Source: Promethearchaeota archaeon
GTDB lineage: Archaea; Asgardarchaeota; Lokiarchaeia; Sigyniarchaeales; SOKP01
Length of the DNA stretch: 64,000 nt
Assembly (NCBI GenBank): GCA_008080735.1
Contig: SHMW01000005.1
Span: forward strand, 24,135 to 88,134
Direction of reading: 5' to 3'
The translations under genes and the position numbers were made by a program. How positions within the stretch are numbered: the stretch's first letter is position 1; each line of letters opens with the position of its first letter. Below, in pieces: positions 1-64,000 of this stretch. Below the pieces are notes generated by a model. That model saw only the letters and a list, made by a program, of their open reading frames with translations. It was not told where the DNA came from and did no database searches.

Positions 1-131
1 GGTGGTTCATGCCGTTCAATGGGGCTGAGTTCACTCACGACTTCATGGCCGACATCACAAGCTTCATGGAGCAGTTGCCGCATCGAACCATTGACCAAAT
101 GGTTAACAGAGGCACGCCAACAAGTGCGTAA
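1..131 (+). CDS. 3' end of a hypothetical phage protein (runs off the window's left edge)
   Basis: Open frame 3, WFMPFNGAEFTHDFMADITSFMEQLPHRTIDQMVNRGTPTSA, stop TAA at 129-131; clearly more GC-rich than the downstream DNA. Confidence 0.55.
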   Translation, partial: WFMPFNGAEFTHDFMADITSFMEQLPHRTIDQMVNRGTPTSA

Positions 132-311
132 TGCCAATTACGAATGTAAAAATTTTATACTATTGGAAATCAAGGAAATAATTAATATATTTATAAATAC
201 GTATAATAGCAGTATTTATATGATTTTGTCTAGTGAAACAAAAATATTTAAGTAAACTTTTTTTAAGAAAATCAGAAAAAGTACTTAAGGGGTAAAATCG
301 TTTGTACGATA

Positions 312-457
312 TAAGTAAAAAGTAAGTTAATAATAAGTGAAAGGTTTTACTCGTGTTAACAACGTTTACACGTTGTAACACTCGTAGGTTTTAGACCAAA
401 CATAATAAATGTTTGGTCTTTTGTCTATAGTAAGTCAATAATAAGTGAGTATTAAGT
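312..457. repeat. Two triplets of TAAGT at 11-bp spacing, including a 20-bp direct repeat, flanking two hairpins
   Basis: TAAGT at 312/323/334 and 431/442/453; AGTAAGT(T/C)AATAATAAGTGA at 321-340 and 429-448; hairpins at 353-381 and 393-419. Confidence 0.8.
393..423 (+). terminator. Hairpin, possible intrinsic terminator
   Basis: AGACCAAACAT-aataa-ATGTTTGGTCT followed by TTT. Confidence 0.5.
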
Positions 458-465
458 GACAGTAG

Positions 466-765
466 ATGAAATGTAACAAATGTAATAGAAAAATTCGTAA
501 TGGTGAAAAAATATTATTCAAAACTGTTAGTAGAATATATGATGGTGATATATTAATTAATGATGAATTTTTTAATAATTCTGAAATTTGCCATATTGGA
601 TGTGTAGAAAAACCTATTGACACAAAACCAAATAATTTGATAGAAAATTTGTATAATCAATTAAGAAGGCTTGGTGTAAAGACCACACAAGCGGAAGTAA
701 GAAATTTTATTATTAAATCTGGCGAGAGAGAAATAGACAAATTGATTGTACGATGGTTTGAGTAA
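466..765 (+). CDS. Hypothetical protein with zinc-finger-like N-terminus
   Basis: CxxC (CNKC) and CHxxC motif. Confidence 0.75.
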   Translation: MKCNKCNRKIRNGEKILFKTVSRIYDGDILINDEFFNNSEICHIGCVEKPIDTKPNNLIENLYNQLRRLGVKTTQAEVRNFIIKSGEREIDKLIVRWFE

Positions 766-783
766 TATAAGTCTAAGCGAGAT

Positions 784-1485
784 ATGAACAAAATTCACAG
801 TAGTATTTCAAAAGTTTGCGATATCCATGTTCTTGACTTTGTTAAAAAGCCAGAAGATATTGTTGCTATATCAAACGAACATAACTTTCGTAGTATTGTA
901 ACTGTTCCTGGCTATATTCATAGATTTAAGAAATCGTTATTATCAATCCCTATTTTGGGAACAAAACCCAATCTAACACCAATTATTAATTATCCACTGG
1001 GTTGTGAATCTTCAAAGTCTAGAATATACTCTATTATAGATGCTAAAGAAAATAATCTTAAAGAAGTTGAAATAATAGCACCGTATCATCATATCTTTGC
1101 TAAAGATTTCAGAGCTATAGATGAAGATTTGACAGATATTGTAAAGACATGCGAAAAAGTTGGCATATCTTTTAAATATATATTAGATTTATATATACCA
1201 CTTGATGTCAAAACACGCAATAGAGTGCTTAGGATTATATCGACACACGACATACCTATTATTTCCTTTGGATCTGGCTATAATATGGATTATGATATAT
1301 CTTCTTCTGATATAGTTCTAAATGTAATGAAGATGAAGGATAAAATTAATTCTAAGGTTAAAGTGGTTTTGCGTAACACTGATAATATTGTCGATGAAAT
1401 GAACGTATTAATGAAATGTGGTGTAGATATAATAGGTGTTAATTGGAACTACTCTACAAAACTTATAAATAACAATAAAAATTAA
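784..1485 (+). CDS. Degenerate deoxyribose-phosphate aldolase (DeoC/DERA)-like TIM-barrel protein
   Basis: IINYPLG..S..SR....DAKEN..KEVEI resembles the DeoC VIGFPLG...EID region; the FVKTSTG motif is replaced by IISFGSG. Confidence 0.65.
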   Translation: MNKIHSSISKVCDIHVLDFVKKPEDIVAISNEHNFRSIVTVPGYIHRFKKSLLSIPILGTKPNLTPIINYPLGCESSKSRIYSIIDAKENNLKEVEIIAPYHHIFAKDFRAIDEDLTDIVKTCEKVGISFKYILDLYIPLDVKTRNRVLRIISTHDIPIISFGSGYNMDYDISSSDIVLNVMKMKDKINSKVKVVLRNTDNIVDEMNVLMKCGVDIIGVNWNYSTKLINNNKN

Positions 1486-1497
1486 TGGGGTTGAGTC

Positions 1498-1917
1498 ATG
1501 CCGGGCGATGATAGTTTACGTACAATTTTGAATTATATTAAAGATAATCAGGATAATTTGTCTAATAGAATGGATAGATTTTCTGATAAAATCAATGGAG
1601 AAATCTCTGATATTAAAAAAGAAATTTCTCAACTTAATTCAACCATAGCTTGTACATATAGCGAATTTACCCAGCATATTAAGAATTTAAAAGAAGAATC
1701 TGACGAATTCAAAAGTAAAGTGGCAGATTTTGATAACTGGAAAAATGGCAGCGATTCAAATACTGGTATTAATACCCGTATGACTATAATCGAAAACAAA
1801 CAGAAAAATCTGACACAATCTATTAGCAAGTGGGGTACACTCATTGTCACAAGTGTTACTGGCCTTTTAATGACAATCGTTGGTTATTTAGCCACACAGA
1901 TATTTGATTTATTTTAA
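1498..1917 (+). CDS. Coiled-coil protein with C-terminal membrane anchor
   Basis: Heptad-like body; hydrophobic C-terminus WGTLIVTSVTGLLMTIVGYLA. Confidence 0.7.
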   Translation: MPGDDSLRTILNYIKDNQDNLSNRMDRFSDKINGEISDIKKEISQLNSTIACTYSEFTQHIKNLKEESDEFKSKVADFDNWKNGSDSNTGINTRMTIIENKQKNLTQSISKWGTLIVTSVTGLLMTIVGYLATQIFDLF

Positions 1918-2042
1918 ATAGCTCAGCAGTTAGTTATGTCTTTTTAACCATAAAATTGATAATAAACCGCCCGGTTTTATCAGTTTTGATAAGAAAACTT
2001 ATTAGTAGATATGAAATTTATATTGATAATTTCCAGATTTTT

Positions 2043-2050
2043 TGTATAAA
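2043..2050 (+). promoter_or_regulatory. Putative promoter element TGTATAA
   Basis: 39 nt upstream of ATG 2082; the same motif lies 37 nt upstream of ATG 47218. Confidence 0.4.
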
Positions 2051-2081
2051 CTATTAGAAAGTTTAAATTCTGGAGATTATT

Positions 2082-2465
2082 ATGGCTACTACAGGTACTG
2101 ACACACTAACCAGCATGGTAAATAGTTTCGATGTTGGACTTGGTAGTCCACAGTTAGATTACTCTAATGCTGCTAGTGGTACTACAACTATAAATGTTCT
2201 AAGTGCTAAAAATTCTAACTATCTGTCTATCGAAGATGTTAATGTTGGCCAAGCTGTTCCAAGGCCAGATGTTAATTGGCACAAGACAGATAACACAAAA
2301 AGCGATCCATCTGGATATAATGCGGATGGAACCCCAGAATGGGGCGATGGTGCAATTGCTCGTTCTACCACTTGGACTACCGACGACGAAGCTTCTGGCA
2401 CTCCAGAGCTAGCGTATGCACAAGGTAGTGGTGTAACCGGTAGAGATTACAGCGATCTAACGTAA
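2082..2465 (+). CDS. Acidic Ser/Thr/Gly-rich protein, probably virion-associated
   Basis: Structural-protein-like composition, 4 SG motifs, GGAG SD, downstream hairpin. Confidence 0.7.
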   Translation: MATTGTDTLTSMVNSFDVGLGSPQLDYSNAASGTTTINVLSAKNSNYLSIEDVNVGQAVPRPDVNWHKTDNTKSDPSGYNADGTPEWGDGAIARSTTWTTDDEASGTPELAYAQGSGVTGRDYSDLT

Positions 2466-2486
2466 TTCTAAAATTTTGACAAAAAA

Positions 2487-2530
2487 AAAGATAAACGTAC
2501 CACCTTAAAAATAAGGTGGCGTTTATCTTT
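2487..2530. terminator. Long hairpin, possible bidirectional terminator
   Basis: AAAGATAAACG..CCACCTTA-aaaa-TAAGGTGG-CGTTTATCTTT. Confidence 0.6.
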
Positions 2531-2565
2531 AGACAGCGTTTTTATATATTTTATTCATTTTATAC

Positions 2566-2601
2566 GAGGTGGTCCAATTGGGCCACCTCTTTTTTTTTTT
2601 T
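2566..2601 (+). terminator. Rho-independent terminator
   Basis: GAGGTGGTCC-aatt-GGGCCACCTC followed by a run of 12 T. Confidence 0.8.
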
Positions 2602-2613
2602 AGGTGTATAATC

Positions 2614-2883
2614 ATGAAAATTGTAGATTATCAAGATGGTATAAGACACAAGAGAGTAATATGGTGTGGCTATTTACAGAAAAGGCCAAGTTTTGACACT
2701 ATTATATTACAACAGTTTAATAGTCATATTGACAAACATATAGATCATACATTGTTATCCGTAGTTAAGAATGAGGTTTATAAAGAAAAGTTTCTTCGAG
2801 ATAAGGATCTTTGTTTTCCAATAAAGATGGTATGGTTTAACACTAAATCGAACAGGAAAGAAAATGCCAGTATTATTAGATGA
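2614..2883 (+). CDS. Hypothetical protein
   Basis: ORF; start moved to ATG 2614 because the upstream GTG lies inside the terminator. Confidence 0.6.
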   Translation: MKIVDYQDGIRHKRVIWCGYLQKRPSFDTIILQQFNSHIDKHIDHTLLSVVKNEVYKEKFLRDKDLCFPIKMVWFNTKSNRKENASIIR

Positions 2884-3499
2884 TAAACAACAGAAATTGA
2901 TACTAGATAATTTTAATAATATTAAGTCAGAAATATTGTCTGACAATAAGTTTAATAAAATTCGCGATCATGTTAAAATTGATGATGTTATGAGTTATGT
3001 AGTGAATGCAGCACAGACTTTTGATAAAGAAAAAAGTGAAAATTTTGTTAAATATGCTAAAAGAATATGTATCTATAGAACGATAGACAATATTAGAAAG
3101 ACTATGGAACGCAAACGAAGCATTATTGACAAGTATAACAAGAAGGTAAATCAAGCAGATGCTCTTGTCAAAGATGGGAAACTATTTGAAGCCAACCAAA
3201 TTAAGCCTAGAGATGTCGTGAATCAAGATATAAACCAATTCAATCCAAGCGTTAGAGACAAAAACTTTGGTCTTGTCGAATGGGAAGATTCTAAATCATT
3301 TTTGTTAAAAGAAGCTAAAAAACAATTAAATGATATAGAATTTAAGATTTTAGTTGAACATTATTTGCCAAAAGCCGATGGTAAAGAGTACAAGACATTG
3401 ACTAAAATAAGTGAAGAGGTTGAATTATCTTTAACATACATTAGTTATATATCTAAATCCGACAAAATAAAGAGATTAATAAGAAAAATAATAAAATGA
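2864..3499 (+). CDS. Phage sigma-70-family RNA polymerase sigma factor
   Basis: Region 2-like AAQTFDKEKSENFVKYAKRICIYRTIDNIRK; region 4-like LNDIEFKIL..HY...TLTKISEEVELS. Confidence 0.75.
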   Translation: MPVLLDDKQQKLILDNFNNIKSEILSDNKFNKIRDHVKIDDVMSYVVNAAQTFDKEKSENFVKYAKRICIYRTIDNIRKTMERKRSIIDKYNKKVNQADALVKDGKLFEANQIKPRDVVNQDINQFNPSVRDKNFGLVEWEDSKSFLLKEAKKQLNDIEFKILVEHYLPKADGKEYKTLTKISEEVELSLTYISYISKSDKIKRLIRKIIK

Positions 3500-4218
3500 A
3501 CGAAGAGTTTGATAAATTAAAAAGCATATTGTATAAACCCTTTTACGTCGAAGGTTTGTCAGATAATAATAAAAAATCTTTAGTTATGCCTGTGTCATTG
3601 GAAATAAACTCAAAATATTCCAAACAAGGCAATAGCGACCGAATGTCTGTTGTTATATTGGATATGAAAAAAACCAACCAATTAATATATCCATATATAC
3701 AGACGGTAGATATAGAAGATACTGACAAATTTATTAAACAGTTGATACCTATCCATGTATATGCTTCTTTACAAAGGGAGGTTATGGCATGTATAGACAT
3801 ACTATGTAAGTATTTAGAAGAAATTAACACTCAAGTTGATTATTATTCATCTGCACTAAATGCGTTAATGTCAATACAGGATTCTGCAATTGGTACAAAC
3901 GGCGTTATCTTTAATTCTGATGATAAAGAAATGGTACACTTAGCATACAAGTGTATTAATCCAGATTTTGGAAAACAATTAAACAATAGTCAAATAGAGA
4001 TTATTGGATCTAAAATTAATGAGATAATAAACAACTATTTGGTTGATTCTGATGTCAATCCAGACGATATAATGGATGATATACGGTTGAATATTGCAGA
4101 CGTTTTTCCAGATGGTTTTAAGATAGATAAACTTGTAATTAACCCCGATCCTATTATGGCAGAACTTAACAACAGAAAAGAAAGAAATGATGGAGATTTT
4201 TTAAATGGCGAATCTTAA
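3496..4218 (+). CDS. Hypothetical protein
   Basis: 240-aa ORF coupled to both neighbours. Confidence 0.75.
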   Translation: MNEEFDKLKSILYKPFYVEGLSDNNKKSLVMPVSLEINSKYSKQGNSDRMSVVILDMKKTNQLIYPYIQTVDIEDTDKFIKQLIPIHVYASLQREVMACIDILCKYLEEINTQVDYYSSALNALMSIQDSAIGTNGVIFNSDDKEMVHLAYKCINPDFGKQLNNSQIEIIGSKINEIINNYLVDSDVNPDDIMDDIRLNIADVFPDGFKIDKLVINPDPIMAELNNRKERNDGDFLNGES

Positions 4219-4615
4219 TAAAGTATATTTAGCTGGAAATTTAACAAAAGATCCCAAGATTCTTGAAGTACCAAACAGTGGATCAATGGCAATTTTTAGA
4301 TTAGCTGTAAATAGGTTTTTTAAGAAAAGTGATGGAGAATTTGCTAAAGATACAGCTTTTGTTGATTGTATTGCATTTGGAAGAATTGCAAGAACGGTTG
4401 ATGAATTTTGTAAGAAAGGAACTGGTGTATTGATTGAGGGAGAATTGAGAAACTATAAAGAATCAATAAATATCAATGTGATTAAACTTGGGTTTACTAC
4501 TATACCACGTTCTTCTAATAATAAAGATAGAGAAGATTACAATACAGACTCGGAAACAGAAGATACTAGTAATAACAATGAATCTATGTTGAATGACGAA
4601 GATATCCCCTTTTAA
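4205..4615 (+). CDS. ssb: Single-stranded DNA-binding protein
   Basis: NKVYLAGNLTKDP, FRLAVNR, KKGTGVLIEGEL, acidic DEDIPF tail. Confidence 0.95.
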   Translation: MANLNKVYLAGNLTKDPKILEVPNSGSMAIFRLAVNRFFKKSDGEFAKDTAFVDCIAFGRIARTVDEFCKKGTGVLIEGELRNYKESININVIKLGFTTIPRSSNNKDREDYNTDSETEDTSNNNESMLNDEDIPF

Positions 4616-4626
4616 GGAGCAACCAA

Positions 4627-4827
4627 ATGGATCTTACAGTAGGACGTAGAGTTTCGCCTAGAACAAAGAGCTATAACGCTTATAAAGTTTCATACAGACG
4701 AGACGGAAAGAACTATGCATCTTTTACTTGGACAAAACCAGAAGCTGAAGACTTGGCTTACGACTTAAAACACATCAGCCGCCGGAAGGTTTTAGGAATT
4801 TCTCCAGTTACTTTACGAGAAGTCTAA
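4627..4827 (+). CDS. Small basic hypothetical protein
   Basis: Strong AAGGAG SD; Arg/Lys-rich. Confidence 0.7.
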   Translation: MDLTVGRRVSPRTKSYNAYKVSYRRDGKNYASFTWTKPEAEDLAYDLKHISRRKVLGISPVTLREV

Positions 4828-4887
4828 CTCCGGATAGATCGTGTGTTTTCGTGTCAACCCCCACTTTCTTATAACGATCACAACCGG

Positions 4888-4921
4888 AACCCGCCTGAAT
4901 TTAAAAGTTCTGGCGGGTTTT
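4888..4921 (+). terminator. Intrinsic terminator
   Basis: AACCCGCC...GGCGGGTT followed by T-run. Confidence 0.7.
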
Positions 4922-4941
4922 ACCATTAAAAGGGTTTAAAC

Positions 4942-5757
4942 ATGAAACCTAAAATTGGATTGTACGACACAGCATTTTTTAATGACAAAACATCAAGTAA
5001 ATATTATAATGACATTCCTTTTGAATGGAACAGATATACACCAGCAGAATGTAATATTGTAGTATTTACAGATCAATGTCTTCCTATGGTTAATTTTGCA
5101 TCGCAAATAAGTCATATAAAAATTGCTTGGCTTGTTGAACCAAGATCAATTAATCCAAATTGGTATGATTTTATAAATAATAATTATAATAATTATGATT
5201 ATATTATAACTCACGATAAGGAAGTTGGAAAACTTCCAAATGCTGTTATAGTGCCATTCGGCGGAACATGGATTTGTCCAACAAGATGGAAAATATACAA
5301 TAAATCAAAAGACTTTTCAATCATAGCTTCTAAGAAAAATTTTACAATAGGTCATAATTTAAGACATAGAATTATAAATAAATATCATGACAAAATTGAC
5401 ACTTTTGGATATGGATACAATCCTCTAAATGAAAAAATATATGGTATGAAAGATTATTACTGTTCGTTTGCTATAGAAAACGCATCAATTCCTGGTTACT
5501 TTACAGAGAAAATTATAGATTGTTTCTTAACCGGCTGCATACCTATATATTATGGTGATCCTGATATTTCAGATCATTTTGATACTAATGGTATTATTAT
5601 GATTAATAACGATGATATAGATGAAGTATTTAATATTAAACCAAAGGATTTTTATAATGATAGAATAAAAAGTATAAAACATAATTTTGAAGCTGCTAAA
5701 AAATATGCAGCATGTGAACTCAATATTTGGAAATCTCTTCTGTCTAAAATTGTATAG
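4942..5757 (+). CDS. GT10 (alpha-1,3-fucosyltransferase)-like glycosyltransferase
   Basis: Y..SFAIEN....YFTEKIIDCFLTGCIPIYYG fucosyltransferase motif. Confidence 0.85.
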   Translation: MKPKIGLYDTAFFNDKTSSKYYNDIPFEWNRYTPAECNIVVFTDQCLPMVNFASQISHIKIAWLVEPRSINPNWYDFINNNYNNYDYIITHDKEVGKLPNAVIVPFGGTWICPTRWKIYNKSKDFSIIASKKNFTIGHNLRHRIINKYHDKIDTFGYGYNPLNEKIYGMKDYYCSFAIENASIPGYFTEKIIDCFLTGCIPIYYGDPDISDHFDTNGIIMINNDDIDEVFNIKPKDFYNDRIKSIKHNFEAAKKYAACELNIWKSLLSKIV

Positions 5758-5763
5758 TTAGTT

Positions 5764-6174
5764 GTGGATGTAAATAGTTATTATTGGTATATATCGAATA
5801 ATATATTGAAATGTTTCGGATTTTTGACCAACTATCTCAAAAATGACGAACAAGAAATAATTGATAGTATCAAATCTTCAATAACCAAAATAAAAGACCA
5901 ACTAAAGCAAGAACACAGACAGGATAGTTTTGACAAAATACCAAAAAGCCACGAATATATTTATGATTATTTTGAAGGATTGTCAAAATCCAACACTATG
6001 AAATTTGCCGCTGCATCGTTATCATTTTTAAAGATTAATGAATTTGAAAGTAACTTGGAACTTAACGACATATTAAAGACATGTAATAAAGAGAAGCAAA
6101 ATGAAATCGTGTTTATATATAACCAAACTGCTGATATTATTACTTATATTTTTAACGACGCTGGGTTGTCTTGA
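5764..6174 (+). CDS. Hypothetical protein
   Basis: ORF with GTG start. Confidence 0.55.
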   Translation: MDVNSYYWYISNNILKCFGFLTNYLKNDEQEIIDSIKSSITKIKDQLKQEHRQDSFDKIPKSHEYIYDYFEGLSKSNTMKFAAASLSFLKINEFESNLELNDILKTCNKEKQNEIVFIYNQTADIITYIFNDAGLS

Positions 6175-6817
6175 AGATATTAAGACTACCGGCGGTTCGA
6201 TGGCTGTTGAAAAAAGAAGTACCAAACCGGTTATTGATGAAAAAGGTGAAATAGCTCGTGATCAAGATGGGAAACCATTGGTTGAAGAAAGCTATGTCAG
6301 AATAGAAGGTATTCAACCAGAAAATCCACAAGAACCAACCAAGATAAAATTTGAAGAACAAGATGGATCGGTGTTAATCGATTTACCATCTTCTAATTCA
6401 CCATCTCCACCTACTCCTTCTGAAAAAAGCTTGGGGTATTTAACTATTGTTGGTGGTATTGCAACAATTGTTGGCATTGGTTTGGCTGTTGGTTTTATTG
6501 GTACTAGATGGGGTTTGCAGCTTGGTGGTGGCGTTGCTATTGGTGGTGTTATATTAATGGGTATATCGGCTGGTATATCAAAAGCAATGATGCCTATTGG
6601 AATAGCTGTTGCTGGATTGATTGTTGCTTTAACAGCTATACTAGCAGTTACTTGGTTTAAATGGTATAAAGATAAAAAGGCTAGAGTTCAAACCGAACGT
6701 GGTATTGATGAATTTAGATACAAATTCCCTGATCTTTGGACTAAACTAAAAGATGAGTTAGAGAAAGAGCAGGATGATGATGTCAAAAGGCTTATAAAAC
6801 ACCATAAACGTGAATGA
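6101..6817 (+). CDS. Putative lipoprotein with three Gly-rich transmembrane segments
   Basis: Signal peptide ending in lipobox-like TLGC; hydrophobic stretch at about aa 113-186. Confidence 0.7.
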   Translation: MKSCLYITKLLILLLIFLTTLGCLEDIKTTGGSMAVEKRSTKPVIDEKGEIARDQDGKPLVEESYVRIEGIQPENPQEPTKIKFEEQDGSVLIDLPSSNSPSPPTPSEKSLGYLTIVGGIATIVGIGLAVGFIGTRWGLQLGGGVAIGGVILMGISAGISKAMMPIGIAVAGLIVALTAILAVTWFKWYKDKKARVQTERGIDEFRYKFPDLWTKLKDELEKEQDDDVKRLIKHHKRE

Positions 6818-7329
6818 ATAGTTGTTTAATTGTATTTAATCCTATATTAGAATCTATAAACAAGAAAGCTTGCTTTTATGCAATTAACAGCAATAAAATT
6901 CTTGGTAATATTTTTGTAGAAACAAAAAAGCACACAAATGTCATTATTATAAATGACTTACATTCAAAATATGATAATGAACTAAAGTTTCTACCACCAC
7001 ATAGATTAAAACACACAACGAATAGTTTGCCTATAACATGGTTTCAAGACAGAACTAAAAATATAATAGCCAAATTTAACAAGAACCAAATGAGTGCTAT
7101 ACAATCAATTCCACAACTCTTACCCACGCTGCGGTCTATCAAGACCGAAAGCGTTTTTTTATCAGGATTTAATATGTCTACCGATATTCTGCCAACAGCG
7201 ATAGATTTTTTGCAGAATGGATTTATTCCAATTATTAATACTGATCTAATTTCAGATTTTGACGATAGTATAATCGACATAACTGTTCAATACTTGAGAT
7301 TTATAGGATGCAAAGTAATCAATCGTTAG
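6814..7329 (+). CDS. Degenerate isochorismatase/nicotinamidase-family protein
   Basis: D.H...D.E...LPPH and FLSGF..STDILPTAIDF echo the cysteine-hydrolase fold; catalytic Cys absent. Confidence 0.6.
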   Translation: MNSCLIVFNPILESINKKACFYAINSNKILGNIFVETKKHTNVIIINDLHSKYDNELKFLPPHRLKHTTNSLPITWFQDRTKNIIAKFNKNQMSAIQSIPQLLPTLRSIKTESVFLSGFNMSTDILPTAIDFLQNGFIPIINTDLISDFDDSIIDITVQYLRFIGCKVINR

Positions 7330-8126
7330 ACGTAACGTTAATTGTATTTTCAAAAGATCGTCCAATGCAATTAACAGCATATTTGGAATCTTTATTATAT
7401 TATACAACGATCCAACATGATCAGATATATGTAATATGCACTAAAACAGACGAGTATCAAAGTTGTTTGGAATTAGACTTTACAGATGTTAACTTTGTAT
7501 ATGAAGAAGATTATGGTAGTTTTTCCAATGCACTTAATTCAGTTGTAGGATTGGCAAATGATCTTATATGGTTTGCTGTTGATGATTTTGTATGGTTCAA
7601 TAGTTTTGGCACATATTGTATAAACATTCTTAACGCTGAAAACGATGCTGTTGGATTTAGCTTAAGGCTAGGTACTTCAATAACTGATTATGACGATAGT
7701 TGGAATGTATCATTAAACCCTAGGATTGTTAAGATGAATTGGCTTAATAAACCACGTCATTTTGGCTATCCGTTTGAACTATCTCAAAGTGTATATAGAA
7801 AAGATCTTGTTACTGAAATTATTGATAAGTTTAAGAATAGAATAAGAATACCAAATGATTTAGAGGCTATTGGAGTGTCTTATGTCATTGAAAATTATAG
7901 AAATCGTCCATATCTATTATTCATGAACGAACCTCCCCTTGGTGCTTGTGTAGACATCAACAGAACGCAGGATTTATATCAAAATAGGGTTCAAGGTGGC
8001 GAAGATTTAAATATAGAATCGTTACTACAATTGTATAATAACGGAAAACGTATTGATTGGCGAAATTACAGCGGTTTAGTTGCTCCAGATTGTTTTATTG
8101 GAACTGATAAGCTTAAAATTAAGTAG
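7308..8126 (+). CDS. GT-A fold glycosyltransferase
   Basis: IVFSKDRPMQL..YLESL, FAVDD motif, FSLRLG. Confidence 0.75.
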   Translation: MQSNQSLDVTLIVFSKDRPMQLTAYLESLLYYTTIQHDQIYVICTKTDEYQSCLELDFTDVNFVYEEDYGSFSNALNSVVGLANDLIWFAVDDFVWFNSFGTYCINILNAENDAVGFSLRLGTSITDYDDSWNVSLNPRIVKMNWLNKPRHFGYPFELSQSVYRKDLVTEIIDKFKNRIRIPNDLEAIGVSYVIENYRNRPYLLFMNEPPLGACVDINRTQDLYQNRVQGGEDLNIESLLQLYNNGKRIDWRNYSGLVAPDCFIGTDKLKIK

Positions 8127-8130
8127 TTTT

Positions 8131-8203
8131 AACGATGTAGATCAACTGGCAGATCACTTGGCTTTGAACCAAGAGGTTGCAGGTTCGAATCCTGCCATCG
8201 TTG
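8131..8203 (+). tRNA. tRNA-Gln (anticodon TTG), CCA not encoded
   Basis: Acceptor AACGATG/CATCGTT, D stem GATC/GATC, anticodon arm CTTGG-ctTTGaa-CCAAG, T arm GCAGG-TTCGAAT-CCTGC. Confidence 0.92.
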
Positions 8204-8229
8204 GTTAAATATATGGAGATAATACATTA

Positions 8230-11019
8230 ATGTACACGTATGATGAAGCATTAAAAAAAAGTACAGAATATTTTAATGGTGATGAATTAGCCGCTTCTGT
8301 TTGGCTTGGTAAATATGCGTTGCAAGATAACGATGGCAATTTATTAGAAAATTCTCCTGACCAAATGCACAGACGTTTGGCCAAGGAATTTGCACGTATC
8401 GAAAAAAACAAGTTTAAACAACCTTTGAATGAAGATGATATATACAAACTGTTTGATAAATTTAAATATATTATTCCGCAAGGTAGTGCGATGTATGGTA
8501 TTGGTAATGACTTTCAGTTTATCAGCTTGTCTAATTGTTATTTATTAGAAGCACCATTGGATTCGTATAACTCAATTATTTTGACAGACCAACAATTAGT
8601 TAATATCAGCAAACGTCGTGGCGGATGTGGTATCGATATATCCAACCTACGTCCTAATGGAACGCCAACGAAAAACGCAGCACGTACGTCTACTGGAATA
8701 ATTCCATTTATGGATAGATATTCTAATAGTACGCGAGAAGTTGGTCAAGCTAACCGTCGTGGTGCTTTGATGCTAACGTTATCGGTACATCATCCAGAAA
8801 TTGAAGACTTTGCAACAATTAAAAATAACGACACAAAAGTGACTGGTGCTAATATTTCTGTTCGTCTTAGTAAAGAATTTATTGATGCTGTAAGAAATGA
8901 TGAAGAATACGAACAACGATGGCCAATTGACGCTAAAAATCCAGTCGTTTCACGAATGGTATCTGCACAAAAGGTTTGGCAAACAATTGTACATTCGGCG
9001 TGGACACGTGCAGAGCCAGGGTTGTTAATGTGGGATAACGTTACCAAAAACACCCCAGCAGATTATTATCCAGAATATCAGAGTAAAGGTGTTAACCCTT
9101 GTCAACCAGCATGGGCCGAGGTATTAACTCCAGATGGTATAAAGACTATTGGCGATTTAGAAATAGGAGATTCCATCCTTTCTAAAGAAGGTTGGACAAC
9201 TGTTATAAATAAGTGGTCTAGTGGTATACAAGATGTATATAAGTTTTACACTACACATGGAACATTTGCTGGAACAAAACAACATAAAATATTTTCTAAT
9301 GGTAAAAAAATAGCTGTAGAAGATGCACTTGGTATCGATAGTCCATACTTATCTAATTCTAAGATATTAAAAACAGAGTTTATTTCATCTGAAGAAGTAT
9401 TTGATATAACAGTAGATAATAAAAGCAATAGTTATTGGTCTGGTGGTTTGGATGTTTCAAATTGTTCTGAAATTAATCTAAGTGAATTAGATAGTTGTAG
9501 ATTACTGGTATTAAATGTTTTGTCATTTGTCAATGATCCATTTACACCAAATTCTACATTTGATTTTGATAAATTCAGACAATATGCAAAGATTGCTCAA
9601 CGTCTGATGGACGATATGGTAGATCTTGAATCTGAAAAAATTTCTCGTATTATTGAAAAGATTGAATCAGATCCAGAACCACACGAGATGAAACAGTATG
9701 AATTAAACATGTGGACGAAAATTAAGAGGTTAAACGACGAAGGTCGCAGAACAGGCACTGGGGTAACTGCGATTGGAGACGCTTTGGCCGCTCTAAATAT
9801 CCAATATGGGTCTGATAAAAGTATTGATATGGTCGAGCAAATTTATCGAACACTTAAGCTTGGTTGTTACGAATCTTCAGTCGAGATGGCAGAAGAAATA
9901 GGTTCGTTTAAATGTTTTGATCACAATTTAGAAAAAGATTGTCCGTTTATTCTTAGAATAAAAGAAGAAGAGCCAGATCTATACGATAGAATGGCAAAAA
10001 GTGGTCGCAGAAACATTGCACTAACTACAACCGCACCAACAGGATCCGTATCTATTTTAACACAAACAAGCTCAGGTATTGAACCTGTTTTTCGTTTGTC
10101 TTATACAAGACGTAAGAAAATACATGATGATGTCAATAGCAGAGTAGATTTTATAGATGATGTTGGTGACAAATGGCAAGAATTTACGGTTTATCATCCG
10201 TCTGTTCTAAAATGGATGGATGTAACAGGAGAAACAGACGAAACCAAAAGCCCTTGGTTTGGATCGTGCTCGCCAGATATTAACTGGATTAACAGGGTTA
10301 AAATGCAAGCGGCTGCACAGCGACATGTTTGCCACGGTATATCATCAACAATTAACCTGCCAAATGATGCAACAGAAGAAACAGTCAACAAGATTTATCT
10401 TGAAGCTTTTGCGAGTGGATGCAAGGGAATTACTGTTTATAGAGATGGCTGTAGATCTGGTGTATTGGTTGAAAACCCAAAGAAAACTACTATTATTGAA
10501 ACAGCCGCACCGAAACGACCTAAAAAACTACCGTGCGATGTTTACCATTGTACCAACAAAGGTGATAGATATTATGTTGTTGTTGGAAAGTTTGACGGAT
10601 TGCCATATGAAGTGTTCACTGGCAAGAATGACGACGGCGAAGGTGATACAGTTATTCCCAAGGCTATTAAAGTTGGCGAATTAGTAAAAAAATCGCGTGG
10701 TCATTATGTTCTTACAAATGACGAACGTGATTATAGTTGCAAACTAACAAATGGTCATAGTGACGATGCAGTTGATGCATTAACACGAATGATTTCTACA
10801 TCTTTGCGTCATGGAGTACCTATCAGTTTTATAGTGGAACAATTGGAAAAGACAAAGGGAGATTTACAATCGTTCTCAAAAGTTTTGGCTCGTACTTTGA
10901 AACGATATATTCCAGACGGAACGATTAGTACTGAAGATTGCCCAGAGTGTGGTGAGCAATTGGTAAGAAAAGAAGGTTGTTTGTCGTGCAATAGTTGCGG
11001 ATGGTCCAAGTGTTGTTAA
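8230..11019 (+). CDS. nrdJ: Class II (adenosylcobalamin-dependent) ribonucleotide reductase with intein and C-terminal TSCPD/zinc ribbon
   Basis: SNCY, RRGGCG, RRGALM, AEPG, NP[intein]CSE, RRTGTG, TTAPTGSVS, SSGIEP, KGITVYRDGCR, C-terminal CPECG..EGC..C..CGWSKC. Confidence 0.95.
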   Translation: MYTYDEALKKSTEYFNGDELAASVWLGKYALQDNDGNLLENSPDQMHRRLAKEFARIEKNKFKQPLNEDDIYKLFDKFKYIIPQGSAMYGIGNDFQFISLSNCYLLEAPLDSYNSIILTDQQLVNISKRRGGCGIDISNLRPNGTPTKNAARTSTGIIPFMDRYSNSTREVGQANRRGALMLTLSVHHPEIEDFATIKNNDTKVTGANISVRLSKEFIDAVRNDEEYEQRWPIDAKNPVVSRMVSAQKVWQTIVHSAWTRAEPGLLMWDNVTKNTPADYYPEYQSKGVNPCQPAWAEVLTPDGIKTIGDLEIGDSILSKEGWTTVINKWSSGIQDVYKFYTTHGTFAGTKQHKIFSNGKKIAVEDALGIDSPYLSNSKILKTEFISSEEVFDITVDNKSNSYWSGGLDVSNCSEINLSELDSCRLLVLNVLSFVNDPFTPNSTFDFDKFRQYAKIAQRLMDDMVDLESEKISRIIEKIESDPEPHEMKQYELNMWTKIKRLNDEGRRTGTGVTAIGDALAALNIQYGSDKSIDMVEQIYRTLKLGCYESSVEMAEEIGSFKCFDHNLEKDCPFILRIKEEEPDLYDRMAKSGRRNIALTTTAPTGSVSILTQTSSGIEPVFRLSYTRRKKIHDDVNSRVDFIDDVGDKWQEFTVYHPSVLKWMDVTGETDETKSPWFGSCSPDINWINRVKMQAAAQRHVCHGISSTINLPNDATEETVNKIYLEAFASGCKGITVYRDGCRSGVLVENPKKTTIIETAAPKRPKKLPCDVYHCTNKGDRYYVVVGKFDGLPYEVFTGKNDDGEGDTVIPKAIKVGELVKKSRGHYVLTNDERDYSCKLTNGHSDDAVDALTRMISTSLRHGVPISFIVEQLEKTKGDLQSFSKVLARTLKRYIPDGTISTEDCPECGEQLVRKEGCLSCNSCGWSKCC
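9100..9462 (+). mobile_element. Mini-intein (121 aa) in the NrdJ active site, no homing endonuclease
   Basis: Begins CQPAWAEVLTPDG; block B-like GTKQHKIF; block F/G EEVFDITVDN...DVSN; +1 Cys; removal restores NPCSE. Confidence 0.92.
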
Positions 11020-11042
11020 TATAAATCAAAATTGTAATTGAG

Positions 11043-11252
11043 ATGAATAGAATTTCTACTGATAATTATACTATATTTTCTATTAAGATTGTTTATGACG
11101 ATAATACACGTAAATATTTGGAGCATAACAATTTGGAAGAATTACTAGATGATTTTAAAGGAAAATTTAAATATTTAGAACGTGCTAAATTAATAAGTAT
11201 GACAGTTTATAAGAATCCAGAAGACTACAGGGCTGATCGAGGATTTGAATAA
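11043..11252 (+). CDS. Hypothetical protein
   Basis: ORF. Confidence 0.6.
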   Translation: MNRISTDNYTIFSIKIVYDDNTRKYLEHNNLEELLDDFKGKFKYLERAKLISMTVYKNPEDYRADRGFE

Positions 11253-11419
11253 TGTATATTTTTATACCCAAATGGGTTATAATGTTATCTTTAGGAATAA
11301 TAGTTATATTACCAATAATAACATTGTTAATATATTGTACATATTGGTCTATAGAATTTATTATTAGAATTTTTCGAGTATATATACTTTTGATTGATTT
11401 TATAAAAAATAGAAATTAA
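11252..11419 (+). CDS. Small membrane protein (55 aa, not in the ORF track)
   Basis: MYIFIPKWVIMLSLGIIVILPIITLLIYCTYWSIEF...; TAATG coupling to the upstream ORF. Confidence 0.55.
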   Translation: MYIFIPKWVIMLSLGIIVILPIITLLIYCTYWSIEFIIRIFRVYILLIDFIKNRN

Positions 11420-11433
11420 AAGATTGTTATGAT

Positions 11434-12045
11434 ATGAATGTTAATAATATTAAAGTTTTACTAGCATGTGAAGAGAGTGGAGAGTGTCGTCGTGCTTTTC
11501 GTAAAATAGGATTTGATGCTTGGTCATGCGATATAATACCAGCTTCGGATAATAGTGATTATCACATACAAGATGATATTTTCAACGTATTAAATAATAA
11601 ACAAGAATGGCATTGTATGATAGCATTTTGGCCATGCACTAGATTATGTAATAGTGGTGTTAGATGGTTGCATGAAAGAAATTTGTGGACAGAAATGGAG
11701 CAATCTGCGTTAAAATTTAAGTACCTTTTAGAATTTAACAATATTCCATTAAGAGGTATGGAAAACCCAATACCACATAAATATGCTTTAGATATTATTG
11801 GTAGTAAATACGATCAAATTATACACCCATGGCAATTTGGACATGGAGAAACTAAGTCTACATGTTTATGGCTACGTGGTTTACCTAAATTAACTCCTAC
11901 AAATATTACTAACGATAGACAGCATCGTATTCATAGATTGCCACCAAGTTCAGATAGAAGCAAGATTAGATCTAGGACATATCCAGGAATAGCAAAAGCT
12001 ATGGCCGATCAATGGGGTAAAGCTATAGTAGAAAGGTATAGATAA
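11434..12045 (+). CDS. Short phage DNA cytosine-5 methyltransferase-like protein
   Basis: VLLACEESG, AWSCD, catalytic-type PC (FWPCTRL), ENP, K.TCLWLRGLP, RSRTYPGIAKAMADQWG. Confidence 0.8.
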   Translation: MNVNNIKVLLACEESGECRRAFRKIGFDAWSCDIIPASDNSDYHIQDDIFNVLNNKQEWHCMIAFWPCTRLCNSGVRWLHERNLWTEMEQSALKFKYLLEFNNIPLRGMENPIPHKYALDIIGSKYDQIIHPWQFGHGETKSTCLWLRGLPKLTPTNITNDRQHRIHRLPPSSDRSKIRSRTYPGIAKAMADQWGKAIVERYR

Positions 12046-12792
12046 ATGAGAATTACCAACCATATCAATAAAACATTTGGCATTTTAGGACTTCCAAACA
12101 GTGGTACTTCAATAGTTTGTAATATTTTTAATTCATTTGAAAATGGATTTTGTATATCAGAACCTTTAAGATCGTTAGATTCATCTTTATGTCATTTAAG
12201 GTTTGATAAATTAACAGGAAGTATTCCTCCTGTTTATAGCAGTATTATCCCCACGATTAACAAACTTGTAAAACATAGTAAAAAGTTTAAAATTGGTGGA
12301 CTTAAAGAAACTTTACAATTAAATAACTGTAAATATAGTAATGAATTGATTCATAACAGGCTAATTGATATAATAATTTTTGTTTTTAGAGATCCTCTAT
12401 ATCATTTTAACTCTATTTGCAAACAAGACGTTGCAAACAAACCAACAATTCGCGATTATAACAAAGAATATATAAGACTAATTGAGCAATATGATAAATC
12501 TCGTGCTATAAAACCAACATATTTTTTAAAATATGAAGAATTGTGTGAGAAAAAAGAACGATATTTTTGTGAATTTTGTGGAGATATGAAGATGGAATAT
12601 GACGATTTTACTATAAAACCAACTAATTATGAGATGGGGCATAAGATTGCAAACAAAAGTATCGAAATTAAATATTCAAACAATGACGTGAGTTATATAA
12701 CAGAACAGGATAAAGATGGGTTGTTATATGACTTAGGTTGTTATTATCATAATGATTTGTACAATCATAAGTCGTATATACCATTTGGATAA
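12046..12792 (+). CDS. Sulfotransferase-family protein
   Basis: 5'-PSB-like ILGLPNSGTS, SEP, 3'-PB-like FVFRDP, LKYEEL. Confidence 0.7.
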   Translation: MRITNHINKTFGILGLPNSGTSIVCNIFNSFENGFCISEPLRSLDSSLCHLRFDKLTGSIPPVYSSIIPTINKLVKHSKKFKIGGLKETLQLNNCKYSNELIHNRLIDIIIFVFRDPLYHFNSICKQDVANKPTIRDYNKEYIRLIEQYDKSRAIKPTYFLKYEELCEKKERYFCEFCGDMKMEYDDFTIKPTNYEMGHKIANKSIEIKYSNNDVSYITEQDKDGLLYDLGCYYHNDLYNHKSYIPFG

Positions 12793-12819
12793 ATAGATAT
12801 TTATTGAGAGAAATAAATA

Positions 12820-12951
12820 ATGTCTATAGAAACTAAACCAAGATCATTCAAAACAGAGGTATCCCACACTGCATTGGCTGACGCCGAAGTTGTGATTCGA
12901 CTCATCAGACACGCTATGAGAAGGCAAGCCGTAATCATGGAGCAAGACTAA
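12820..12951 (+). pseudogene. 43-aa ORF carrying a duplicated C-terminal fragment of the exonuclease at 13477
   Basis: EVSHTALADAEVVIRLIRHAMRRQ versus EVSHTALADARVVVQLIRHAMRKQ. Confidence 0.7.
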
Positions 12952-14055
12952 TGGACACGCTCTACAAGCTCACTGACCTAAACGGTCTGATAACAATCGC
13001 AGAACAGGCACTACATTGAGACTGAACATGAATGACAAAGAACGCAATCAAAAAGCAATTGAATCATACATCGAGGGGATGAAGGCTGTTGAGGAGGAAA
13101 AGAAAGCGGACCATATGCATCGTGAGCTTAACCGACTCATTGATCTTGGTTATGACGAACCAAATGGGGTTTTCCTAATCGCTGCTGAGCGAATCAGGCA
13201 ACGTATTGATGAACATTACAGCGATGCACATGACGACGAACACGGAAATTACGAAATGGTTCGTGCGGCATGTTGCTATGCCGAGGTGGGCAATGGTGGG
13301 CCGTATAGTCATCCGAACTCGCAGGAACCGCCGGATGATTGGCCTTGGGAAGATGCGTACTGGAAGCCATCCGCGGATCCAGTTCATAATCTAACAAAGG
13401 CTGGTGCGTTGATCGCTGCTGAAATTGACCGTTTATTACGGATGCGAATGGATATTTACACATAAGGATAACAAACATGAAATACTTAAGTATTGACATA
13501 GAAACAACAGGTCTTGATATTCAAAACCATCAAATACTGTCGTATGCTTTTGTTTTAGAGGATACAAATAAAAACATAGACATTGAAGACTTACCTTATG
13601 TCTACGGATTAGTTATGCATAAGGAAATTAGGGGTGACTTATACGCAATAGATATGAATATCCAGCTTATAAGGCGAATTTTAACCTGTTCTCACATAGA
13701 AGAATCTGTATCAAAAGGGCCATTTAGTTGCATAGTTCGTCCGGATAATATACGTGAGACGATGATTGAACAATTGAAAACGTTGTTCGATGGACATTTG
13801 CCTGAAGCAATAACTATTGCTGGCAAGAACGTACAAAGTTTTGACTTGCCATTTATACGTAATGTATATCCAGATTTCCCAGCACACAGGAGAGTAATTG
13901 ATCCCGGTTCTATGTATCTTGAAACTAACGACGAACAAGTGCCAAATTTACAAGAGTGTATGAAGCGAGCTAAAATTAAAGGTGAAGTATCTCACACTGC
14001 ATTGGCTGACGCCAGAGTTGTAGTCCAACTTATCAGACACGCTATGAGAAAGCAA
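12856..14055 (+). repeat. Imperfect 72-bp direct repeat (12856-12927 and 13984-14055)
   Basis: 62/72 identity by manual alignment. Confidence 0.9.
13028..13465 (+). CDS. Conserved hypothetical phage protein in a GC-richer patch
   Basis: IAAERIRQ...HDDEH...AACCYA...WPW....WKP....NLTKAGALIAAEIDRL, a recurrent phage motif; start at ATG 13028. Confidence 0.8.
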   Translation: MNDKERNQKAIESYIEGMKAVEEEKKADHMHRELNRLIDLGYDEPNGVFLIAAERIRQRIDEHYSDAHDDEHGNYEMVRAACCYAEVGNGGPYSHPNSQEPPDDWPWEDAYWKPSADPVHNLTKAGALIAAEIDRLLRMRMDIYT

Positions 14056-14064
14056 AATGATTAA
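13477..14064 (+). CDS. DEDDh 3'-5' exonuclease
   Basis: IDIETTGLD, AGKNVQSFDLPF, HTALADA. Confidence 0.9.
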   Translation: MKYLSIDIETTGLDIQNHQILSYAFVLEDTNKNIDIEDLPYVYGLVMHKEIRGDLYAIDMNIQLIRRILTCSHIEESVSKGPFSCIVRPDNIRETMIEQLKTLFDGHLPEAITIAGKNVQSFDLPFIRNVYPDFPAHRRVIDPGSMYLETNDEQVPNLQECMKRAKIKGEVSHTALADARVVVQLIRHAMRKQND

Positions 14065-14557
14065 TATTATAGCAGCGTTGTCTTCAAATCATATTATTGG
14101 TAAGGATGGTCAAATTCCTTGGAAATTAAAAGATGATATGCAAAATTTTTTCAGTTTAACTGCTGGTCATACAGTTATTATGGGAAGAAAAACATATGAA
14201 TCAATAAATCTTCCTAGATTACCCATGCGACAAAATATAGTTGTTACTCAAAATGGCGAACACTTAAAGAATACTGGTGTTATTTGGGCTAAAAATTATC
14301 AAGAAAGTTTAGATTTATATAAATGTAAACCACAAGGGGAAGTATATATTATTGGAGGATACTCAGCATATAAAAAATTTTTACCCAAAGCTGATAAAAT
14401 GATTCTAACATTTGTGGACACAGTAGTTTGTGGTCAAAATTTGGTTAAATTCCCAAAAGTTCAATGGCACGAATGGAACCCCATAAGCTATAAAACGTTT
14501 GCTAAAAATAAAGATAATCAACACAATTTTACAATTTGGAATTTTGAAAGGTTTTAA
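14057..14557 (+). CDS. folA: Dihydrofolate reductase
   Basis: IGKDGQIPWKLKDDM, VIMGRKTYES, LPMRQNIV, IIGG. Confidence 0.95.
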   Translation: MINIIAALSSNHIIGKDGQIPWKLKDDMQNFFSLTAGHTVIMGRKTYESINLPRLPMRQNIVVTQNGEHLKNTGVIWAKNYQESLDLYKCKPQGEVYIIGGYSAYKKFLPKADKMILTFVDTVVCGQNLVKFPKVQWHEWNPISYKTFAKNKDNQHNFTIWNFERF

Positions 14558-14559
14558 TT

Positions 14560-14808
14560 ATGAACGGGTTTTTCTTAGCACTTGGTATTGCACTTGGTTT
14601 AGCTGGGATGTGGGTATTTAAGCGTTATCATGGGTCTAAAGTATTTACTAGAAATGCTAGCAGTCGTCAATCCATTGAATCCGATTGTCACTATTGGGTC
14701 CGATTAGAGCGAAAATGGCATCGATTTACAAAAAATAGAATGGGAGAAGGCCGTGAAGCAGCTAAAAACAATAGCAATGATGCTCCTAATATTTTTGCTA
14801 TTAAGTAA
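14560..14808 (+). CDS. Small protein with N-terminal membrane anchor
   Basis: Hydrophobic N-terminus FFLALGIALGLAGMWVF. Confidence 0.65.
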   Translation: MNGFFLALGIALGLAGMWVFKRYHGSKVFTRNASSRQSIESDCHYWVRLERKWHRFTKNRMGEGREAAKNNSNDAPNIFAIK

Positions 14809-14896
14809 TATAATTAGTTGTCAAAATTTACCAAAAGAAAAAGACAATCATAACGATATAGCACCAAATTCTGTTCCAACTTATATGGTATAAATT

Positions 14897-15256
14897 ATGA
14901 AAAGTAAAGATTTAGTTAATATTTTAGCAGAAAAGTACCAACCTCCAGAATCTGCTAAGAACAACGCACAAAAAGTTTTAGATTGGCGTAAAGAACATGG
15001 CGATGATGTTAAGGGGATGACTTCAGTTGGATGGCGTAGGGCTAGACAGTTGGCAAGTGGGAAATCTGTGTCTAAGGATATCGTTAAAAGAATGGCTCAA
15101 TTCAATAGACATCGTAAGAATTATGAAAAAGCTAGAAAGAAGGAGGAATATAAGAGCGAACCTTGGAAAAGTGCTGCTATTGTAGCTTGGCTTGGATGGG
15201 GTGGGACTACTGGTATAAATTGGGCAATAGAAAAGTCAAAAGGATTTAAGGATTAA
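14897..15256 (+). CDS. Conserved basic phage domain (usually seen within head-related proteins)
   Basis: T.VG.RRARQLA....VS...VKRM..F.RH and VAWLGWGG..G..WA pattern. Confidence 0.7.
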   Translation: MKSKDLVNILAEKYQPPESAKNNAQKVLDWRKEHGDDVKGMTSVGWRRARQLASGKSVSKDIVKRMAQFNRHRKNYEKARKKEEYKSEPWKSAAIVAWLGWGGTTGINWAIEKSKGFKD

Positions 15257-15261
15257 TATAA

Positions 15262-15771
15262 ATGCCTACGTTGAAAGTTAAGAAACTAGATAAAGATGCA
15301 AAACTGCCTTTTAAGAAATTTCAGACAGATACTGGTTATGATTTAGTGGCTGTCAGTGATCCAGAATTTATTGAAGATAAGGATACCAAGACAACGTTTA
15401 TAGAATATAAAACAGGTATAGCAATTGAAATACCAGAAGGATACTGGGCAGCTATTTTCCCGCGATCTAGTGTTTCTAAGAAAACATTGGTATTAGCTAA
15501 TTCTGTTGGTGTAATAGATGAACAATATCGTGGCGAAGTTAGATTACGATTTAAATTCGTACATAATACAAATTATACCCCAAGTCGAATTGGTAGTGTT
15601 CATAATAGAGATACTATATATACTTCCGATGACAACGGCGAATTGTATAATAAAGGAGACAAAATTGGACAACTAGTTTTCTTTAAGCGTTATGATTTTG
15701 ATATTGAAGAAGTAGAAGAGTTGAATAATACACAACGTGGAGAAGGTGGATTTGGTTCCACAGGAAATTAA
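15262..15771 (+). CDS. dut: Trimeric dUTPase
   Basis: GYDL, PRSS, NSVGVIDEQYRGE, KIGQL, RGEGGFGSTG. Confidence 0.95.
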   Translation: MPTLKVKKLDKDAKLPFKKFQTDTGYDLVAVSDPEFIEDKDTKTTFIEYKTGIAIEIPEGYWAAIFPRSSVSKKTLVLANSVGVIDEQYRGEVRLRFKFVHNTNYTPSRIGSVHNRDTIYTSDDNGELYNKGDKIGQLVFFKRYDFDIEEVEELNNTQRGEGGFGSTGN

Positions 15772-15775
15772 TTAA

Positions 15776-15979
15776 ATGGCAAACATTAGGTATTTTTCTA
15801 AAGAAAATGGACCTTTTGATCGTTTTGACGAAGTAGTTATGATAACTCGTAATGATAATAATTCAGCCATATTTCGCGGTAGAGTTGATGGAAAATTCAC
15901 CGAAAAAACCTGTAATTATAACGAATTAATATTAATTGATCAAGATAAGACAGATGCTCAAATTAAGAGACTTGGTTAA
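15776..15979 (+). CDS. Hypothetical protein
   Basis: ORF in operon context. Confidence 0.6.
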   Translation: MANIRYFSKENGPFDRFDEVVMITRNDNNSAIFRGRVDGKFTEKTCNYNELILIDQDKTDAQIKRLG

Positions 15980-16163
15980 AATCAAAAGTACAAAACAATT
16001 TGGACAAATAATATATAAAATAAATGGACCCGAAACATTATATTTTATCAATATAGACAGTTCTAACAAATACGAAACATGTTTGGAAAGAGATTTGATT
16101 AAAGCACATGAATCTTCAAAGTTTTTGGGACAAAGCAAAGCAAGTCCGAAAAATACAAAATAA
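15954..16163 (+). CDS. Small hypothetical protein, possibly SH3/KOW-like
   Basis: LKLRDLVKIK....GQI pattern. Confidence 0.45.
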   Translation: MLKLRDLVKIKSTKQFGQIIYKINGPETLYFINIDSSNKYETCLERDLIKAHESSKFLGQSKASPKNTK

Positions 16164-16935
16164 CACTTGGCTTCCTGATAAATATGGGGGAATTACTATA
16201 AAGTCAGGTGTTATATATTGTAACAGTGAAAAAATTATTGAAGCTATAGATATAGCTAATAGTGATAATTCTATAACAAAAATTATAAGCGATAATGGCG
16301 ACCTTGGTATTGAAGAAATTAAAGAAAACACATTTGTTATTAAACGTGCTATAGATACTTTCGGCAAGGTGTTTAACTTTAATAATAAGCTAGGCTTATC
16401 TTGGTATGGTGTAAATCTTAATGTATCAGAAAAAGTTGGTACACCATTACCACTTGGGGTTTTGGACGAACATCTTAAAATAATAGATAAAATAAATAGT
16501 TTTGATAAAAAATCACTGGTTTATTGCAATTTTGACATTAGAACTAATATAACAAATAGAAAACCTATTTTTGACTGGGCTACAAATCAAGATTGGATAG
16601 ACGAAGAATTACCTCCCATTAACATTCCGTGGGAAATATATAAATTGAAATTGTTCGATTATTTTAATAAATTAAGCAGTTATTATTTTACATTAGCACC
16701 ATTCGGATGTGGTTACGATTGTTTTCGTACGTGGGAATCTTTATATTTGGGTGTTATACCTATAGTACAAAAATGCCAGGCTAATAAGTTCTTTGCTAAA
16801 AAACTACCAATATTAATGGTCGAAGATTATAAGGAATTGTCGAAAAATTATCTGGAACAAAAACTTAAAGAATTTTACAACAGGAACGATTATTCAGTAG
16901 ATTATTTAGATATGGATTATTGGTTATATGAATAA
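16108..16935 (+). CDS. Exostosin (GT47)-like glycosyltransferase
   Basis: YYFTLAPFGCGYDCFRTWESLYLGVIPIV matches the exostosin F.L.P.G....R..E....G.IPV motif. Confidence 0.75.
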   Translation: MNLQSFWDKAKQVRKIQNNTWLPDKYGGITIKSGVIYCNSEKIIEAIDIANSDNSITKIISDNGDLGIEEIKENTFVIKRAIDTFGKVFNFNNKLGLSWYGVNLNVSEKVGTPLPLGVLDEHLKIIDKINSFDKKSLVYCNFDIRTNITNRKPIFDWATNQDWIDEELPPINIPWEIYKLKLFDYFNKLSSYYFTLAPFGCGYDCFRTWESLYLGVIPIVQKCQANKFFAKKLPILMVEDYKELSKNYLEQKLKEFYNRNDYSVDYLDMDYWLYE

Positions 16936-17857
16936 TATATGCACACTATCAGATAAAAATTACGCTTTATACGGCTTATGTTTATACGAGTCGTTATTGG
17001 AAACAACCAATAAAGATTTCATGTTACATTATCTATGTTTAGACGATGAAACAATGGATATAATGGACTTACCGCAGATTAAATCATACCATATTAATGA
17101 TTATAAAAAATTTAATGATTTCGAAATATTAAGACAGAACAATAAATCTACTCCCAATGGTCTTTCTAGTTGGCATTTTGCATTAGCATCATACTTTGTT
17201 CATAAATTGATTAATGTCCACCATGTTAATAATTGTTTGTATGTTGATTCTGATATTATGTTTTACAATGATGTATCGAATATAATTTCTGAATGTGATA
17301 AACATAGTGTTGGGTTAATGACACACAAACATATGACGTATCGTAACATACTAAACAAACTTGATGTTGGTTATTATAATGTTGGTTTGGTATTCTTTAA
17401 TAATGACGAATATGGAATTTTTGCTAGTGATTGGTGGAAAAACGTAGTCATCACTCCAAATAATATTTGGCACGATTCATTAGGACAATGTTGGGATCAA
17501 AAATATTTAGAAGGTTTCCATATATTCCTACCAAACAATAGAATATTTGTGATAGATACTATATTCGGACATGGTGCTCCATGGAATTATTCACATTTGA
17601 AATTCGATTATAATAACAATAAACTAAAATGGATAGATGATGTTGGGTGTTTGACAGACCAAACAAATATATACGAACAGGATTTGTATTTTATACACTT
17701 TTCCCATTTTACACCAGATTTTCCTAACGATAAATACAATATGGATCGCAGTGGAGAGTTTTGTAATACTAAAATACAAAATAGACAAGATATAAAATGG
17801 TTTTATGACGATTACTTTGACAAACTGAAGAAGATTAAACAAAAATATGGAATTTGA
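16928..17857 (+). CDS. GT-A glycosyltransferase (GT8-like)
   Basis: CTLSDKNY, YVDSD (DxD), YNVGLV, DQKYL, APWN, FIHFSH. Confidence 0.8.
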   Translation: MNNICTLSDKNYALYGLCLYESLLETTNKDFMLHYLCLDDETMDIMDLPQIKSYHINDYKKFNDFEILRQNNKSTPNGLSSWHFALASYFVHKLINVHHVNNCLYVDSDIMFYNDVSNIISECDKHSVGLMTHKHMTYRNILNKLDVGYYNVGLVFFNNDEYGIFASDWWKNVVITPNNIWHDSLGQCWDQKYLEGFHIFLPNNRIFVIDTIFGHGAPWNYSHLKFDYNNNKLKWIDDVGCLTDQTNIYEQDLYFIHFSHFTPDFPNDKYNMDRSGEFCNTKIQNRQDIKWFYDDYFDKLKKIKQKYGI

Positions 17858-17859
17858 TA

Positions 17860-18753
17860 ATGCCTAAAATCGCTTTTGGAATGATAGTTTTTAATGGCAA
17901 CTATGTATTAAAAGAATGTCTAGAATCAATATATCCTTTTGCTAATCAAATACTTATAAGCGAAGGGCCGGTGTCATATTGGCAAAGAAAAGGATATACA
18001 ACATCTGTTGACGGCACTAACGATGTATTGCATGAGTTTTATGATCCAGACAATAAAATAAAGATTGTTCATGGACAGTTTGAAGAAAAAGACGAACAGT
18101 GTAATGCTTATATGAAACACCTAAAAGATGAAAATGAATTTATCTGGAATATTGATAGTGATGAAGTGTTTAAAAATACAGATATGTGGACAATTTGCAA
18201 ATTATTGGATGAGTATCCTATTACTTCTGTAGGATTTAAAAGTTATTCGTTTTATGGTGGTTTTGATAATTATCTAACTGGATTTGAAGAAGCACATGAA
18301 TTCATGCGAATCAGACGCATTTATCCCGGTTCATATTGGGCTACACATCGTCCTCCAACCATTGCACATAAGATTAAAAACGTACAACCAGAAAGACATT
18401 TATCTAGCGATGTGTTATGGAAACAATGTCACATACGAATGTATCATTATAGCTATGTGTTTCCTAGACAGGTTAAAGAAAAGGTTTCATATTACAAATC
18501 TGACATAAGTAAAGACAACTGTATTGATAATTATTTTGAAAATATATATTTGCCATGGGTTAATGGAACTGATCAAGATAAAAAAAATATAGAGGAACAA
18601 TGGGAAGGTGTCCATGAATTTAAACCTAAATACCGTGGCGAATGTTATACTGCCAAATTTGACAATACACATCCCGATGTGATTGTTAAAAACATAGAAG
18701 ATTTAAAAACCAAATACGAAAATCAATTAAATGACTTGGCAAAACGGAATTAA
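17860..18753 (+). CDS. GT2-like glycosyltransferase
   Basis: FGMIVFNG, SVDGT, IDSDE, HYSY...V.EK. Confidence 0.8.
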   Translation: MPKIAFGMIVFNGNYVLKECLESIYPFANQILISEGPVSYWQRKGYTTSVDGTNDVLHEFYDPDNKIKIVHGQFEEKDEQCNAYMKHLKDENEFIWNIDSDEVFKNTDMWTICKLLDEYPITSVGFKSYSFYGGFDNYLTGFEEAHEFMRIRRIYPGSYWATHRPPTIAHKIKNVQPERHLSSDVLWKQCHIRMYHYSYVFPRQVKEKVSYYKSDISKDNCIDNYFENIYLPWVNGTDQDKKNIEEQWEGVHEFKPKYRGECYTAKFDNTHPDVIVKNIEDLKTKYENQLNDLAKRN

Positions 18754-19960
18754 GGGATTTCAGGAACAACTTAACCGCAACATTTCTGAGTTAAACAACG
18801 GTCAATATCCACCACACTGGATTCATTTTTTGCAGTATGTGGATAAAATAAAACACAAGATCAAACGTGTTGTAGACTTGGGCTGTGGTGTTGGAATATA
18901 TAAACCTTTACTAGAACGTCACTATCCAGAATTAGAATATATTGGTATAGATTTTGCACCAGAAGCAATTAAAATTGCTAAAAATCAATGGAACGCACCA
19001 AATAGTTTTAAACAATTAGATATATTTGATTTAGAAAAAGACTTTTTTAGATTAACAGATGTAGTAGTTTTGAATGGTATTTTAGATATCATGGAAGATA
19101 GTCTAAAATTAACTAAATTTATATTTGAATTTAATTTACTACATCTTATATTGCAAAGAGTTCATATAACCGATGGTCCTACAGAATGTGACAAATATCA
19201 AGCGTATTCAGATATAGAATCGTATGACTGTAAAGTTAATAAAAATGCATTCGAATCGTTATTAGAAGAATATTGTTACAAATATGAAAAACAACAAGTA
19301 ATAGATCATTACAACTATTTACTAACTAGTAATAAACAATTAGCATTTATACATTTACCTAAGACCGCCGGAACTTTTATAGGCGAATTGGCTAAATTAA
19401 ACAACAGTATGCATATACATGGCCATAAATCTATTAGGGATATAGACAAGCCATATAAATACATTAATATAGGGTTTGTTAGAAATCCATGGGATTGGCA
19501 TGTTTCTAGGTATTTTTATTTATGCCAGCGTGTAGATAATGTATCAAACAGGAAAATATTAGAACAAGGTATATCTATTAATAATGATTATGGACTTTCA
19601 TCAATCGAGCTAAGAGAAAAATATCCAACTTTGTGCGATTATATCTGCAATTACAAAAGCTCTATGTCAAATAGATTTTGGATGTCTGATATATATAATT
19701 ATATGTTCTATGATCTGGATCGTAAATATTACATAGATTTTATAGGAAAGATAGAAAACCTAAACGAAGACTTGTCATATATATATAAACACCTTGATAT
19801 AGAATTACCAGAACCAACGCCTTATATAAAAGAAAACTGCACAAACAAAAGTAAACATGAGCATTATTCTGTTTATTATGACGATAAATTAATAGATATG
19901 ATATACAATAAAGAGTTCGATATAATTGATAGATACGGATATACATTTGAAAGGCCATAA
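18731..19960 (+). CDS. Fusion of class I SAM methyltransferase and sulfotransferase (Sulfotransfer_2-like)
   Basis: VVDLGCGVG and YIGIDF in the N-half; FIHLPKTAGT, FVRNPWDWHVS and FIGKIENL in the C-half. Confidence 0.85.
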   Translation: MTWQNGIKGFQEQLNRNISELNNGQYPPHWIHFLQYVDKIKHKIKRVVDLGCGVGIYKPLLERHYPELEYIGIDFAPEAIKIAKNQWNAPNSFKQLDIFDLEKDFFRLTDVVVLNGILDIMEDSLKLTKFIFEFNLLHLILQRVHITDGPTECDKYQAYSDIESYDCKVNKNAFESLLEEYCYKYEKQQVIDHYNYLLTSNKQLAFIHLPKTAGTFIGELAKLNNSMHIHGHKSIRDIDKPYKYINIGFVRNPWDWHVSRYFYLCQRVDNVSNRKILEQGISINNDYGLSSIELREKYPTLCDYICNYKSSMSNRFWMSDIYNYMFYDLDRKYYIDFIGKIENLNEDLSYIYKHLDIELPEPTPYIKENCTNKSKHEHYSVYYDDKLIDMIYNKEFDIIDRYGYTFERP

Positions 19961-19961
19961 A

Positions 19962-20948
19962 ATGCGAGCTTTAGTTGCAGGTGCAGGTGGTTTTATAGGT
20001 GGTCATTTGGTCAAGTCTTTACTGGACGATGGCTATGAAGTTCTAGGTGTTGATATCAAACCAATAGAAGATTGGCATCAAGTCCACGATAATTCGCTCA
20101 ATATATATAACACAGATCTTAGATCAATATATTATTGTAATGAAGTAACAAAGAATATAGACGAATGCTACAACTTAGCATGTGACATGGGTGGTATGGG
20201 TTTTATTGAAAATAATAAAGCTCAGTGTATGATTTCAGTATTAATAAACACGCATTTATTAATTTCAGGAACGACCAACGGCGTATCGAAACATTTTTTC
20301 AGTTCTTCAGCCTGTGTTTATGCTGCTGACAAACAAATTAAAGATGGCTATGATGTTTCGCCTTTGAAAGAATCAGATGCATATCCTGCTATGCCAGAAG
20401 ATGGCTATGGATGGGAAAAGCTGTTCTCCGAAAGAATGTGTCGTCATTTTACCGAAGATTTTAATTTGGATACTCGTGTTGCTAGATTTCACAATGTTTA
20501 TGGTCCATATGGCACTTGGACAGGAGGAAGGGAAAAGGCTCCAGCCGCTATATGTCGTAAAGTGATAGAAGCTAAAAAGAATGGAACTAATGAAATTGAA
20601 ATATGGGGAGACGGCAATCAAGCAAGAACATTTACCTATATTACAGACTGCATATATGGTATCAGACAACTAATGAAGTTGGAGAAGAACAATCCTATCG
20701 AACCTATCAATATAGGATCTTCAGAATTAGTAACAATTAATGATTTAGTTTCTATAGTGGAAGAAATAGCGGGAATTACATTAGATAGAAATTATATTTT
20801 AGATGCCCCAAAGGGTGTTCCCGGTAGAAGTAGTAATAACAATTTGATAAAAGAAAAATTAGGATGGGAACCATCCGTATCGCTTAAACAAGGTATGGAA
20901 GAAACTTATAAGTGGATTGAACAGGAATATGATAGAAATACATTATAA
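19962..20948 (+). CDS. NAD-dependent epimerase, GDP-mannose 3,5-epimerase-like
   Basis: GAGGFIG, LACDMGGMGFI, SSSACVY, YGWEK, REKAPAAICRK, IWGDG. Confidence 0.9.
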   Translation: MRALVAGAGGFIGGHLVKSLLDDGYEVLGVDIKPIEDWHQVHDNSLNIYNTDLRSIYYCNEVTKNIDECYNLACDMGGMGFIENNKAQCMISVLINTHLLISGTTNGVSKHFFSSSACVYAADKQIKDGYDVSPLKESDAYPAMPEDGYGWEKLFSERMCRHFTEDFNLDTRVARFHNVYGPYGTWTGGREKAPAAICRKVIEAKKNGTNEIEIWGDGNQARTFTYITDCIYGIRQLMKLEKNNPIEPINIGSSELVTINDLVSIVEEIAGITLDRNYILDAPKGVPGRSSNNNLIKEKLGWEPSVSLKQGMEETYKWIEQEYDRNTL

Positions 20949-21732
20949 AGGCAGGCTTGGTAATAATATATTTCAATACTGTTTAGGTAGAATTATAGCA
21001 TTAAGATTTGGATATGCTGTAAAAATTTCTAATGGCCAGCATTTAAATATAATGCCAGAAATAGACGGTAAGAAAGTATCTCATCCTGTCGATCTTATTG
21101 GCAATAAAAATCATTATGTTATTATTAATGGCGATCATGACAGAAAATTTGTGTTGTCAGGATTTTATCAACGATATGAGTATTACAAAGATTATAAAGA
21201 TAGTATTAAAAATTGGATCAAGTTACCTAGTGTAGATATAGATTTGCCCGATAAAGACGATTTAGTTCTACATGTTCGTGGTGGTGATCTGTGGGGCAAC
21301 AAGAATCATCCTGTTAATGAACATCACACTCCTGCTCCATACTTTTATTATAAACAAATAATTGAGAATTTTAAAGGTAATAATATTTATATTGTTACTG
21401 AAAAATCCGATGATATTGTTATAAAGAAGATTCAGGATAATTTTAACTGTAAGGTTATTTCTAGATCTCCGATAGAAGATTTTATATTTATGATGAACGC
21501 CAGTGAAATCGCTTTGTCTGTAAGTACTTTATCTTGGTGGGCCGCTTGGTTGTCGAATGCATACAAGGTACACTTTCCTAAGTTTGGCATGTGGCATCCA
21601 GATACAGGCAGTGATGTTGACCTACATGTTGACGAATCGCGATATGTTTACCATGAGATTGGCAAAATGAATACTTGGTCAGCATCTGAAGAACAAAAGC
21701 GAATGATTTTAAGTGATAATAATGAATTTTAA
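20929..21732 (+). CDS. GT11 alpha-1,2-fucosyltransferase-like protein
   Basis: GRLGNNIFQY, GFYQ, LHVRGGD, STLSWWAAWL. Confidence 0.85.
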   Translation: MIEIHYKGRLGNNIFQYCLGRIIALRFGYAVKISNGQHLNIMPEIDGKKVSHPVDLIGNKNHYVIINGDHDRKFVLSGFYQRYEYYKDYKDSIKNWIKLPSVDIDLPDKDDLVLHVRGGDLWGNKNHPVNEHHTPAPYFYYKQIIENFKGNNIYIVTEKSDDIVIKKIQDNFNCKVISRSPIEDFIFMMNASEIALSVSTLSWWAAWLSNAYKVHFPKFGMWHPDTGSDVDLHVDESRYVYHEIGKMNTWSASEEQKRMILSDNNEF

Positions 21733-22396
21733 TATAGCCAACAATTGCCAAATAGAACCACATAAGTTTTTAGATGATTTATATATGTTGGTCGAAACTC
21801 ATGGAGATAAATCTTTTGTTGATGTGGGTGCCTATGATGGTATAGATGGGTCTAACACCAGTTGCTTAGCAGAAAAATATTGGCCAGGATTGATGATAGA
21901 AGCAAATAAACAATCGTATAATAAATGCAAGCAATTGTATAAAGATTTTCCCGATATAAATGTTATCAACACAGCTATATCTAACAAAAGACAAAAGTTG
22001 GATATGACACTATCCGGTCCAATGTCTACACTTGCCATTGATAATCAACCGTTGATGAATAGAGTTAAACAACGTAAATTTTCTTTAGCCAAAGTTCAGT
22101 GTCAAACGCTTGATGATGTTTTATATGAATATGAATACGAAAAAATTGGTGTTTTATCGGTAGATGTCGAAGGTTATGAATATAAAGTTTTAGAAGGATT
22201 CGATATACAAAAATTCAGACCGTCTTTATGTATAATTGAATGTCACGAAGGTACAAACCCTTCTACACAAGAAATTTCCGAGTTTTACCAAAAAGAGTTG
22301 GTTGACAACATAAACAAATACTTTGCAAAAAATGATTATAGTAAGATTTATTGTGATCATATTAATAATATTTATATAGATGAATATATACGATAA
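21722..22396 (+). CDS. FkbM-family methyltransferase
   Basis: FVDVGAYDGIDGSNT, LSVDVEGYE. Confidence 0.9.
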   Translation: MNFNIANNCQIEPHKFLDDLYMLVETHGDKSFVDVGAYDGIDGSNTSCLAEKYWPGLMIEANKQSYNKCKQLYKDFPDINVINTAISNKRQKLDMTLSGPMSTLAIDNQPLMNRVKQRKFSLAKVQCQTLDDVLYEYEYEKIGVLSVDVEGYEYKVLEGFDIQKFRPSLCIIECHEGTNPSTQEISEFYQKELVDNINKYFAKNDYSKIYCDHINNIYIDEYIR

Positions 22397-23006
22397 GCTA
22401 AAATTAATATTACCGTCAGAAGATGCTGTCATTATAGAAATAGGAATGCATTATGGAGAAGATACGTTGCGTATCTTGGACATTGTAGATTCTTGCTCAT
22501 ACTATGGCTTTGAGCCAGATCCAAGAAATATAAAAAAAATACAAAAACTAGGAATAGACAAGAAAATAAAATTTTATCCAATCGCTGTTTCTAACTTTGT
22601 TGGTAATACTACAATGTTTCTTTCGTCGGGATCCCTTCATATTAATGACAACTGGACGGGATCTTCTTCAATACTTCAACCAAAAGAACATATACAACAT
22701 TTCCCATGGTGTAAATTTAATGAATGTGTAGATGTACACACCACTACATTAGATTGTTTTACCAAAGATAATAATATAAATTTCGTAGATTTTATCTGGA
22801 TGGACGCCCAAGGTGCCGAATATAAAATATTGTCTAAAGGTAAAGAAACCTTACAAAATACTAAATATTTATACTTTGAATATTATAATAGTGAAATGTA
22901 TTCTGGACAAAAAACATTGACAGAAATATTATACTCACTTGGAAATAATTGGGAAATTATTAAACAATATCCATCTGATATACTGCTGAAAAACACTAAA
23001 TTATGA
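22380..23006 (+). CDS. FkbM-family (NoeI-like) sugar O-methyltransferase
   Basis: IEIG...GED, FEPDP, SSSIL, WMDAQGAE, Y.GQ. Confidence 0.9.
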   Translation: MNIYDKLKLILPSEDAVIIEIGMHYGEDTLRILDIVDSCSYYGFEPDPRNIKKIQKLGIDKKIKFYPIAVSNFVGNTTMFLSSGSLHINDNWTGSSSILQPKEHIQHFPWCKFNECVDVHTTTLDCFTKDNNINFVDFIWMDAQGAEYKILSKGKETLQNTKYLYFEYYNSEMYSGQKTLTEILYSLGNNWEIIKQYPSDILLKNTKL

Positions 23007-23977
23007 AGAAAATTGATTTATTTAAAGTTAACAATTATTCATTAACACCAATGACTTATGATCATTTGCTACATGGATCTGTAGTTAAAGAGTTTGAACA
23101 AAAGATAGCAAGTTTTGTAGGTGCCAAATATGCTGTTGCACTTAATAGTGCTACGTCTGCCATCTTTCTATCAATGAAAATTTTGTCTCCAGATACAGCC
23201 ATTATTCCAAGTATGATTCCACCAGTAGTACCAAATGCTATACGTAATGCTGGTTGTAATGTTATATTTAATATTAACGATATCAATTGGGTTGGTGGTC
23301 CATACAGAATCAAATTTACTGGTAGAAACGAACAGTTTAGACTGATAGACTCGGCACAACATATTAGTAAAAATCAATATATATCAAGTTATAATTCTTC
23401 CAAAGATGATGTTGCTATAGTCTATAGTTTTTATCCAACCAAGCCCATTGGAGGTATAGATGGTGGTATTATTGTTTCTGACAATAAAGGATTTATCGAT
23501 AAAGTTAGGATGATGGCATATAACGGCATGGATCATAGTGATAATAGTTGGGATAGAGAACCAATAGATTATGGTTGGAAAATGTATATGAGTTCTACAC
23601 AAGCAGATTTTGCACTTAGAAGTTTTTACGATTTTAAACACAACATTGTTAAATTAGATTATATTCGACAACTCTATAATAAATTATTTAGGATTAATAA
23701 CTATAGTTATCATTTATATAGGATTCGTGTCTATAACAATATTGATTTTATAAAATATGCAAACAAAAATCAGATAACATGTGGTATACATTATAAATAC
23801 TGCCATAAACAAAATATATATAAACAGCCTGGGTTTTCCACAGTTGGAACTGACGATAATTTAGACGAAACATTCGTAAGTATTCCTTTCCATGTTGGTA
23901 TGAATGACGATCAGGTGAATTATATAGGTGATAAATATTATGAATATATGCAAGATAAGAAATCCACAAAGTCTTAA
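23003..23977 (+). CDS. DegT/DnrJ/EryC1/StrS PLP-dependent sugar aminotransferase
   Basis: FE...A...GAKYAVALNSATSA, DSAQ, SFYPTKPIGGIDGG, GIHY. Confidence 0.9.
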   Translation: MKKIDLFKVNNYSLTPMTYDHLLHGSVVKEFEQKIASFVGAKYAVALNSATSAIFLSMKILSPDTAIIPSMIPPVVPNAIRNAGCNVIFNINDINWVGGPYRIKFTGRNEQFRLIDSAQHISKNQYISSYNSSKDDVAIVYSFYPTKPIGGIDGGIIVSDNKGFIDKVRMMAYNGMDHSDNSWDREPIDYGWKMYMSSTQADFALRSFYDFKHNIVKLDYIRQLYNKLFRINNYSYHLYRIRVYNNIDFIKYANKNQITCGIHYKYCHKQNIYKQPGFSTVGTDDNLDETFVSIPFHVGMNDDQVNYIGDKYYEYMQDKKSTKS

Positions 23978-24356
23978 AACATTCATCGATCGTGATGGTC
24001 GGCTAACACCAGTTGAATTTTACGATGTACCGTTTAAACCTAAACGTATGTTCTATGTTACCAATGTGCCTAAAAATGATATACGCGGAGGACACGCACA
24101 TTATGAAACACAACAACTGCTGATATGTATTGACGGTAGGATAGGTGTCATGTTGTTTGATGGATATAATGAACATTATACCGTAATAGAAAAAGACGAA
24201 GCGGTATTTGTAGATAAAATGATATGGGATTCTCAAATATTTTTGACAGGTAACGATGTTATGGTATCTTTATGTTCTACCAATTATGACAAAAACGATT
24301 ATATTGAGAATAAGGAACAATTTATAAAATTAGTTAAGGATAAGTCATATGAATGA
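23940..24356 (+). CDS. FdtA/QdtA-family sugar 3,4-ketoisomerase (cupin)
   Basis: DRDGRL..VE...VPF.PKR.FY, RGGHAH, Y...DYI. Confidence 0.9.
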   Translation: MNICKIRNPQSLKTFIDRDGRLTPVEFYDVPFKPKRMFYVTNVPKNDIRGGHAHYETQQLLICIDGRIGVMLFDGYNEHYTVIEKDEAVFVDKMIWDSQIFLTGNDVMVSLCSTNYDKNDYIENKEQFIKLVKDKSYE

Positions 24357-25092
24357 AATAATAAGAAATTTATCTAATAAGATAACCAAACCTGTTACTG
24401 TATTTGATTTAGAAACAACAGATGTAGATCATAATACATGTGATATTGTCCAATTCTACGGTTGTCGAGTTTCTAAAGATAAAGACCCATTAGAAATTTC
24501 GTTTATCTGTAAACCTAGAATTCCAATAGAAAATGGTGCTGCTGAAGTACATGGTATAACCAACGAAATAGCAGACACTTATAGTGGTATACAAACACAT
24601 ATCAAACGTGTTTATGAATTGTTTGCTAATGCAGACGTGGCCGGATACAATATTAAGAGGTTCGATTTGCCAGTTATGGATAGAATTTTAAGAGAATTTG
24701 GTTTTCATGATACTTTTAAGGATTCATATATATATGATGCATATCCAATATACTTGACACATTCACCAAGAAATTTATCAGAATCATATAAATATTATTT
24801 ACAAAAAGAATTAAAAGATGCACATGACGCATCGGCTGATTCTCTAGCTACTATAGAAATAATTAACGCCCAGTTAGATAAAGAAAACAAAAACTTAATT
24901 GATTTATCAGATAATCCTAATGACAGAGTGGGATTTAGCGATCATATTATTATAGAGGGTGGAAACCATATTATAAACTTTGGTAAATACAAAGGAACAT
25001 TGGTTAAAGATGTTGACAAAGGTTTCTTAAAATGGGTGTTGAACAAGGATTTTCCAGAACCAGTTAAAAGCGTGATAAAAAGGTATGTCTGA
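24349..25092 (+). CDS. DnaQ-like 3'-5' exonuclease with C-terminal DUF3820-like domain
   Basis: FDLETT, VHGIT, GYNIKRFD, AHDASAD, FGKYKG...FLKW. Confidence 0.9.
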   Translation: MNEIIRNLSNKITKPVTVFDLETTDVDHNTCDIVQFYGCRVSKDKDPLEISFICKPRIPIENGAAEVHGITNEIADTYSGIQTHIKRVYELFANADVAGYNIKRFDLPVMDRILREFGFHDTFKDSYIYDAYPIYLTHSPRNLSESYKYYLQKELKDAHDASADSLATIEIINAQLDKENKNLIDLSDNPNDRVGFSDHIIIEGGNHIINFGKYKGTLVKDVDKGFLKWVLNKDFPEPVKSVIKRYV

Positions 25093-25523
25093 TGTTATCA
25101 GAACAATCCAAAAAAGCTATAGAAAACATAATGATTAATGATATAATCATTAACCATATAGAGGATAATGATTTTATTGTAGAACTTGTAAGTAAAAAGT
25201 GTCATAAAGAAATTTTGTATAACCAATTTAAACAGGACACAAAACAATCTAATTCCATATATCAGATTGTATCATTTGCAAAAATTGTAATTAGAAATGA
25301 AACCAATGGGTTTGCTAAATTAGATAGAATATATCTACCAACAGATATATATAATAAACTAAAATCTCAGTCTGAAGGCAAAAACTTTACTATTTATGGA
25401 GTTAAAGTTCTTGAAACTACACACAGAAAGTGTGAATGGATAGCGGCTATTGCTAAGTGCGATGAAATATCTAACAGATCTCTTGGATACAAGGTTGTAA
25501 TCGATGGCGAAATCGAGATTTGA
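25092..25523 (+). CDS. Hypothetical protein
   Basis: ORF coupled to neighbours. Confidence 0.7.
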   Translation: MLSEQSKKAIENIMINDIIINHIEDNDFIVELVSKKCHKEILYNQFKQDTKQSNSIYQIVSFAKIVIRNETNGFAKLDRIYLPTDIYNKLKSQSEGKNFTIYGVKVLETTHRKCEWIAAIAKCDEISNRSLGYKVVIDGEIEI

Positions 25524-26070
25524 TTACAGAAGCAAAAGTGCATTCAAGAAAGATATTAAGCAATCTTCGATAGAAGAAGCTGAAATAGCAATTCGTATCG
25601 CTGTTGACATCAGTGAAAGACTAGGATTTTGGACTGATATAATACCATTTGGCACAGACTATACTGGTGAATTTAAAAAAGATGTCAATCATGTAAATCT
25701 AGAACCAGATTATATCATATGTGGCGTTCCTATAGAAATAACAAGGTCTAAAAATATATGTCATACTTATTTTCACGAAAAGGTTGCTAAAACCAATTTT
25801 TGCATTAAGAATAATTATGAGATGTGTTTTGTTAATGGATTCAAGTTAGACAATCCAAAATATATTATGATAAATTCTGAACAACTTAAAACTTTTACAC
25901 AATTAGCTTTATTGACATATGGTAAGATTAAACATTACCACAGTGGTAGTAAACCTTGTTATAAATACAATATAAAATGGTTTGATGGATTGTGGCGTGA
26001 TTTACCACCAATACCCAATGATATACCGAAGAACTATCGATCCATACTAAAGGATGTTAAATGTCAATAG
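25504..26070 (+). CDS. Hypothetical protein, possible PD-(D/E)XK-fold nuclease
   Basis: EE.E....EPDY......EITRSK pattern. Confidence 0.5.
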   Translation: MAKSRFDYRSKSAFKKDIKQSSIEEAEIAIRIAVDISERLGFWTDIIPFGTDYTGEFKKDVNHVNLEPDYIICGVPIEITRSKNICHTYFHEKVAKTNFCIKNNYEMCFVNGFKLDNPKYIMINSEQLKTFTQLALLTYGKIKHYHSGSKPCYKYNIKWFDGLWRDLPPIPNDIPKNYRSILKDVKCQ

Positions 26071-26408
26071 CAAACTGTAATGTGTATAGGGTGTATAGAT
26101 GCTGTAATTGTAAGGCTGAGATTGGAATAAACCAACTAGCATCTGATGATTGGTTTAAAAATTGCCCAATGTGTAAGCAGGATGAATTGATTATTAAATC
26201 TGCTAAATTATCAATTAATACTATTGTTGATGGTCAAACTCCACAAACTATTGGGTCATTAGCTGATAAAAACAGAGATATTAAACTTAAGAATGGAGAG
26301 ATTAAAGAGAAGAAAAAACCACCTAGGCCATGGTGGCGTAAATCAGATAAGATTAATTTTGATATACTTAAAAATCCAAGAAGATATATAGAAACCGGTA
26401 AAACATAA
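26061..26408 (+). CDS. FmdB-like zinc-ribbon protein
   Basis: YRCCNC...CPMCKQ; TIGSLADKN; PWW. Confidence 0.75.
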   Translation: MSIANCNVYRVYRCCNCKAEIGINQLASDDWFKNCPMCKQDELIIKSAKLSINTIVDGQTPQTIGSLADKNRDIKLKNGEIKEKKKPPRPWWRKSDKINFDILKNPRRYIETGKT

Positions 26409-26698
26409 TGAATATTGACTCAGAAACTAATCTTGCACTAGAACATGAAATTAGATGTTCTAATTGTAATAAACCATTGGTAAATGTTGGTGTTTATTCA
26501 AATAAAGGAGAAATTGTCACAAGATATAGAGTGATTAGATGTGCATATTGTGGTGGTAAATCTTTTTTGACACCAGAATTTAGAGGTAAAACAATTTTCG
26601 GTTCTGTAAAAGAAAATATAGATGTTATGGTGGATAATATTGAAACTAAAGACGATACTAATAGTGTGGTATATCTAGTAACCAAAATAAAGGAATGA
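26408..26698 (+). CDS. Zinc-ribbon protein
   Basis: CSNC and CAYCGG. Confidence 0.7.
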   Translation: MNIDSETNLALEHEIRCSNCNKPLVNVGVYSNKGEIVTRYRVIRCAYCGGKSFLTPEFRGKTIFGSVKENIDVMVDNIETKDDTNSVVYLVTKIKE

Positions 26699-27054
26699 TA
26701 ATGAATATTGAAGATTTTGTAATACGAAGCGATCCAAAATATAAAGTTGATAAAACGTTTTACAACGCAAAGGGACAAGACACTAAGAACACTAGTGAGG
26801 CTGTTGCTATTAAGATGATGGTAGAGAACAATGGTCATCAAGAAATATATAAAATACTTGTTTCGGTAAAAGGAGAAGTCTTTAATCCCATTGACAAACA
26901 TCGTGTTGATTCTAGGACAAGTGAAAAGATGCCTATGTTTAAATTCAAATCGGTAAGTCCAAAAATTTTCAACGATTATATTAAGTTTTTGCAAAGTAAA
27001 AATAAAAGTAATAGTGCATACAATTCAATCAATCGAGAGGTGTTGTCGTTATGA
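26695..27054 (+). CDS. Hypothetical protein
   Basis: ORF with ATGA overlap. Confidence 0.7.
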   Translation: MIMNIEDFVIRSDPKYKVDKTFYNAKGQDTKNTSEAVAIKMMVENNGHQEIYKILVSVKGEVFNPIDKHRVDSRTSEKMPMFKFKSVSPKIFNDYIKFLQSKNKSNSAYNSINREVLSL

Positions 27055-27308
27055 ACGAAGATTATATAAAAGAAGAAATTCAGAAATATTTAGATCGATC
27101 AAAGGCTATAACGTTTAGTAACCAGCGTGGTAAAACATTATTTATCAATAAGATTATTGACATTATTAACGATGGCAAAAATAAGGAAGAAGATGATTAT
27201 TCAAATACAAGAAACTGTGTGATACGCACTAAAAATCCAGAAGATGTAGCTGGTTATGCCGTTATGACGCCAGAGATGTCGGCACAAAGTGATGAAAAAT
27301 CAAATTAA
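27051..27308 (+). CDS. Hypothetical protein
   Basis: ORF with GAGG SD. Confidence 0.7.
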   Translation: MNEDYIKEEIQKYLDRSKAITFSNQRGKTLFINKIIDIINDGKNKEEDDYSNTRNCVIRTKNPEDVAGYAVMTPEMSAQSDEKSN

Positions 27309-27861
27309 TTGGTCAAACCCCAAATGGGATCATGCAGGAAAACTACCAAAGGAATTTGATTCATTATTCAATCCAGGGAGTAAGATTACTTGGACACAAT
27401 ATATAGCAGAATTAATAATCAAAAACAGGGTTAAATATATTAAAAGTTATCCTAAAATTACCATTGGTAACAATTGGTATCATCCTATCAATGCAGAAGT
27501 AAGAAAGTTATGTCAAAGTGCTTCTTATATAATTAAATTTTTCCCTCATTATAAAGATAATAGTTCAGTGATACCAGCTTTTCGTAGATATATAACGTCC
27601 AAACCAGTGTTCAAGCTTGGTATGCCTAAAAAATCTTTGGTCAAAAAAAATGGAAAGGCAAATATTACTCAGCATGAAAAGGATATTATTCTTGGCGTAT
27701 GGAGTTATATAAAAGATATAGAAAGTGTCAAAAGTAAAGCTGATATTGTCGATAATAAGGTATGCAAGAAAGATAGTATTAAATTTGATACCGGATCGGT
27801 TGGTAAGAAAAAATCTGGGATTAGAAATCTCAGAAATATAGAGGATGGCTTAAGTGGATAA
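27289..27861 (+). CDS. Basic hypothetical protein
   Basis: ORF. Confidence 0.7.
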   Translation: MMKNQINWSNPKWDHAGKLPKEFDSLFNPGSKITWTQYIAELIIKNRVKYIKSYPKITIGNNWYHPINAEVRKLCQSASYIIKFFPHYKDNSSVIPAFRRYITSKPVFKLGMPKKSLVKKNGKANITQHEKDIILGVWSYIKDIESVKSKADIVDNKVCKKDSIKFDTGSVGKKKSGIRNLRNIEDGLSG

Positions 27862-28921
27862 TAAAGATATTTATAGATTATCAGCAGATCAACTTATTGA
27901 AATTGAAGACAACAGAAAAATAGTGCCATGCACTTTGTCTTCTGATTTAGAAATGTACGGTGGGTTCCCAATGGGTTCTACTGCTGTTATTGCTGGCAAG
28001 CCTGGTCTTGGTAAAACGTCTGTTTCACTATGGTTGGCAGCTAATGCACAAAATAAGTACGGAGCCAAGGTTTTCTTTTTCCCAGTAGAAGGTCGTTTAA
28101 CTAAGATGGTCATGGCTCATGCTAGACACTTGAAAAAAGACATAGATAACTTTGAGATTATTATGCCACCACCGATAAAAAACAAAGGTGGAAATATCGT
28201 TGGTTATAAAAGATGGACTGCTGAAGAATGGTGGGATGTAATTGGTCAAACAATAATTGACAATTCAAATTGTGTTATTATAGTTGATTCATTAGCTTCA
28301 TTATCTTCAGAAAAAGAATCTTCTGAGGCCATGGGGTATCAAAGTCGTGGTCTTGAAAAGAAACTAGAAGCACAATTCTGTCGTAAATACTGTACACTTG
28401 TACGCCCAAAAGAGATATTATTAATACTTTTAACACAGGTCCAAGCTAATACTAGTGGGTATGGTATGCCAATACAAGCTAAAGTTGGCAACCAAATTTA
28501 CCATCATGCCGACATATTTATGTTCGGCAAATCTATGAAAAAATGGACTGCTGATAGCAATAATAAAATATTAGGACATGATATGGTGTATGTTGTTGAA
28601 AAATATGGACCAACACGCGATATCAGTATACCTCTTAGATATGGTTATGGTATTGACGATATTAAGGATTTGATAGATGTTTCTATAAATCATGGTATTA
28701 TACAAAAAAATGGTTCTTGGTATAACATGCCGTTTACAGGTGAAGAAGATGAAAAACCAGAAGTAAATATTAAATTGTTCGAAAAAGAACAAAATATTAA
28801 GTTTCAGGGTGAAACAAAAGCTAGAAATTGGTTGTTAATACGACCAGACTATGCTAAGTGTATCAGAGATAAAATCAATAGCATATATAATTCGGAACTA
28901 GAACTAGATGAAGATGATTGA
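27854..28921 (+). CDS. recA: RecA/UvsX-like recombinase
   Basis: GGFPMG, Walker A GKPGLGKT, Walker B IIVDSLASL, YGYGID, IIQKNGSWY. Confidence 0.88.
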   Translation: MDNKDIYRLSADQLIEIEDNRKIVPCTLSSDLEMYGGFPMGSTAVIAGKPGLGKTSVSLWLAANAQNKYGAKVFFFPVEGRLTKMVMAHARHLKKDIDNFEIIMPPPIKNKGGNIVGYKRWTAEEWWDVIGQTIIDNSNCVIIVDSLASLSSEKESSEAMGYQSRGLEKKLEAQFCRKYCTLVRPKEILLILLTQVQANTSGYGMPIQAKVGNQIYHHADIFMFGKSMKKWTADSNNKILGHDMVYVVEKYGPTRDISIPLRYGYGIDDIKDLIDVSINHGIIQKNGSWYNMPFTGEEDEKPEVNIKLFEKEQNIKFQGETKARNWLLIRPDYAKCIRDKINSIYNSELELDEDD

Positions 28922-29297
28922 TGTTAACGGACAGTCATGTTCAGTAAGCGTCAAACCGAGCGACTATCCAATAAAGGGTGAAAATAGTCGCTCTATTTTT
29001 CAGAAAGAAATTGGTGAAAAATTACAAGAAAGATATCCACACGATATAATATTGGAAGAATTCAACATACCTAATAGCAGGTTGTATATAGACTTTTTTT
29101 TACCAAATCGCAAATTGGTTATAGAAGTAGATGGCAGCCAGCACGATAAGTATAGTGGATACTTTCATGGCAATAAACTAACCTCTCGTAAATTTGCTAG
29201 ACAAATTGATAACGATTATATAAAAGAACAATGGACACAAATAAACCAGTTCAAGATGATAAGGATTCGACCGGACAAACCAATATTGGATTTCTAA
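28908..29297 (+). CDS. DUF559/Vsr-like endonuclease
   Basis: IDFFLP..KLVIEVDGSQH...D..KE.W. Confidence 0.8.
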   Translation: MKMIDVNGQSCSVSVKPSDYPIKGENSRSIFQKEIGEKLQERYPHDIILEEFNIPNSRLYIDFFLPNRKLVIEVDGSQHDKYSGYFHGNKLTSRKFARQIDNDYIKEQWTQINQFKMIRIRPDKPILDF

Positions 29298-29770
29298 GTG
29301 AAGATTATATCAAAAATATAGAAGAATCTTTATTAAAATACGAAAAAGATACTTTAGGACTAAGCTATATTAAATTTGAAGCACCAGAATGTCTAATGAT
29401 GAAAATTTCAGAACTACGAAATAAGACACCTGAAATATTAGCTGAATATAGTTTGGAATTACATAGGTATGCTTTATATATTCAACAAACAGTGAATAAA
29501 AACAAATCATGGGAAAGATGGGCCAAATCAAAGCTTAATGAAGTTGCTGCTTACTATTTGGTCGAAATAGATTCACATTATGGTTTTAATGAACGTGAAT
29601 TGATTGCCAAGAATAATAATGATCATGCTAGGAAATTAAATAAATTTCTTCGTAATATACAAATGCGAATAGACAGACTGTATAATTTATCTAATAATAT
29701 ATCTGCTATTGCAGATTCAATTAAAGATTTAAGATTCGCAGCAACCAACAGAGAAAAATATAGGAGTTAA
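29231..29770 (+). CDS. Helical protein, possible UvsY-like recombination mediator
   Basis: All-helical coiled-coil pattern, located between recA and dnaB. Confidence 0.5.
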   Translation: MDTNKPVQDDKDSTGQTNIGFLSEDYIKNIEESLLKYEKDTLGLSYIKFEAPECLMMKISELRNKTPEILAEYSLELHRYALYIQQTVNKNKSWERWAKSKLNEVAAYYLVEIDSHYGFNERELIAKNNNDHARKLNKFLRNIQMRIDRLYNLSNNISAIADSIKDLRFAATNREKYRS

Positions 29771-29772
29771 TA

Positions 29773-30216
29773 ATGAGTGATGTAAGTGATGGATTGAAAT
29801 TGATACGTAATGGTATTATTAATAACAATTTACAAACAATATGCGATGGATACAATAAGATAACTAAGGAAAATATTAAAATAGATTTAGATATTGATGT
29901 ATCAGATATTTTAACAGAAACAAATACTTGTGACAAAAAGTTAGAGAATGATAGACACAAGTTAATTAAGAAACTAATGTCTCATCGTAAGAATAAAAAT
30001 TCTCGTAAAAATCTAGAAGGTATGCATATACTAGATTTAGCTTATATATTGCAGGATCTAATATCGGAAGATATAGAACATAATGAAAACGTAGAATTTA
30101 ATACAAAGATAATTGGTAAAACACCTGCTGGCAATCCGATAAAAGCAATAACAGTAGAAGAAACAGAAGATGAAAAATTTATCAACCGTATAATAGAACA
30201 ATATACAAATGAGTAA
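29773..30216 (+). CDS. Hypothetical protein
   Basis: ORF with AGGAG SD. Confidence 0.7.
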   Translation: MSDVSDGLKLIRNGIINNNLQTICDGYNKITKENIKIDLDIDVSDILTETNTCDKKLENDRHKLIKKLMSHRKNKNSRKNLEGMHILDLAYILQDLISEDIEHNENVEFNTKIIGKTPAGNPIKAITVEETEDEKFINRIIEQYTNE

Positions 30217-31663
30217 GAACAATCTTTGTGATCAAGCGTCGGAACGTTTATTACTTAGCTCGTTGGTTAAAAATGGACCTAATGCTTTTATAGATATAAA
30301 CGCAATAGTTTCTGCCGAAGATTTTAATCTTGGAATAAATAAACTAATATTTAAATGTATCAGTGGGTTATATGAAGATGGTTTTAATAGCTTTGATCCC
30401 GAATCTATTCTTCTAAAAGGTAGAAATTTAGGATTTGATAAATATTTTGACAAACAAGAGAATATAGAATATATAGAACTACTTGAACACGGTTCGTCTT
30501 CAAAAGATAATGTTGAACTATTCGCTTATCAAATAAAAAAGTGGTCAGTATTACGCAAACTTCATAATAGATACAAAGATGCCGCTAAATATATAGAAGA
30601 AGTAGAAAAAGACGAAAAGTTGTCTACTATATTGGGACATGCAGAAGAAAAAATAGTAGACTTTATCAACGATGTTGATGATGGCGAGGTTATTGGTAGC
30701 TTGTCAGAGAATATCAAAAGTTGTGTTCAAGATGTCATTAATTCTGAAGTTATTGATCAAGTTGGTATTCCAACAGGCTTCCAGCAATATGATCAAGCTA
30801 TTGGCGGTGGATTAAGACGTGGTGGTATAAACATTATCGCCAGTCGTGCAAAATGCGGCAAGTCTTTTATGGCCTTAAACATGGCCTTAAATATGTCCAA
30901 ACTTAATATTCCAGTCTTATATCTAGATACAGAGCTAACACAAGAATATCAGCAGTCTCGATTAGTATCAATAGAATCAGGATGTCCATTATATTTATAT
31001 GAGACACGAAGATTTAGAGAAGACAAGAATTTACTTGAATCTGTTAAAATGGCAGGTGAATCTCTCAGTAAACTTAAAATACAATACAGATCAATAGCTG
31101 GTTTGTCTTATCAAGAAGCATTGGCTGTAGTTAGACGATGGTTGGTAAAGTACGTTGGATTCAATGAAAATGGACAGGCTAAAGACTGTGTAATTGTTTA
31201 TGATTATCTAAAAATGACTGGCCATGAAAAAATTGGTAGTAGTACTCCAGAATGGATACTTCTTGGGCTTATGATAACAGAAATGCAGAACTTCTGTGTC
31301 AAATATGGCGTACCAATGCTTGCATTCTCCCAGTTAAATAGAGAAGGTATAAGTTCTGATAGCACAGGTTCTATAGCTGGTTCGGACAGATTATTGTGGC
31401 TATGTTCCTCTATGTCTATATTGAGAAACAAGACCGAAGAAGATGTAGAAATGCAATGTGGATGGGACTTTGGAAATAAAAAGTTATTAGTTTTAGAGGC
31501 TAGATATGGGCCTGGTTTATTTCATGATGACTATATAAATCTTGTCGCATCTTTAAAACCAAATCGCAGTGAGTATGAAGCTTGTGGTAAAATCACCGAA
31601 GGTTTAACGTATTATGACTGCATCAAGTCAACTACAAATACAGCAAGTCGAACAGATAGCTAG
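30209..31663 (+). CDS. dnaB: Replicative DNA helicase
   Basis: ERLLLSSL, GIPTGF..YD..IGGGL, RAKCGKS, DYLK, SQLNR. Confidence 0.92.
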   Translation: MSKNNLCDQASERLLLSSLVKNGPNAFIDINAIVSAEDFNLGINKLIFKCISGLYEDGFNSFDPESILLKGRNLGFDKYFDKQENIEYIELLEHGSSSKDNVELFAYQIKKWSVLRKLHNRYKDAAKYIEEVEKDEKLSTILGHAEEKIVDFINDVDDGEVIGSLSENIKSCVQDVINSEVIDQVGIPTGFQQYDQAIGGGLRRGGINIIASRAKCGKSFMALNMALNMSKLNIPVLYLDTELTQEYQQSRLVSIESGCPLYLYETRRFREDKNLLESVKMAGESLSKLKIQYRSIAGLSYQEALAVVRRWLVKYVGFNENGQAKDCVIVYDYLKMTGHEKIGSSTPEWILLGLMITEMQNFCVKYGVPMLAFSQLNREGISSDSTGSIAGSDRLLWLCSSMSILRNKTEEDVEMQCGWDFGNKKLLVLEARYGPGLFHDDYINLVASLKPNRSEYEACGKITEGLTYYDCIKSTTNTASRTDS

Positions 31664-32705
31664 AGAAAATTTTGATGACGTGTTAGACTTGCTAAACATC
31701 AATACTAGCGACATTATTTATAGTCATGATAATATCAGGATGCCATGCCCAATTCATAAAGGTGATAACCCAACCGCTTTTGTTATGGATACGGAAACAT
31801 TTAGTTGGCATTGTTTTTCCAATAAATGTCATGAAAAATATACAAGAACCATGATTGGTTTTATACAAGGGGTTTTAGGTTATAATTTTAGAGATTCTGT
31901 AAACTGGGTGGTAAATAACTTTGGTAGTGATATTAAGAATTCTGATTTTGATTCAGAAAAATTAATAGTTAAAAATTTAATAAGACAAATAAAACGTAAC
32001 GATGAACATCATGATCAAAGATGCAGTATTCCACTTGATACAATAACGCAATCATTCAAGGTCAGTGATTTCTTTAAAGATCTCGGTTTTCAAACTGAAG
32101 TTTTAAAAAAGTTTTATGTGTTTGATTGTTATAACAAGAATAAACCAATGTATTTAAGAGCTTGTGCTCCGATAATAAGTAATGATTACAAAAATATGCA
32201 TGGAATAACAGGTCGTACACTATTACCTAAATGTGAATTGTGCAATAAGTATCATGTTGGTAAGTTTGGTTGCCCGAATGATAACCCAAGTATTAAAAGT
32301 TATCCCAAATGGAAACATTATGGATTTTCATCAAAAACAGTCTTATATAATTTTTGGAATGTATACAGTATCAAACCTAAGACAGTGGTTATAGTAGAAG
32401 GTCCAAAAGATGTTTGGTGGCTAGACCAACATGGAGTATATAACGCATTAGGTTTATTCGGATTGAACATTAGTGTATATAACATCAAACAGTTATTAAA
32501 ATTAGGAGTTGAGAATATTGTATTATGTACCGATAATGATGAAAGAGGCAGCGAGGCAGAATATGATTTATCTAAAAAACTTTATAAATTTTTCAATATA
32601 TATAAATTGTCCAGCATTATCGATCCGGGTAAAGATATAGCTGACATGCCAGATGACTTTATCGCAAATGAAATACATCCAGTAATTAAAAATATAGGCG
32701 GTTAA
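31614..32705 (+). CDS. dnaG: DNA primase
   Basis: CPIH.GDNP zinc finger with WHCF..KC; TOPRIM VEGPKD and DNDERG; KDIADM. Confidence 0.9.
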   Translation: MTASSQLQIQQVEQIARENFDDVLDLLNINTSDIIYSHDNIRMPCPIHKGDNPTAFVMDTETFSWHCFSNKCHEKYTRTMIGFIQGVLGYNFRDSVNWVVNNFGSDIKNSDFDSEKLIVKNLIRQIKRNDEHHDQRCSIPLDTITQSFKVSDFFKDLGFQTEVLKKFYVFDCYNKNKPMYLRACAPIISNDYKNMHGITGRTLLPKCELCNKYHVGKFGCPNDNPSIKSYPKWKHYGFSSKTVLYNFWNVYSIKPKTVVIVEGPKDVWWLDQHGVYNALGLFGLNISVYNIKQLLKLGVENIVLCTDNDERGSEAEYDLSKKLYKFFNIYKLSSIIDPGKDIADMPDDFIANEIHPVIKNIGG

Positions 32706-32706
32706 T

Positions 32707-33492
32707 ATGGAAAAATTAGTTATTGTTTTCTCAGGCAAAAAACAAAGTGGTAAATCGGCTGCCTGTAAATTTATTCTCTCGTATTATATAAACCAGCTAT
32801 TGGGGGTCGATCGCTTTAGTGTTATTAATAAAAACAAAAGCACTTATATACACGATTCTTTTGACAATTCTATAATAGATATAGAATCTGATCGTAATGC
32901 TGTACAAACATTAGAGTCAACTTATAAAACAAGAGTATATAGCTTTGCAGACAAGTTAAAACAAATTTGTATTGATGTTTTAGGACTAGATGTTAGACAA
33001 TGTTATGGTGCTGATAGGGACAAGAATACTAATACACATATAACTTGGGATAGAATGCCACCGGATATAAGGCAAAAATATAAAAGGCCGAGGCGTGGAA
33101 CAGGAGAAGTGTTAGAAGCTAGTGGTTATATGAGTGGCCGAGAGATTATGCAGGTGATTGGTAGTGATTTTTTTAGAAAGTTAGACAACTCGTGTTGGGC
33201 CAGAGGAACTTATAATACCATTTTTAATGATAGCAATAAATTAATATGTGTATCCGATGCTAGATTTCCAAATGAAGTTACGATGGGTACAGAAAGAAAT
33301 GCAAAAGTTATTAGACTACTTAGAAATTCATCTGCCAAAGAAGACAATCATATATCCGAAACAGCTTTAGATGATTTTCCTCTCGGAGAATATTCTTTAG
33401 TAATAGACAATAAAAATTTAAGCATGAAAGAAACGCACAATATACTTAAATCATATTTAGATCAGTGGTTAAAAGATTACGATATACTATAA
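32707..33492 (+). CDS. Deoxynucleoside monophosphate kinase (T4 gp1-like)
   Basis: SGKKQSGKS, SFADKLK, REIMQVIG, SDARFPNE, HISE. Confidence 0.88.
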   Translation: MEKLVIVFSGKKQSGKSAACKFILSYYINQLLGVDRFSVINKNKSTYIHDSFDNSIIDIESDRNAVQTLESTYKTRVYSFADKLKQICIDVLGLDVRQCYGADRDKNTNTHITWDRMPPDIRQKYKRPRRGTGEVLEASGYMSGREIMQVIGSDFFRKLDNSCWARGTYNTIFNDSNKLICVSDARFPNEVTMGTERNAKVIRLLRNSSAKEDNHISETALDDFPLGEYSLVIDNKNLSMKETHNILKSYLDQWLKDYDIL

Positions 33493-33506
33493 TAGAAAGC
33501 GAAATA

Positions 33507-34379
33507 ATGGAAGTATCAAACCTAAGTTCTTCCTGTATAAAAACCTATGATTGGTGTGAATGGAAATGGTTTTTACAATACGAATTAAAATTTCAAGATG
33601 AATTTGGCCCTTCTGCATCTCTTGGTGGATCTGTTCACGATGCATTGGAATATATAAGCAAATGTAAAATTGATGGAAAACCTGTTCCAAATCCAGATAA
33701 AGTTCTGAATGAAAAACTTAGTGTACATGATAATATTACGTTTAAAAAATTTAAATCTAAACTTAAAAAAGTTACCAAGGGTTATAATGATTTATTTAAT
33801 TCCGACTATAGACCTGATTCTGAAAAGGTTTTATGCGTTGAACAATATTTTAAGATACCATTGGAAGAATCTATCTTTTCATTAGACAAGACAAAAGATG
33901 GATCAATACGATACTTAACAATTAGTGGATTTATAGATCGTATAGATAAGATAGATGATGACACAATAGAGATTATTGATTACAAGACAGGAAGTAAAAA
34001 GCAGTTCTTTTGTAATAAAAACTTTGAAAGAGACAGTTTAAATATTAAAATGGATATACAGCCTAGACTATATCATATGGCTGCAAGATATACTTTCCCT
34101 CAATATTCTAATGTAATAGTTACTTTTATATATATAGCAGATGGCGGACCTGTTTTAAGCGTATTTTGTGATGAAGATATAGAAGAAACAAAACAAATAA
34201 TTAAAAAATACCTTAATAAAATTCGAGACAATGACGATCCACAAAGGGACTTGTCTTGGAAATGCAGCAAAATGTGTACTTTTGGCAAAAATGGTGTGTG
34301 TCAAGAGGTTTGGGAAGAAAAGGATTTAGTTGGTTTAAATTTTGTCAAACAAAAATATCAGGCATTGAATAAAGAATGA
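33507..34379 (+). CDS. PD-(D/E)XK RecB/Cas4-like exonuclease
   Basis: S.S...Y..C, G..VH..LE, GFIDRID, IIDYKTG, Q..LY, C-terminal C...C......C. Confidence 0.88.
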   Translation: MEVSNLSSSCIKTYDWCEWKWFLQYELKFQDEFGPSASLGGSVHDALEYISKCKIDGKPVPNPDKVLNEKLSVHDNITFKKFKSKLKKVTKGYNDLFNSDYRPDSEKVLCVEQYFKIPLEESIFSLDKTKDGSIRYLTISGFIDRIDKIDDDTIEIIDYKTGSKKQFFCNKNFERDSLNIKMDIQPRLYHMAARYTFPQYSNVIVTFIYIADGGPVLSVFCDEDIEETKQIIKKYLNKIRDNDDPQRDLSWKCSKMCTFGKNGVCQEVWEEKDLVGLNFVKQKYQALNKE

Positions 34380-36439
34380 GCTATACACTACTACATCATC
34401 ATGACGACATGAGTCACTTAGATGGATTTGGCAAACCAGAAAGACACGCAAAAAGAGCATCTGAAGTTGGTGTTAAAGCTTTAGCTGTAACTAATCATGG
34501 TAATATGTATTCTCATTTGTCACATATTAAAGCGTGTAAAAAACACAAGATTAAACCAATATTAGGCAATGAATTATATGTGTACCATCAGCCGTGTGAT
34601 GTTAGAAATAACACTAATAGATGGAATTCACACATGGTTGTTTGGGCAAAAAATTACCAAGGATGGAAAAGACTTGCCAAACTAACCAGTTATACTAATG
34701 ATCCAAAATTTTTCTATTATAAACCAAGAATATATCCGTGGAACACAGATAGTGTTTATGGATTAGAACATTTTCTAGATGGAAATATTCAAGGTTTTAG
34801 CGGTCATACTGGTTCACACTTATCAGACATACTATACTGCGATCTATACTCGGACAATCCGAAAGAAGAAAGAGAAAAAATAAGGAAAGCGTACGCACAA
34901 AGAAATATAAGTGATCCAGATTACTATAAAAGATTTTTGAAGGATAATTGGCTTGATAGTGCATGTGAATTAGCGTTAAAATTTGAAAAAATGTTTGGTA
35001 AAGGAAATTTTTTCATTGAACTGCAAAACGAGTGTTATGAAAGTGACGAAAGACCGCTGTGGTTTCAAATTTCTGCTGTCGAATGTTTAAGAAAGGTTGC
35101 TAAAGAGACTGGCATACCAGCAGTAGCATCGTCAGATCCACACTATGCGTATCCAGAAGATTCTAAAGATCAGCGTGCCATGGTAATGGTACAAATGAAA
35201 GAAACATATGAATCAGTGCGTAAGAAACTAAACGACCCGGAGAATACCGATGTTTTTGTATTCTTTGGTTCTGATAGTTTTTTCATACATTCATATGAAG
35301 ATATGAAGAAGAAATTTACACAAGAAGAACTAGATAATACTAATAAGATTGGTGACAATATAGAAGAATATGATCTGGAACAAAAGCCTTATTTTCCTAA
35401 GATACAGGTTCCGGTTGTTAAAGATAATAAGGTGTATACAACATGTAATAATGAATATGATAGATATTTGATGCACTTATGCATAGAAGGTGCTAAAAGA
35501 AAACAGCCGTGGACTAGTTCAAAATGTTCCAAACAGGACTATTGGGATAGATTATTGTCTGAGACAGAAATCATGTTTAAATACGGTCTGTCGAAATATT
35601 TCATAGTTGTTTGGGATATATGTATGGCGGCAGATAATAGACCTAAAAATAGAAATTTTGATTGGAAAGCCAACCTTAAGATAAATGGTAAAATAGATCC
35701 GATTCCTCGTGGGCCAGGGCGAGGATCAGCAGGAAGTTCGTTGATTTCTTATCTACTTAATATAACCAAGTTAGATCCTATGTCTCATGACTTAATGTTG
35801 GCAAGATTTATGAACGCTGGTAGATTTACCGAAGATCATATTTCATTACCAGATATTGATTTAGATTTTGGTGTAGAGGGCAGAGAATGGATTATTGATT
35901 ATTTAAGAGATAAATATGGTAGTCAATACTGTTCACAAATTGTTACGTTTCAAAGAATTCAAGGGCGTGCTGCTATTAAAGATTTAATTAGAATAAATGG
36001 CATACCTAACGGAGCACAAATAGCTAACGAAATAACAAAACTAATCCCGCCAGAGGCTGAGATAGCCGATGAAATACAAGAAATGCATGATGCAGGTCAC
36101 GAAGATTATGGAATAATTAACTGGGCTATTGATAATATTGCCGACTTCGCCGATGTATATAATGATGATAGATATAAAGAAATAATAGATCAAGCTATAA
36201 GATGCGAAGGTACAATACGTGGTTCTGGCAAACATCCCGCTGGGATTGTAATAACACCAGAGACTGTTGATGAAATATTCCCACTAACATATGATACTAA
36301 ATCTAAACAGCAAATAATTGGAATGGATATGAAAGATGCTGAAAAGCTTGGTGGTATAAAATTCGACATACTTGGTATTGTATTATTAGATAAGTTAAAA
36401 ATGATTGAGAGGTTGGTTAATGATTCAAGTGGTCAATAA
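34376..36439 (+). CDS. dnaE: DNA polymerase III alpha, N-terminal half (PHP, palm, thumb)
   Basis: LHHHD..S.LDG, TNHGN, KPILGNE, DPHY, GPGRGSAGSS, PDIDLDF, KHPAG, KFDILG. Confidence 0.95.
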   Translation: MSYTLLHHHDDMSHLDGFGKPERHAKRASEVGVKALAVTNHGNMYSHLSHIKACKKHKIKPILGNELYVYHQPCDVRNNTNRWNSHMVVWAKNYQGWKRLAKLTSYTNDPKFFYYKPRIYPWNTDSVYGLEHFLDGNIQGFSGHTGSHLSDILYCDLYSDNPKEEREKIRKAYAQRNISDPDYYKRFLKDNWLDSACELALKFEKMFGKGNFFIELQNECYESDERPLWFQISAVECLRKVAKETGIPAVASSDPHYAYPEDSKDQRAMVMVQMKETYESVRKKLNDPENTDVFVFFGSDSFFIHSYEDMKKKFTQEELDNTNKIGDNIEEYDLEQKPYFPKIQVPVVKDNKVYTTCNNEYDRYLMHLCIEGAKRKQPWTSSKCSKQDYWDRLLSETEIMFKYGLSKYFIVVWDICMAADNRPKNRNFDWKANLKINGKIDPIPRGPGRGSAGSSLISYLLNITKLDPMSHDLMLARFMNAGRFTEDHISLPDIDLDFGVEGREWIIDYLRDKYGSQYCSQIVTFQRIQGRAAIKDLIRINGIPNGAQIANEITKLIPPEAEIADEIQEMHDAGHEDYGIINWAIDNIADFADVYNDDRYKEIIDQAIRCEGTIRGSGKHPAGIVITPETVDEIFPLTYDTKSKQQIIGMDMKDAEKLGGIKFDILGIVLLDKLKMIERLVNDSSGQ

Positions 36440-37145
36440 AAAGACATTTGACATTGATAAAAGACGTTCTAATTCTTTATGTGTATACATTGGACGCCCA
36501 AGTATTTTAGGCAACCCATATTCACATCTTCCAAGCAAACTAGTTGAACCACATAATCAAACTAAAACAAGAGAAGAATCTATAAAACGTTTTAAGTTAT
36601 ACTTTATTAATGCTTTGTCGTGTGACAATCCAACATCCAAAGAGTTGAAAATTAGATCGTTGTTTAGTGAGATTATCTTTAACGAATTGAATAACAATGA
36701 TACATATTTAATATGCTATTGTTCACCAAAAGCTTGCCATGGTGATGTTATTAAAACTATCGCTGAATCTCGTATAAAAGATATTGGAGATTGTTACCGA
36801 AAGATAAATAGTTTTGTAAAAGAACTGCGTTATACTAATCTAGGAAATCCATATTATGATTTAAATGATTTGCCAATTAGTAAAGAACAAAAGAAATGTG
36901 TTATAGAGTGGTTGGCAAGACAAATATGGCAAATTAGCGTACAGGCTACAGATGGCGACTATATACATAAATCATGCGACCCTTTAACTATTGATAAAGA
37001 CGGCCCATGTATTTATCATAGCTATATATTTGATATAAAAGATAATACAGATATATCTGAAATACCAGATATACTTATAAAAGAAACTGTCGATTGGATT
37101 AAAAAATACAGAAAGGCGGAATCATATGATAGAAAAGCATGGTAA
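36420..37145 (+). CDS. DUF4326-domain protein with C-terminal extension
   Basis: VYIGRPS.LGNP, REE.I..F, L.CYCSPKACHGDV. Confidence 0.85.
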   Translation: MIQVVNKKTFDIDKRRSNSLCVYIGRPSILGNPYSHLPSKLVEPHNQTKTREESIKRFKLYFINALSCDNPTSKELKIRSLFSEIIFNELNNNDTYLICYCSPKACHGDVIKTIAESRIKDIGDCYRKINSFVKELRYTNLGNPYYDLNDLPISKEQKKCVIEWLARQIWQISVQATDGDYIHKSCDPLTIDKDGPCIYHSYIFDIKDNTDISEIPDILIKETVDWIKKYRKAESYDRKAW

Positions 37146-37569
37146 TATATTTAATGAAGTTGGTCAATGTGACGCTTTGTGTATTACTACTAACGGTGCG
37201 TTACGTAAGAATGGCAATGGTATTTGTGGTGCCGGTATAGCTAAGCAGGCTAGAGATAAGTGGGGTTTCATAGAAAAACGATTAGGAAAATCTATAAAAA
37301 AACATGGCAACAAAGTAATGCCATTATTAATAGATAATAACACGACGATAGTTGCATTCCCTACTAAAGAGCACTGGAAAGATAATTCTAATATAGATTT
37401 AATAAGCGAATCTTGTTCGTGTTTATATGAATTGACAAATGCATTAAATTGGAGCAGAGTTTGTTTGCCAAGACCAGGCTGTATGAATGGAAATTTATCT
37501 TGGTATTTAGTTAAACCAATACTGTCTAATATTCTTACAGACGATAGGTTCGAAATTTACTATGTATAA
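37126..37569 (+). CDS. Macrodomain (ADP-ribose processing) protein
   Basis: GNIF, ITTNG, CGAGIA, FPTK.HW, LPRPGC.NG.L.W. Confidence 0.88.
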   Translation: MIEKHGNIFNEVGQCDALCITTNGALRKNGNGICGAGIAKQARDKWGFIEKRLGKSIKKHGNKVMPLLIDNNTTIVAFPTKEHWKDNSNIDLISESCSCLYELTNALNWSRVCLPRPGCMNGNLSWYLVKPILSNILTDDRFEIYYV

Positions 37570-39100
37570 GTTCAATGAAGTGCCATTAGATGATAATAAA
37601 ACTTATGAACTTTTCGCCAAAGGTGATACTTTAGGTGTGTTTCAATTAGAAAGACAATTGGGTCAAGATTGGTCTAAGAGAATAAAGCCAAAGGATATTA
37701 CTAGTATTTCTGATTTAATTGCATTAATAAGGCCCGGAGCGTTGGAATCTGGTCAGTCTGAATTATATGCAAAACGGTGTAATTATGAAGAACCAATAGA
37801 ATATTTACATCCCGCCTTAGAATCTGTGTTGAAAGATACATATGGCTGTCTGTGTTATCAGGAACAAGCGATAAGAATTGCTATGGATATTGCTGGATTT
37901 ACCGATATTAAGGCAGATATGCTTAGAAAATGTATTGGTAAAAAAGACCCAGTACTAATGGCTGAAATGAAACAAGAATTTCTCGAAGGTTGCGAGAAAA
38001 ACGGTGTTGTTACAAAAGAACAAGCAGATGAAATTTTTAGTTGGATAGAAAAAGGACAAAGATATTCGTTTAATAAAAGTCATGGTTTATTTTATGCATT
38101 AAATGCTTATCATTCGGCGTATGCAAAAGTTAATTATCCTACAGAATTTTACACAGCTTATTTAACATACTCTAAATACAAGCCATCTCCAAGAGAGGAA
38201 ATATACAACTTAGTTCAAAACGCCAAAAGAAATAACGTAGAGGTTTATCCTCCAGACATTCGTAAAAAGAATGTTGATTTCGATATGATTGGTGATAGAA
38301 AAGTAATCTTTGGATTATCGCATATAAGAGGTATCGGCGAAGCTAATATTAACAAATTGAAAAATGTAAATGTTAATAGTTTTATAGATTTAATAGCTAA
38401 TAGTAAGAAACTTAACAAAGGTGTTATAGAAGCTTTGATCAAATCAGGGGCTTGTGATTGCTATGAATTATCAAGAAATTATATGGTTCGATGTCTGTAC
38501 GCTGTATTAGGACAAGATAACTCTACAGAAACCCCTTTAGACTTACGTTCTTTATCATCTAAAGAATTGCAATTCTTTTACGATAATATAAAAAATATTG
38601 GAGATATAGAAAACGTTTTAAATAAAATTATCGAAAACAACATATGTATTAACAAACGCAAAAATATTATTAAAAACAAAATAAATTATATAGTTAATGC
38701 ACCAGAAGATACTAGTAAAATAAAAAGTATTTGGGAAAAATTGTACTTAGGATTGAATATAAGCTGTTCGGCAGCCGATGATTATAATAACAAGCCCGGT
38801 ACTATATCTTGCAAGACCGTTTACTCAATAGAATATCAGACAAGATTTACCATAAATGTAGTGATAGACAAGATTTATAAGAAAAAAACTAGTGAAAAAT
38901 CTAAAATACCAAATTCGCCGTATTGCTATTTAGATGTCAGCGACAACAGTTGCAACTTGTCTCGTGTTATTTGTTGGCCAGAATTGTATAATAATGTGAA
39001 AGAACAGATTTATGAAGGTTGCGTTGCCAACATCAGGGCATATAAAAACAAATGGAATAATCGCGACCAAATTATTGTTAATAATTTAGAGGTAATTTGA
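37562..39100 (+). CDS. dnaE: DNA polymerase III alpha, C-terminal half (fingers, HhH, OB fold)
   Basis: PLDD..TY, GVFQLE, ALIRPG, L..TYG..CYQEQ, YSFNKSH, PPDI, FGLSHIRGIG, EALIKSGACD. Confidence 0.95.
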   Translation: MYKFNEVPLDDNKTYELFAKGDTLGVFQLERQLGQDWSKRIKPKDITSISDLIALIRPGALESGQSELYAKRCNYEEPIEYLHPALESVLKDTYGCLCYQEQAIRIAMDIAGFTDIKADMLRKCIGKKDPVLMAEMKQEFLEGCEKNGVVTKEQADEIFSWIEKGQRYSFNKSHGLFYALNAYHSAYAKVNYPTEFYTAYLTYSKYKPSPREEIYNLVQNAKRNNVEVYPPDIRKKNVDFDMIGDRKVIFGLSHIRGIGEANINKLKNVNVNSFIDLIANSKKLNKGVIEALIKSGACDCYELSRNYMVRCLYAVLGQDNSTETPLDLRSLSSKELQFFYDNIKNIGDIENVLNKIIENNICINKRKNIIKNKINYIVNAPEDTSKIKSIWEKLYLGLNISCSAADDYNNKPGTISCKTVYSIEYQTRFTINVVIDKIYKKKTSEKSKIPNSPYCYLDVSDNSCNLSRVICWPELYNNVKEQIYEGCVANIRAYKNKWNNRDQIIVNNLEVI

Positions 39101-39101
39101 T

Positions 39102-39308
39102 ATGGCAAAACAAACAGAGTATACATCAAGTTCTTACACTAAGCCTAGCACAGACTCTAAGAAAAGCCAAAGTGATAGTACTAAACTAAGCAATCAGAGT
39201 TTGGCTCGTATTATGGTTGAAACAGTATGCAGATCTATTGTATTAAGCAATAACACAGCACATAGTTTACAATCAGCGTTCGAAATGGTGTTAAAAGACC
39301 ATAGATGA
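39102..39308 (+). CDS. Small hypothetical protein
   Basis: ORF followed by terminator. Confidence 0.55.
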   Translation: MAKQTEYTSSSYTKPSTDSKKSQSDSTKLSNQSLARIMVETVCRSIVLSNNTAHSLQSAFEMVLKDHR

Positions 39309-39330
39309 TTTCCCTATAAGGTGTGTGTCG

Positions 39331-39364
39331 GTCGCTATTGATTGAAAAATTGATAGCGACTTTT
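39331..39364 (+). terminator. Intrinsic terminator
   Basis: GTCGCTATTGATT-GAAA-AATTGATAGCGAC followed by TTTT. Confidence 0.75.
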
Positions 39365-39389
39365 AGGATTAAGATAAGGATAGGTTTTA

Positions 39390-41057
39390 ATGACTAAGAA
39401 AAAGCCAAAGATTATATGGTCTGGTGAAGCTTCATTTCTCAACACTGGTTTCAGTGTAATTGCTAATCAAATACTATCAAGACTATATGATACAAACAAA
39501 TACGAAATAGTCGAAATCGGTAGCTATGCCAAAACAAGTGATCCCAGAAGTAATGAGTTACCTTGGACTTTTTACGGAGTTATACCAGAAGATCACGAGA
39601 CAAAGTATAAACAAGAATTCGACTCTTCGGTATATGCACAGTTTGGCGAAAAGCGTTTGCCACATGTTATGTTGCAAGAAAAGCCAGATGCTCTAATATG
39701 CATAACAGATCAATGGATGTCGTCAAAATTTCAATTAAAGAATCCATTTATAAAATTTGTTAAGTATATTTTGCACCCAACTATAGATGGACGGCCACAA
39801 AAAAACGAATGGATAGACGACTATTTCAAAGCCGACTTATTATTATCTTATACCACTTTTGGTCGCGATACTTTATTGAATCAAACAGCGGGACGTTTAA
39901 AAGTATTCGATGTAACAAGACCTACTGTTGATCATCATACATTTAAACCAATGGATAAAAAGAAAATTCGACAGAAGTTTGGTATAGATGAAAATGCTAA
40001 AATTATAATGACGACAATGAGAAATCAACGTCGTAAATTATTTCCAGATTTAATAGAAGACTTTGTTAAATTAATCAATCATGCTAGAGATCGTCAAAAT
40101 GAAGAATTGGCGAATAATACCTATTTATTATTACACACTTCTTATCCTGATGTTGGATTTGACATACCCTATCATCTAAAAAGAAATAATATTGGTCATA
40201 AGGTTATTATGACATACTGTTGTAATGCTTGTGGGCATTATTATGTAGATCATTATCATGGTGAACAGGTTATTTGTCCTAGATGTAATAATTTATCGGC
40301 ACATATGCCCAACTCATCAAATGGTGTTACTCGTCAGCAATTAGCGGAAATATTTAATTTGGCTAATCTATATGTTCAATATAGTTTGTGCGAAGGTTTA
40401 GGATGCCCTATAGGCGAAGCAAAGGCATGTGAAGTACCAACACTTGCTGTTGATTATTCTGCTATGTCTGAACAAGTAGAAATTGATGGTTGTGATAAAA
40501 TTAGAGTTGATAAATTCTTCTGGGAACCAATAACAGAAACCAGCCAATATCGTGCTTTGCCTGATAGCGAAGATTTCGTACATAAAGCATACAACTTCTT
40601 AACATCTCCAGAATGGCAAATAAAAGAATGGGGTCGTAACGCCAGAGAAGATGTTGTTGAAAACTTCTCATTTGACAGAGCGGCTAAAATATTTGAAAAT
40701 GCATTAGATCATTTAGATTATCCAGATCACGAGACGACATGGATGAATCCCAGTCTAAATCTAATACAACCAAATATGCAATTCCCACCAAATTTAGATA
40801 ATAATTCTTTTGTACAGTGGTGTGTAGAAAATGTTTTGCAAAAACCAGATCTATTTGCCCAAAGTGAAATCAATGAATTTGTAAAATCATTAAATTGTGG
40901 TTTTATGAATGATAGAAGTGGAAGAAAGGAATTCACTAAGGAAGTTTTTGTAAATCACATGCTTAATTTAGTACAATTTTATAATCAATGGGAACAAGCT
41001 AGATATGATAAGCTCATTGAAAAACCAAGCAATTCAGTAGGATACGCTATATTATGA
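39390..41057 (+). CDS. GT4-like (GT-B) glycosyltransferase with an inserted zinc ribbon
   Basis: TGFS, RNQRRK, EGLGCPIGEAKAC; insert CNAC...CPRC. Confidence 0.85.
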   Translation: MTKKKPKIIWSGEASFLNTGFSVIANQILSRLYDTNKYEIVEIGSYAKTSDPRSNELPWTFYGVIPEDHETKYKQEFDSSVYAQFGEKRLPHVMLQEKPDALICITDQWMSSKFQLKNPFIKFVKYILHPTIDGRPQKNEWIDDYFKADLLLSYTTFGRDTLLNQTAGRLKVFDVTRPTVDHHTFKPMDKKKIRQKFGIDENAKIIMTTMRNQRRKLFPDLIEDFVKLINHARDRQNEELANNTYLLLHTSYPDVGFDIPYHLKRNNIGHKVIMTYCCNACGHYYVDHYHGEQVICPRCNNLSAHMPNSSNGVTRQQLAEIFNLANLYVQYSLCEGLGCPIGEAKACEVPTLAVDYSAMSEQVEIDGCDKIRVDKFFWEPITETSQYRALPDSEDFVHKAYNFLTSPEWQIKEWGRNAREDVVENFSFDRAAKIFENALDHLDYPDHETTWMNPSLNLIQPNMQFPPNLDNNSFVQWCVENVLQKPDLFAQSEINEFVKSLNCGFMNDRSGRKEFTKEVFVNHMLNLVQFYNQWEQARYDKLIEKPSNSVGYAIL

Positions 41058-42178
41058 AAATAGCATACATAGCACCGTACCGAGACGGCACAGGATATTC
41101 ACAAGCAGCTATTGCAAATATATTGGCTATGGATGAAGTCGGTATAGAAGTTGTTCCGCGTCATGTTAAGATGACCAATAGTGTTGGTAATGTTCCAAAT
41201 CGAGTAACAGACTTAGAAGAGAACGATCTTAATAATGTAGACGCTGTAATACAACACAATTTACCAAGCGAATTCTGTAGAAATGGAGACATACCACATA
41301 TTGGTATATTTGCATATGAAACAGATAAAGTTGCTTCCAATAACTGGAAGTATCACTTAGATTTAATGGACTTAATTGTAACACTTAATACATTCCAAAA
41401 AGAAGCAATAGAACAAGTTTTGCCAGACAAGACTGTTAAAGTTATAACAACTCCAATAATTGAAGATCAAAAAAGAGTTGGATTATCATTTGATCTGCCA
41501 ATTAAGGGTAAGACAGTATTTTATACCATATCTGAACTAACAGAACGTAAAGGTATACATCAATTACTGGCAGCCTACTACAATACATTTAGTTGTTATG
41601 ATAATGTAATTTTGCTTATCAAAGGGCATAAAGCCGGATTGTCGCCACAGGATTCACTAAATTACATTAATGACTTATCTAATAATATAAAAAATAGATT
41701 AAACAAGTATTCTGACAACTATATGTATCCACAAATTTTGGTTATGCCAGAATATTTATCAGATGAACAAATCAATTATCTGCATAGAATTGGCGATGTT
41801 TTTGTATCGGCCAGTAAAGGCGAAGCGTATTGCATACCTTTTGTAGATGCTATGCATTTTGGCAACCCAACAATCGTTCCTTATCATACAGCATTTAGAG
41901 AATTTGCGTATGATAGAAATTTATTAGTTAATTCAATATCAACACCTTGCTTTGGATATGATGGTGGTATATCTCGCATTTATACATCACGAGAGACATG
42001 GCATAATATTGAACAGATAGATTTACAGTGTGCATTTAGAGTTTGCCATAATAAGCTAGATAGTTTTACTAACCAAAAGATTGTTAATAATAGAAAAAAT
42101 CATTGTAATAAATTATTTAATTCAGAAAACATAGGTAATATGTTTAAGGAAACGATAGAAAATGCAATTAAAGCATAA
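41054..42178 (+). CDS. GT4-like glycosyltransferase
   Basis: TGYS.AA, ERKG, DVFVSASKGEAYCIP..DAM. Confidence 0.85.
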   Translation: MKIAYIAPYRDGTGYSQAAIANILAMDEVGIEVVPRHVKMTNSVGNVPNRVTDLEENDLNNVDAVIQHNLPSEFCRNGDIPHIGIFAYETDKVASNNWKYHLDLMDLIVTLNTFQKEAIEQVLPDKTVKVITTPIIEDQKRVGLSFDLPIKGKTVFYTISELTERKGIHQLLAAYYNTFSCYDNVILLIKGHKAGLSPQDSLNYINDLSNNIKNRLNKYSDNYMYPQILVMPEYLSDEQINYLHRIGDVFVSASKGEAYCIPFVDAMHFGNPTIVPYHTAFREFAYDRNLLVNSISTPCFGYDGGISRIYTSRETWHNIEQIDLQCAFRVCHNKLDSFTNQKIVNNRKNHCNKLFNSENIGNMFKETIENAIKA

Positions 42179-43163
42179 TAACATATTAAGAATTATTAAC
42201 AACACAGGTAAATACAATATCCTAACCGGGGCAACACACGAAAGGTATCAATCTAATTGGCAAACTATGCCACATAGATTTTATTTAATGCAACACGATC
42301 GATTCAAACCTTGGGGTTTCGATCAAGCACCATTGCCGGAAAACCATATATTTTTACCAAAAGGATCGAGCATTCCTTGGGATATTAATATTGATATACT
42401 TTTAAGTCAAAATAAATTTGGTCAGTATCAAAATATTAAACCTATGTCAGATCGATTTGGACTTCCATTTATTAGTTTAGAACATACATTGCCTGTGCCA
42501 ACTTGGAATAACAAAATAAGAAAATCTGTTAGACAAATGACTGGTGATGTCAATGTCTTTATTAGTGAATACAGTGTTAAACAGTGGGGTTTTGAAGATG
42601 TAGATAATGTTGAAGTTATTCACCATGGTGTAGATACAGAAAAGTTTGTTCCAAAAGATGTGGAAAAAGATGGTAAAATATGTACTATAGTTAACGACTA
42701 TATAAATCGCGATATATTTTGCGGATGGAATATATATAAACAGGTGGTTATAGATAATAATTTGGATGCTAACCCTTGGGGAAATACTCCGGGTTTTTCT
42801 CAGCCAACAAAAGATGTGGACCACTTGATATCTATATTACAAAATGCTAGTGTGTTTTTTAATACCAGCACGGTTAGTCCTATTCCAACTGCTTTATTAG
42901 AAGCTATGTCTGTTGGCACACCTTGTGTTTCTACATCGACATGCATGATACCAGACATTATAGAAGATGGCGTAAATGGCTTTATAAGTAATGATCCAAG
43001 TGAACTAAGATCAAAACTAGAATGGTGTTTAGAAAACGAAGAAGAGTCTAGAAAAATTGGATTAAACGGCAGAAAAACAATTGAGAAGATGTTTAGTTTA
43101 GACGATCATATAAACAAATGGAATAATTTATTTGCTAGAATAGCAGGAAGAACATCGATATGA
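42162..43163 (+). CDS. GT4-like glycosyltransferase
   Basis: IHHGVD...F, P.ALLEAMSVGTPCV, IIEDGVNGF. Confidence 0.88.
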   Translation: MQLKHNNILRIINNTGKYNILTGATHERYQSNWQTMPHRFYLMQHDRFKPWGFDQAPLPENHIFLPKGSSIPWDINIDILLSQNKFGQYQNIKPMSDRFGLPFISLEHTLPVPTWNNKIRKSVRQMTGDVNVFISEYSVKQWGFEDVDNVEVIHHGVDTEKFVPKDVEKDGKICTIVNDYINRDIFCGWNIYKQVVIDNNLDANPWGNTPGFSQPTKDVDHLISILQNASVFFNTSTVSPIPTALLEAMSVGTPCVSTSTCMIPDIIEDGVNGFISNDPSELRSKLEWCLENEEESRKIGLNGRKTIEKMFSLDDHINKWNNLFARIAGRTSI

Positions 43164-43642
43164 AGCTTAACTTACAATGTGGTGAAGATTTAAGAAATGG
43201 ATATAAGAATATAAATTTTGGCCCAATTCAAGGGTCTAATAATCATCCCGGAATAGATTTTATAGTAGGTGATTTTAGAAATTTAAGTAGTGTTATATCT
43301 GATGACAGTTGTGAGGAAATTAACTTTGTACCGGTTTTTAACATTGTGAATCCGAACGAAGTTATTCATGTTTTACGACATTGGCGTGATAAATTATCTA
43401 ACCGAGGTGTCTTGAAAATACATATGGTGGATATTAGATTATTGTCAGGTTTAATCTACGATGGAGATATAGAACTTAATCAAATACATAAATTAATTTT
43501 TGGTTCACAACAACCACATCAGAATGTAATGGATCTAAAAAATATTAAACAAGCGTTAGAATCTAATGGTTATCAAATAGAATCTATTAATATTGCTAAT
43601 GACTTTATGCTGAGAATTGAATGTTATGCCATTAAAGAATAG
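43160..43642 (+). CDS. Degenerate class I SAM methyltransferase-like protein
   Basis: KLNLQCG....GYKNI resembles KLNLGCG; W...L...GVL.I. Confidence 0.65.
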   Translation: MKLNLQCGEDLRNGYKNINFGPIQGSNNHPGIDFIVGDFRNLSSVISDDSCEEINFVPVFNIVNPNEVIHVLRHWRDKLSNRGVLKIHMVDIRLLSGLIYDGDIELNQIHKLIFGSQQPHQNVMDLKNIKQALESNGYQIESINIANDFMLRIECYAIKE

Positions 43643-44171
43643 ATTTTCAAATGTTAGTAATCGTTATCCTGCTATTGACAGCATGACCTATTGTACTGCC
43701 ATATTGACAGACAAGGTTAAATACGAAGATATCGACAAATTGTTAAAGTATTCTGATATTATAGATCATTTATCATTAACAATGTATCCATATGATAAAA
43801 GATTTGATCAAAATATTTTGCAAGATGTTCTAAATTCCTTTAATACTTGGTCAATAGAATGGGTAGAAGATACAGTAAATCCATCCGAAAAACAAATGAT
43901 CAACAATTCTTTTCGTCATATATCTACCAACTGGGGTGCTTATTCAAGTTTTGATGACATGTTTTCGGTTGATCAAATAGTTAAAGCTAAACGAATTATA
44001 AAGCAAAATCCAGATATATACACTTTATACACTAAAGGCGGATCAAAGCAATATAAGTTAATAACACGCCCATCTGTATTTGTTCAGTTTCATGGCAATG
44101 TTAACAATCCATTATTATATAAAATCAAGTGTCAATGCTCAAATTGGAAAGAACTATGCGTCAAGATATAA
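43626..44171 (+). CDS. Hypothetical protein in glycosylation cluster
   Basis: ORF. Confidence 0.65.
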   Translation: MPLKNRFSNVSNRYPAIDSMTYCTAILTDKVKYEDIDKLLKYSDIIDHLSLTMYPYDKRFDQNILQDVLNSFNTWSIEWVEDTVNPSEKQMINNSFRHISTNWGAYSSFDDMFSVDQIVKAKRIIKQNPDIYTLYTKGGSKQYKLITRPSVFVQFHGNVNNPLLYKIKCQCSNWKELCVKI

Positions 44172-44926
44172 AGGTAGGAATAATTACAGCCTGCTATAAT
44201 GGTGGCAGGTATATGGAAGAATATATCAACGGTATTATGTCTCAAACATATAAACCTACACACTGTGCTATAGTTGATGACAATAGTACTGATAACTCTT
44301 GGTATCAGATAGTTAAATTTATAGGTAAAAGATCGGGCAAGTCTATTAGTCCAAATGAATTTCAAATAGAGTTGAAATTTAACGGTATAATATTTCGTTT
44401 AAAAAGACTGAAGAAAAATGGTGGACCATCAAAAGCACGAAATGAAGCTATAAAATTACTTTATAACGATGTCGAAATTTTTGCGGTTTATGATATCGAT
44501 GACTGGTATAAACCAGAAAAAATCGAAAAGTCTTTAATAGCAATGTCGGAAAATCCACATGCTGGTTTAATTTATAGCGATTATTCTGTATACAACGAAG
44601 CTAATGATACATTGACTAGAGAATATAAAGAACCTTTTGATTATAATAGATTGGTTCAAGAGTGCATTGTATCAAATAATTCTATTTATACTAAAAATGT
44701 TTTAGATAAAATTGGTCTTTATGACGAATCCATACGTGGACCAGAAGATTACGATATGTGGTTACGAATGGCAGAGAAGTGTATGATATACCATGTTCCT
44801 GAAGATCTATATACATATAGAGTTAGTGGAGAAAACTTAACTATTAAAACAGACTCCAAAGAGTTTGCTAAACAAGTTCAAAAAGTTAAGAATAAAATAG
44901 CAGAAAGACAAAATGCAAGATCATAA
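44156..44926 (+). CDS. GT2 glycosyltransferase
   Basis: IITACYN, VDDNSTDNS, GPSKARN, DIDD, EDYDMWLR. Confidence 0.92.
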   Translation: MRQDIKVGIITACYNGGRYMEEYINGIMSQTYKPTHCAIVDDNSTDNSWYQIVKFIGKRSGKSISPNEFQIELKFNGIIFRLKRLKKNGGPSKARNEAIKLLYNDVEIFAVYDIDDWYKPEKIEKSLIAMSENPHAGLIYSDYSVYNEANDTLTREYKEPFDYNRLVQECIVSNNSIYTKNVLDKIGLYDESIRGPEDYDMWLRMAEKCMIYHVPEDLYTYRVSGENLTIKTDSKEFAKQVQKVKNKIAERQNARS

Positions 44927-45422
44927 AACACATTCTAGAGATTTCTCAATTGGATTTGTGGTTAATCATTTGGGACCAAACCAGACATCCTACGGTGTTA
45001 TAAAAGCGTGTAATGAATGTTTGTCTAAATATAATAACATATCACCGTCAATATATTATGTAAATCAGTCCATACCATGTATAAAATCAATTGTTCCAAG
45101 GTATCCATCTTATGAAATAAGAGATCATGTAGGTATGATAATAGCCACATCGGTCGAAACCGCATTGCTTATACAACAATCATATCAACCAAATAGATAT
45201 AAAATATTTTATATTGATGATTTACATTATTTAAGAAATTCATTGATGTTGAAAAGCAAATATAACGATATAATGTTAGATAGTGACATTGTTAAGATTT
45301 GTAGATCTCAAGATCATGCAAAAGAATTAATGCAACTAGGTTATAGTATACATAACAAAACGATACCTTATATTAAAATAGAAAGCTTTTTGGAGATGTT
45401 AAATGGCACAGAAGAAATCTGA
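44913..45422 (+). CDS. Hypothetical protein, possible GT-B N-terminal-like fragment
   Basis: IAT..ETA, FYIDDL. Confidence 0.6.
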   Translation: MQDHKTHSRDFSIGFVVNHLGPNQTSYGVIKACNECLSKYNNISPSIYYVNQSIPCIKSIVPRYPSYEIRDHVGMIIATSVETALLIQQSYQPNRYKIFYIDDLHYLRNSLMLKSKYNDIMLDSDIVKICRSQDHAKELMQLGYSIHNKTIPYIKIESFLEMLNGTEEI

Positions 45423-46185
45423 AATTATAGCACAAATATTGGAAACAGGACAATATTCCGAAAAAGAACTGACTAATAAAAAGGTTGCTGAGCTTAAGAA
45501 GATTTTAGATGGTATAGCCGAAGCTGGCGAAGTTTTTATGAATGTAGAAGAAGAATCAGAAGAACAAGTTGTGTTAAATTCTGATATTTATAAAGAAATG
45601 TCGGAAAGTGATTGGACTGCCAAAGTAATGAATATGCTAGACGAATCGGAAATAGATAATGGTAATCCAAAAGTAGATGGTTTACGTAGGGTTGCTACTA
45701 AAATATTTGGAATGTTTTCAGTATATTTTGATGTCAAGCAAACTCCAGACACAGCTAATCGTGGACGTGCTACTGTAGTTGCGACAATTGATATACCAGG
45801 CCAATGCTGTATATGTGGATCGGCTGATGTATTTCACGGTAATACAGACGGAACTTTTGCAGTACATCCAGTAGCAACGGCAGAAACTAGAGCGGAAGGA
45901 AGAGCTTTACGTAGATTACTACGACTGGTCAAGGTTCATGCGGCAGAAGAACTAACAAAAGAATCTTCACTTCCAAATAGAACAAAAGTTACCGAAAGTA
46001 TGCTTAATAGTGTAACTAAAGTATGTGAAAAGCTTAACATAGATCTAACCAAGCTATCTGTTTACAATGGTCATGATATATCTAGTCCAAATGATCTTAC
46101 TTATGAAGATCTGCAATCTCTAATCTTAGTCTTAAATGAATACAATAAGAACAAGGATAAAATACCAAATGAAGTCAGTGCTTAA
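45403..46185 (+). CDS. Possible single-strand annealing protein (Rad52/Sak-like)
   Basis: P..DGLRRV, ATV, G.A, ATAETRAEGRALR. Confidence 0.55.
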   Translation: MAQKKSEIIAQILETGQYSEKELTNKKVAELKKILDGIAEAGEVFMNVEEESEEQVVLNSDIYKEMSESDWTAKVMNMLDESEIDNGNPKVDGLRRVATKIFGMFSVYFDVKQTPDTANRGRATVVATIDIPGQCCICGSADVFHGNTDGTFAVHPVATAETRAEGRALRRLLRLVKVHAAEELTKESSLPNRTKVTESMLNSVTKVCEKLNIDLTKLSVYNGHDISSPNDLTYEDLQSLILVLNEYNKNKDKIPNEVSA

Positions 46186-46723
46186 TGATTTCACAATATA
46201 CCTAGCTGGCCCAATCGAATATACAAAAGATAGTGGTGTAGCTTGGCGTAAAAAAATAAAACAATATTGTTCTGATTTCAAACTTGGTATTGATTTCTTA
46301 GATCCAACAGACAAACCTGTGTTTGCTAGGCATATTAATGACGAAAAACAAAAAAGTAACGATCTAAAAAATGAAGGTAATTGGTATGAATTACGAAGCC
46401 TGATGAAAGAGATTGTTCGTACTGACTTGAGGATGGTAGACAGATCTGATGCTGTTATAGCTTATATTAACGTTGACATTTATATGTGCGGAACAATGCA
46501 TGAGATTGTTAATGCTAGTGTACAACACAAGCCAATATTTTTAATCGTTGATGGTGGCAAAAAACGTTGTCCATCTTGGTTGTTTGGTTTGATTGATTAT
46601 CAAGAAATGTTTGATTCAGTAGAAGAATGTATTTCGTACCTACATAAAATTGATACTGGATTAGTTAAAATAGATAATAGATTTCCGTTTATAAAGCGAG
46701 AAAAATTATGCCAGTATTCTTAA
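46169..46723 (+). CDS. Nucleoside 2-deoxyribosyltransferase-like protein
   Basis: IYLAGPI, WR, LDP, DLRMVDRSD, GTMHE, KP. Confidence 0.85.
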   Translation: MKSVLNDFTIYLAGPIEYTKDSGVAWRKKIKQYCSDFKLGIDFLDPTDKPVFARHINDEKQKSNDLKNEGNWYELRSLMKEIVRTDLRMVDRSDAVIAYINVDIYMCGTMHEIVNASVQHKPIFLIVDGGKKRCPSWLFGLIDYQEMFDSVEECISYLHKIDTGLVKIDNRFPFIKREKLCQYS

Positions 46724-47187
46724 AAGACTGGAGATGTTACCGTGTTAGTAAAAAGGGTGGATATGCATCTAGAGTTAATGTTCGAGATGTAAAGAATAAA
46801 AAAGGATATGACGAAACAGTAGTTTTTCTATCAACCACCAAGCAGAATGGCAAAGATGAAAATGGCAATGCTAGTTTTGATTGGGATAATGCAATCAATA
46901 TTAAACTTGGAGAAGCTGATATAGGTGAAATTTTAGCTGTTCTATCGGGACGTAAAGATACCGTTGGTCAAAATGGGTCTTTATTCCATGAAAGTCCCAA
47001 TGGCGGTAATAAGGTTATTGCAATGTCCTACAGCCCAAACTACAAGTCTTTTATGATGAAACTATCGGCTCAAGACAAAGATGGAAACAAAATTGGCCCA
47101 TATGGACATGGCATTTCACTTGGTGAAGCAGAAGTTTTAAGTGAAATTTTACGTTATGCTATAAGAAAAATGTATAATTTTGTATAA
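46708..47187 (+). CDS. Whirly-like ssDNA-binding protein (putative)
   Basis: FDWDNAINIKLGEADIGEIL, LFH, ISLGEAEVL resemble Whirly-domain motifs. Confidence 0.55.
   Translation: MPVFLKDWRCYRVSKKGGYASRVNVRDVKNKKGYDETVVFLSTTKQNGKDENGNASFDWDNAINIKLGEADIGEILAVLSGRKDTVGQNGSLFHESPNGGNKVIAMSYSPNYKSFMMKLSAQDKDGNKIGPYGHGISLGEAEVLSEILRYAIRKMYNFV
47181..47187 (+). promoter_or_regulatory. Putative promoter element TGTATAA (second copy at 47171)
   Basis: 37 nt upstream of ATG 47218; matches the site at 2043. Confidence 0.4.
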
Positions 47188-47217
47188 TATTATATATAGA
47201 TCACATGGAAATTTATT

Positions 47218-47415
47218 ATGGCTATTGTAAATACCAACCCAAATAGTGTGTATAATGCCGGTAAACGAGCAATTGTTTTCTCACCACATCCTTCTGGTGC
47301 GGCACAAGTTAACATATCGGACGGTCCAGAACGTAGTGTTATAAACTATACTGGTGAAGATATTTATATTCCTACTGAATCTGGCGTTAATATGGTACGA
47401 TCGATAACATCGTAA
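47218..47415 (+). CDS. Small protein, possibly virion-associated
   Basis: Leader similar to ORF 2082; 2 SG motifs; downstream hairpin. Confidence 0.65.
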   Translation: MAIVNTNPNSVYNAGKRAIVFSPHPSGAAQVNISDGPERSVINYTGEDIYIPTESGVNMVRSITS

Positions 47416-47440
47416 TAGTATGAATTTTACAATTTTACAA

Positions 47441-47478
47441 AATAGTCGATTGGATATCAATCCATCGATTATTATTTT
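47441..47478 (+). terminator. Hairpin, possible terminator
   Basis: AATAGTCGATTGGAT-atca-ATCCATCGATTATT. Confidence 0.55.
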
Positions 47479-47493
47479 CTTAGGAATTGTATT

Positions 47494-47814
47494 ATGATAG
47501 AAGTTATTACCGCGTTATTATTAATTATTGTGTTCTTGTTTGCAATAATAGCATTTCAATTTTTTGGATGGAACCGTAATTACATAACAAGATGTAAATT
47601 AGATAAAAATGGTGATGTTGTTGCATTAGCTTGGATGAATAGAAGTTGGGTTTTGGTAAAAGCTAATAATGATGATATATTAATAGATTCTTTATATTCG
47701 GCAGATAAGTTCTGTGGTTCACAACCACAGTTTATTAGATTTAGAAATATGCGTCAGCTAGATTTTATCCTGAATGTATATTTGCCGGATATACTTAATG
47801 AAGATGAAGAATAA
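47494..47814 (+). CDS. Membrane-anchored hypothetical protein
   Basis: N-terminal transmembrane helix. Confidence 0.7.
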   Translation: MIEVITALLLIIVFLFAIIAFQFFGWNRNYITRCKLDKNGDVVALAWMNRSWVLVKANNDDILIDSLYSADKFCGSQPQFIRFRNMRQLDFILNVYLPDILNEDEE

Positions 47815-48943
47815 ACATGTTGGTATACTGTGCAATCCTAGTAAAGCTGGTAGAAACGCATTAAAAGAACGCCATATAGCGGCACAAAGACTTGGCATCA
47901 AGGTTTATAGTATATTGCTTAGTCAAAGCAATATAGATAGAATCAAAAACAATAAAAAGATTAAAGTTAGATATTGGAAACAGTCTTCCATATGTCAAAG
48001 ATATATAGACTTGCCTTATATAATTTATGACAGGGTAGATTTACTTAGTCCCAAAAGAAGTATTGCTGAAGAAATAATTGACATAGCTACTGAATGTGGC
48101 TGTGTCATTTTAAATAATCCAAGAATGAGAAGTTTATGTAAAAGTAAGATGGATACATATGAATTTTTTAAAAATGAAGATTATGTACCTAAAACTGATA
48201 GATTAAATAGGGATAACTTTCAGAAATATTTAACCAATTACGACAAGATATTTATTAAGCCAGAAATTGGTTCTCAAGGAAATGGACAAATATTCATCAA
48301 AAGTTCTGATAGCTTCTTTATAATATACTCAACAGACCAAGTTTCATATTTTGATAATATCGATTCTGGATGGGATTACATAGATGATATACTAGATACA
48401 TATAGCGATAAGTATCCTAAAAACAAATATTTAATCCAAAAGGGTGTCGATATAAAGAAAAAGGATGATAGAGTTGTAGATTTCAGAATTATTTATCATC
48501 GCGATGGTAATGATAAGCTAACAGAGACAGCAATATACATGCGGGTTGGAGCACCAAAGTCTTTTAGATCCAATATTGGACAAAAGGGACATGCACAAGA
48601 TCCAAGGATAGTATTTAACGAATCTAACTTAACATCGAAATTAAGTGAATTTGGGGAAAAGGTAATTAATAAATTATCAGAAAAGTATTTTATAATAGAA
48701 ATAGGTTTGGATGTTTTACTAGATAATAACAATAAATTATGGTTGTTAGAACTAAATTCTAAACCAGGAAGTAAAGGATTAAAATCTTTAAAAGAATTTA
48801 TTCCAGAAGATAAGCAAAATATAAAAAATGCAGTAATGCCATACAGTTATTCTAACAGAGATAGGCGTAATTGGGGAAGAAAATACAAGTTATTCATATC
48901 AAAACCTTTGTCATATTTTAAGTTCCTTTTTAAATTCCATTAG
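47798..48943 (+). CDS. YheC/YheD-family ATP-grasp protein
   Basis: IIYDR, K...Y, VPKT, FIKP..GSQGNG, YLIQK, DFRI, SNI, IGLD.LLD....W.LELNSKPG. Confidence 0.85.
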   Translation: MKMKNKHVGILCNPSKAGRNALKERHIAAQRLGIKVYSILLSQSNIDRIKNNKKIKVRYWKQSSICQRYIDLPYIIYDRVDLLSPKRSIAEEIIDIATECGCVILNNPRMRSLCKSKMDTYEFFKNEDYVPKTDRLNRDNFQKYLTNYDKIFIKPEIGSQGNGQIFIKSSDSFFIIYSTDQVSYFDNIDSGWDYIDDILDTYSDKYPKNKYLIQKGVDIKKKDDRVVDFRIIYHRDGNDKLTETAIYMRVGAPKSFRSNIGQKGHAQDPRIVFNESNLTSKLSEFGEKVINKLSEKYFIIEIGLDVLLDNNNKLWLLELNSKPGSKGLKSLKEFIPEDKQNIKNAVMPYSYSNRDRRNWGRKYKLFISKPLSYFKFLFKFH

Positions 48944-49607
48944 CAAATTTCTTTGTTAAATCAGCTACGGAATAGTCACTTCTAAACTTCCTAAATGACT
49001 TTTTATCCATTTCTTGTAGTTCTTTCCATAAATCAGGGAAGTCAGTATACAAAACTCGCAATTCTCCTATCCTTGACAGAGGACAACACCAACAAGACAC
49101 TCGATGAAACTTTTCGTACAACCCCCCCCAATCTAATCCCTTAGAATAGCAATACTCTAACGCTTGCTTTTCTGTTATTTCCCATTCAACAAGTGGGTAT
49201 TGAATATTCCTGTCTTTATTTTTTAATGTTCTTTCTTTTTCATCAAAAGCGATGCCATGAAATTGAATAAATTCTTCTGAAATAGTTTGTTGTATCTTTT
49301 TTACGGCTTCTCTTTTTAAGGAAGTGCACCACCTGTTACGAAAATCTGGAAACCCATAACCTTTTTCACCTTTACGCTTACCTTTTGTTTTTATATGCTC
49401 ACCAAACCAATAATCAAAATCAATCTTTACAATCTCAATTTGCAATGGTTCAACCATGGTTTGAACTTTTTTAATGTGCTCGTACATGGCGGGGAACTCT
49501 TTTGTCGTATCAACACAGATAACCCTATCAATCGGGATTCCTTTTTCCAACATCATCAGCAACATTGCGGTTGAATCTTTGCCACCGCTAAAGCTTACTA
49601 TATTCAT
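48930..49607 (-). CDS. PAPS reductase-family (DndC-like PP-loop) protein
   Basis: SFSGGKDS, RWCT.LK, GI..DE..R, YPL.EW, RVSCWCCP. Confidence 0.88.
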   Translation of the reverse strand: MNIVSFSGGKDSTAMLLMMLEKGIPIDRVICVDTTKEFPAMYEHIKKVQTMVEPLQIEIVKIDFDYWFGEHIKTKGKRKGEKGYGFPDFRNRWCTSLKREAVKKIQQTISEEFIQFHGIAFDEKERTLKNKDRNIQYPLVEWEITEKQALEYCYSKGLDWGGLYEKFHRVSCWCCPLSRIGELRVLYTDFPDLWKELQEMDKKSFRKFRSDYSVADLTKKFANGI

Positions 49608-49750
49608 CTTTCAACTCCTTAACTAATTTCTCGTTTGCGTCTACAATCTTCTGCATATCCTCAATAGATATTTTTTTTCAAAGGCTCAAAGAAATAAACC
49701 TTCTCGTCCTCTGTCTGAAAATACTCTTTTGTCACTTTGATTACTTTCAT
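49588..49750 (-). pseudogene. Small ORF frameshifted at an A8 tract
   Basis: MKVIKVTKEYFQTEDEKVYFFEPLKK / ISIEDMQKIVDANEKLVKELKDEYSKL; removing one A joins the frames; AGGAG SD. Confidence 0.55.
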
Positions 49751-49915
49751 CTTTCACTCCTATATTTGTTGCTTTTTTCCCAATTTTCTTTTGCGGATAA
49801 TGGTTGTAGGTTCTCCAATGACCAACACTGCTTGAACTCTTCATCTTCGGCAGATTCAAAAGTAAATAAACTTTGTGGTTTTATGTGGTCAATTTGAACA
49901 TTGTTTTTTTTTCAT
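49747..49915 (-). pseudogene. HNH endonuclease remnant, out of frame with its ATG at an A9 tract
   Basis: VQIDHIKP..LF.......FKQCWSLENLQPL...EN..KSNK, a viral HNH pattern. Confidence 0.7.
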
Positions 49916-49921
49916 ATTCAT

Positions 49922-49950
49922 AATATACTACAATGTATGTAAAAAGTCAA
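49922..49950 (-). promoter_or_regulatory. Sigma-70-type promoter
   Basis: TTGACT-17 nt-TATATT; predicted +1 falls on the A of ATG 49915. Confidence 0.65.
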
Positions 49951-50033
49951 CTACATTTTTGGTTAAAAGCAAGTGATTTTAACCGATTTCTTTTGATTTT
50001 GTTGGATTTTCATAAGCAGTTAAAACCTCCTAA

Positions 50034-53000
50034 CTAAAAACCATTTCGATCAGTAAAGACAAATCCGGCACTTTTTATTGGATTAATTTTATATAGCATC
50101 TTATGGTTATCACTAGTAAAAACACCTTGGGTATAATTAAAAGATTCGTTATCTAATGCTATTGGGATTATACGATTACTACCCTTAAGGTCGTTTGTAT
50201 AATATAAATTATCATTGTATTTAAAAGACGGATATAACACCAAATTTCCAGAAGATGCTAATTTGGCAAATAAAAACCCAGTGAATAACGATTGTCGTGT
50301 ATCTATATCTATTGGATTATAATTTGCCGTTCCACTAGAAAATTGATGATTAAAAACAGTTTCGCCATCAATAGTTTTAACTGTCACATCACATACTGTA
50401 TCGTTACCTGTTTCTATTCCTGATATATAAGTATAATAAGATTCTAACTTGCTATTTTCTGAATAACACGACTTTTCGCTATCAAAACAAGCTAGAACAT
50501 TAGAAAATAAAAAATTGCCTGTAATATCAAATATAGCATCATAATCATTTCGTAATCCTACTTTGCTATATGTTACTTCTGATCTGGGATTAAGATAGTC
50601 ATCACCATTAGATGATGTCAATCCACTTGGAACTGTAAATGATCCAGGGTTTGTTATAGACGAAATAGATGTACTACGATCTATAACTAAGCTAAATTCT
50701 TTCTCATAAGAATTATATGTTAATATACCAAACCCAAATACAGCATCGGCCTCAGTATTCCAATCATTTTCATAGGATGGAGTGCCGCTGGACGCATATC
50801 GTATTGTATAACCACTAACATCATCTTGTATTGGGATTATAAATCTACCGTCATTATTATATAACTTTTCGGTATTGGTGTAAAATCTCGTACCACTGTA
50901 ATTTCTTTTTTCATTAAAAACATTTCCATTAGAATAACTTTCATCATAGTTATCATAATAAGTAGATGTATAACTATCTATTAAATGATAATTATTACCT
51001 CCGGAGTGTTCTATGGCAGCAAAGTAATAAATGCCACTAGAATTAGTATCATCAAAATCAGACGAACTTTTAGCGTGATAGTAAACCACAGAATTATCCC
51101 CTAGGTTTCTCCACACAGTGTTGCGTTCCATTGTTGGATAATCATTAATTTCGGCTGGTAAACTACCGCTAAAAACAACATGAGAACCAGAGATATTAAA
51201 AGTGTTAACAGGATCTCTTGAAAAATAATTGTCACCACGATAAGTCTGTACATATCTAAAAGAATTTGGTTGATCATCTGCCGCACTGTTAAATAAAGAA
51301 TATGTTTTCTTAGCGGTGTTGAATATGGCATAGTCATAATCTTCTTCTGAAGGATAATTAACACCATCACTTAAATCATGAAGTATCTTTTCATTCAAAA
51401 GGGGCGGTTTAATATGATCACACGCAAACAAACGTTTTATTACACCGCTTTCACCAGATAGATCTATAATATTTAAAGAATCCACTTGGCCATTTTGAGG
51501 ATTATATGGCACAAGCTGGTTCGATCCACTAACAGACCAAATATAATCTTGATCTATGCCAACAACATTGTTTATATTTAAAGTATGGTGAAAATTATGG
51601 TTACAATGAACGTCGTCATTATTTATTTGTAATGTGTATAAACCACTGTTAAACGGTGTATAAACCCACTGTTCTCCCGATGGTATATTCGGCCAATGTG
51701 CTAATTGTTGAGACGACCTAACATCATACGGGTTTATATTGTTTAGTTTGTATAATGTTTCATCGCCGCTACCATTTATTGGCAACATTCCCATGTTATT
51801 TAATCCACTATATCCGTTTAACGATCTTCTAGATGAGTCTTGTCTCTCTACACTACCAATAATTTCTCCAAAAGTATCAGATGTATTGAGATCCAAAACC
51901 CCAGAATTAATATTGATACGAATATATTGATTATTAACACCAGAAACAGAATCAATACCATAACCGTTCACAAGGCTGTAACTACTATTCGATATATGAC
52001 GCTGTTTATCATAAATTTGATTATGATCATCAATAGGGCCAGATGAATAATATGCTATAAAGCCACTAACATTATCGTAATATACACTTGGCCCGGCAAC
52101 AGTTTGATCCGTATAAACAACATTGTATCCCAAGGTTGTTACACTATTAAGCCCATCATCCTGTAATATGTGTATGAGATCAGAATGACCGCTACAATAA
52201 ACTATGTATTCAGGAAAATCTGTAGATGACAAATTATAAAATACACGTCTATTCTTTGTTACAGTAGATTCGGTTGCATCATAATATTTTTGATTTTCAA
52301 CAAAAGCAAGCAAGTTTTTGTGACTTTTGCCAATGTGAACTAAATCTTTAACAATGTTTTCAGCATCAGGTATATATCTTTTAGACACTAAATGATTACC
52401 AACAGATGTTCTGGTGCATATATAGTCTTCATCAGTAATATAACTATAATAATTGCTATAAAATGGCGGTTTTGGGCCATTTGAAGAACACTGCCTGAAA
52501 AACCCTATAGGACCATCATGTGGTAATTTAGCACCCAATGTAACTTTAGGAAGTTCTTTTTGAACGTAATCTACAGAAGATATGCTAGTTTCTTTGGTTG
52601 TTATATTATCAACGTCATTACCTACCAATCTCACACTACTATATCCATAAAGACTTTCGTCTATAAAGAAAATACGATTGTTAAACAAATATGAATTACG
52701 ATCTCCGTCAACATCATATATATTACTAGTAACATCCGACATAGAATCATTATATATATAATACTTGTTATCGGTTTTATTAATTAAATAATAATTAACT
52801 GCTGGAATATATTTAATAGATCTTACATCACTAACAGAAGTAGGATTTGATACTCCGCTAATATTAGCAGTATTATTAGTTAAATCAACTTGAAACCAAT
52901 TGGTATGACCATTTCCTTCCAGAACTATATTAATTTTGTCATTATACCAAAATCCAGACAAATATCTAATTAGAGTCGTTCCACTGTTTGCTGGACAATC

Positions 53001-55247
53001 AAGCAATGTATTAAAATTTTGCCATGAATATAATTTAGTGTCGTGATTATGAAAATCTATATTATAAAGTCCATCATCAGCAATACCAAGTAATTTATCT
53101 CCACTAGGATGATAGAAGAAGTTATAAACTTCATTAGGTCTACTGCCAATACCTAAATATGGACTATACCCATAATCTGCGATTGTGTTTGTGTAAGTAA
53201 AATTGTTACTGGTATTTGTATCTAATTGATTGCATGATCCACTTGCGTGAAACAGTAAATCGTCGTTATCATTTGATAAAAACGTATGTCCTAATGATGT
53301 AAACCAAGTATTATTGTTTCTGCCTGTGCAAAATACTTCAGAACCTATCTGACTGAGATATCCCGATCCATATATATTAGAAACCATCAATCCATCTATA
53401 TAATCTCCCAAAGACATGACATCGTTGATTCCAGAACAATAAATGCTTCCCAAAATAGTTCCGCTAGTATATGGGCTATCTTCGTAATAAAATAATTTAA
53501 TTTCATCCGAATCTATACCAGCAGGTAGACTAAATATTTTATCGTCTGATATAGTGGAAAAGTTGTATGTTTCATCCATTACTACTTTTTGGTCGCCAAA
53601 ACCATTTTTTAAATTTTTATATAATTGACCATCATTACCTAGTATATATCTTCCTTGGCTGCTTATAGAATAATTATTTCTTCTGGTTGAACTAATACTA
53701 TCAATATTGGTATATTTAATACCACTTGGTTCTGAACTTCTTTCAGCAGTTGAACATCCTAAAGCAAAATTCCCAAAAATATCTGTACCACCCAAATTTG
53801 GTCTAGACAAAATTTTCCAATTAATAACATCGCCTGAATTATTGTTTAGATCATATCTCCAAGAAATTTCTTGCCCAGACCTAACTGAATTAATTAAATC
53901 ATAAACTTTTAAATGTTCAATATCTGATTCTGTTTGGTCATGATAAGTTACAGTATATGCATAGGTAGTCATGTTTGTGAATGGTTGTATATGTTTGTAA
54001 GATATAGGTGTATAGCCTATAACACTTTCTGGCCAACCACTAGCAGAAAAATCTCCTGAAGGATATTGGAATAAAACAGGAGAATTTTCAGACATATAGT
54101 TATGCGATCCACTTCCAACCCAATCAGACCAACCACAATCTAAAATTCCAGGCTGAAGATTGTTTCTGTTATCATAAACTAGTTGGTACACACCACTTAA
54201 TGTACTATAATCTAAAAGTCCACGATTAACTTCAATTCTAGCATTTATCTGATTCGGACGTTTTATTGTTCCACGCATAGATATTCCGCTAGGAAATTCA
54301 ATGTCCCAATAAGCTTCTCCATCTCCATATTGTGAATTAAGTTCTTGATCAATATAAGTATTATTGTCATTGTCAAATGTTACAATATAGCCACTGGTAA
54401 ATGGAATATATTCAGTTTCATCTTCATTTAAACCAAAATAACCATATCCAAAACAATCAGCACATGTTATTCCTGATTCAAATATAAAACCATTAGTACA
54501 ATTGCCACACTTCTCTATAGGCTTGGTTCTAAACAAACCTTTAATAGTTAAATATGTTGGAATTTCGGCAGTTTTTCCATCATAAGAAGTAACATTATAA
54601 GATGTTGTATACACAGATACGCCGCTGGCAAAATCAAACTCTGCGTATGAACCGTTAATATAGCCATACGAGCGTTGTATAAATGTGTCGTCTAAATATT
54701 GGTCTATATAACCATAGGTGCCATCTGAACTACTATAATTATATTTTAAAGTATTGCCAGAATTATATGGAACTATAGGATTCCAAGTGTCATTTTTAAT
54801 AAACCACTTTTGAGATGTAGATATTCTATGACTATTAAAACTAGTATTAACAGATCCAGTAACAAATAATGAATTAGATCTGTTTGACTGTAAATATAGT
54901 GCAATTTTTCCAAATACACATTCGTCCAATAAACTTCCAGCATAAACAGATTTTGAATCTAAATCAACATATCCACTAGTATTAGTATCTTTAACATATC
55001 TAGGATATTCTCTTAGTGTGCTAGGGCTAGAATATGTACGAGATGAATACAAACTCAATCTCTGTATATATTTTTCCCATCCACTCACAGCAATTGGATT
55101 AATGTTTTGTTCTATAACAAGTTTACAGGCTTTTTCTGCCTCGATAGATGAAATAACATCATAATCATCCCATATGTTCTTATTACTATTAAAATATGGT
55201 AATTGATAATCCCAAGTAGCGGTATTGATATTGAAAATCATGTCCAA
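50034..55247 (-). CDS. Large beta-rich virion/tail-associated protein (1737 aa), Ser-Gly rich
   Basis: S/N/Y/D/T-rich composition, about 45 SG dipeptides, CxxC...CxxCxGxG motif. Confidence 0.75.
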   Translation of the reverse strand: MDMIFNINTATWDYQLPYFNSNKNIWDDYDVISSIEAEKACKLVIEQNINPIAVSGWEKYIQRLSLYSSRTYSSPSTLREYPRYVKDTNTSGYVDLDSKSVYAGSLLDECVFGKIALYLQSNRSNSLFVTGSVNTSFNSHRISTSQKWFIKNDTWNPIVPYNSGNTLKYNYSSSDGTYGYIDQYLDDTFIQRSYGYINGSYAEFDFASGVSVYTTSYNVTSYDGKTAEIPTYLTIKGLFRTKPIEKCGNCTNGFIFESGITCADCFGYGYFGLNEDETEYIPFTSGYIVTFDNDNNTYIDQELNSQYGDGEAYWDIEFPSGISMRGTIKRPNQINARIEVNRGLLDYSTLSGVYQLVYDNRNNLQPGILDCGWSDWVGSGSHNYMSENSPVLFQYPSGDFSASGWPESVIGYTPISYKHIQPFTNMTTYAYTVTYHDQTESDIEHLKVYDLINSVRSGQEISWRYDLNNNSGDVINWKILSRPNLGGTDIFGNFALGCSTAERSSEPSGIKYTNIDSISSTRRNNYSISSQGRYILGNDGQLYKNLKNGFGDQKVVMDETYNFSTISDDKIFSLPAGIDSDEIKLFYYEDSPYTSGTILGSIYCSGINDVMSLGDYIDGLMVSNIYGSGYLSQIGSEVFCTGRNNNTWFTSLGHTFLSNDNDDLLFHASGSCNQLDTNTSNNFTYTNTIADYGYSPYLGIGSRPNEVYNFFYHPSGDKLLGIADDGLYNIDFHNHDTKLYSWQNFNTLLDCPANSGTTLIRYLSGFWYNDKINIVLEGNGHTNWFQVDLTNNTANISGVSNPTSVSDVRSIKYIPAVNYYLINKTDNKYYIYNDSMSDVTSNIYDVDGDRNSYLFNNRIFFIDESLYGYSSVRLVGNDVDNITTKETSISSVDYVQKELPKVTLGAKLPHDGPIGFFRQCSSNGPKPPFYSNYYSYITDEDYICTRTSVGNHLVSKRYIPDAENIVKDLVHIGKSHKNLLAFVENQKYYDATESTVTKNRRVFYNLSSTDFPEYIVYCSGHSDLIHILQDDGLNSVTTLGYNVVYTDQTVAGPSVYYDNVSGFIAYYSSGPIDDHNQIYDKQRHISNSSYSLVNGYGIDSVSGVNNQYIRININSGVLDLNTSDTFGEIIGSVERQDSSRRSLNGYSGLNNMGMLPINGSGDETLYKLNNINPYDVRSSQQLAHWPNIPSGEQWVYTPFNSGLYTLQINNDDVHCNHNFHHTLNINNVVGIDQDYIWSVSGSNQLVPYNPQNGQVDSLNIIDLSGESGVIKRLFACDHIKPPLLNEKILHDLSDGVNYPSEEDYDYAIFNTAKKTYSLFNSAADDQPNSFRYVQTYRGDNYFSRDPVNTFNISGSHVVFSGSLPAEINDYPTMERNTVWRNLGDNSVVYYHAKSSSDFDDTNSSGIYYFAAIEHSGGNNYHLIDSYTSTYYDNYDESYSNGNVFNEKRNYSGTRFYTNTEKLYNNDGRFIIPIQDDVSGYTIRYASSGTPSYENDWNTEADAVFGFGILTYNSYEKEFSLVIDRSTSISSITNPGSFTVPSGLTSSNGDDYLNPRSEVTYSKVGLRNDYDAIFDITGNFLFSNVLACFDSEKSCYSENSKLESYYTYISGIETGNDTVCDVTVKTIDGETVFNHQFSSGTANYNPIDIDTRQSLFTGFLFAKLASSGNLVLYPSFKYNDNLYYTNDLKGSNRIIPIALDNESFNYTQGVFTSDNHKMLYKINPIKSAGFVFTDRNGF

Positions 55248-56059
55248 GATCCTAATGCCGGTATAGCATTAAGCAAACCATGTCCGCTTGCTTCTGTTAG
55301 GTTTACCGGAAAAAAGCTCGCATAAGCTGGTCCCCCATCGTCAACCGTATTAACCAAATGCTTATGTTTTTGAATTCCTCCGATAAATGTCCAAACATTT
55401 CTGTCTCTATCATATCTTAAGTCAATTGGGGCGGCAACATATTCTTTGGGATCAATCAATCGTCCATGATCAACATCACCAATAAATTTCGTACTATCGC
55501 TGGACGATTCTGGGAAAGGATTATCATCAGTATCATATCCCCAGCCTATTCCTATAACTGGAAGACGCAAGCCAATACTACGAATGTCATCATTACGCAT
55601 ATATTGTTGCATATTATTATTATAACCACTACCAGTAGTAGTCCCGGTGTAAAATCCACCGCTTGGATATGTATAGAGGTTCAATAATGTACCGCTACCA
55701 CCATGACCAACCCATTCAAATGGCAATAAATTACTCAGTACTACAGATTCAGACGAACTTTCAGAACCAGCACTAGATGAAAATGTAGGGATGCTGTTTC
55801 CACTTGCCGTAGAAAATGGCATTAATAAATTAGATAAATTTGTAGAAAAAGATTGTTGATAAAATTCATCCGAAACACTTGCTAAATTATTTTCGACTGC
55901 AAAACTATCTGTTATTGAAACATAGGTACGATTAATCTTAAATTCATTATCTGTACCAGATGGTACATTGTTAAAATAACCAACTATAGAGTTGAAATTT
56001 TCAGCATTATCATTTGGAACACTTGGGTCATAACTTTGATATTCTGAATATAGTGGCAT
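55238..56059 (-). CDS. Putative virion structural protein
   Basis: RSIGLRLP...GWGYD...P.P and PIDLRYD....VW; located in the structural cluster. Confidence 0.7.
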   Translation of the reverse strand: MPLYSEYQSYDPSVPNDNAENFNSIVGYFNNVPSGTDNEFKINRTYVSITDSFAVENNLASVSDEFYQQSFSTNLSNLLMPFSTASGNSIPTFSSSAGSESSSESVVLSNLLPFEWVGHGGSGTLLNLYTYPSGGFYTGTTTGSGYNNNMQQYMRNDDIRSIGLRLPVIGIGWGYDTDDNPFPESSSDSTKFIGDVDHGRLIDPKEYVAAPIDLRYDRDRNVWTFIGGIQKHKHLVNTVDDGGPAYASFFPVNLTEASGHGLLNAIPALGSWT

Positions 56060-56063
56060 AATA

Positions 56064-59000
56064 TTACTTTCTAAATCTGTTTCGTCCTATACCAAACGCT
56101 CTGTGTTCAAAATTAACATTTTCTGTTGGTTTAATCTCACTATCAGAAGCCAATCTAGTCAATTGATCATAATCAGATTTTCTATAATCTCCAGGCAATC
56201 CACGATAACTAGACATATTATACGTAGTGGTTATTCCGCCAATGTCAAAAGTAACAGCCATACCTAAAATATTACTATTAAAGCCAAGGTTTGACGCTAG
56301 ACCATATTCTGGGAAACCAGCTACTGTTATAGAAGCATTGTCTATATATTCTAAATCTGATAACGATCTTGCCAATCTTTCTTCTCCGGCAGCATCTAAA
56401 TTAGCGTCCCAACTTCCTGTTGTTGGTCTTTCAAAATTCCAAGGAACCAATGATTCATCAACATCTATGTCAACCATTCCATTAACAACAGAATCTTCAT
56501 AATACCAAGGTCCATAAGTTACTAAATTACTAGTTAGTGGTATAATTACCGCTTTGAGATCCATTAAATATTCATCTGCAAAAACATAAGAATATTTTTT
56601 ATTAGTATGTGTAGATATCTGTTCAGACCATCTAACCAATGCCTTTTTAAATTCTGTTGTACCAACTTGTTCTTTCAACCACTTAAGATTATCATCCTTA
56701 TCCGATAACACGTTAAGCCATTTAACTATACCACCACGTTTAATTTTCCATGTTGTTTTTTGGTCATCTGCATTAAAATTAATCAAATCATCATACGAAT
56801 CTAATGGATCAAAAGATATTTGTGAAGGCAATGTTACCAATGCTAAGTCTGGTCTATGAGCAATTTGTACAATATCAGCACTTGAAAATATATAATCAGG
56901 ATTTCCTTCTGCTATTCTATTAGGAGCGAATTCAGACGTGGGCAAGTCTTGGAACATAACGCGATTATTGCCGTTGGATGAATAATTAGCATTACCACTG
57001 GGTTTCCAATCTATAGCAACCATTGGGTAAAAACGACCGTCCTCAGCCATAAACCTATCAATTATTTGTTTTTCTTGATCAACTAAATTTTGATATCCAG
57101 AACCAGTTCCGTTTGCCAATCCGTCAAATTCTGATGGTAATGTTTCCCAATAAGATCTATCTGCTACAAAATATTCAATTTCTGGTCTATTCTTATATGT
57201 AGGTACTGATTGGTTACTCCATATCCTATGCATAGTATAAGAATATGGTAATGTTACAACAAACTTAGAACCCATGTACTCTGCCGCATACTCATAAACC
57301 CATTTCCAAACCTGTCTTCTGAAATCAAATAAAGCAGCAGCGTTAGCAGCGTCATTAGAGTTGTTTAGTGGATCTACATATGTGTATGGCAGCACATTGA
57401 TTTTACTTAAATTAATACTATTTGAACTAAATGCTCCAGATATACCAGTTGTATCAAAAGTTGGAAAATTTAATCTATCTGCAATTTCAGGATAATACTG
57501 ATTATACACTGTGTAAAATGGATATTCGCCAACAAGAGCTGCTCTTAAAACTTCAGTATTTAATGGCAATCCTCTAGATTTATTAGCGTATTGACCAGAA
57601 TCAAACTCATAGCCAGATGCTACACACCACGGTCTATAATCTGATTGACCGTCGTTACTAATAAACATATCGTTATGACTGAAACTTCTTACTTTATAAC
57701 GTTTTGTTTCTATTTCAACCAATGGGATGTCGTTTTTTATATCTTCTCTTGAGAAAGCTATATGGTCTAATGGCAAAAATGGTGTAGCCATAGGATGGCC
57801 AGAAGTAGAACCAAATCCCCAAAATGGGAATATACTGCCGACTTGAAAAGTATCATCATTAGAAAATAATCTTGTTGTTATATTGGTTGGGAAAGAATCA
57901 TAACCAGATCCAAAATTATAATATTCGGTTGGATATGCAACATATGAAGAATTTCTTTTACCACCAGCTATTACTTTACTACTAGGTTCATTTTTAAATT
58001 CCTTGCCAATATTAGCTTTATTAACTATTTTTGCACGATTATTAATAAATGAAGTTATTTCTGTTTTTAGCAAAGCATTGTCATCTTCACGACGAATGGC
58101 TTTAAATTCTATAGTTGCTGTATTGTTATTAACCTTTCTGGCTATAATGACTAAATCTGATCCACCATCGTTAACAATTTTAGTTATAAGAGAAATTAAA
58201 TCCATTGTTAGATTAGATATTCTATACCACGAAGGAGCATCATTAAAAGCTTCTCCGGTAAAAATGAATTCAAAATTTATCCCAAACACAACAGCTCTCA
58301 TATGTTCAAGAGCATACTGTATCTTTGTCCACTGCATTCCTTTATCATTACGATTAGATGTCCATCCGTGATCGTAAAATCCAAAAACATCAAGTATATT
58401 ACTGACATTATCAAACCTAGGCTGGCCTTCACCAAAATTATGGGAAAGTGACCAATTTCCAAGGATAACTTCAACACCAGAAAGTATTTCTCTCGGATCC
58501 ACCATGTTAACATTTATAGTTCTACCACCAGAATTAATAGTATCTTCAGTCCAACTAGAACAAATACCACAAAAATAAAACGGAGTATTAGATGGATCAT
58601 AACTATCTGGATTAAGATTTATATTATCATAAAACAACGGAGCATCAATCCCACCGCTTGGCAAACTTATAGCATATAGAGCTGGTGGAGTAGGTTCATC
58701 AAAAGAATCTCCAGATTCTGTATCTTCTACAAGAGTAACACTTAAACTAGTGGCTACACTATTCCATCCTATCGTAGAATTCATAGACAATAAAGAACAA
58801 CCCATAAATTTATAAACACGATTTTCTGCTGTTATATCAGATTGACCGGCTGTTTGTTTGTAGATCTGTGCAGCATTATAACCACTAATACGAACAGATT
58901 CATCCCATATATCTAACAAATCGCTATTAGGAATTTGTGAATATGACCAAAAAGTTGTTCCTAGATAACCAGTAAAATAATTATTAGATGGGTTTGTGAA

Positions 59001-60059
59001 TGGCAAAGCACCCAAATAGGCTGTGTCTGTATCGATGCCTAGAGTATTAATACTTGCCACACCAGTACTGTTGTAGGTATCATTAATGTATCCAAACTCA
59101 AAATTAATGCCACTTCTAGAAACATAAGCTAAAGAATGTCTGTCAAATGTAGTAGATATATTAATATATCCGCTTGCAGTTTGAACGCCACTGGAAGCAT
59201 AATAACCAATGTTGATTGAGGATGAGCCTATCGATTCTGCATAAATATATTGATAATTCCCTAATAAATCTTCTTCGCCGTATATAATATACTTATCGCC
59301 ACCACTAGGTTTTATCCAAGAACCAATAGTCCATTCATTAGAATTGGACATTACTTTATAATCAACACCACTAGCTACTTCTACATAATTGTTTCCATGA
59401 AGATAGTATACTGGTTGATTATTTACACCCTGAAAACTAAAGTTGCTGTCATCAAATCCACGATACCGACTAAAATTATCGTTGACAGATAAATCCCAAG
59501 CTATTCTATCATTGTTAGTAGCTGCTCCATGATGAGTAATAATACCAGACGCATTATGTGATCTTAATGCTGTGGCGGTAGCGTCTGTAGCATAACCTTC
59601 TCTTGGGTCATATGGAGATGTGACACTAGAAGATGATACTGATACTCCAGATGCTTCATAACCAGCTTCAAATAAGTATGATACATCATTGTCAATAATG
59701 AAATCTTTGGCAGAGTTATCTTCATAAATTATTAATTTATTATTATAAGCACCAAACTTAACAGTACCGTCACCACTAGTATTAACTAAATTAGTATATC
59801 CCAAAGAGGTTGTTACATCTTCAACTGTTTTAGAATATTCTCCACTAGGATGGTCAAATTTAAAAGCATAATAAGAACCACTAGCAGAGGAATGCCTAAC
59901 TCTGGCTTCAACATAATTGTCGCTGACTAATGAAGGAATAGACAAACTTATTAGCATATTGTGACTAGAAACTACGCTATATCCGCTTGTCTGTGCTACT
60001 GAATTGCCTTCTGATGTATACGAAGGCTGAAATAATAGTGGTATTAAATTAGGCTTCAT
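56064..60059 (-). CDS. Putative tail/baseplate protein with N-terminal LamG/concanavalin-like domain
   Basis: WTIGSWIKP...YFTGYLG (LamG-like), then FMGCS......IGW......L.V.LVED, YGPW, DESLVPWN. Confidence 0.7.
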   Translation of the reverse strand: MKPNLIPLLFQPSYTSEGNSVAQTSGYSVVSSHNMLISLSIPSLVSDNYVEARVRHSSASGSYYAFKFDHPSGEYSKTVEDVTTSLGYTNLVNTSGDGTVKFGAYNNKLIIYEDNSAKDFIIDNDVSYLFEAGYEASGVSVSSSSVTSPYDPREGYATDATATALRSHNASGIITHHGAATNNDRIAWDLSVNDNFSRYRGFDDSNFSFQGVNNQPVYYLHGNNYVEVASGVDYKVMSNSNEWTIGSWIKPSGGDKYIIYGEEDLLGNYQYIYAESIGSSSINIGYYASSGVQTASGYINISTTFDRHSLAYVSRSGINFEFGYINDTYNSTGVASINTLGIDTDTAYLGALPFTNPSNNYFTGYLGTTFWSYSQIPNSDLLDIWDESVRISGYNAAQIYKQTAGQSDITAENRVYKFMGCSLLSMNSTIGWNSVATSLSVTLVEDTESGDSFDEPTPPALYAISLPSGGIDAPLFYDNINLNPDSYDPSNTPFYFCGICSSWTEDTINSGGRTINVNMVDPREILSGVEVILGNWSLSHNFGEGQPRFDNVSNILDVFGFYDHGWTSNRNDKGMQWTKIQYALEHMRAVVFGINFEFIFTGEAFNDAPSWYRISNLTMDLISLITKIVNDGGSDLVIIARKVNNNTATIEFKAIRREDDNALLKTEITSFINNRAKIVNKANIGKEFKNEPSSKVIAGGKRNSSYVAYPTEYYNFGSGYDSFPTNITTRLFSNDDTFQVGSIFPFWGFGSTSGHPMATPFLPLDHIAFSREDIKNDIPLVEIETKRYKVRSFSHNDMFISNDGQSDYRPWCVASGYEFDSGQYANKSRGLPLNTEVLRAALVGEYPFYTVYNQYYPEIADRLNFPTFDTTGISGAFSSNSINLSKINVLPYTYVDPLNNSNDAANAAALFDFRRQVWKWVYEYAAEYMGSKFVVTLPYSYTMHRIWSNQSVPTYKNRPEIEYFVADRSYWETLPSEFDGLANGTGSGYQNLVDQEKQIIDRFMAEDGRFYPMVAIDWKPSGNANYSSNGNNRVMFQDLPTSEFAPNRIAEGNPDYIFSSADIVQIAHRPDLALVTLPSQISFDPLDSYDDLINFNADDQKTTWKIKRGGIVKWLNVLSDKDDNLKWLKEQVGTTEFKKALVRWSEQISTHTNKKYSYVFADEYLMDLKAVIIPLTSNLVTYGPWYYEDSVVNGMVDIDVDESLVPWNFERPTTGSWDANLDAAGEERLARSLSDLEYIDNASITVAGFPEYGLASNLGFNSNILGMAVTFDIGGITTTYNMSSYRGLPGDYRKSDYDQLTRLASDSEIKPTENVNFEHRAFGIGRNRFRK

Positions 60060-61575
60060 TAGATCTTGAAACTAAAGTAGAAAATAATCTTGTGTTACCA
60101 TTCGCTAGTCCTGATACCGAAACCAGTGCGGAAACACCAGCACTAATTCTATTTGAAGATTCATTATAAACAAACATACCTGTATTGTTGATACCAGACA
60201 TATTTTGATTAGAAATTAATAATGAACCATCTCTATCTGTTACATTTAACTTGACACCAGAAATATTGGTTATAATATCTGCATTTCTGTAATAAAATGC
60301 TGTATATTCATCACGCGATTGAGAATCATCGAAATTAACTTGTACATTCGCATGATATACATCTTCTTCATCATCCAGTAGTACTTTACGACCATCAAAC
60401 GACCATACACCCGATGCATCTGCTGAATAAATATTTGTAACACCATCACCGATTGTAGTAATAGCATCTCTATTAATAGCACAGTTAATACAATCAATAT
60501 TGCCATTAATTGTTACTGCTTGATAATTTGTACCAATTAAATCGAATGAACAGTTTATGGCTGTTATATTGCAACCAGATGTTTCTGATTGCAACGCACC
60601 ATCAATAGTATTATTAAACTGTTTTATACGACAGTTTCTTATTACAACTTGAGCGTTACTTCCAACAGAGTTTACAGGAGGCTGTTCAGCGTGGCTTTCA
60701 ATCAAGTTGATTTCAGCATCTATAAATCCACCATCACATTCCAATGCGTGTCCAGAACATTTTATATGGTTCACTTTTATAAAAGTTCGGGATGGTGAAT
60801 TGACATTATCAACCGTTCCATCTGATGATTCAATATAGTTTCCAACAAAATCGATATGAGCATCTTCATTACCAATTACTCTAGACTCGCTAACAACTCT
60901 ATCTACTTCACAATAAACACTAGAACTATTAGACAATTTTAAAAAATCTAATGTTGTATTAAAACAACCCTTGCCTGTAATATTAAACGTAACGGCACCA
61001 GAAGCATCATCAAACAAATTGCTAGATGTTTGATTGATAGTTGTTCCAGGTAAAAAATTCCAATTTACACCGTTCACCAAGAGATTGGTAGAATTGTTAT
61101 ATATTCCTGGTCCAACATGTATAGTATAACCAGATGACGCTGAATTTTTAGCATTATCTAAAGTTAATTTAGCATTATTCCAAGATCTTCCACTATATGA
61201 ATCATTTCCATCTTTATTAACATATAAAACATTGTTATTATCTTCTAGGTTGACCCTAGTTCTTGGCGAACTAGCATCTAACCATAGATAGCCATCCCAC
61301 CAACCATCAACAGAAGCTTCTGGCAAAATGTTAATACTTGGTGATGTAGTGGGATAAACAATCATACTCCAATTGCCTGATGGCATATCAGATGGAACGG
61401 TATATTGCCAAATAGAACCGGAAGTCCCAAGTCTAGCTGGAGTTACTAGATAGTCATCAAAAGAAGCATCATCCCAAGATTCGGTTGTGGTATTTGTTAC
61501 ATCCCAAGCATATCCATCATCTCTGACAAACAATGATCTTGTTTCGTCTGATGATACATGAAATATTTTAGCCAT
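60049..61575 (-). CDS. Tailspike-like right-handed beta-helix (pectin-lyase-like) protein
   Basis: YVNKDGND..SG.SW..AK.TL..A......TIHVGPGIY followed by N/C/I beta-helix repeats. Confidence 0.75.
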   Translation of the reverse strand: MAKIFHVSSDETRSLFVRDDGYAWDVTNTTTESWDDASFDDYLVTPARLGTSGSIWQYTVPSDMPSGNWSMIVYPTTSPSINILPEASVDGWWDGYLWLDASSPRTRVNLEDNNNVLYVNKDGNDSYSGRSWNNAKLTLDNAKNSASSGYTIHVGPGIYNNSTNLLVNGVNWNFLPGTTINQTSSNLFDDASGAVTFNITGKGCFNTTLDFLKLSNSSSVYCEVDRVVSESRVIGNEDAHIDFVGNYIESSDGTVDNVNSPSRTFIKVNHIKCSGHALECDGGFIDAEINLIESHAEQPPVNSVGSNAQVVIRNCRIKQFNNTIDGALQSETSGCNITAINCSFDLIGTNYQAVTINGNIDCINCAINRDAITTIGDGVTNIYSADASGVWSFDGRKVLLDDEEDVYHANVQVNFDDSQSRDEYTAFYYRNADIITNISGVKLNVTDRDGSLLISNQNMSGINNTGMFVYNESSNRISAGVSALVSVSGLANGNTRLFSTLVSRSNEA

Positions 61576-61577
61576 GA

Positions 61578-61892
61578 TTAACCATCCTTCTCTTCTAATT
61601 CGGCTTCTACGAAAGGTTCGTTTGTAATGCTATCCCATCCTATACGACAACTTTTACAATGAAAACCAGGCGATGGTGTAAATATTAAAGCATCTCGATC
61701 AGCTACGTTACCATCTTCATCAACCGCAGGTTGGTCACGTTTAAACTCGAATGCCTTTTTATTATTAACTTTACCCACAAACGTTTCTTTACGCTTTATA
61801 CCTGAGATAATGGTTCTTGGCATTTTGCCAACCCTTTTATCTTTGTCAAACGATATTGTAACTTCCTTTTTATCCATATTTATTTTTGCCAT
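61578..61892 (-). CDS. Hypothetical protein
   Basis: ORF with AGGAG SD. Confidence 0.7.
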   Translation of the reverse strand: MAKINMDKKEVTISFDKDKRVGKMPRTIISGIKRKETFVGKVNNKKAFEFKRDQPAVDEDGNVADRDALIFTPSPGFHCKSCRIGWDSITNEPFVEAELEEKDG

Positions 61893-61904
61893 TTTATTTC
61901 TCCT

Positions 61905-63536
61905 TTAAATAGTCTTTTGATATGGAGTTAATTTTTCTCCATATTCTAATTGAGCCGCTGTAACCCACATAGATTGCCCAATTACATCATTTGGTTGAAT
62001 TTGTACGTTTAGCTGGTCGCCAGTTGTTAATTCATCTTTTATCCATAAGCGAAACCATCCATCGTCTTCTTCTTCATAACCACCTTCATCACCAATACTA
62101 AGGGAAAATGATTTGGTAGCAAAGGTAAAAGTAAAATCGCAAAAATTTGAGCCACCAGCTCTATAGACTAAGCCGCGACAAGTAGTCGAATCATCTGTCT
62201 TAGTATAAAAAGAATAAATATATGGACCACTTGGATATATAAAATATGGTGAAGAATACCAGTCTTGTTCCACTAATCTAGGCGTTCCTGTGCTGGTTGA
62301 TTCTATTTTAGTAGCAACATTATTGCCCCAAGGATCGTTTGTATCATTAGGTGTTACGTTTATATCAATTTTGCTATCCCAATCATCTAGTGATTCTGAG
62401 TAGGGTAATATATTATGATTAGATATAGACACTAGATTTGGAGAGCTATCATACGGATTCCTTTGATAGTATGTTGCAGTATCTTCAGGTTCAAATTGCG
62501 AAGCTGTGTAATAGGTATAATCGGACACAGAATTAGAATCCACCCTAACCCGAACTGATGTGTCATTATTATTCGTTACATCATCTGCCGTTATATATAA
62601 TCTATACCAATTATTAGGCACTGATTCGTAACCACCACCATCTCCCGTTATCAACGAAAATGATTCGGTGGCAAACGTAAATTCGCCTTGTGCCCTATGA
62701 CCACCGCCAACAGTATTATCTCTTATTACGATGTCGGCTTTATCGTCATTTCCTTGTTTGGTGTATACGCTAAAAGTGTACCATCCAGTATTGTAAGGAA
62801 AATTGGACCATCTATACTCTGCTCTGGGAAAAGATGTTCCAATAGCGGTTATTTTGTTACCACGTAATTTACCCCACGGGTCAAGTATAGAATCTGAGTC
62901 TACCGAAGCATTAATCTGGTTCCAATCAGCATTATCAAATTGATCTGTATATGTTAAAATATTATGATTAGAACGACTATTTATAGTATGGGCACTAGTC
63001 GGTGGCGTTTTTTGATAATTGGTCATAATAGACCCATATTCCAATTGAGCACCAATCATATACACATCACTACTACCACTATCTTCAGGCCCCATCTGTA
63101 CTCTTAATTGATTTCCGTTAGTTATTCCAGCATCTGTGACATAAATTCTATACCAACCGTCAATTTTTTCTTCATATCCACAACTATCACCAGTGTCTAA
63201 AGATATAGATTCTGTAGAAAATGTAAAAGTAGCTTTTGCTATATTACTAGAAGTAGTTACATCTCTTATAGTTATAAATGCAGAGTCTCCTTCAGAAGCT
63301 TGTTTACAATAGACACTAGCTGTATATGTATCGCTAGGACCATTAAATGGATCTATTTCATAGTAGGCAGAAGGATAACTTCCTGTTCTAGAAATAAGAT
63401 CAGCAGAATTTCCACCCCAAGGATCAGAAGATTGATTATCACTAACAGTAGCGTTATTAGAACCCCATCCTGTTCCACTTAAATCCTCAGAAGGATTAAT
63501 TAAGTTATGATTACTAATACTTATAACTTTAGACAT
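61905..63536 (-). CDS. Virion fibre protein with three tandem CBM-like beta-sandwich repeats
   Basis: Three ~180-aa units, each SNHN.L...W...DPWG...FTF.T...GYE....WYR...AQLE.....T.YQ. Confidence 0.8.
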   Translation of the reverse strand: MSKVISISNHNLINPSEDLSGTGWGSNNATVSDNQSSDPWGGNSADLISRTGSYPSAYYEIDPFNGPSDTYTASVYCKQASEGDSAFITIRDVTTSSNIAKATFTFSTESISLDTGDSCGYEEKIDGWYRIYVTDAGITNGNQLRVQMGPEDSGSSDVYMIGAQLEYGSIMTNYQKTPPTSAHTINSRSNHNILTYTDQFDNADWNQINASVDSDSILDPWGKLRGNKITAIGTSFPRAEYRWSNFPYNTGWYTFSVYTKQGNDDKADIVIRDNTVGGGHRAQGEFTFATESFSLITGDGGGYESVPNNWYRLYITADDVTNNNDTSVRVRVDSNSVSDYTYYTASQFEPEDTATYYQRNPYDSSPNLVSISNHNILPYSESLDDWDSKIDINVTPNDTNDPWGNNVATKIESTSTGTPRLVEQDWYSSPYFIYPSGPYIYSFYTKTDDSTTCRGLVYRAGGSNFCDFTFTFATKSFSLSIGDEGGYEEEDDGWFRLWIKDELTTGDQLNVQIQPNDVIGQSMWVTAAQLEYGEKLTPYQKTI

Positions 63537-63545
63537 TATTTACCT

Positions 63546-64000
63546 TTATGACAGCGTAACGCTTGGCAATCCTGAAAACGCAGTTTCTCCGTCTCCAATC
63601 GCCAAAATGTGTGTATCAGTAGAGTATCCCATTTCTCCTGGTTCTAACACCTCTGTAGATAATGTTGTTTCTAATCCACGCCTAATAAGTATAACACTTT
63701 GATTATTATTGTCAAAATCTGTTGCTAGATAACCATTTGCAACATTGGCTTGGTTATCGGTTATGTGTTCTGTCATACTACCACTTTCACAGAACGTAAA
63801 TTTATGAGTATTTTGATTATAATAAAATGTACCGTTTTCGGCACCACTTGGTTGTGATGCAACTGGTTTTAACCTTACACCATTGTTGGTCCACAAATAC
63901 ACTGCGTTTGATTGTAAAGCTGTTTTTCCAGAACCAATTATAGTTACATAATCGTTTCCACCATCGTTTAAGCTATCTCCAGACAAAAAATTATTACTAC
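63546..64000 (-). CDS. Tail-fibre-related protein with Mtd/hyaluronidase N-terminal-type motif (5' end beyond the window)
   Basis: IRRG........L.PGE.GY.TDT..L.IGDG.TAF..LP; the frame is open to the window edge. Confidence 0.75.
   Translation of the reverse strand, partial: SNNFLSGDSLNDGGNDYVTIIGSGKTALQSNAVYLWTNNGVRLKPVASQPSGAENGTFYYNQNTHKFTFCESGSMTEHITDNQANVANGYLATDFDNNNQSVILIRRGLETTLSTEVLEPGEMGYSTDTHILAIGDGETAFSGLPSVTLS

Follow-up and report, generated by a model that had tools for sequence, protein, structure and literature searches.

The window, i.e., the whole stretch of 64,000 nucleotides that was analysed, lies on a 104-kb contig within a 4.1-Mb genome bin, of which the EF-1alpha and the RNA polymerase are archaeal. 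Because the replication genes of the contig read as bacterial-type, no meaningful DNA sharing was found between the contig and the rest of the bin, and the source is marine sediment, the contig most likely represents a large siphovirus, i.e., a bacteriophage mis-binned into an archaeal genome. Nor did any CRISPR or DNA evidence found link the phage contig to the archaeal ones. The modelled fold of the tail tube resembles T5 pb6 and related siphovirus tubes, and the fuller relatives are aquatic phages of about 130–180 kb. Searches turned up no cultured phage from the window's own lineage, and a scan of the genome collection returned nothing.

The last part of the window belongs to a minus-strand structural module that runs 16 kb past it. 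Judging from synteny and composition, the genes studied here (Table 1) would encode distal tail proteins of the virion. The only family match among these tail proteins is Mtd_N; the 508-aa and 543-aa proteins have neither a family nor a PDB match, and the labels “spike” and “fibre” given to them in the earlier note are tentative. The 508-aa protein was not found in four near-complete relatives, and a search for relatives of the 543-aa protein found none. Two lengths had to be revised: the ORF first listed with 1737 aa starts at the ATG at 55241 (1735 aa), while the edge ORF, first given as 146 aa, has 178 aa, crosses a short N gap and extends to window position 64082.

Table 1. Tail-module and sugar genes of the window (window coordinates; SG, Ser-Gly; GS, Gly-Ser; observed vs. 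expected counts).
Feature	Coordinates	Strand	Remarks
GT10-like glycosyltransferase, accessory	4942..5757	+	In 1/4 relatives
Accessory sugar cluster	16108..24356	+	Mostly absent from relatives
555-aa GT4 glycosyltransferase, candidate initiating enzyme	39390..41057	+	Glu-x7-Glu intact, RNQxRK family motif, Cys4 insertion
Conserved cassette: two GT4 genes (374 + 333 aa), putative role in chain extension	41054..43163	+	
Rest of conserved cassette: 160-aa and 184-aa proteins, GT2, lone GT4 N-domain	43160..45422	+	
GT2 of cassette	44129-44926	+	
Lone GT4 N-terminal domain	44913-45422	+	
1735-aa S/G/N/T-rich protein, last tail-module gene	50034..55241	-	Putative virion protein, from position and composition
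273-aa conserved tail-module protein	55238..56059	-	6 SG vs. 3.3
1331-aa conserved tail-tip (hub-like) protein, ~400-aa N-terminal extension	56064..60059	-	Putative role, from synteny after the tape measure gene
508-aa accessory tail-module protein	60049..61575	-	11 SG vs. 4.5 expected; GS 3
543-aa repeat protein	61905..63536	-	Exception, 3 SG vs. 5.0 expected
178-aa protein, C-terminal part, Mtd_N tail-fibre domain	63546..64000	-	5 SG vs. about 1.6–1.7; p = 0.014

The sugar genes fall into a conserved cassette (39390-45422), which converges on the tail module in relatives, and accessory genes. Within the cassette, the 555-aa GT4 enzyme matches PF00534 (32.1 bits vs. a cut-off of 26.4) and is predicted to adopt a GT-B fold, its model (pLDDT 96) matching GT4 structures; E335 and E343 are conserved in five aligned homologs from four lineages. 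The 160-aa protein looks methyltransferase-like by eye, without a family match. For the 374-aa GT4, no cultured homolog was found by tblastn, and blastp gave a weak match in immuto. Of 17 relatives, 16 have GT4 genes, and the one without them is a 33% complete genome. The accessory cluster encodes an RXYLT1/GT47-like protein, a weak GT2, a methyltransferase–sulfotransferase fusion, an epimerase, a GT11, an FkbM methyltransferase, a DegT aminotransferase and FdtA. Where the earlier note had counted roughly 10 glycosyltransferases plus sulfotransferases, the window holds eight glycosyltransferase-like genes with a Pfam match (two below cut-off) and the lone GT4 N-domain, and a single sulfotransferase domain (Sulfotransfer_2) was found.

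Distribution of the Ser-Gly excess

Recounting reproduced all the hand counts of SG, GS, NG, DG and TG that had drawn attention to this module. The 1737-aa ORF contains 45 SG vs. 15.1 expected (GS: 17; NG: 12; DG: 12; TG: 5), and shuffling the 1735-aa protein within 10-residue windows yields only 16.9+/-3.5 SG. Its five homologs (26–27% identity) show observed/expected values of 35/14.8, 17/13.1, 57/20.0, 25/19.5 and 30/15.6. The 1331-aa protein has 23 SG vs. 10.2 expected and 10 GS, with 12 SG in its first 400 aa. The count for the 273-aa protein is not significant alone (p = 0.10), and its orthologs reach 7/2.7, 16/5.9 and 11/4.8. The 543-aa protein is indeed the exception it had been taken for, and cytoplasmic enzymes are, as claimed, not enriched (DnaE N-half: 3 vs. 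2.4; NrdJ: 6 vs. 4.8). When the analysis is extended to all 3480 ORFs of the bin, the 1735-aa and 1331-aa proteins rank first and second in SG excess (Poisson p: 4e-10 and 4e-4), and SG tops the 400 dipeptides when the minus-strand module is taken as a whole (21 ORFs; 154 vs. 77.3, p 1e-14), compared with 0.93x in the plus-strand phage genes and 1.09x in the rest of the bin.

Across the contig and four near-complete relatives, outer virion proteins hold 698 SG vs. 386 expected (1.81x), inner proteins (terminase, portal, protease, capsid, chaperones, tape measure) 144 vs. 139 (1.04x) and non-structural proteins 555 vs. 509 (1.09x). The outer/inner split was made by synteny and drawn after the counts had been seen, but a split based on composition only agrees with it, and the restriction of the excess to the outer virion can be regarded as established. 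One tape measure protein, of 7794 aa, is at expectation (48 vs. 48.8), and the small protein encoded directly before the major capsid protein has 3–4 SG vs. about 1. The major capsid protein itself, with two SG, is not enriched, which makes a shield over the whole particle doubtful. The six SG of the tail tube (2.9 expected) all lie internally; glycan sites at a C-terminus would leave no dipeptide signal. Over 40 tail loci, the lineage-wide medians are 1.42x for SG and 0.73x for NG, to be compared with 1.16x and 1.28x in the tails of T5-like phages, and with 1.18x and 1.34x in those of other siphoviruses. The SG level of the window's lineage is therefore above that of beta-rich tail proteins from phages lacking the enzyme.

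Several simple explanations for the excess can be set aside. It is due to selection at the protein level and not at the DNA level: all six serine codons are used, and the counts in other frames are small (13 vs. 7, 26 vs. 24); the 42 vs. 26 seen in one reverse frame is probably an echo of the sense frame. Low-complexity linkers are ruled out by GS being at expectation and by the local shuffles, which retain the SG excess. A joint Ser/Thr-Gly motif is also ruled out in this lineage, where TG reaches only 1.1x (1.2–1.4x in S-EIVl-like phages). Neither N-x-S/T sequons (743 vs. 698) nor the Bacteroidetes D-S/T-x motif (195 vs. 188) is enriched. Finally, an argument from coiled coils fails, the SG-rich protein of S-EIVl-like phages having spacings of 8 and 18 residues, not heptads.

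Turnover, codons and context of Ser-Gly sites

In an alignment of 73 orthologs of the 1331-aa protein, SG reaches 2.25x where columns are variable and 0.25x where they are conserved, while the variable-column value is 0.73x for the GT4 of the same phages and 1.26x for the tail tips of phages without glycosyltransferases (GT-free phages). The 179 columns with SG underwent 479 parsimony changes, which exceeds the figures for NG, DG, TG and GS, so that a high turnover of the sites is established. So is a preference for a certain context, with P/A/V enriched at −1 (2.0x), V/I/L enriched at +2 (1.56x) and K/R depleted at −1, +2 and +3 (0.4–0.5x). This flanking context is absent at DG, weaker or absent at NG and largely missing at the SG of GT-free phages. 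Aliphatic residues at −3 and +2 match strand ends, and the tail-tube model, partly of low confidence, places 5 of the 6 SG in loops; the sixth, within a strand and nearly invariant, is probably structural.

At face value, part of this behaviour might not require any modification. Serines in SG come from both codon families with a bias towards AGY (48% vs. 32% for other serines), and SG anticorrelates with NG+DG across orthologs (rho −0.40), two observations that fit a drift of turns from Asn-Gly or Gly-Gly to Ser-Gly. It has to be considered that long-lived aquatic virions might swap deamidation-prone Asn-Gly turns for Ser-Gly, while the glycosyltransferases act on DNA or on the host surface. 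The AGY excess is what single-step Asn-to-Ser changes would leave, NG falls short of its control rate (283 vs. about 451) and SG exceeds its own by 266, and control tails, as well as the S/T/G/N-rich proteins of the bin itself, already show an SG excess of 1.1–1.25. However, the NG deficit accounts for at most about 60% of the SG excess, the flanking preference of SG is largely missing at NG and DG turns, and T5-like phages and GT-free siphoviruses hold NG at 1.3x. Moreover, turn replacement leaves unexplained why the SG excess is common to unrelated phages with the same GT4 (see below). We consider this explanation unlikely, though it is the strongest of the alternatives.

The sequence context also bears on the proposal of the earlier note, i.e., a proteoglycan-like coat in which exostosin-type enzymes and sulfotransferases would build long sulfated or methylated chains on SG. 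The xylosyltransferase that initiates glycosaminoglycan chains is a GT14 enzyme. GT14 (PF02485) was absent from the bin and the four relatives, the positive control being matched in 2 of 14. The resemblance that inspired the proposal is real, SG being the attachment dipeptide of glycosaminoglycans, on which the animal xylosyltransferase starts at acidic sites (PMC13405426), and the window does encode an RXYLT1/GT47-like protein and a Sulfotransfer_2 domain. Yet, acidic residues are depleted near SG (D/E: 8.2% vs. 10.1% near other serines), as is SGxG (35 vs. 57 expected), and SGSG occurs only 4 times in 698. Furthermore, an RXYLT1-like gene was found in one of five relatives and a weak sulfotransferase match likewise in one of five (the PF03567 positive control gave no match), while all are SG-rich; since the excess is kept in relatives mostly devoid of detectable sulfotransferase and exostosin-like genes, these genes are dispensable for the signal. 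As for the name, a chlorovirus enzyme once annotated as exostosin proved to be a xylosyltransferase, adding a single xylose to a short glycan (PMC9614988). With the capsid protein not enriched either, the sulfated shield is not supported as formulated, and we regard any coat of this kind as very improbable. The animal system has the dipeptide in common with the phages, while its enzyme and its acidic context are absent here, and the likeness is at most a convergence.

A GT4 family in unrelated phages

The 555-aa GT4 belongs to a large family (592 and 2682 clusters from two seeds), with distant homologs that keep RNQxRK and Glu-x7-Glu in three cultured phages (S-CBS4, S-EIVl and TJE1). Mae-JY09 and immuto have weaker homologs, and those of the cyanophages lack the Cys4 insertion. 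In S-EIVl-like phages, for which the recorded hosts are Synechococcus, Tetrasphaera and Microcystis, the homolog (24–25% identical) is the only GT4/GT2 match. These genomes share with the window's lineage only this GT4, a ThyX-like protein, an HNH-type protein and a few small proteins, and blastp found no structural proteins in common. Nonetheless, SG is their top dipeptide (1.75–2.1x), with flanks similar to those of the window's lineage. SG reaches 1.73x in S-CBS4-like records with the gene, 1.55x in TJE1 and 1.46x in Mae-JY09, whereas S-CBS4 (1.35x) and immuto (1.3x) are near the control level, which counts against the link.

Altogether, the median SG ratio is 1.69 in the 25 sets with the GT4 family vs. 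1.21 in 17 control sets, and the family is absent from 17 of 17 near-complete controls; the positives amount to about six lineages, hence pooled p-values overstate independence. Nearly all relatives carry the cassette, which makes a within-lineage contrast between genomes with and without it impossible. In an extra set of records, selected blind by way of the Mtd_N domain, SG lies at 1.07–1.41x in the nine near-complete records that lack the GT4 family, except for one at 1.59x, and three records matching the family have 1.38x and 2.06x (two are near-identical, and the match is weak). The P/A/V preference at −1 does not separate positive from negative sets (p = 0.15). The expected co-variation of SG with glycosyltransferases holds for one GT4 family across unrelated phages, but two genomes break the pattern: G012 (41% complete) has a clear GT4 ortholog with SG at 1.05x and shows Pro-Thr repeats instead, while G086 (96% complete) has SG at 1.59x without any GT4, GT2 or GT9 match. 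The co-occurrence of this family with the SG excess is established as an association, not as proof.

These exceptions, together with the incomplete G092 and G093, in which an SG excess is seen with no GT4 family member detected, are what one would expect if SG were modified by another phage transferase, by a cytoplasmic enzyme of the host or by a non-sugar adduct, with the GT4 as a fellow traveller. The 184-aa and 160-aa cassette proteins, which have no assigned function, would be candidates. On the other hand, the S-EIVl-like genomes have little besides the GT4 in common with the window's lineage, and their hosts differ, so that a common host enzyme is unlikely. Overall, we hold this possibility to be improbable.

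Whether the GT4 could act on DNA instead has also to be weighed. In S-EIVl, its gene adjoins the primase, and orthologs of the 555-aa protein carry inteins, which are typical of DNA enzymes. By contrast, the gene lies within the head module in S-CBS4 and Mae-JY09, and the best fold match is a chlorovirus glycosyltransferase, B736L (PDB 3OY2; Foldseek E 1e-18, 14% identity), with no T4 DNA glucosyltransferase among the best 50. PF12851, the domain of the TET/JBP enzymes that supply the hydroxymethyl base in phages with hypermodified DNA, had no match in five genomes, nor did its positive control.

Proposed mechanism and comparison with known systems

We propose that a phage GT4, most likely the enzyme encoded at 39390-41057, recognizes Ser-Gly as a loose sequon for O-glycosylation, a reading to which we assign a probability of about 0.6. 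The SG pairs of the outer tail proteins would then probably be sugar-attachment sites on the virus particle. The idea of a selected O-glycosylation sequon, already put forward in the earlier note, is borne out as regards selection at the protein level and concentration in the outer virion, and glycosylation itself is suggested by sequence patterns. In its broadest form, i.e., a widespread and undescribed GT4 family reading x-Ser-Gly and placing O-glycans on the outer proteins of otherwise unrelated aquatic phages, tens of them on each subunit, while variable accessory genes diversify the glycan, we would put the proposal a little below even odds.

The sequon would consist of a small or aliphatic residue, Ser, Gly and an aliphatic residue, with no Lys or Arg nearby and usually in a loop. 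Late in infection, the soluble GT4 would act in the cytoplasm, attaching a first sugar to serine hydroxyls on tail and accessory proteins, and other enzymes of the cassette might extend this sugar into a short glycan. Variable accessory genes (GT10, GT11, GT47-like, amino-deoxysugar, methyl and sulfo transfer) could then cap this glycan differently in each phage, in the manner of an O-antigen. Selection would bear on how many exposed sites there are, not on where they lie, letting turns drift from Asn/Asp-Gly to Ser-Gly. The benefit might conceivably lie in protease resistance, in folding or in less sticking to sediment or grazers, but this is a guess.

Three known systems offer partial parallels. 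In the mycobacteriophage Che8, glycans are reported at the C-termini of the capsid and tail tube proteins (Freeman et al. 2023, as cited in PMC12619734 and PMC11256854). As there, we are dealing with a tailed phage that has its own glycosyltransferases, with structural proteins as proposed acceptors, and the glycosyltransferase genes likewise lie beside or within the structural module. In contrast, the candidate sites are here numerous, SG-directed and internal, and the capsid protein has few of them. Che8 itself, though known to be glycosylated, has no SG excess (1.17–1.22), which counts against the proposal, and it yielded no match in the searches for the 555-aa GT4 family. Chloroviruses also encode soluble enzymes, of which the GT4 B736L/A546L (PDB 3OY2) is the closest in structure, but their glycans are N-linked and on the capsid protein; B736L, the nearest solved structure, has no known acceptor (PMC9614988). 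Finally, the bacterial autotransporter heptosyltransferases Aah/TibC, which are soluble and of the GT-B type, glycosylate beta-rich surface proteins at many Ser/Thr, recognizing a strand-loop-strand motif (PMC3835316), much as the phage enzyme would act on many serines of such proteins, and they have a four-cysteine metal finger (PMC4358343). However, Aah follows no sequence consensus, whereas a dipeptide is selected here, and the Cys4 insertion of the window's GT4 is missing from the cyanophage homologs. TibC, which combines a beta-barrel with a GT9-like catalytic domain, was absent among the sequence and fold matches listed for the 555-aa GT4, and there was no GT9 (PF01075) match.

In the literature searched, reports of virion glycosylation among tailed phages are confined to a few actinobacteriophages and give no acceptor rule, and an SG sequon in phages is nowhere mentioned. 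What is new is the link of the SG excess to one enzyme family, along with cultured phages in which it can be tested (S-EIVl, S-CBS4, TJE1, Mae-JY09). If SG is a sequon, glycosylated virions would be common in aquatic phages and could be recognized by counting dipeptides. A target would also be at hand for the numerous glycosyltransferases of large phages, to which DNA modification is often ascribed. The phages would then possess a portable, sequon-directed system for cytoplasmic O-glycosylation, whose targets could be read from genomes alone, and a single soluble enzyme combined with a two-residue tag would make a useful tool for glyco-engineering.

Dipeptide preferences in the compared phages

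One relative of the window phage (G012, L230:1-13000) carries an ortholog of the 555-aa GT4 glycosyltransferase but shows no Ser-Gly (SG) excess; its tail proteins contain many Pro-Thr/Thr-Pro repeats (PT 50 vs. 19 expected), which possibly represent a switch of acceptor. In the phages L271 (G073, 430 kb), L288 and L299, Thr-Gly, not Ser-Gly, is in excess (2.0–2.9x). G073, with three GT2 genes, lacks GT4. An SG excess of 1.6–1.9x is observed in L298 (G086, 220 kb) and L311/L312, in which no GT4, GT2 or GT9 genes were detected.

Origin of the contig and SG in the archaeal bin

Over the whole window, the contig (C5 of the archaeal bin G000) is a phage contig with bacterial-type replication genes, and the bin in which it is located has archaeal EF-1alpha and RNA polymerase and a contamination of 7%; the contig was probably mis-binned. 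Taken together, the S/T/G/N-rich proteins of the archaeal bin reach 1.23x for SG and 0.78x for Gly-Ser, and one protein of 1476 aa (G000:C71:6094-10524) has 22 SG vs. 10.5 expected.

The GT4 gene and other phage genes

Coordinates of window features are compiled in the table. The two-piece organization of DnaE is likewise found in relatives of the window phage, and NrdJ, as judged by eye only, seems to harbor a short intein-like insertion (around residues 291–412) that starts with Cys and ends with Ser-Asn ahead of Cys. The S/T-rich 127-aa protein, which may be a virion protein, is conserved in the compared genome G002. The ATP-grasp and PAPS-reductase-like genes are missing in four relatives, and the lone GT4 domain could be an adaptor. 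In the cultured phage S-EIVl (L083:17153-18619), genes for sulfate adenylyltransferase and SAM decarboxylase lie close to its GT4 gene. G008 (C1:47422-70806; L067-L068) has a 23-kb tape measure gene (7794 aa), which implies a very long tail.

Features of the window and their positions
Feature	Window position	Remark
S/T-rich 127-aa protein	2082-2465	SG 4 vs. 1.4; outside structural module
NrdJ	8230-11019	
DnaE	34376-39100	two genes, two unrelated ORFs in between
Lone GT4 N-terminal (acceptor-side) domain	44913-45422	virus-specific, kept in cassette
YheC/D-like ATP-grasp and PAPS-reductase-like genes	47774-49607	between GT cassette and tail module

Inteins are unusual in a glycosyltransferase. 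Those with homing endonucleases found in seven orthologs of the 555-aa GT4 (P0113, P0140, P0141, P0146, P0149, P0159 and P0194) suggest that the GT4 gene is essential.
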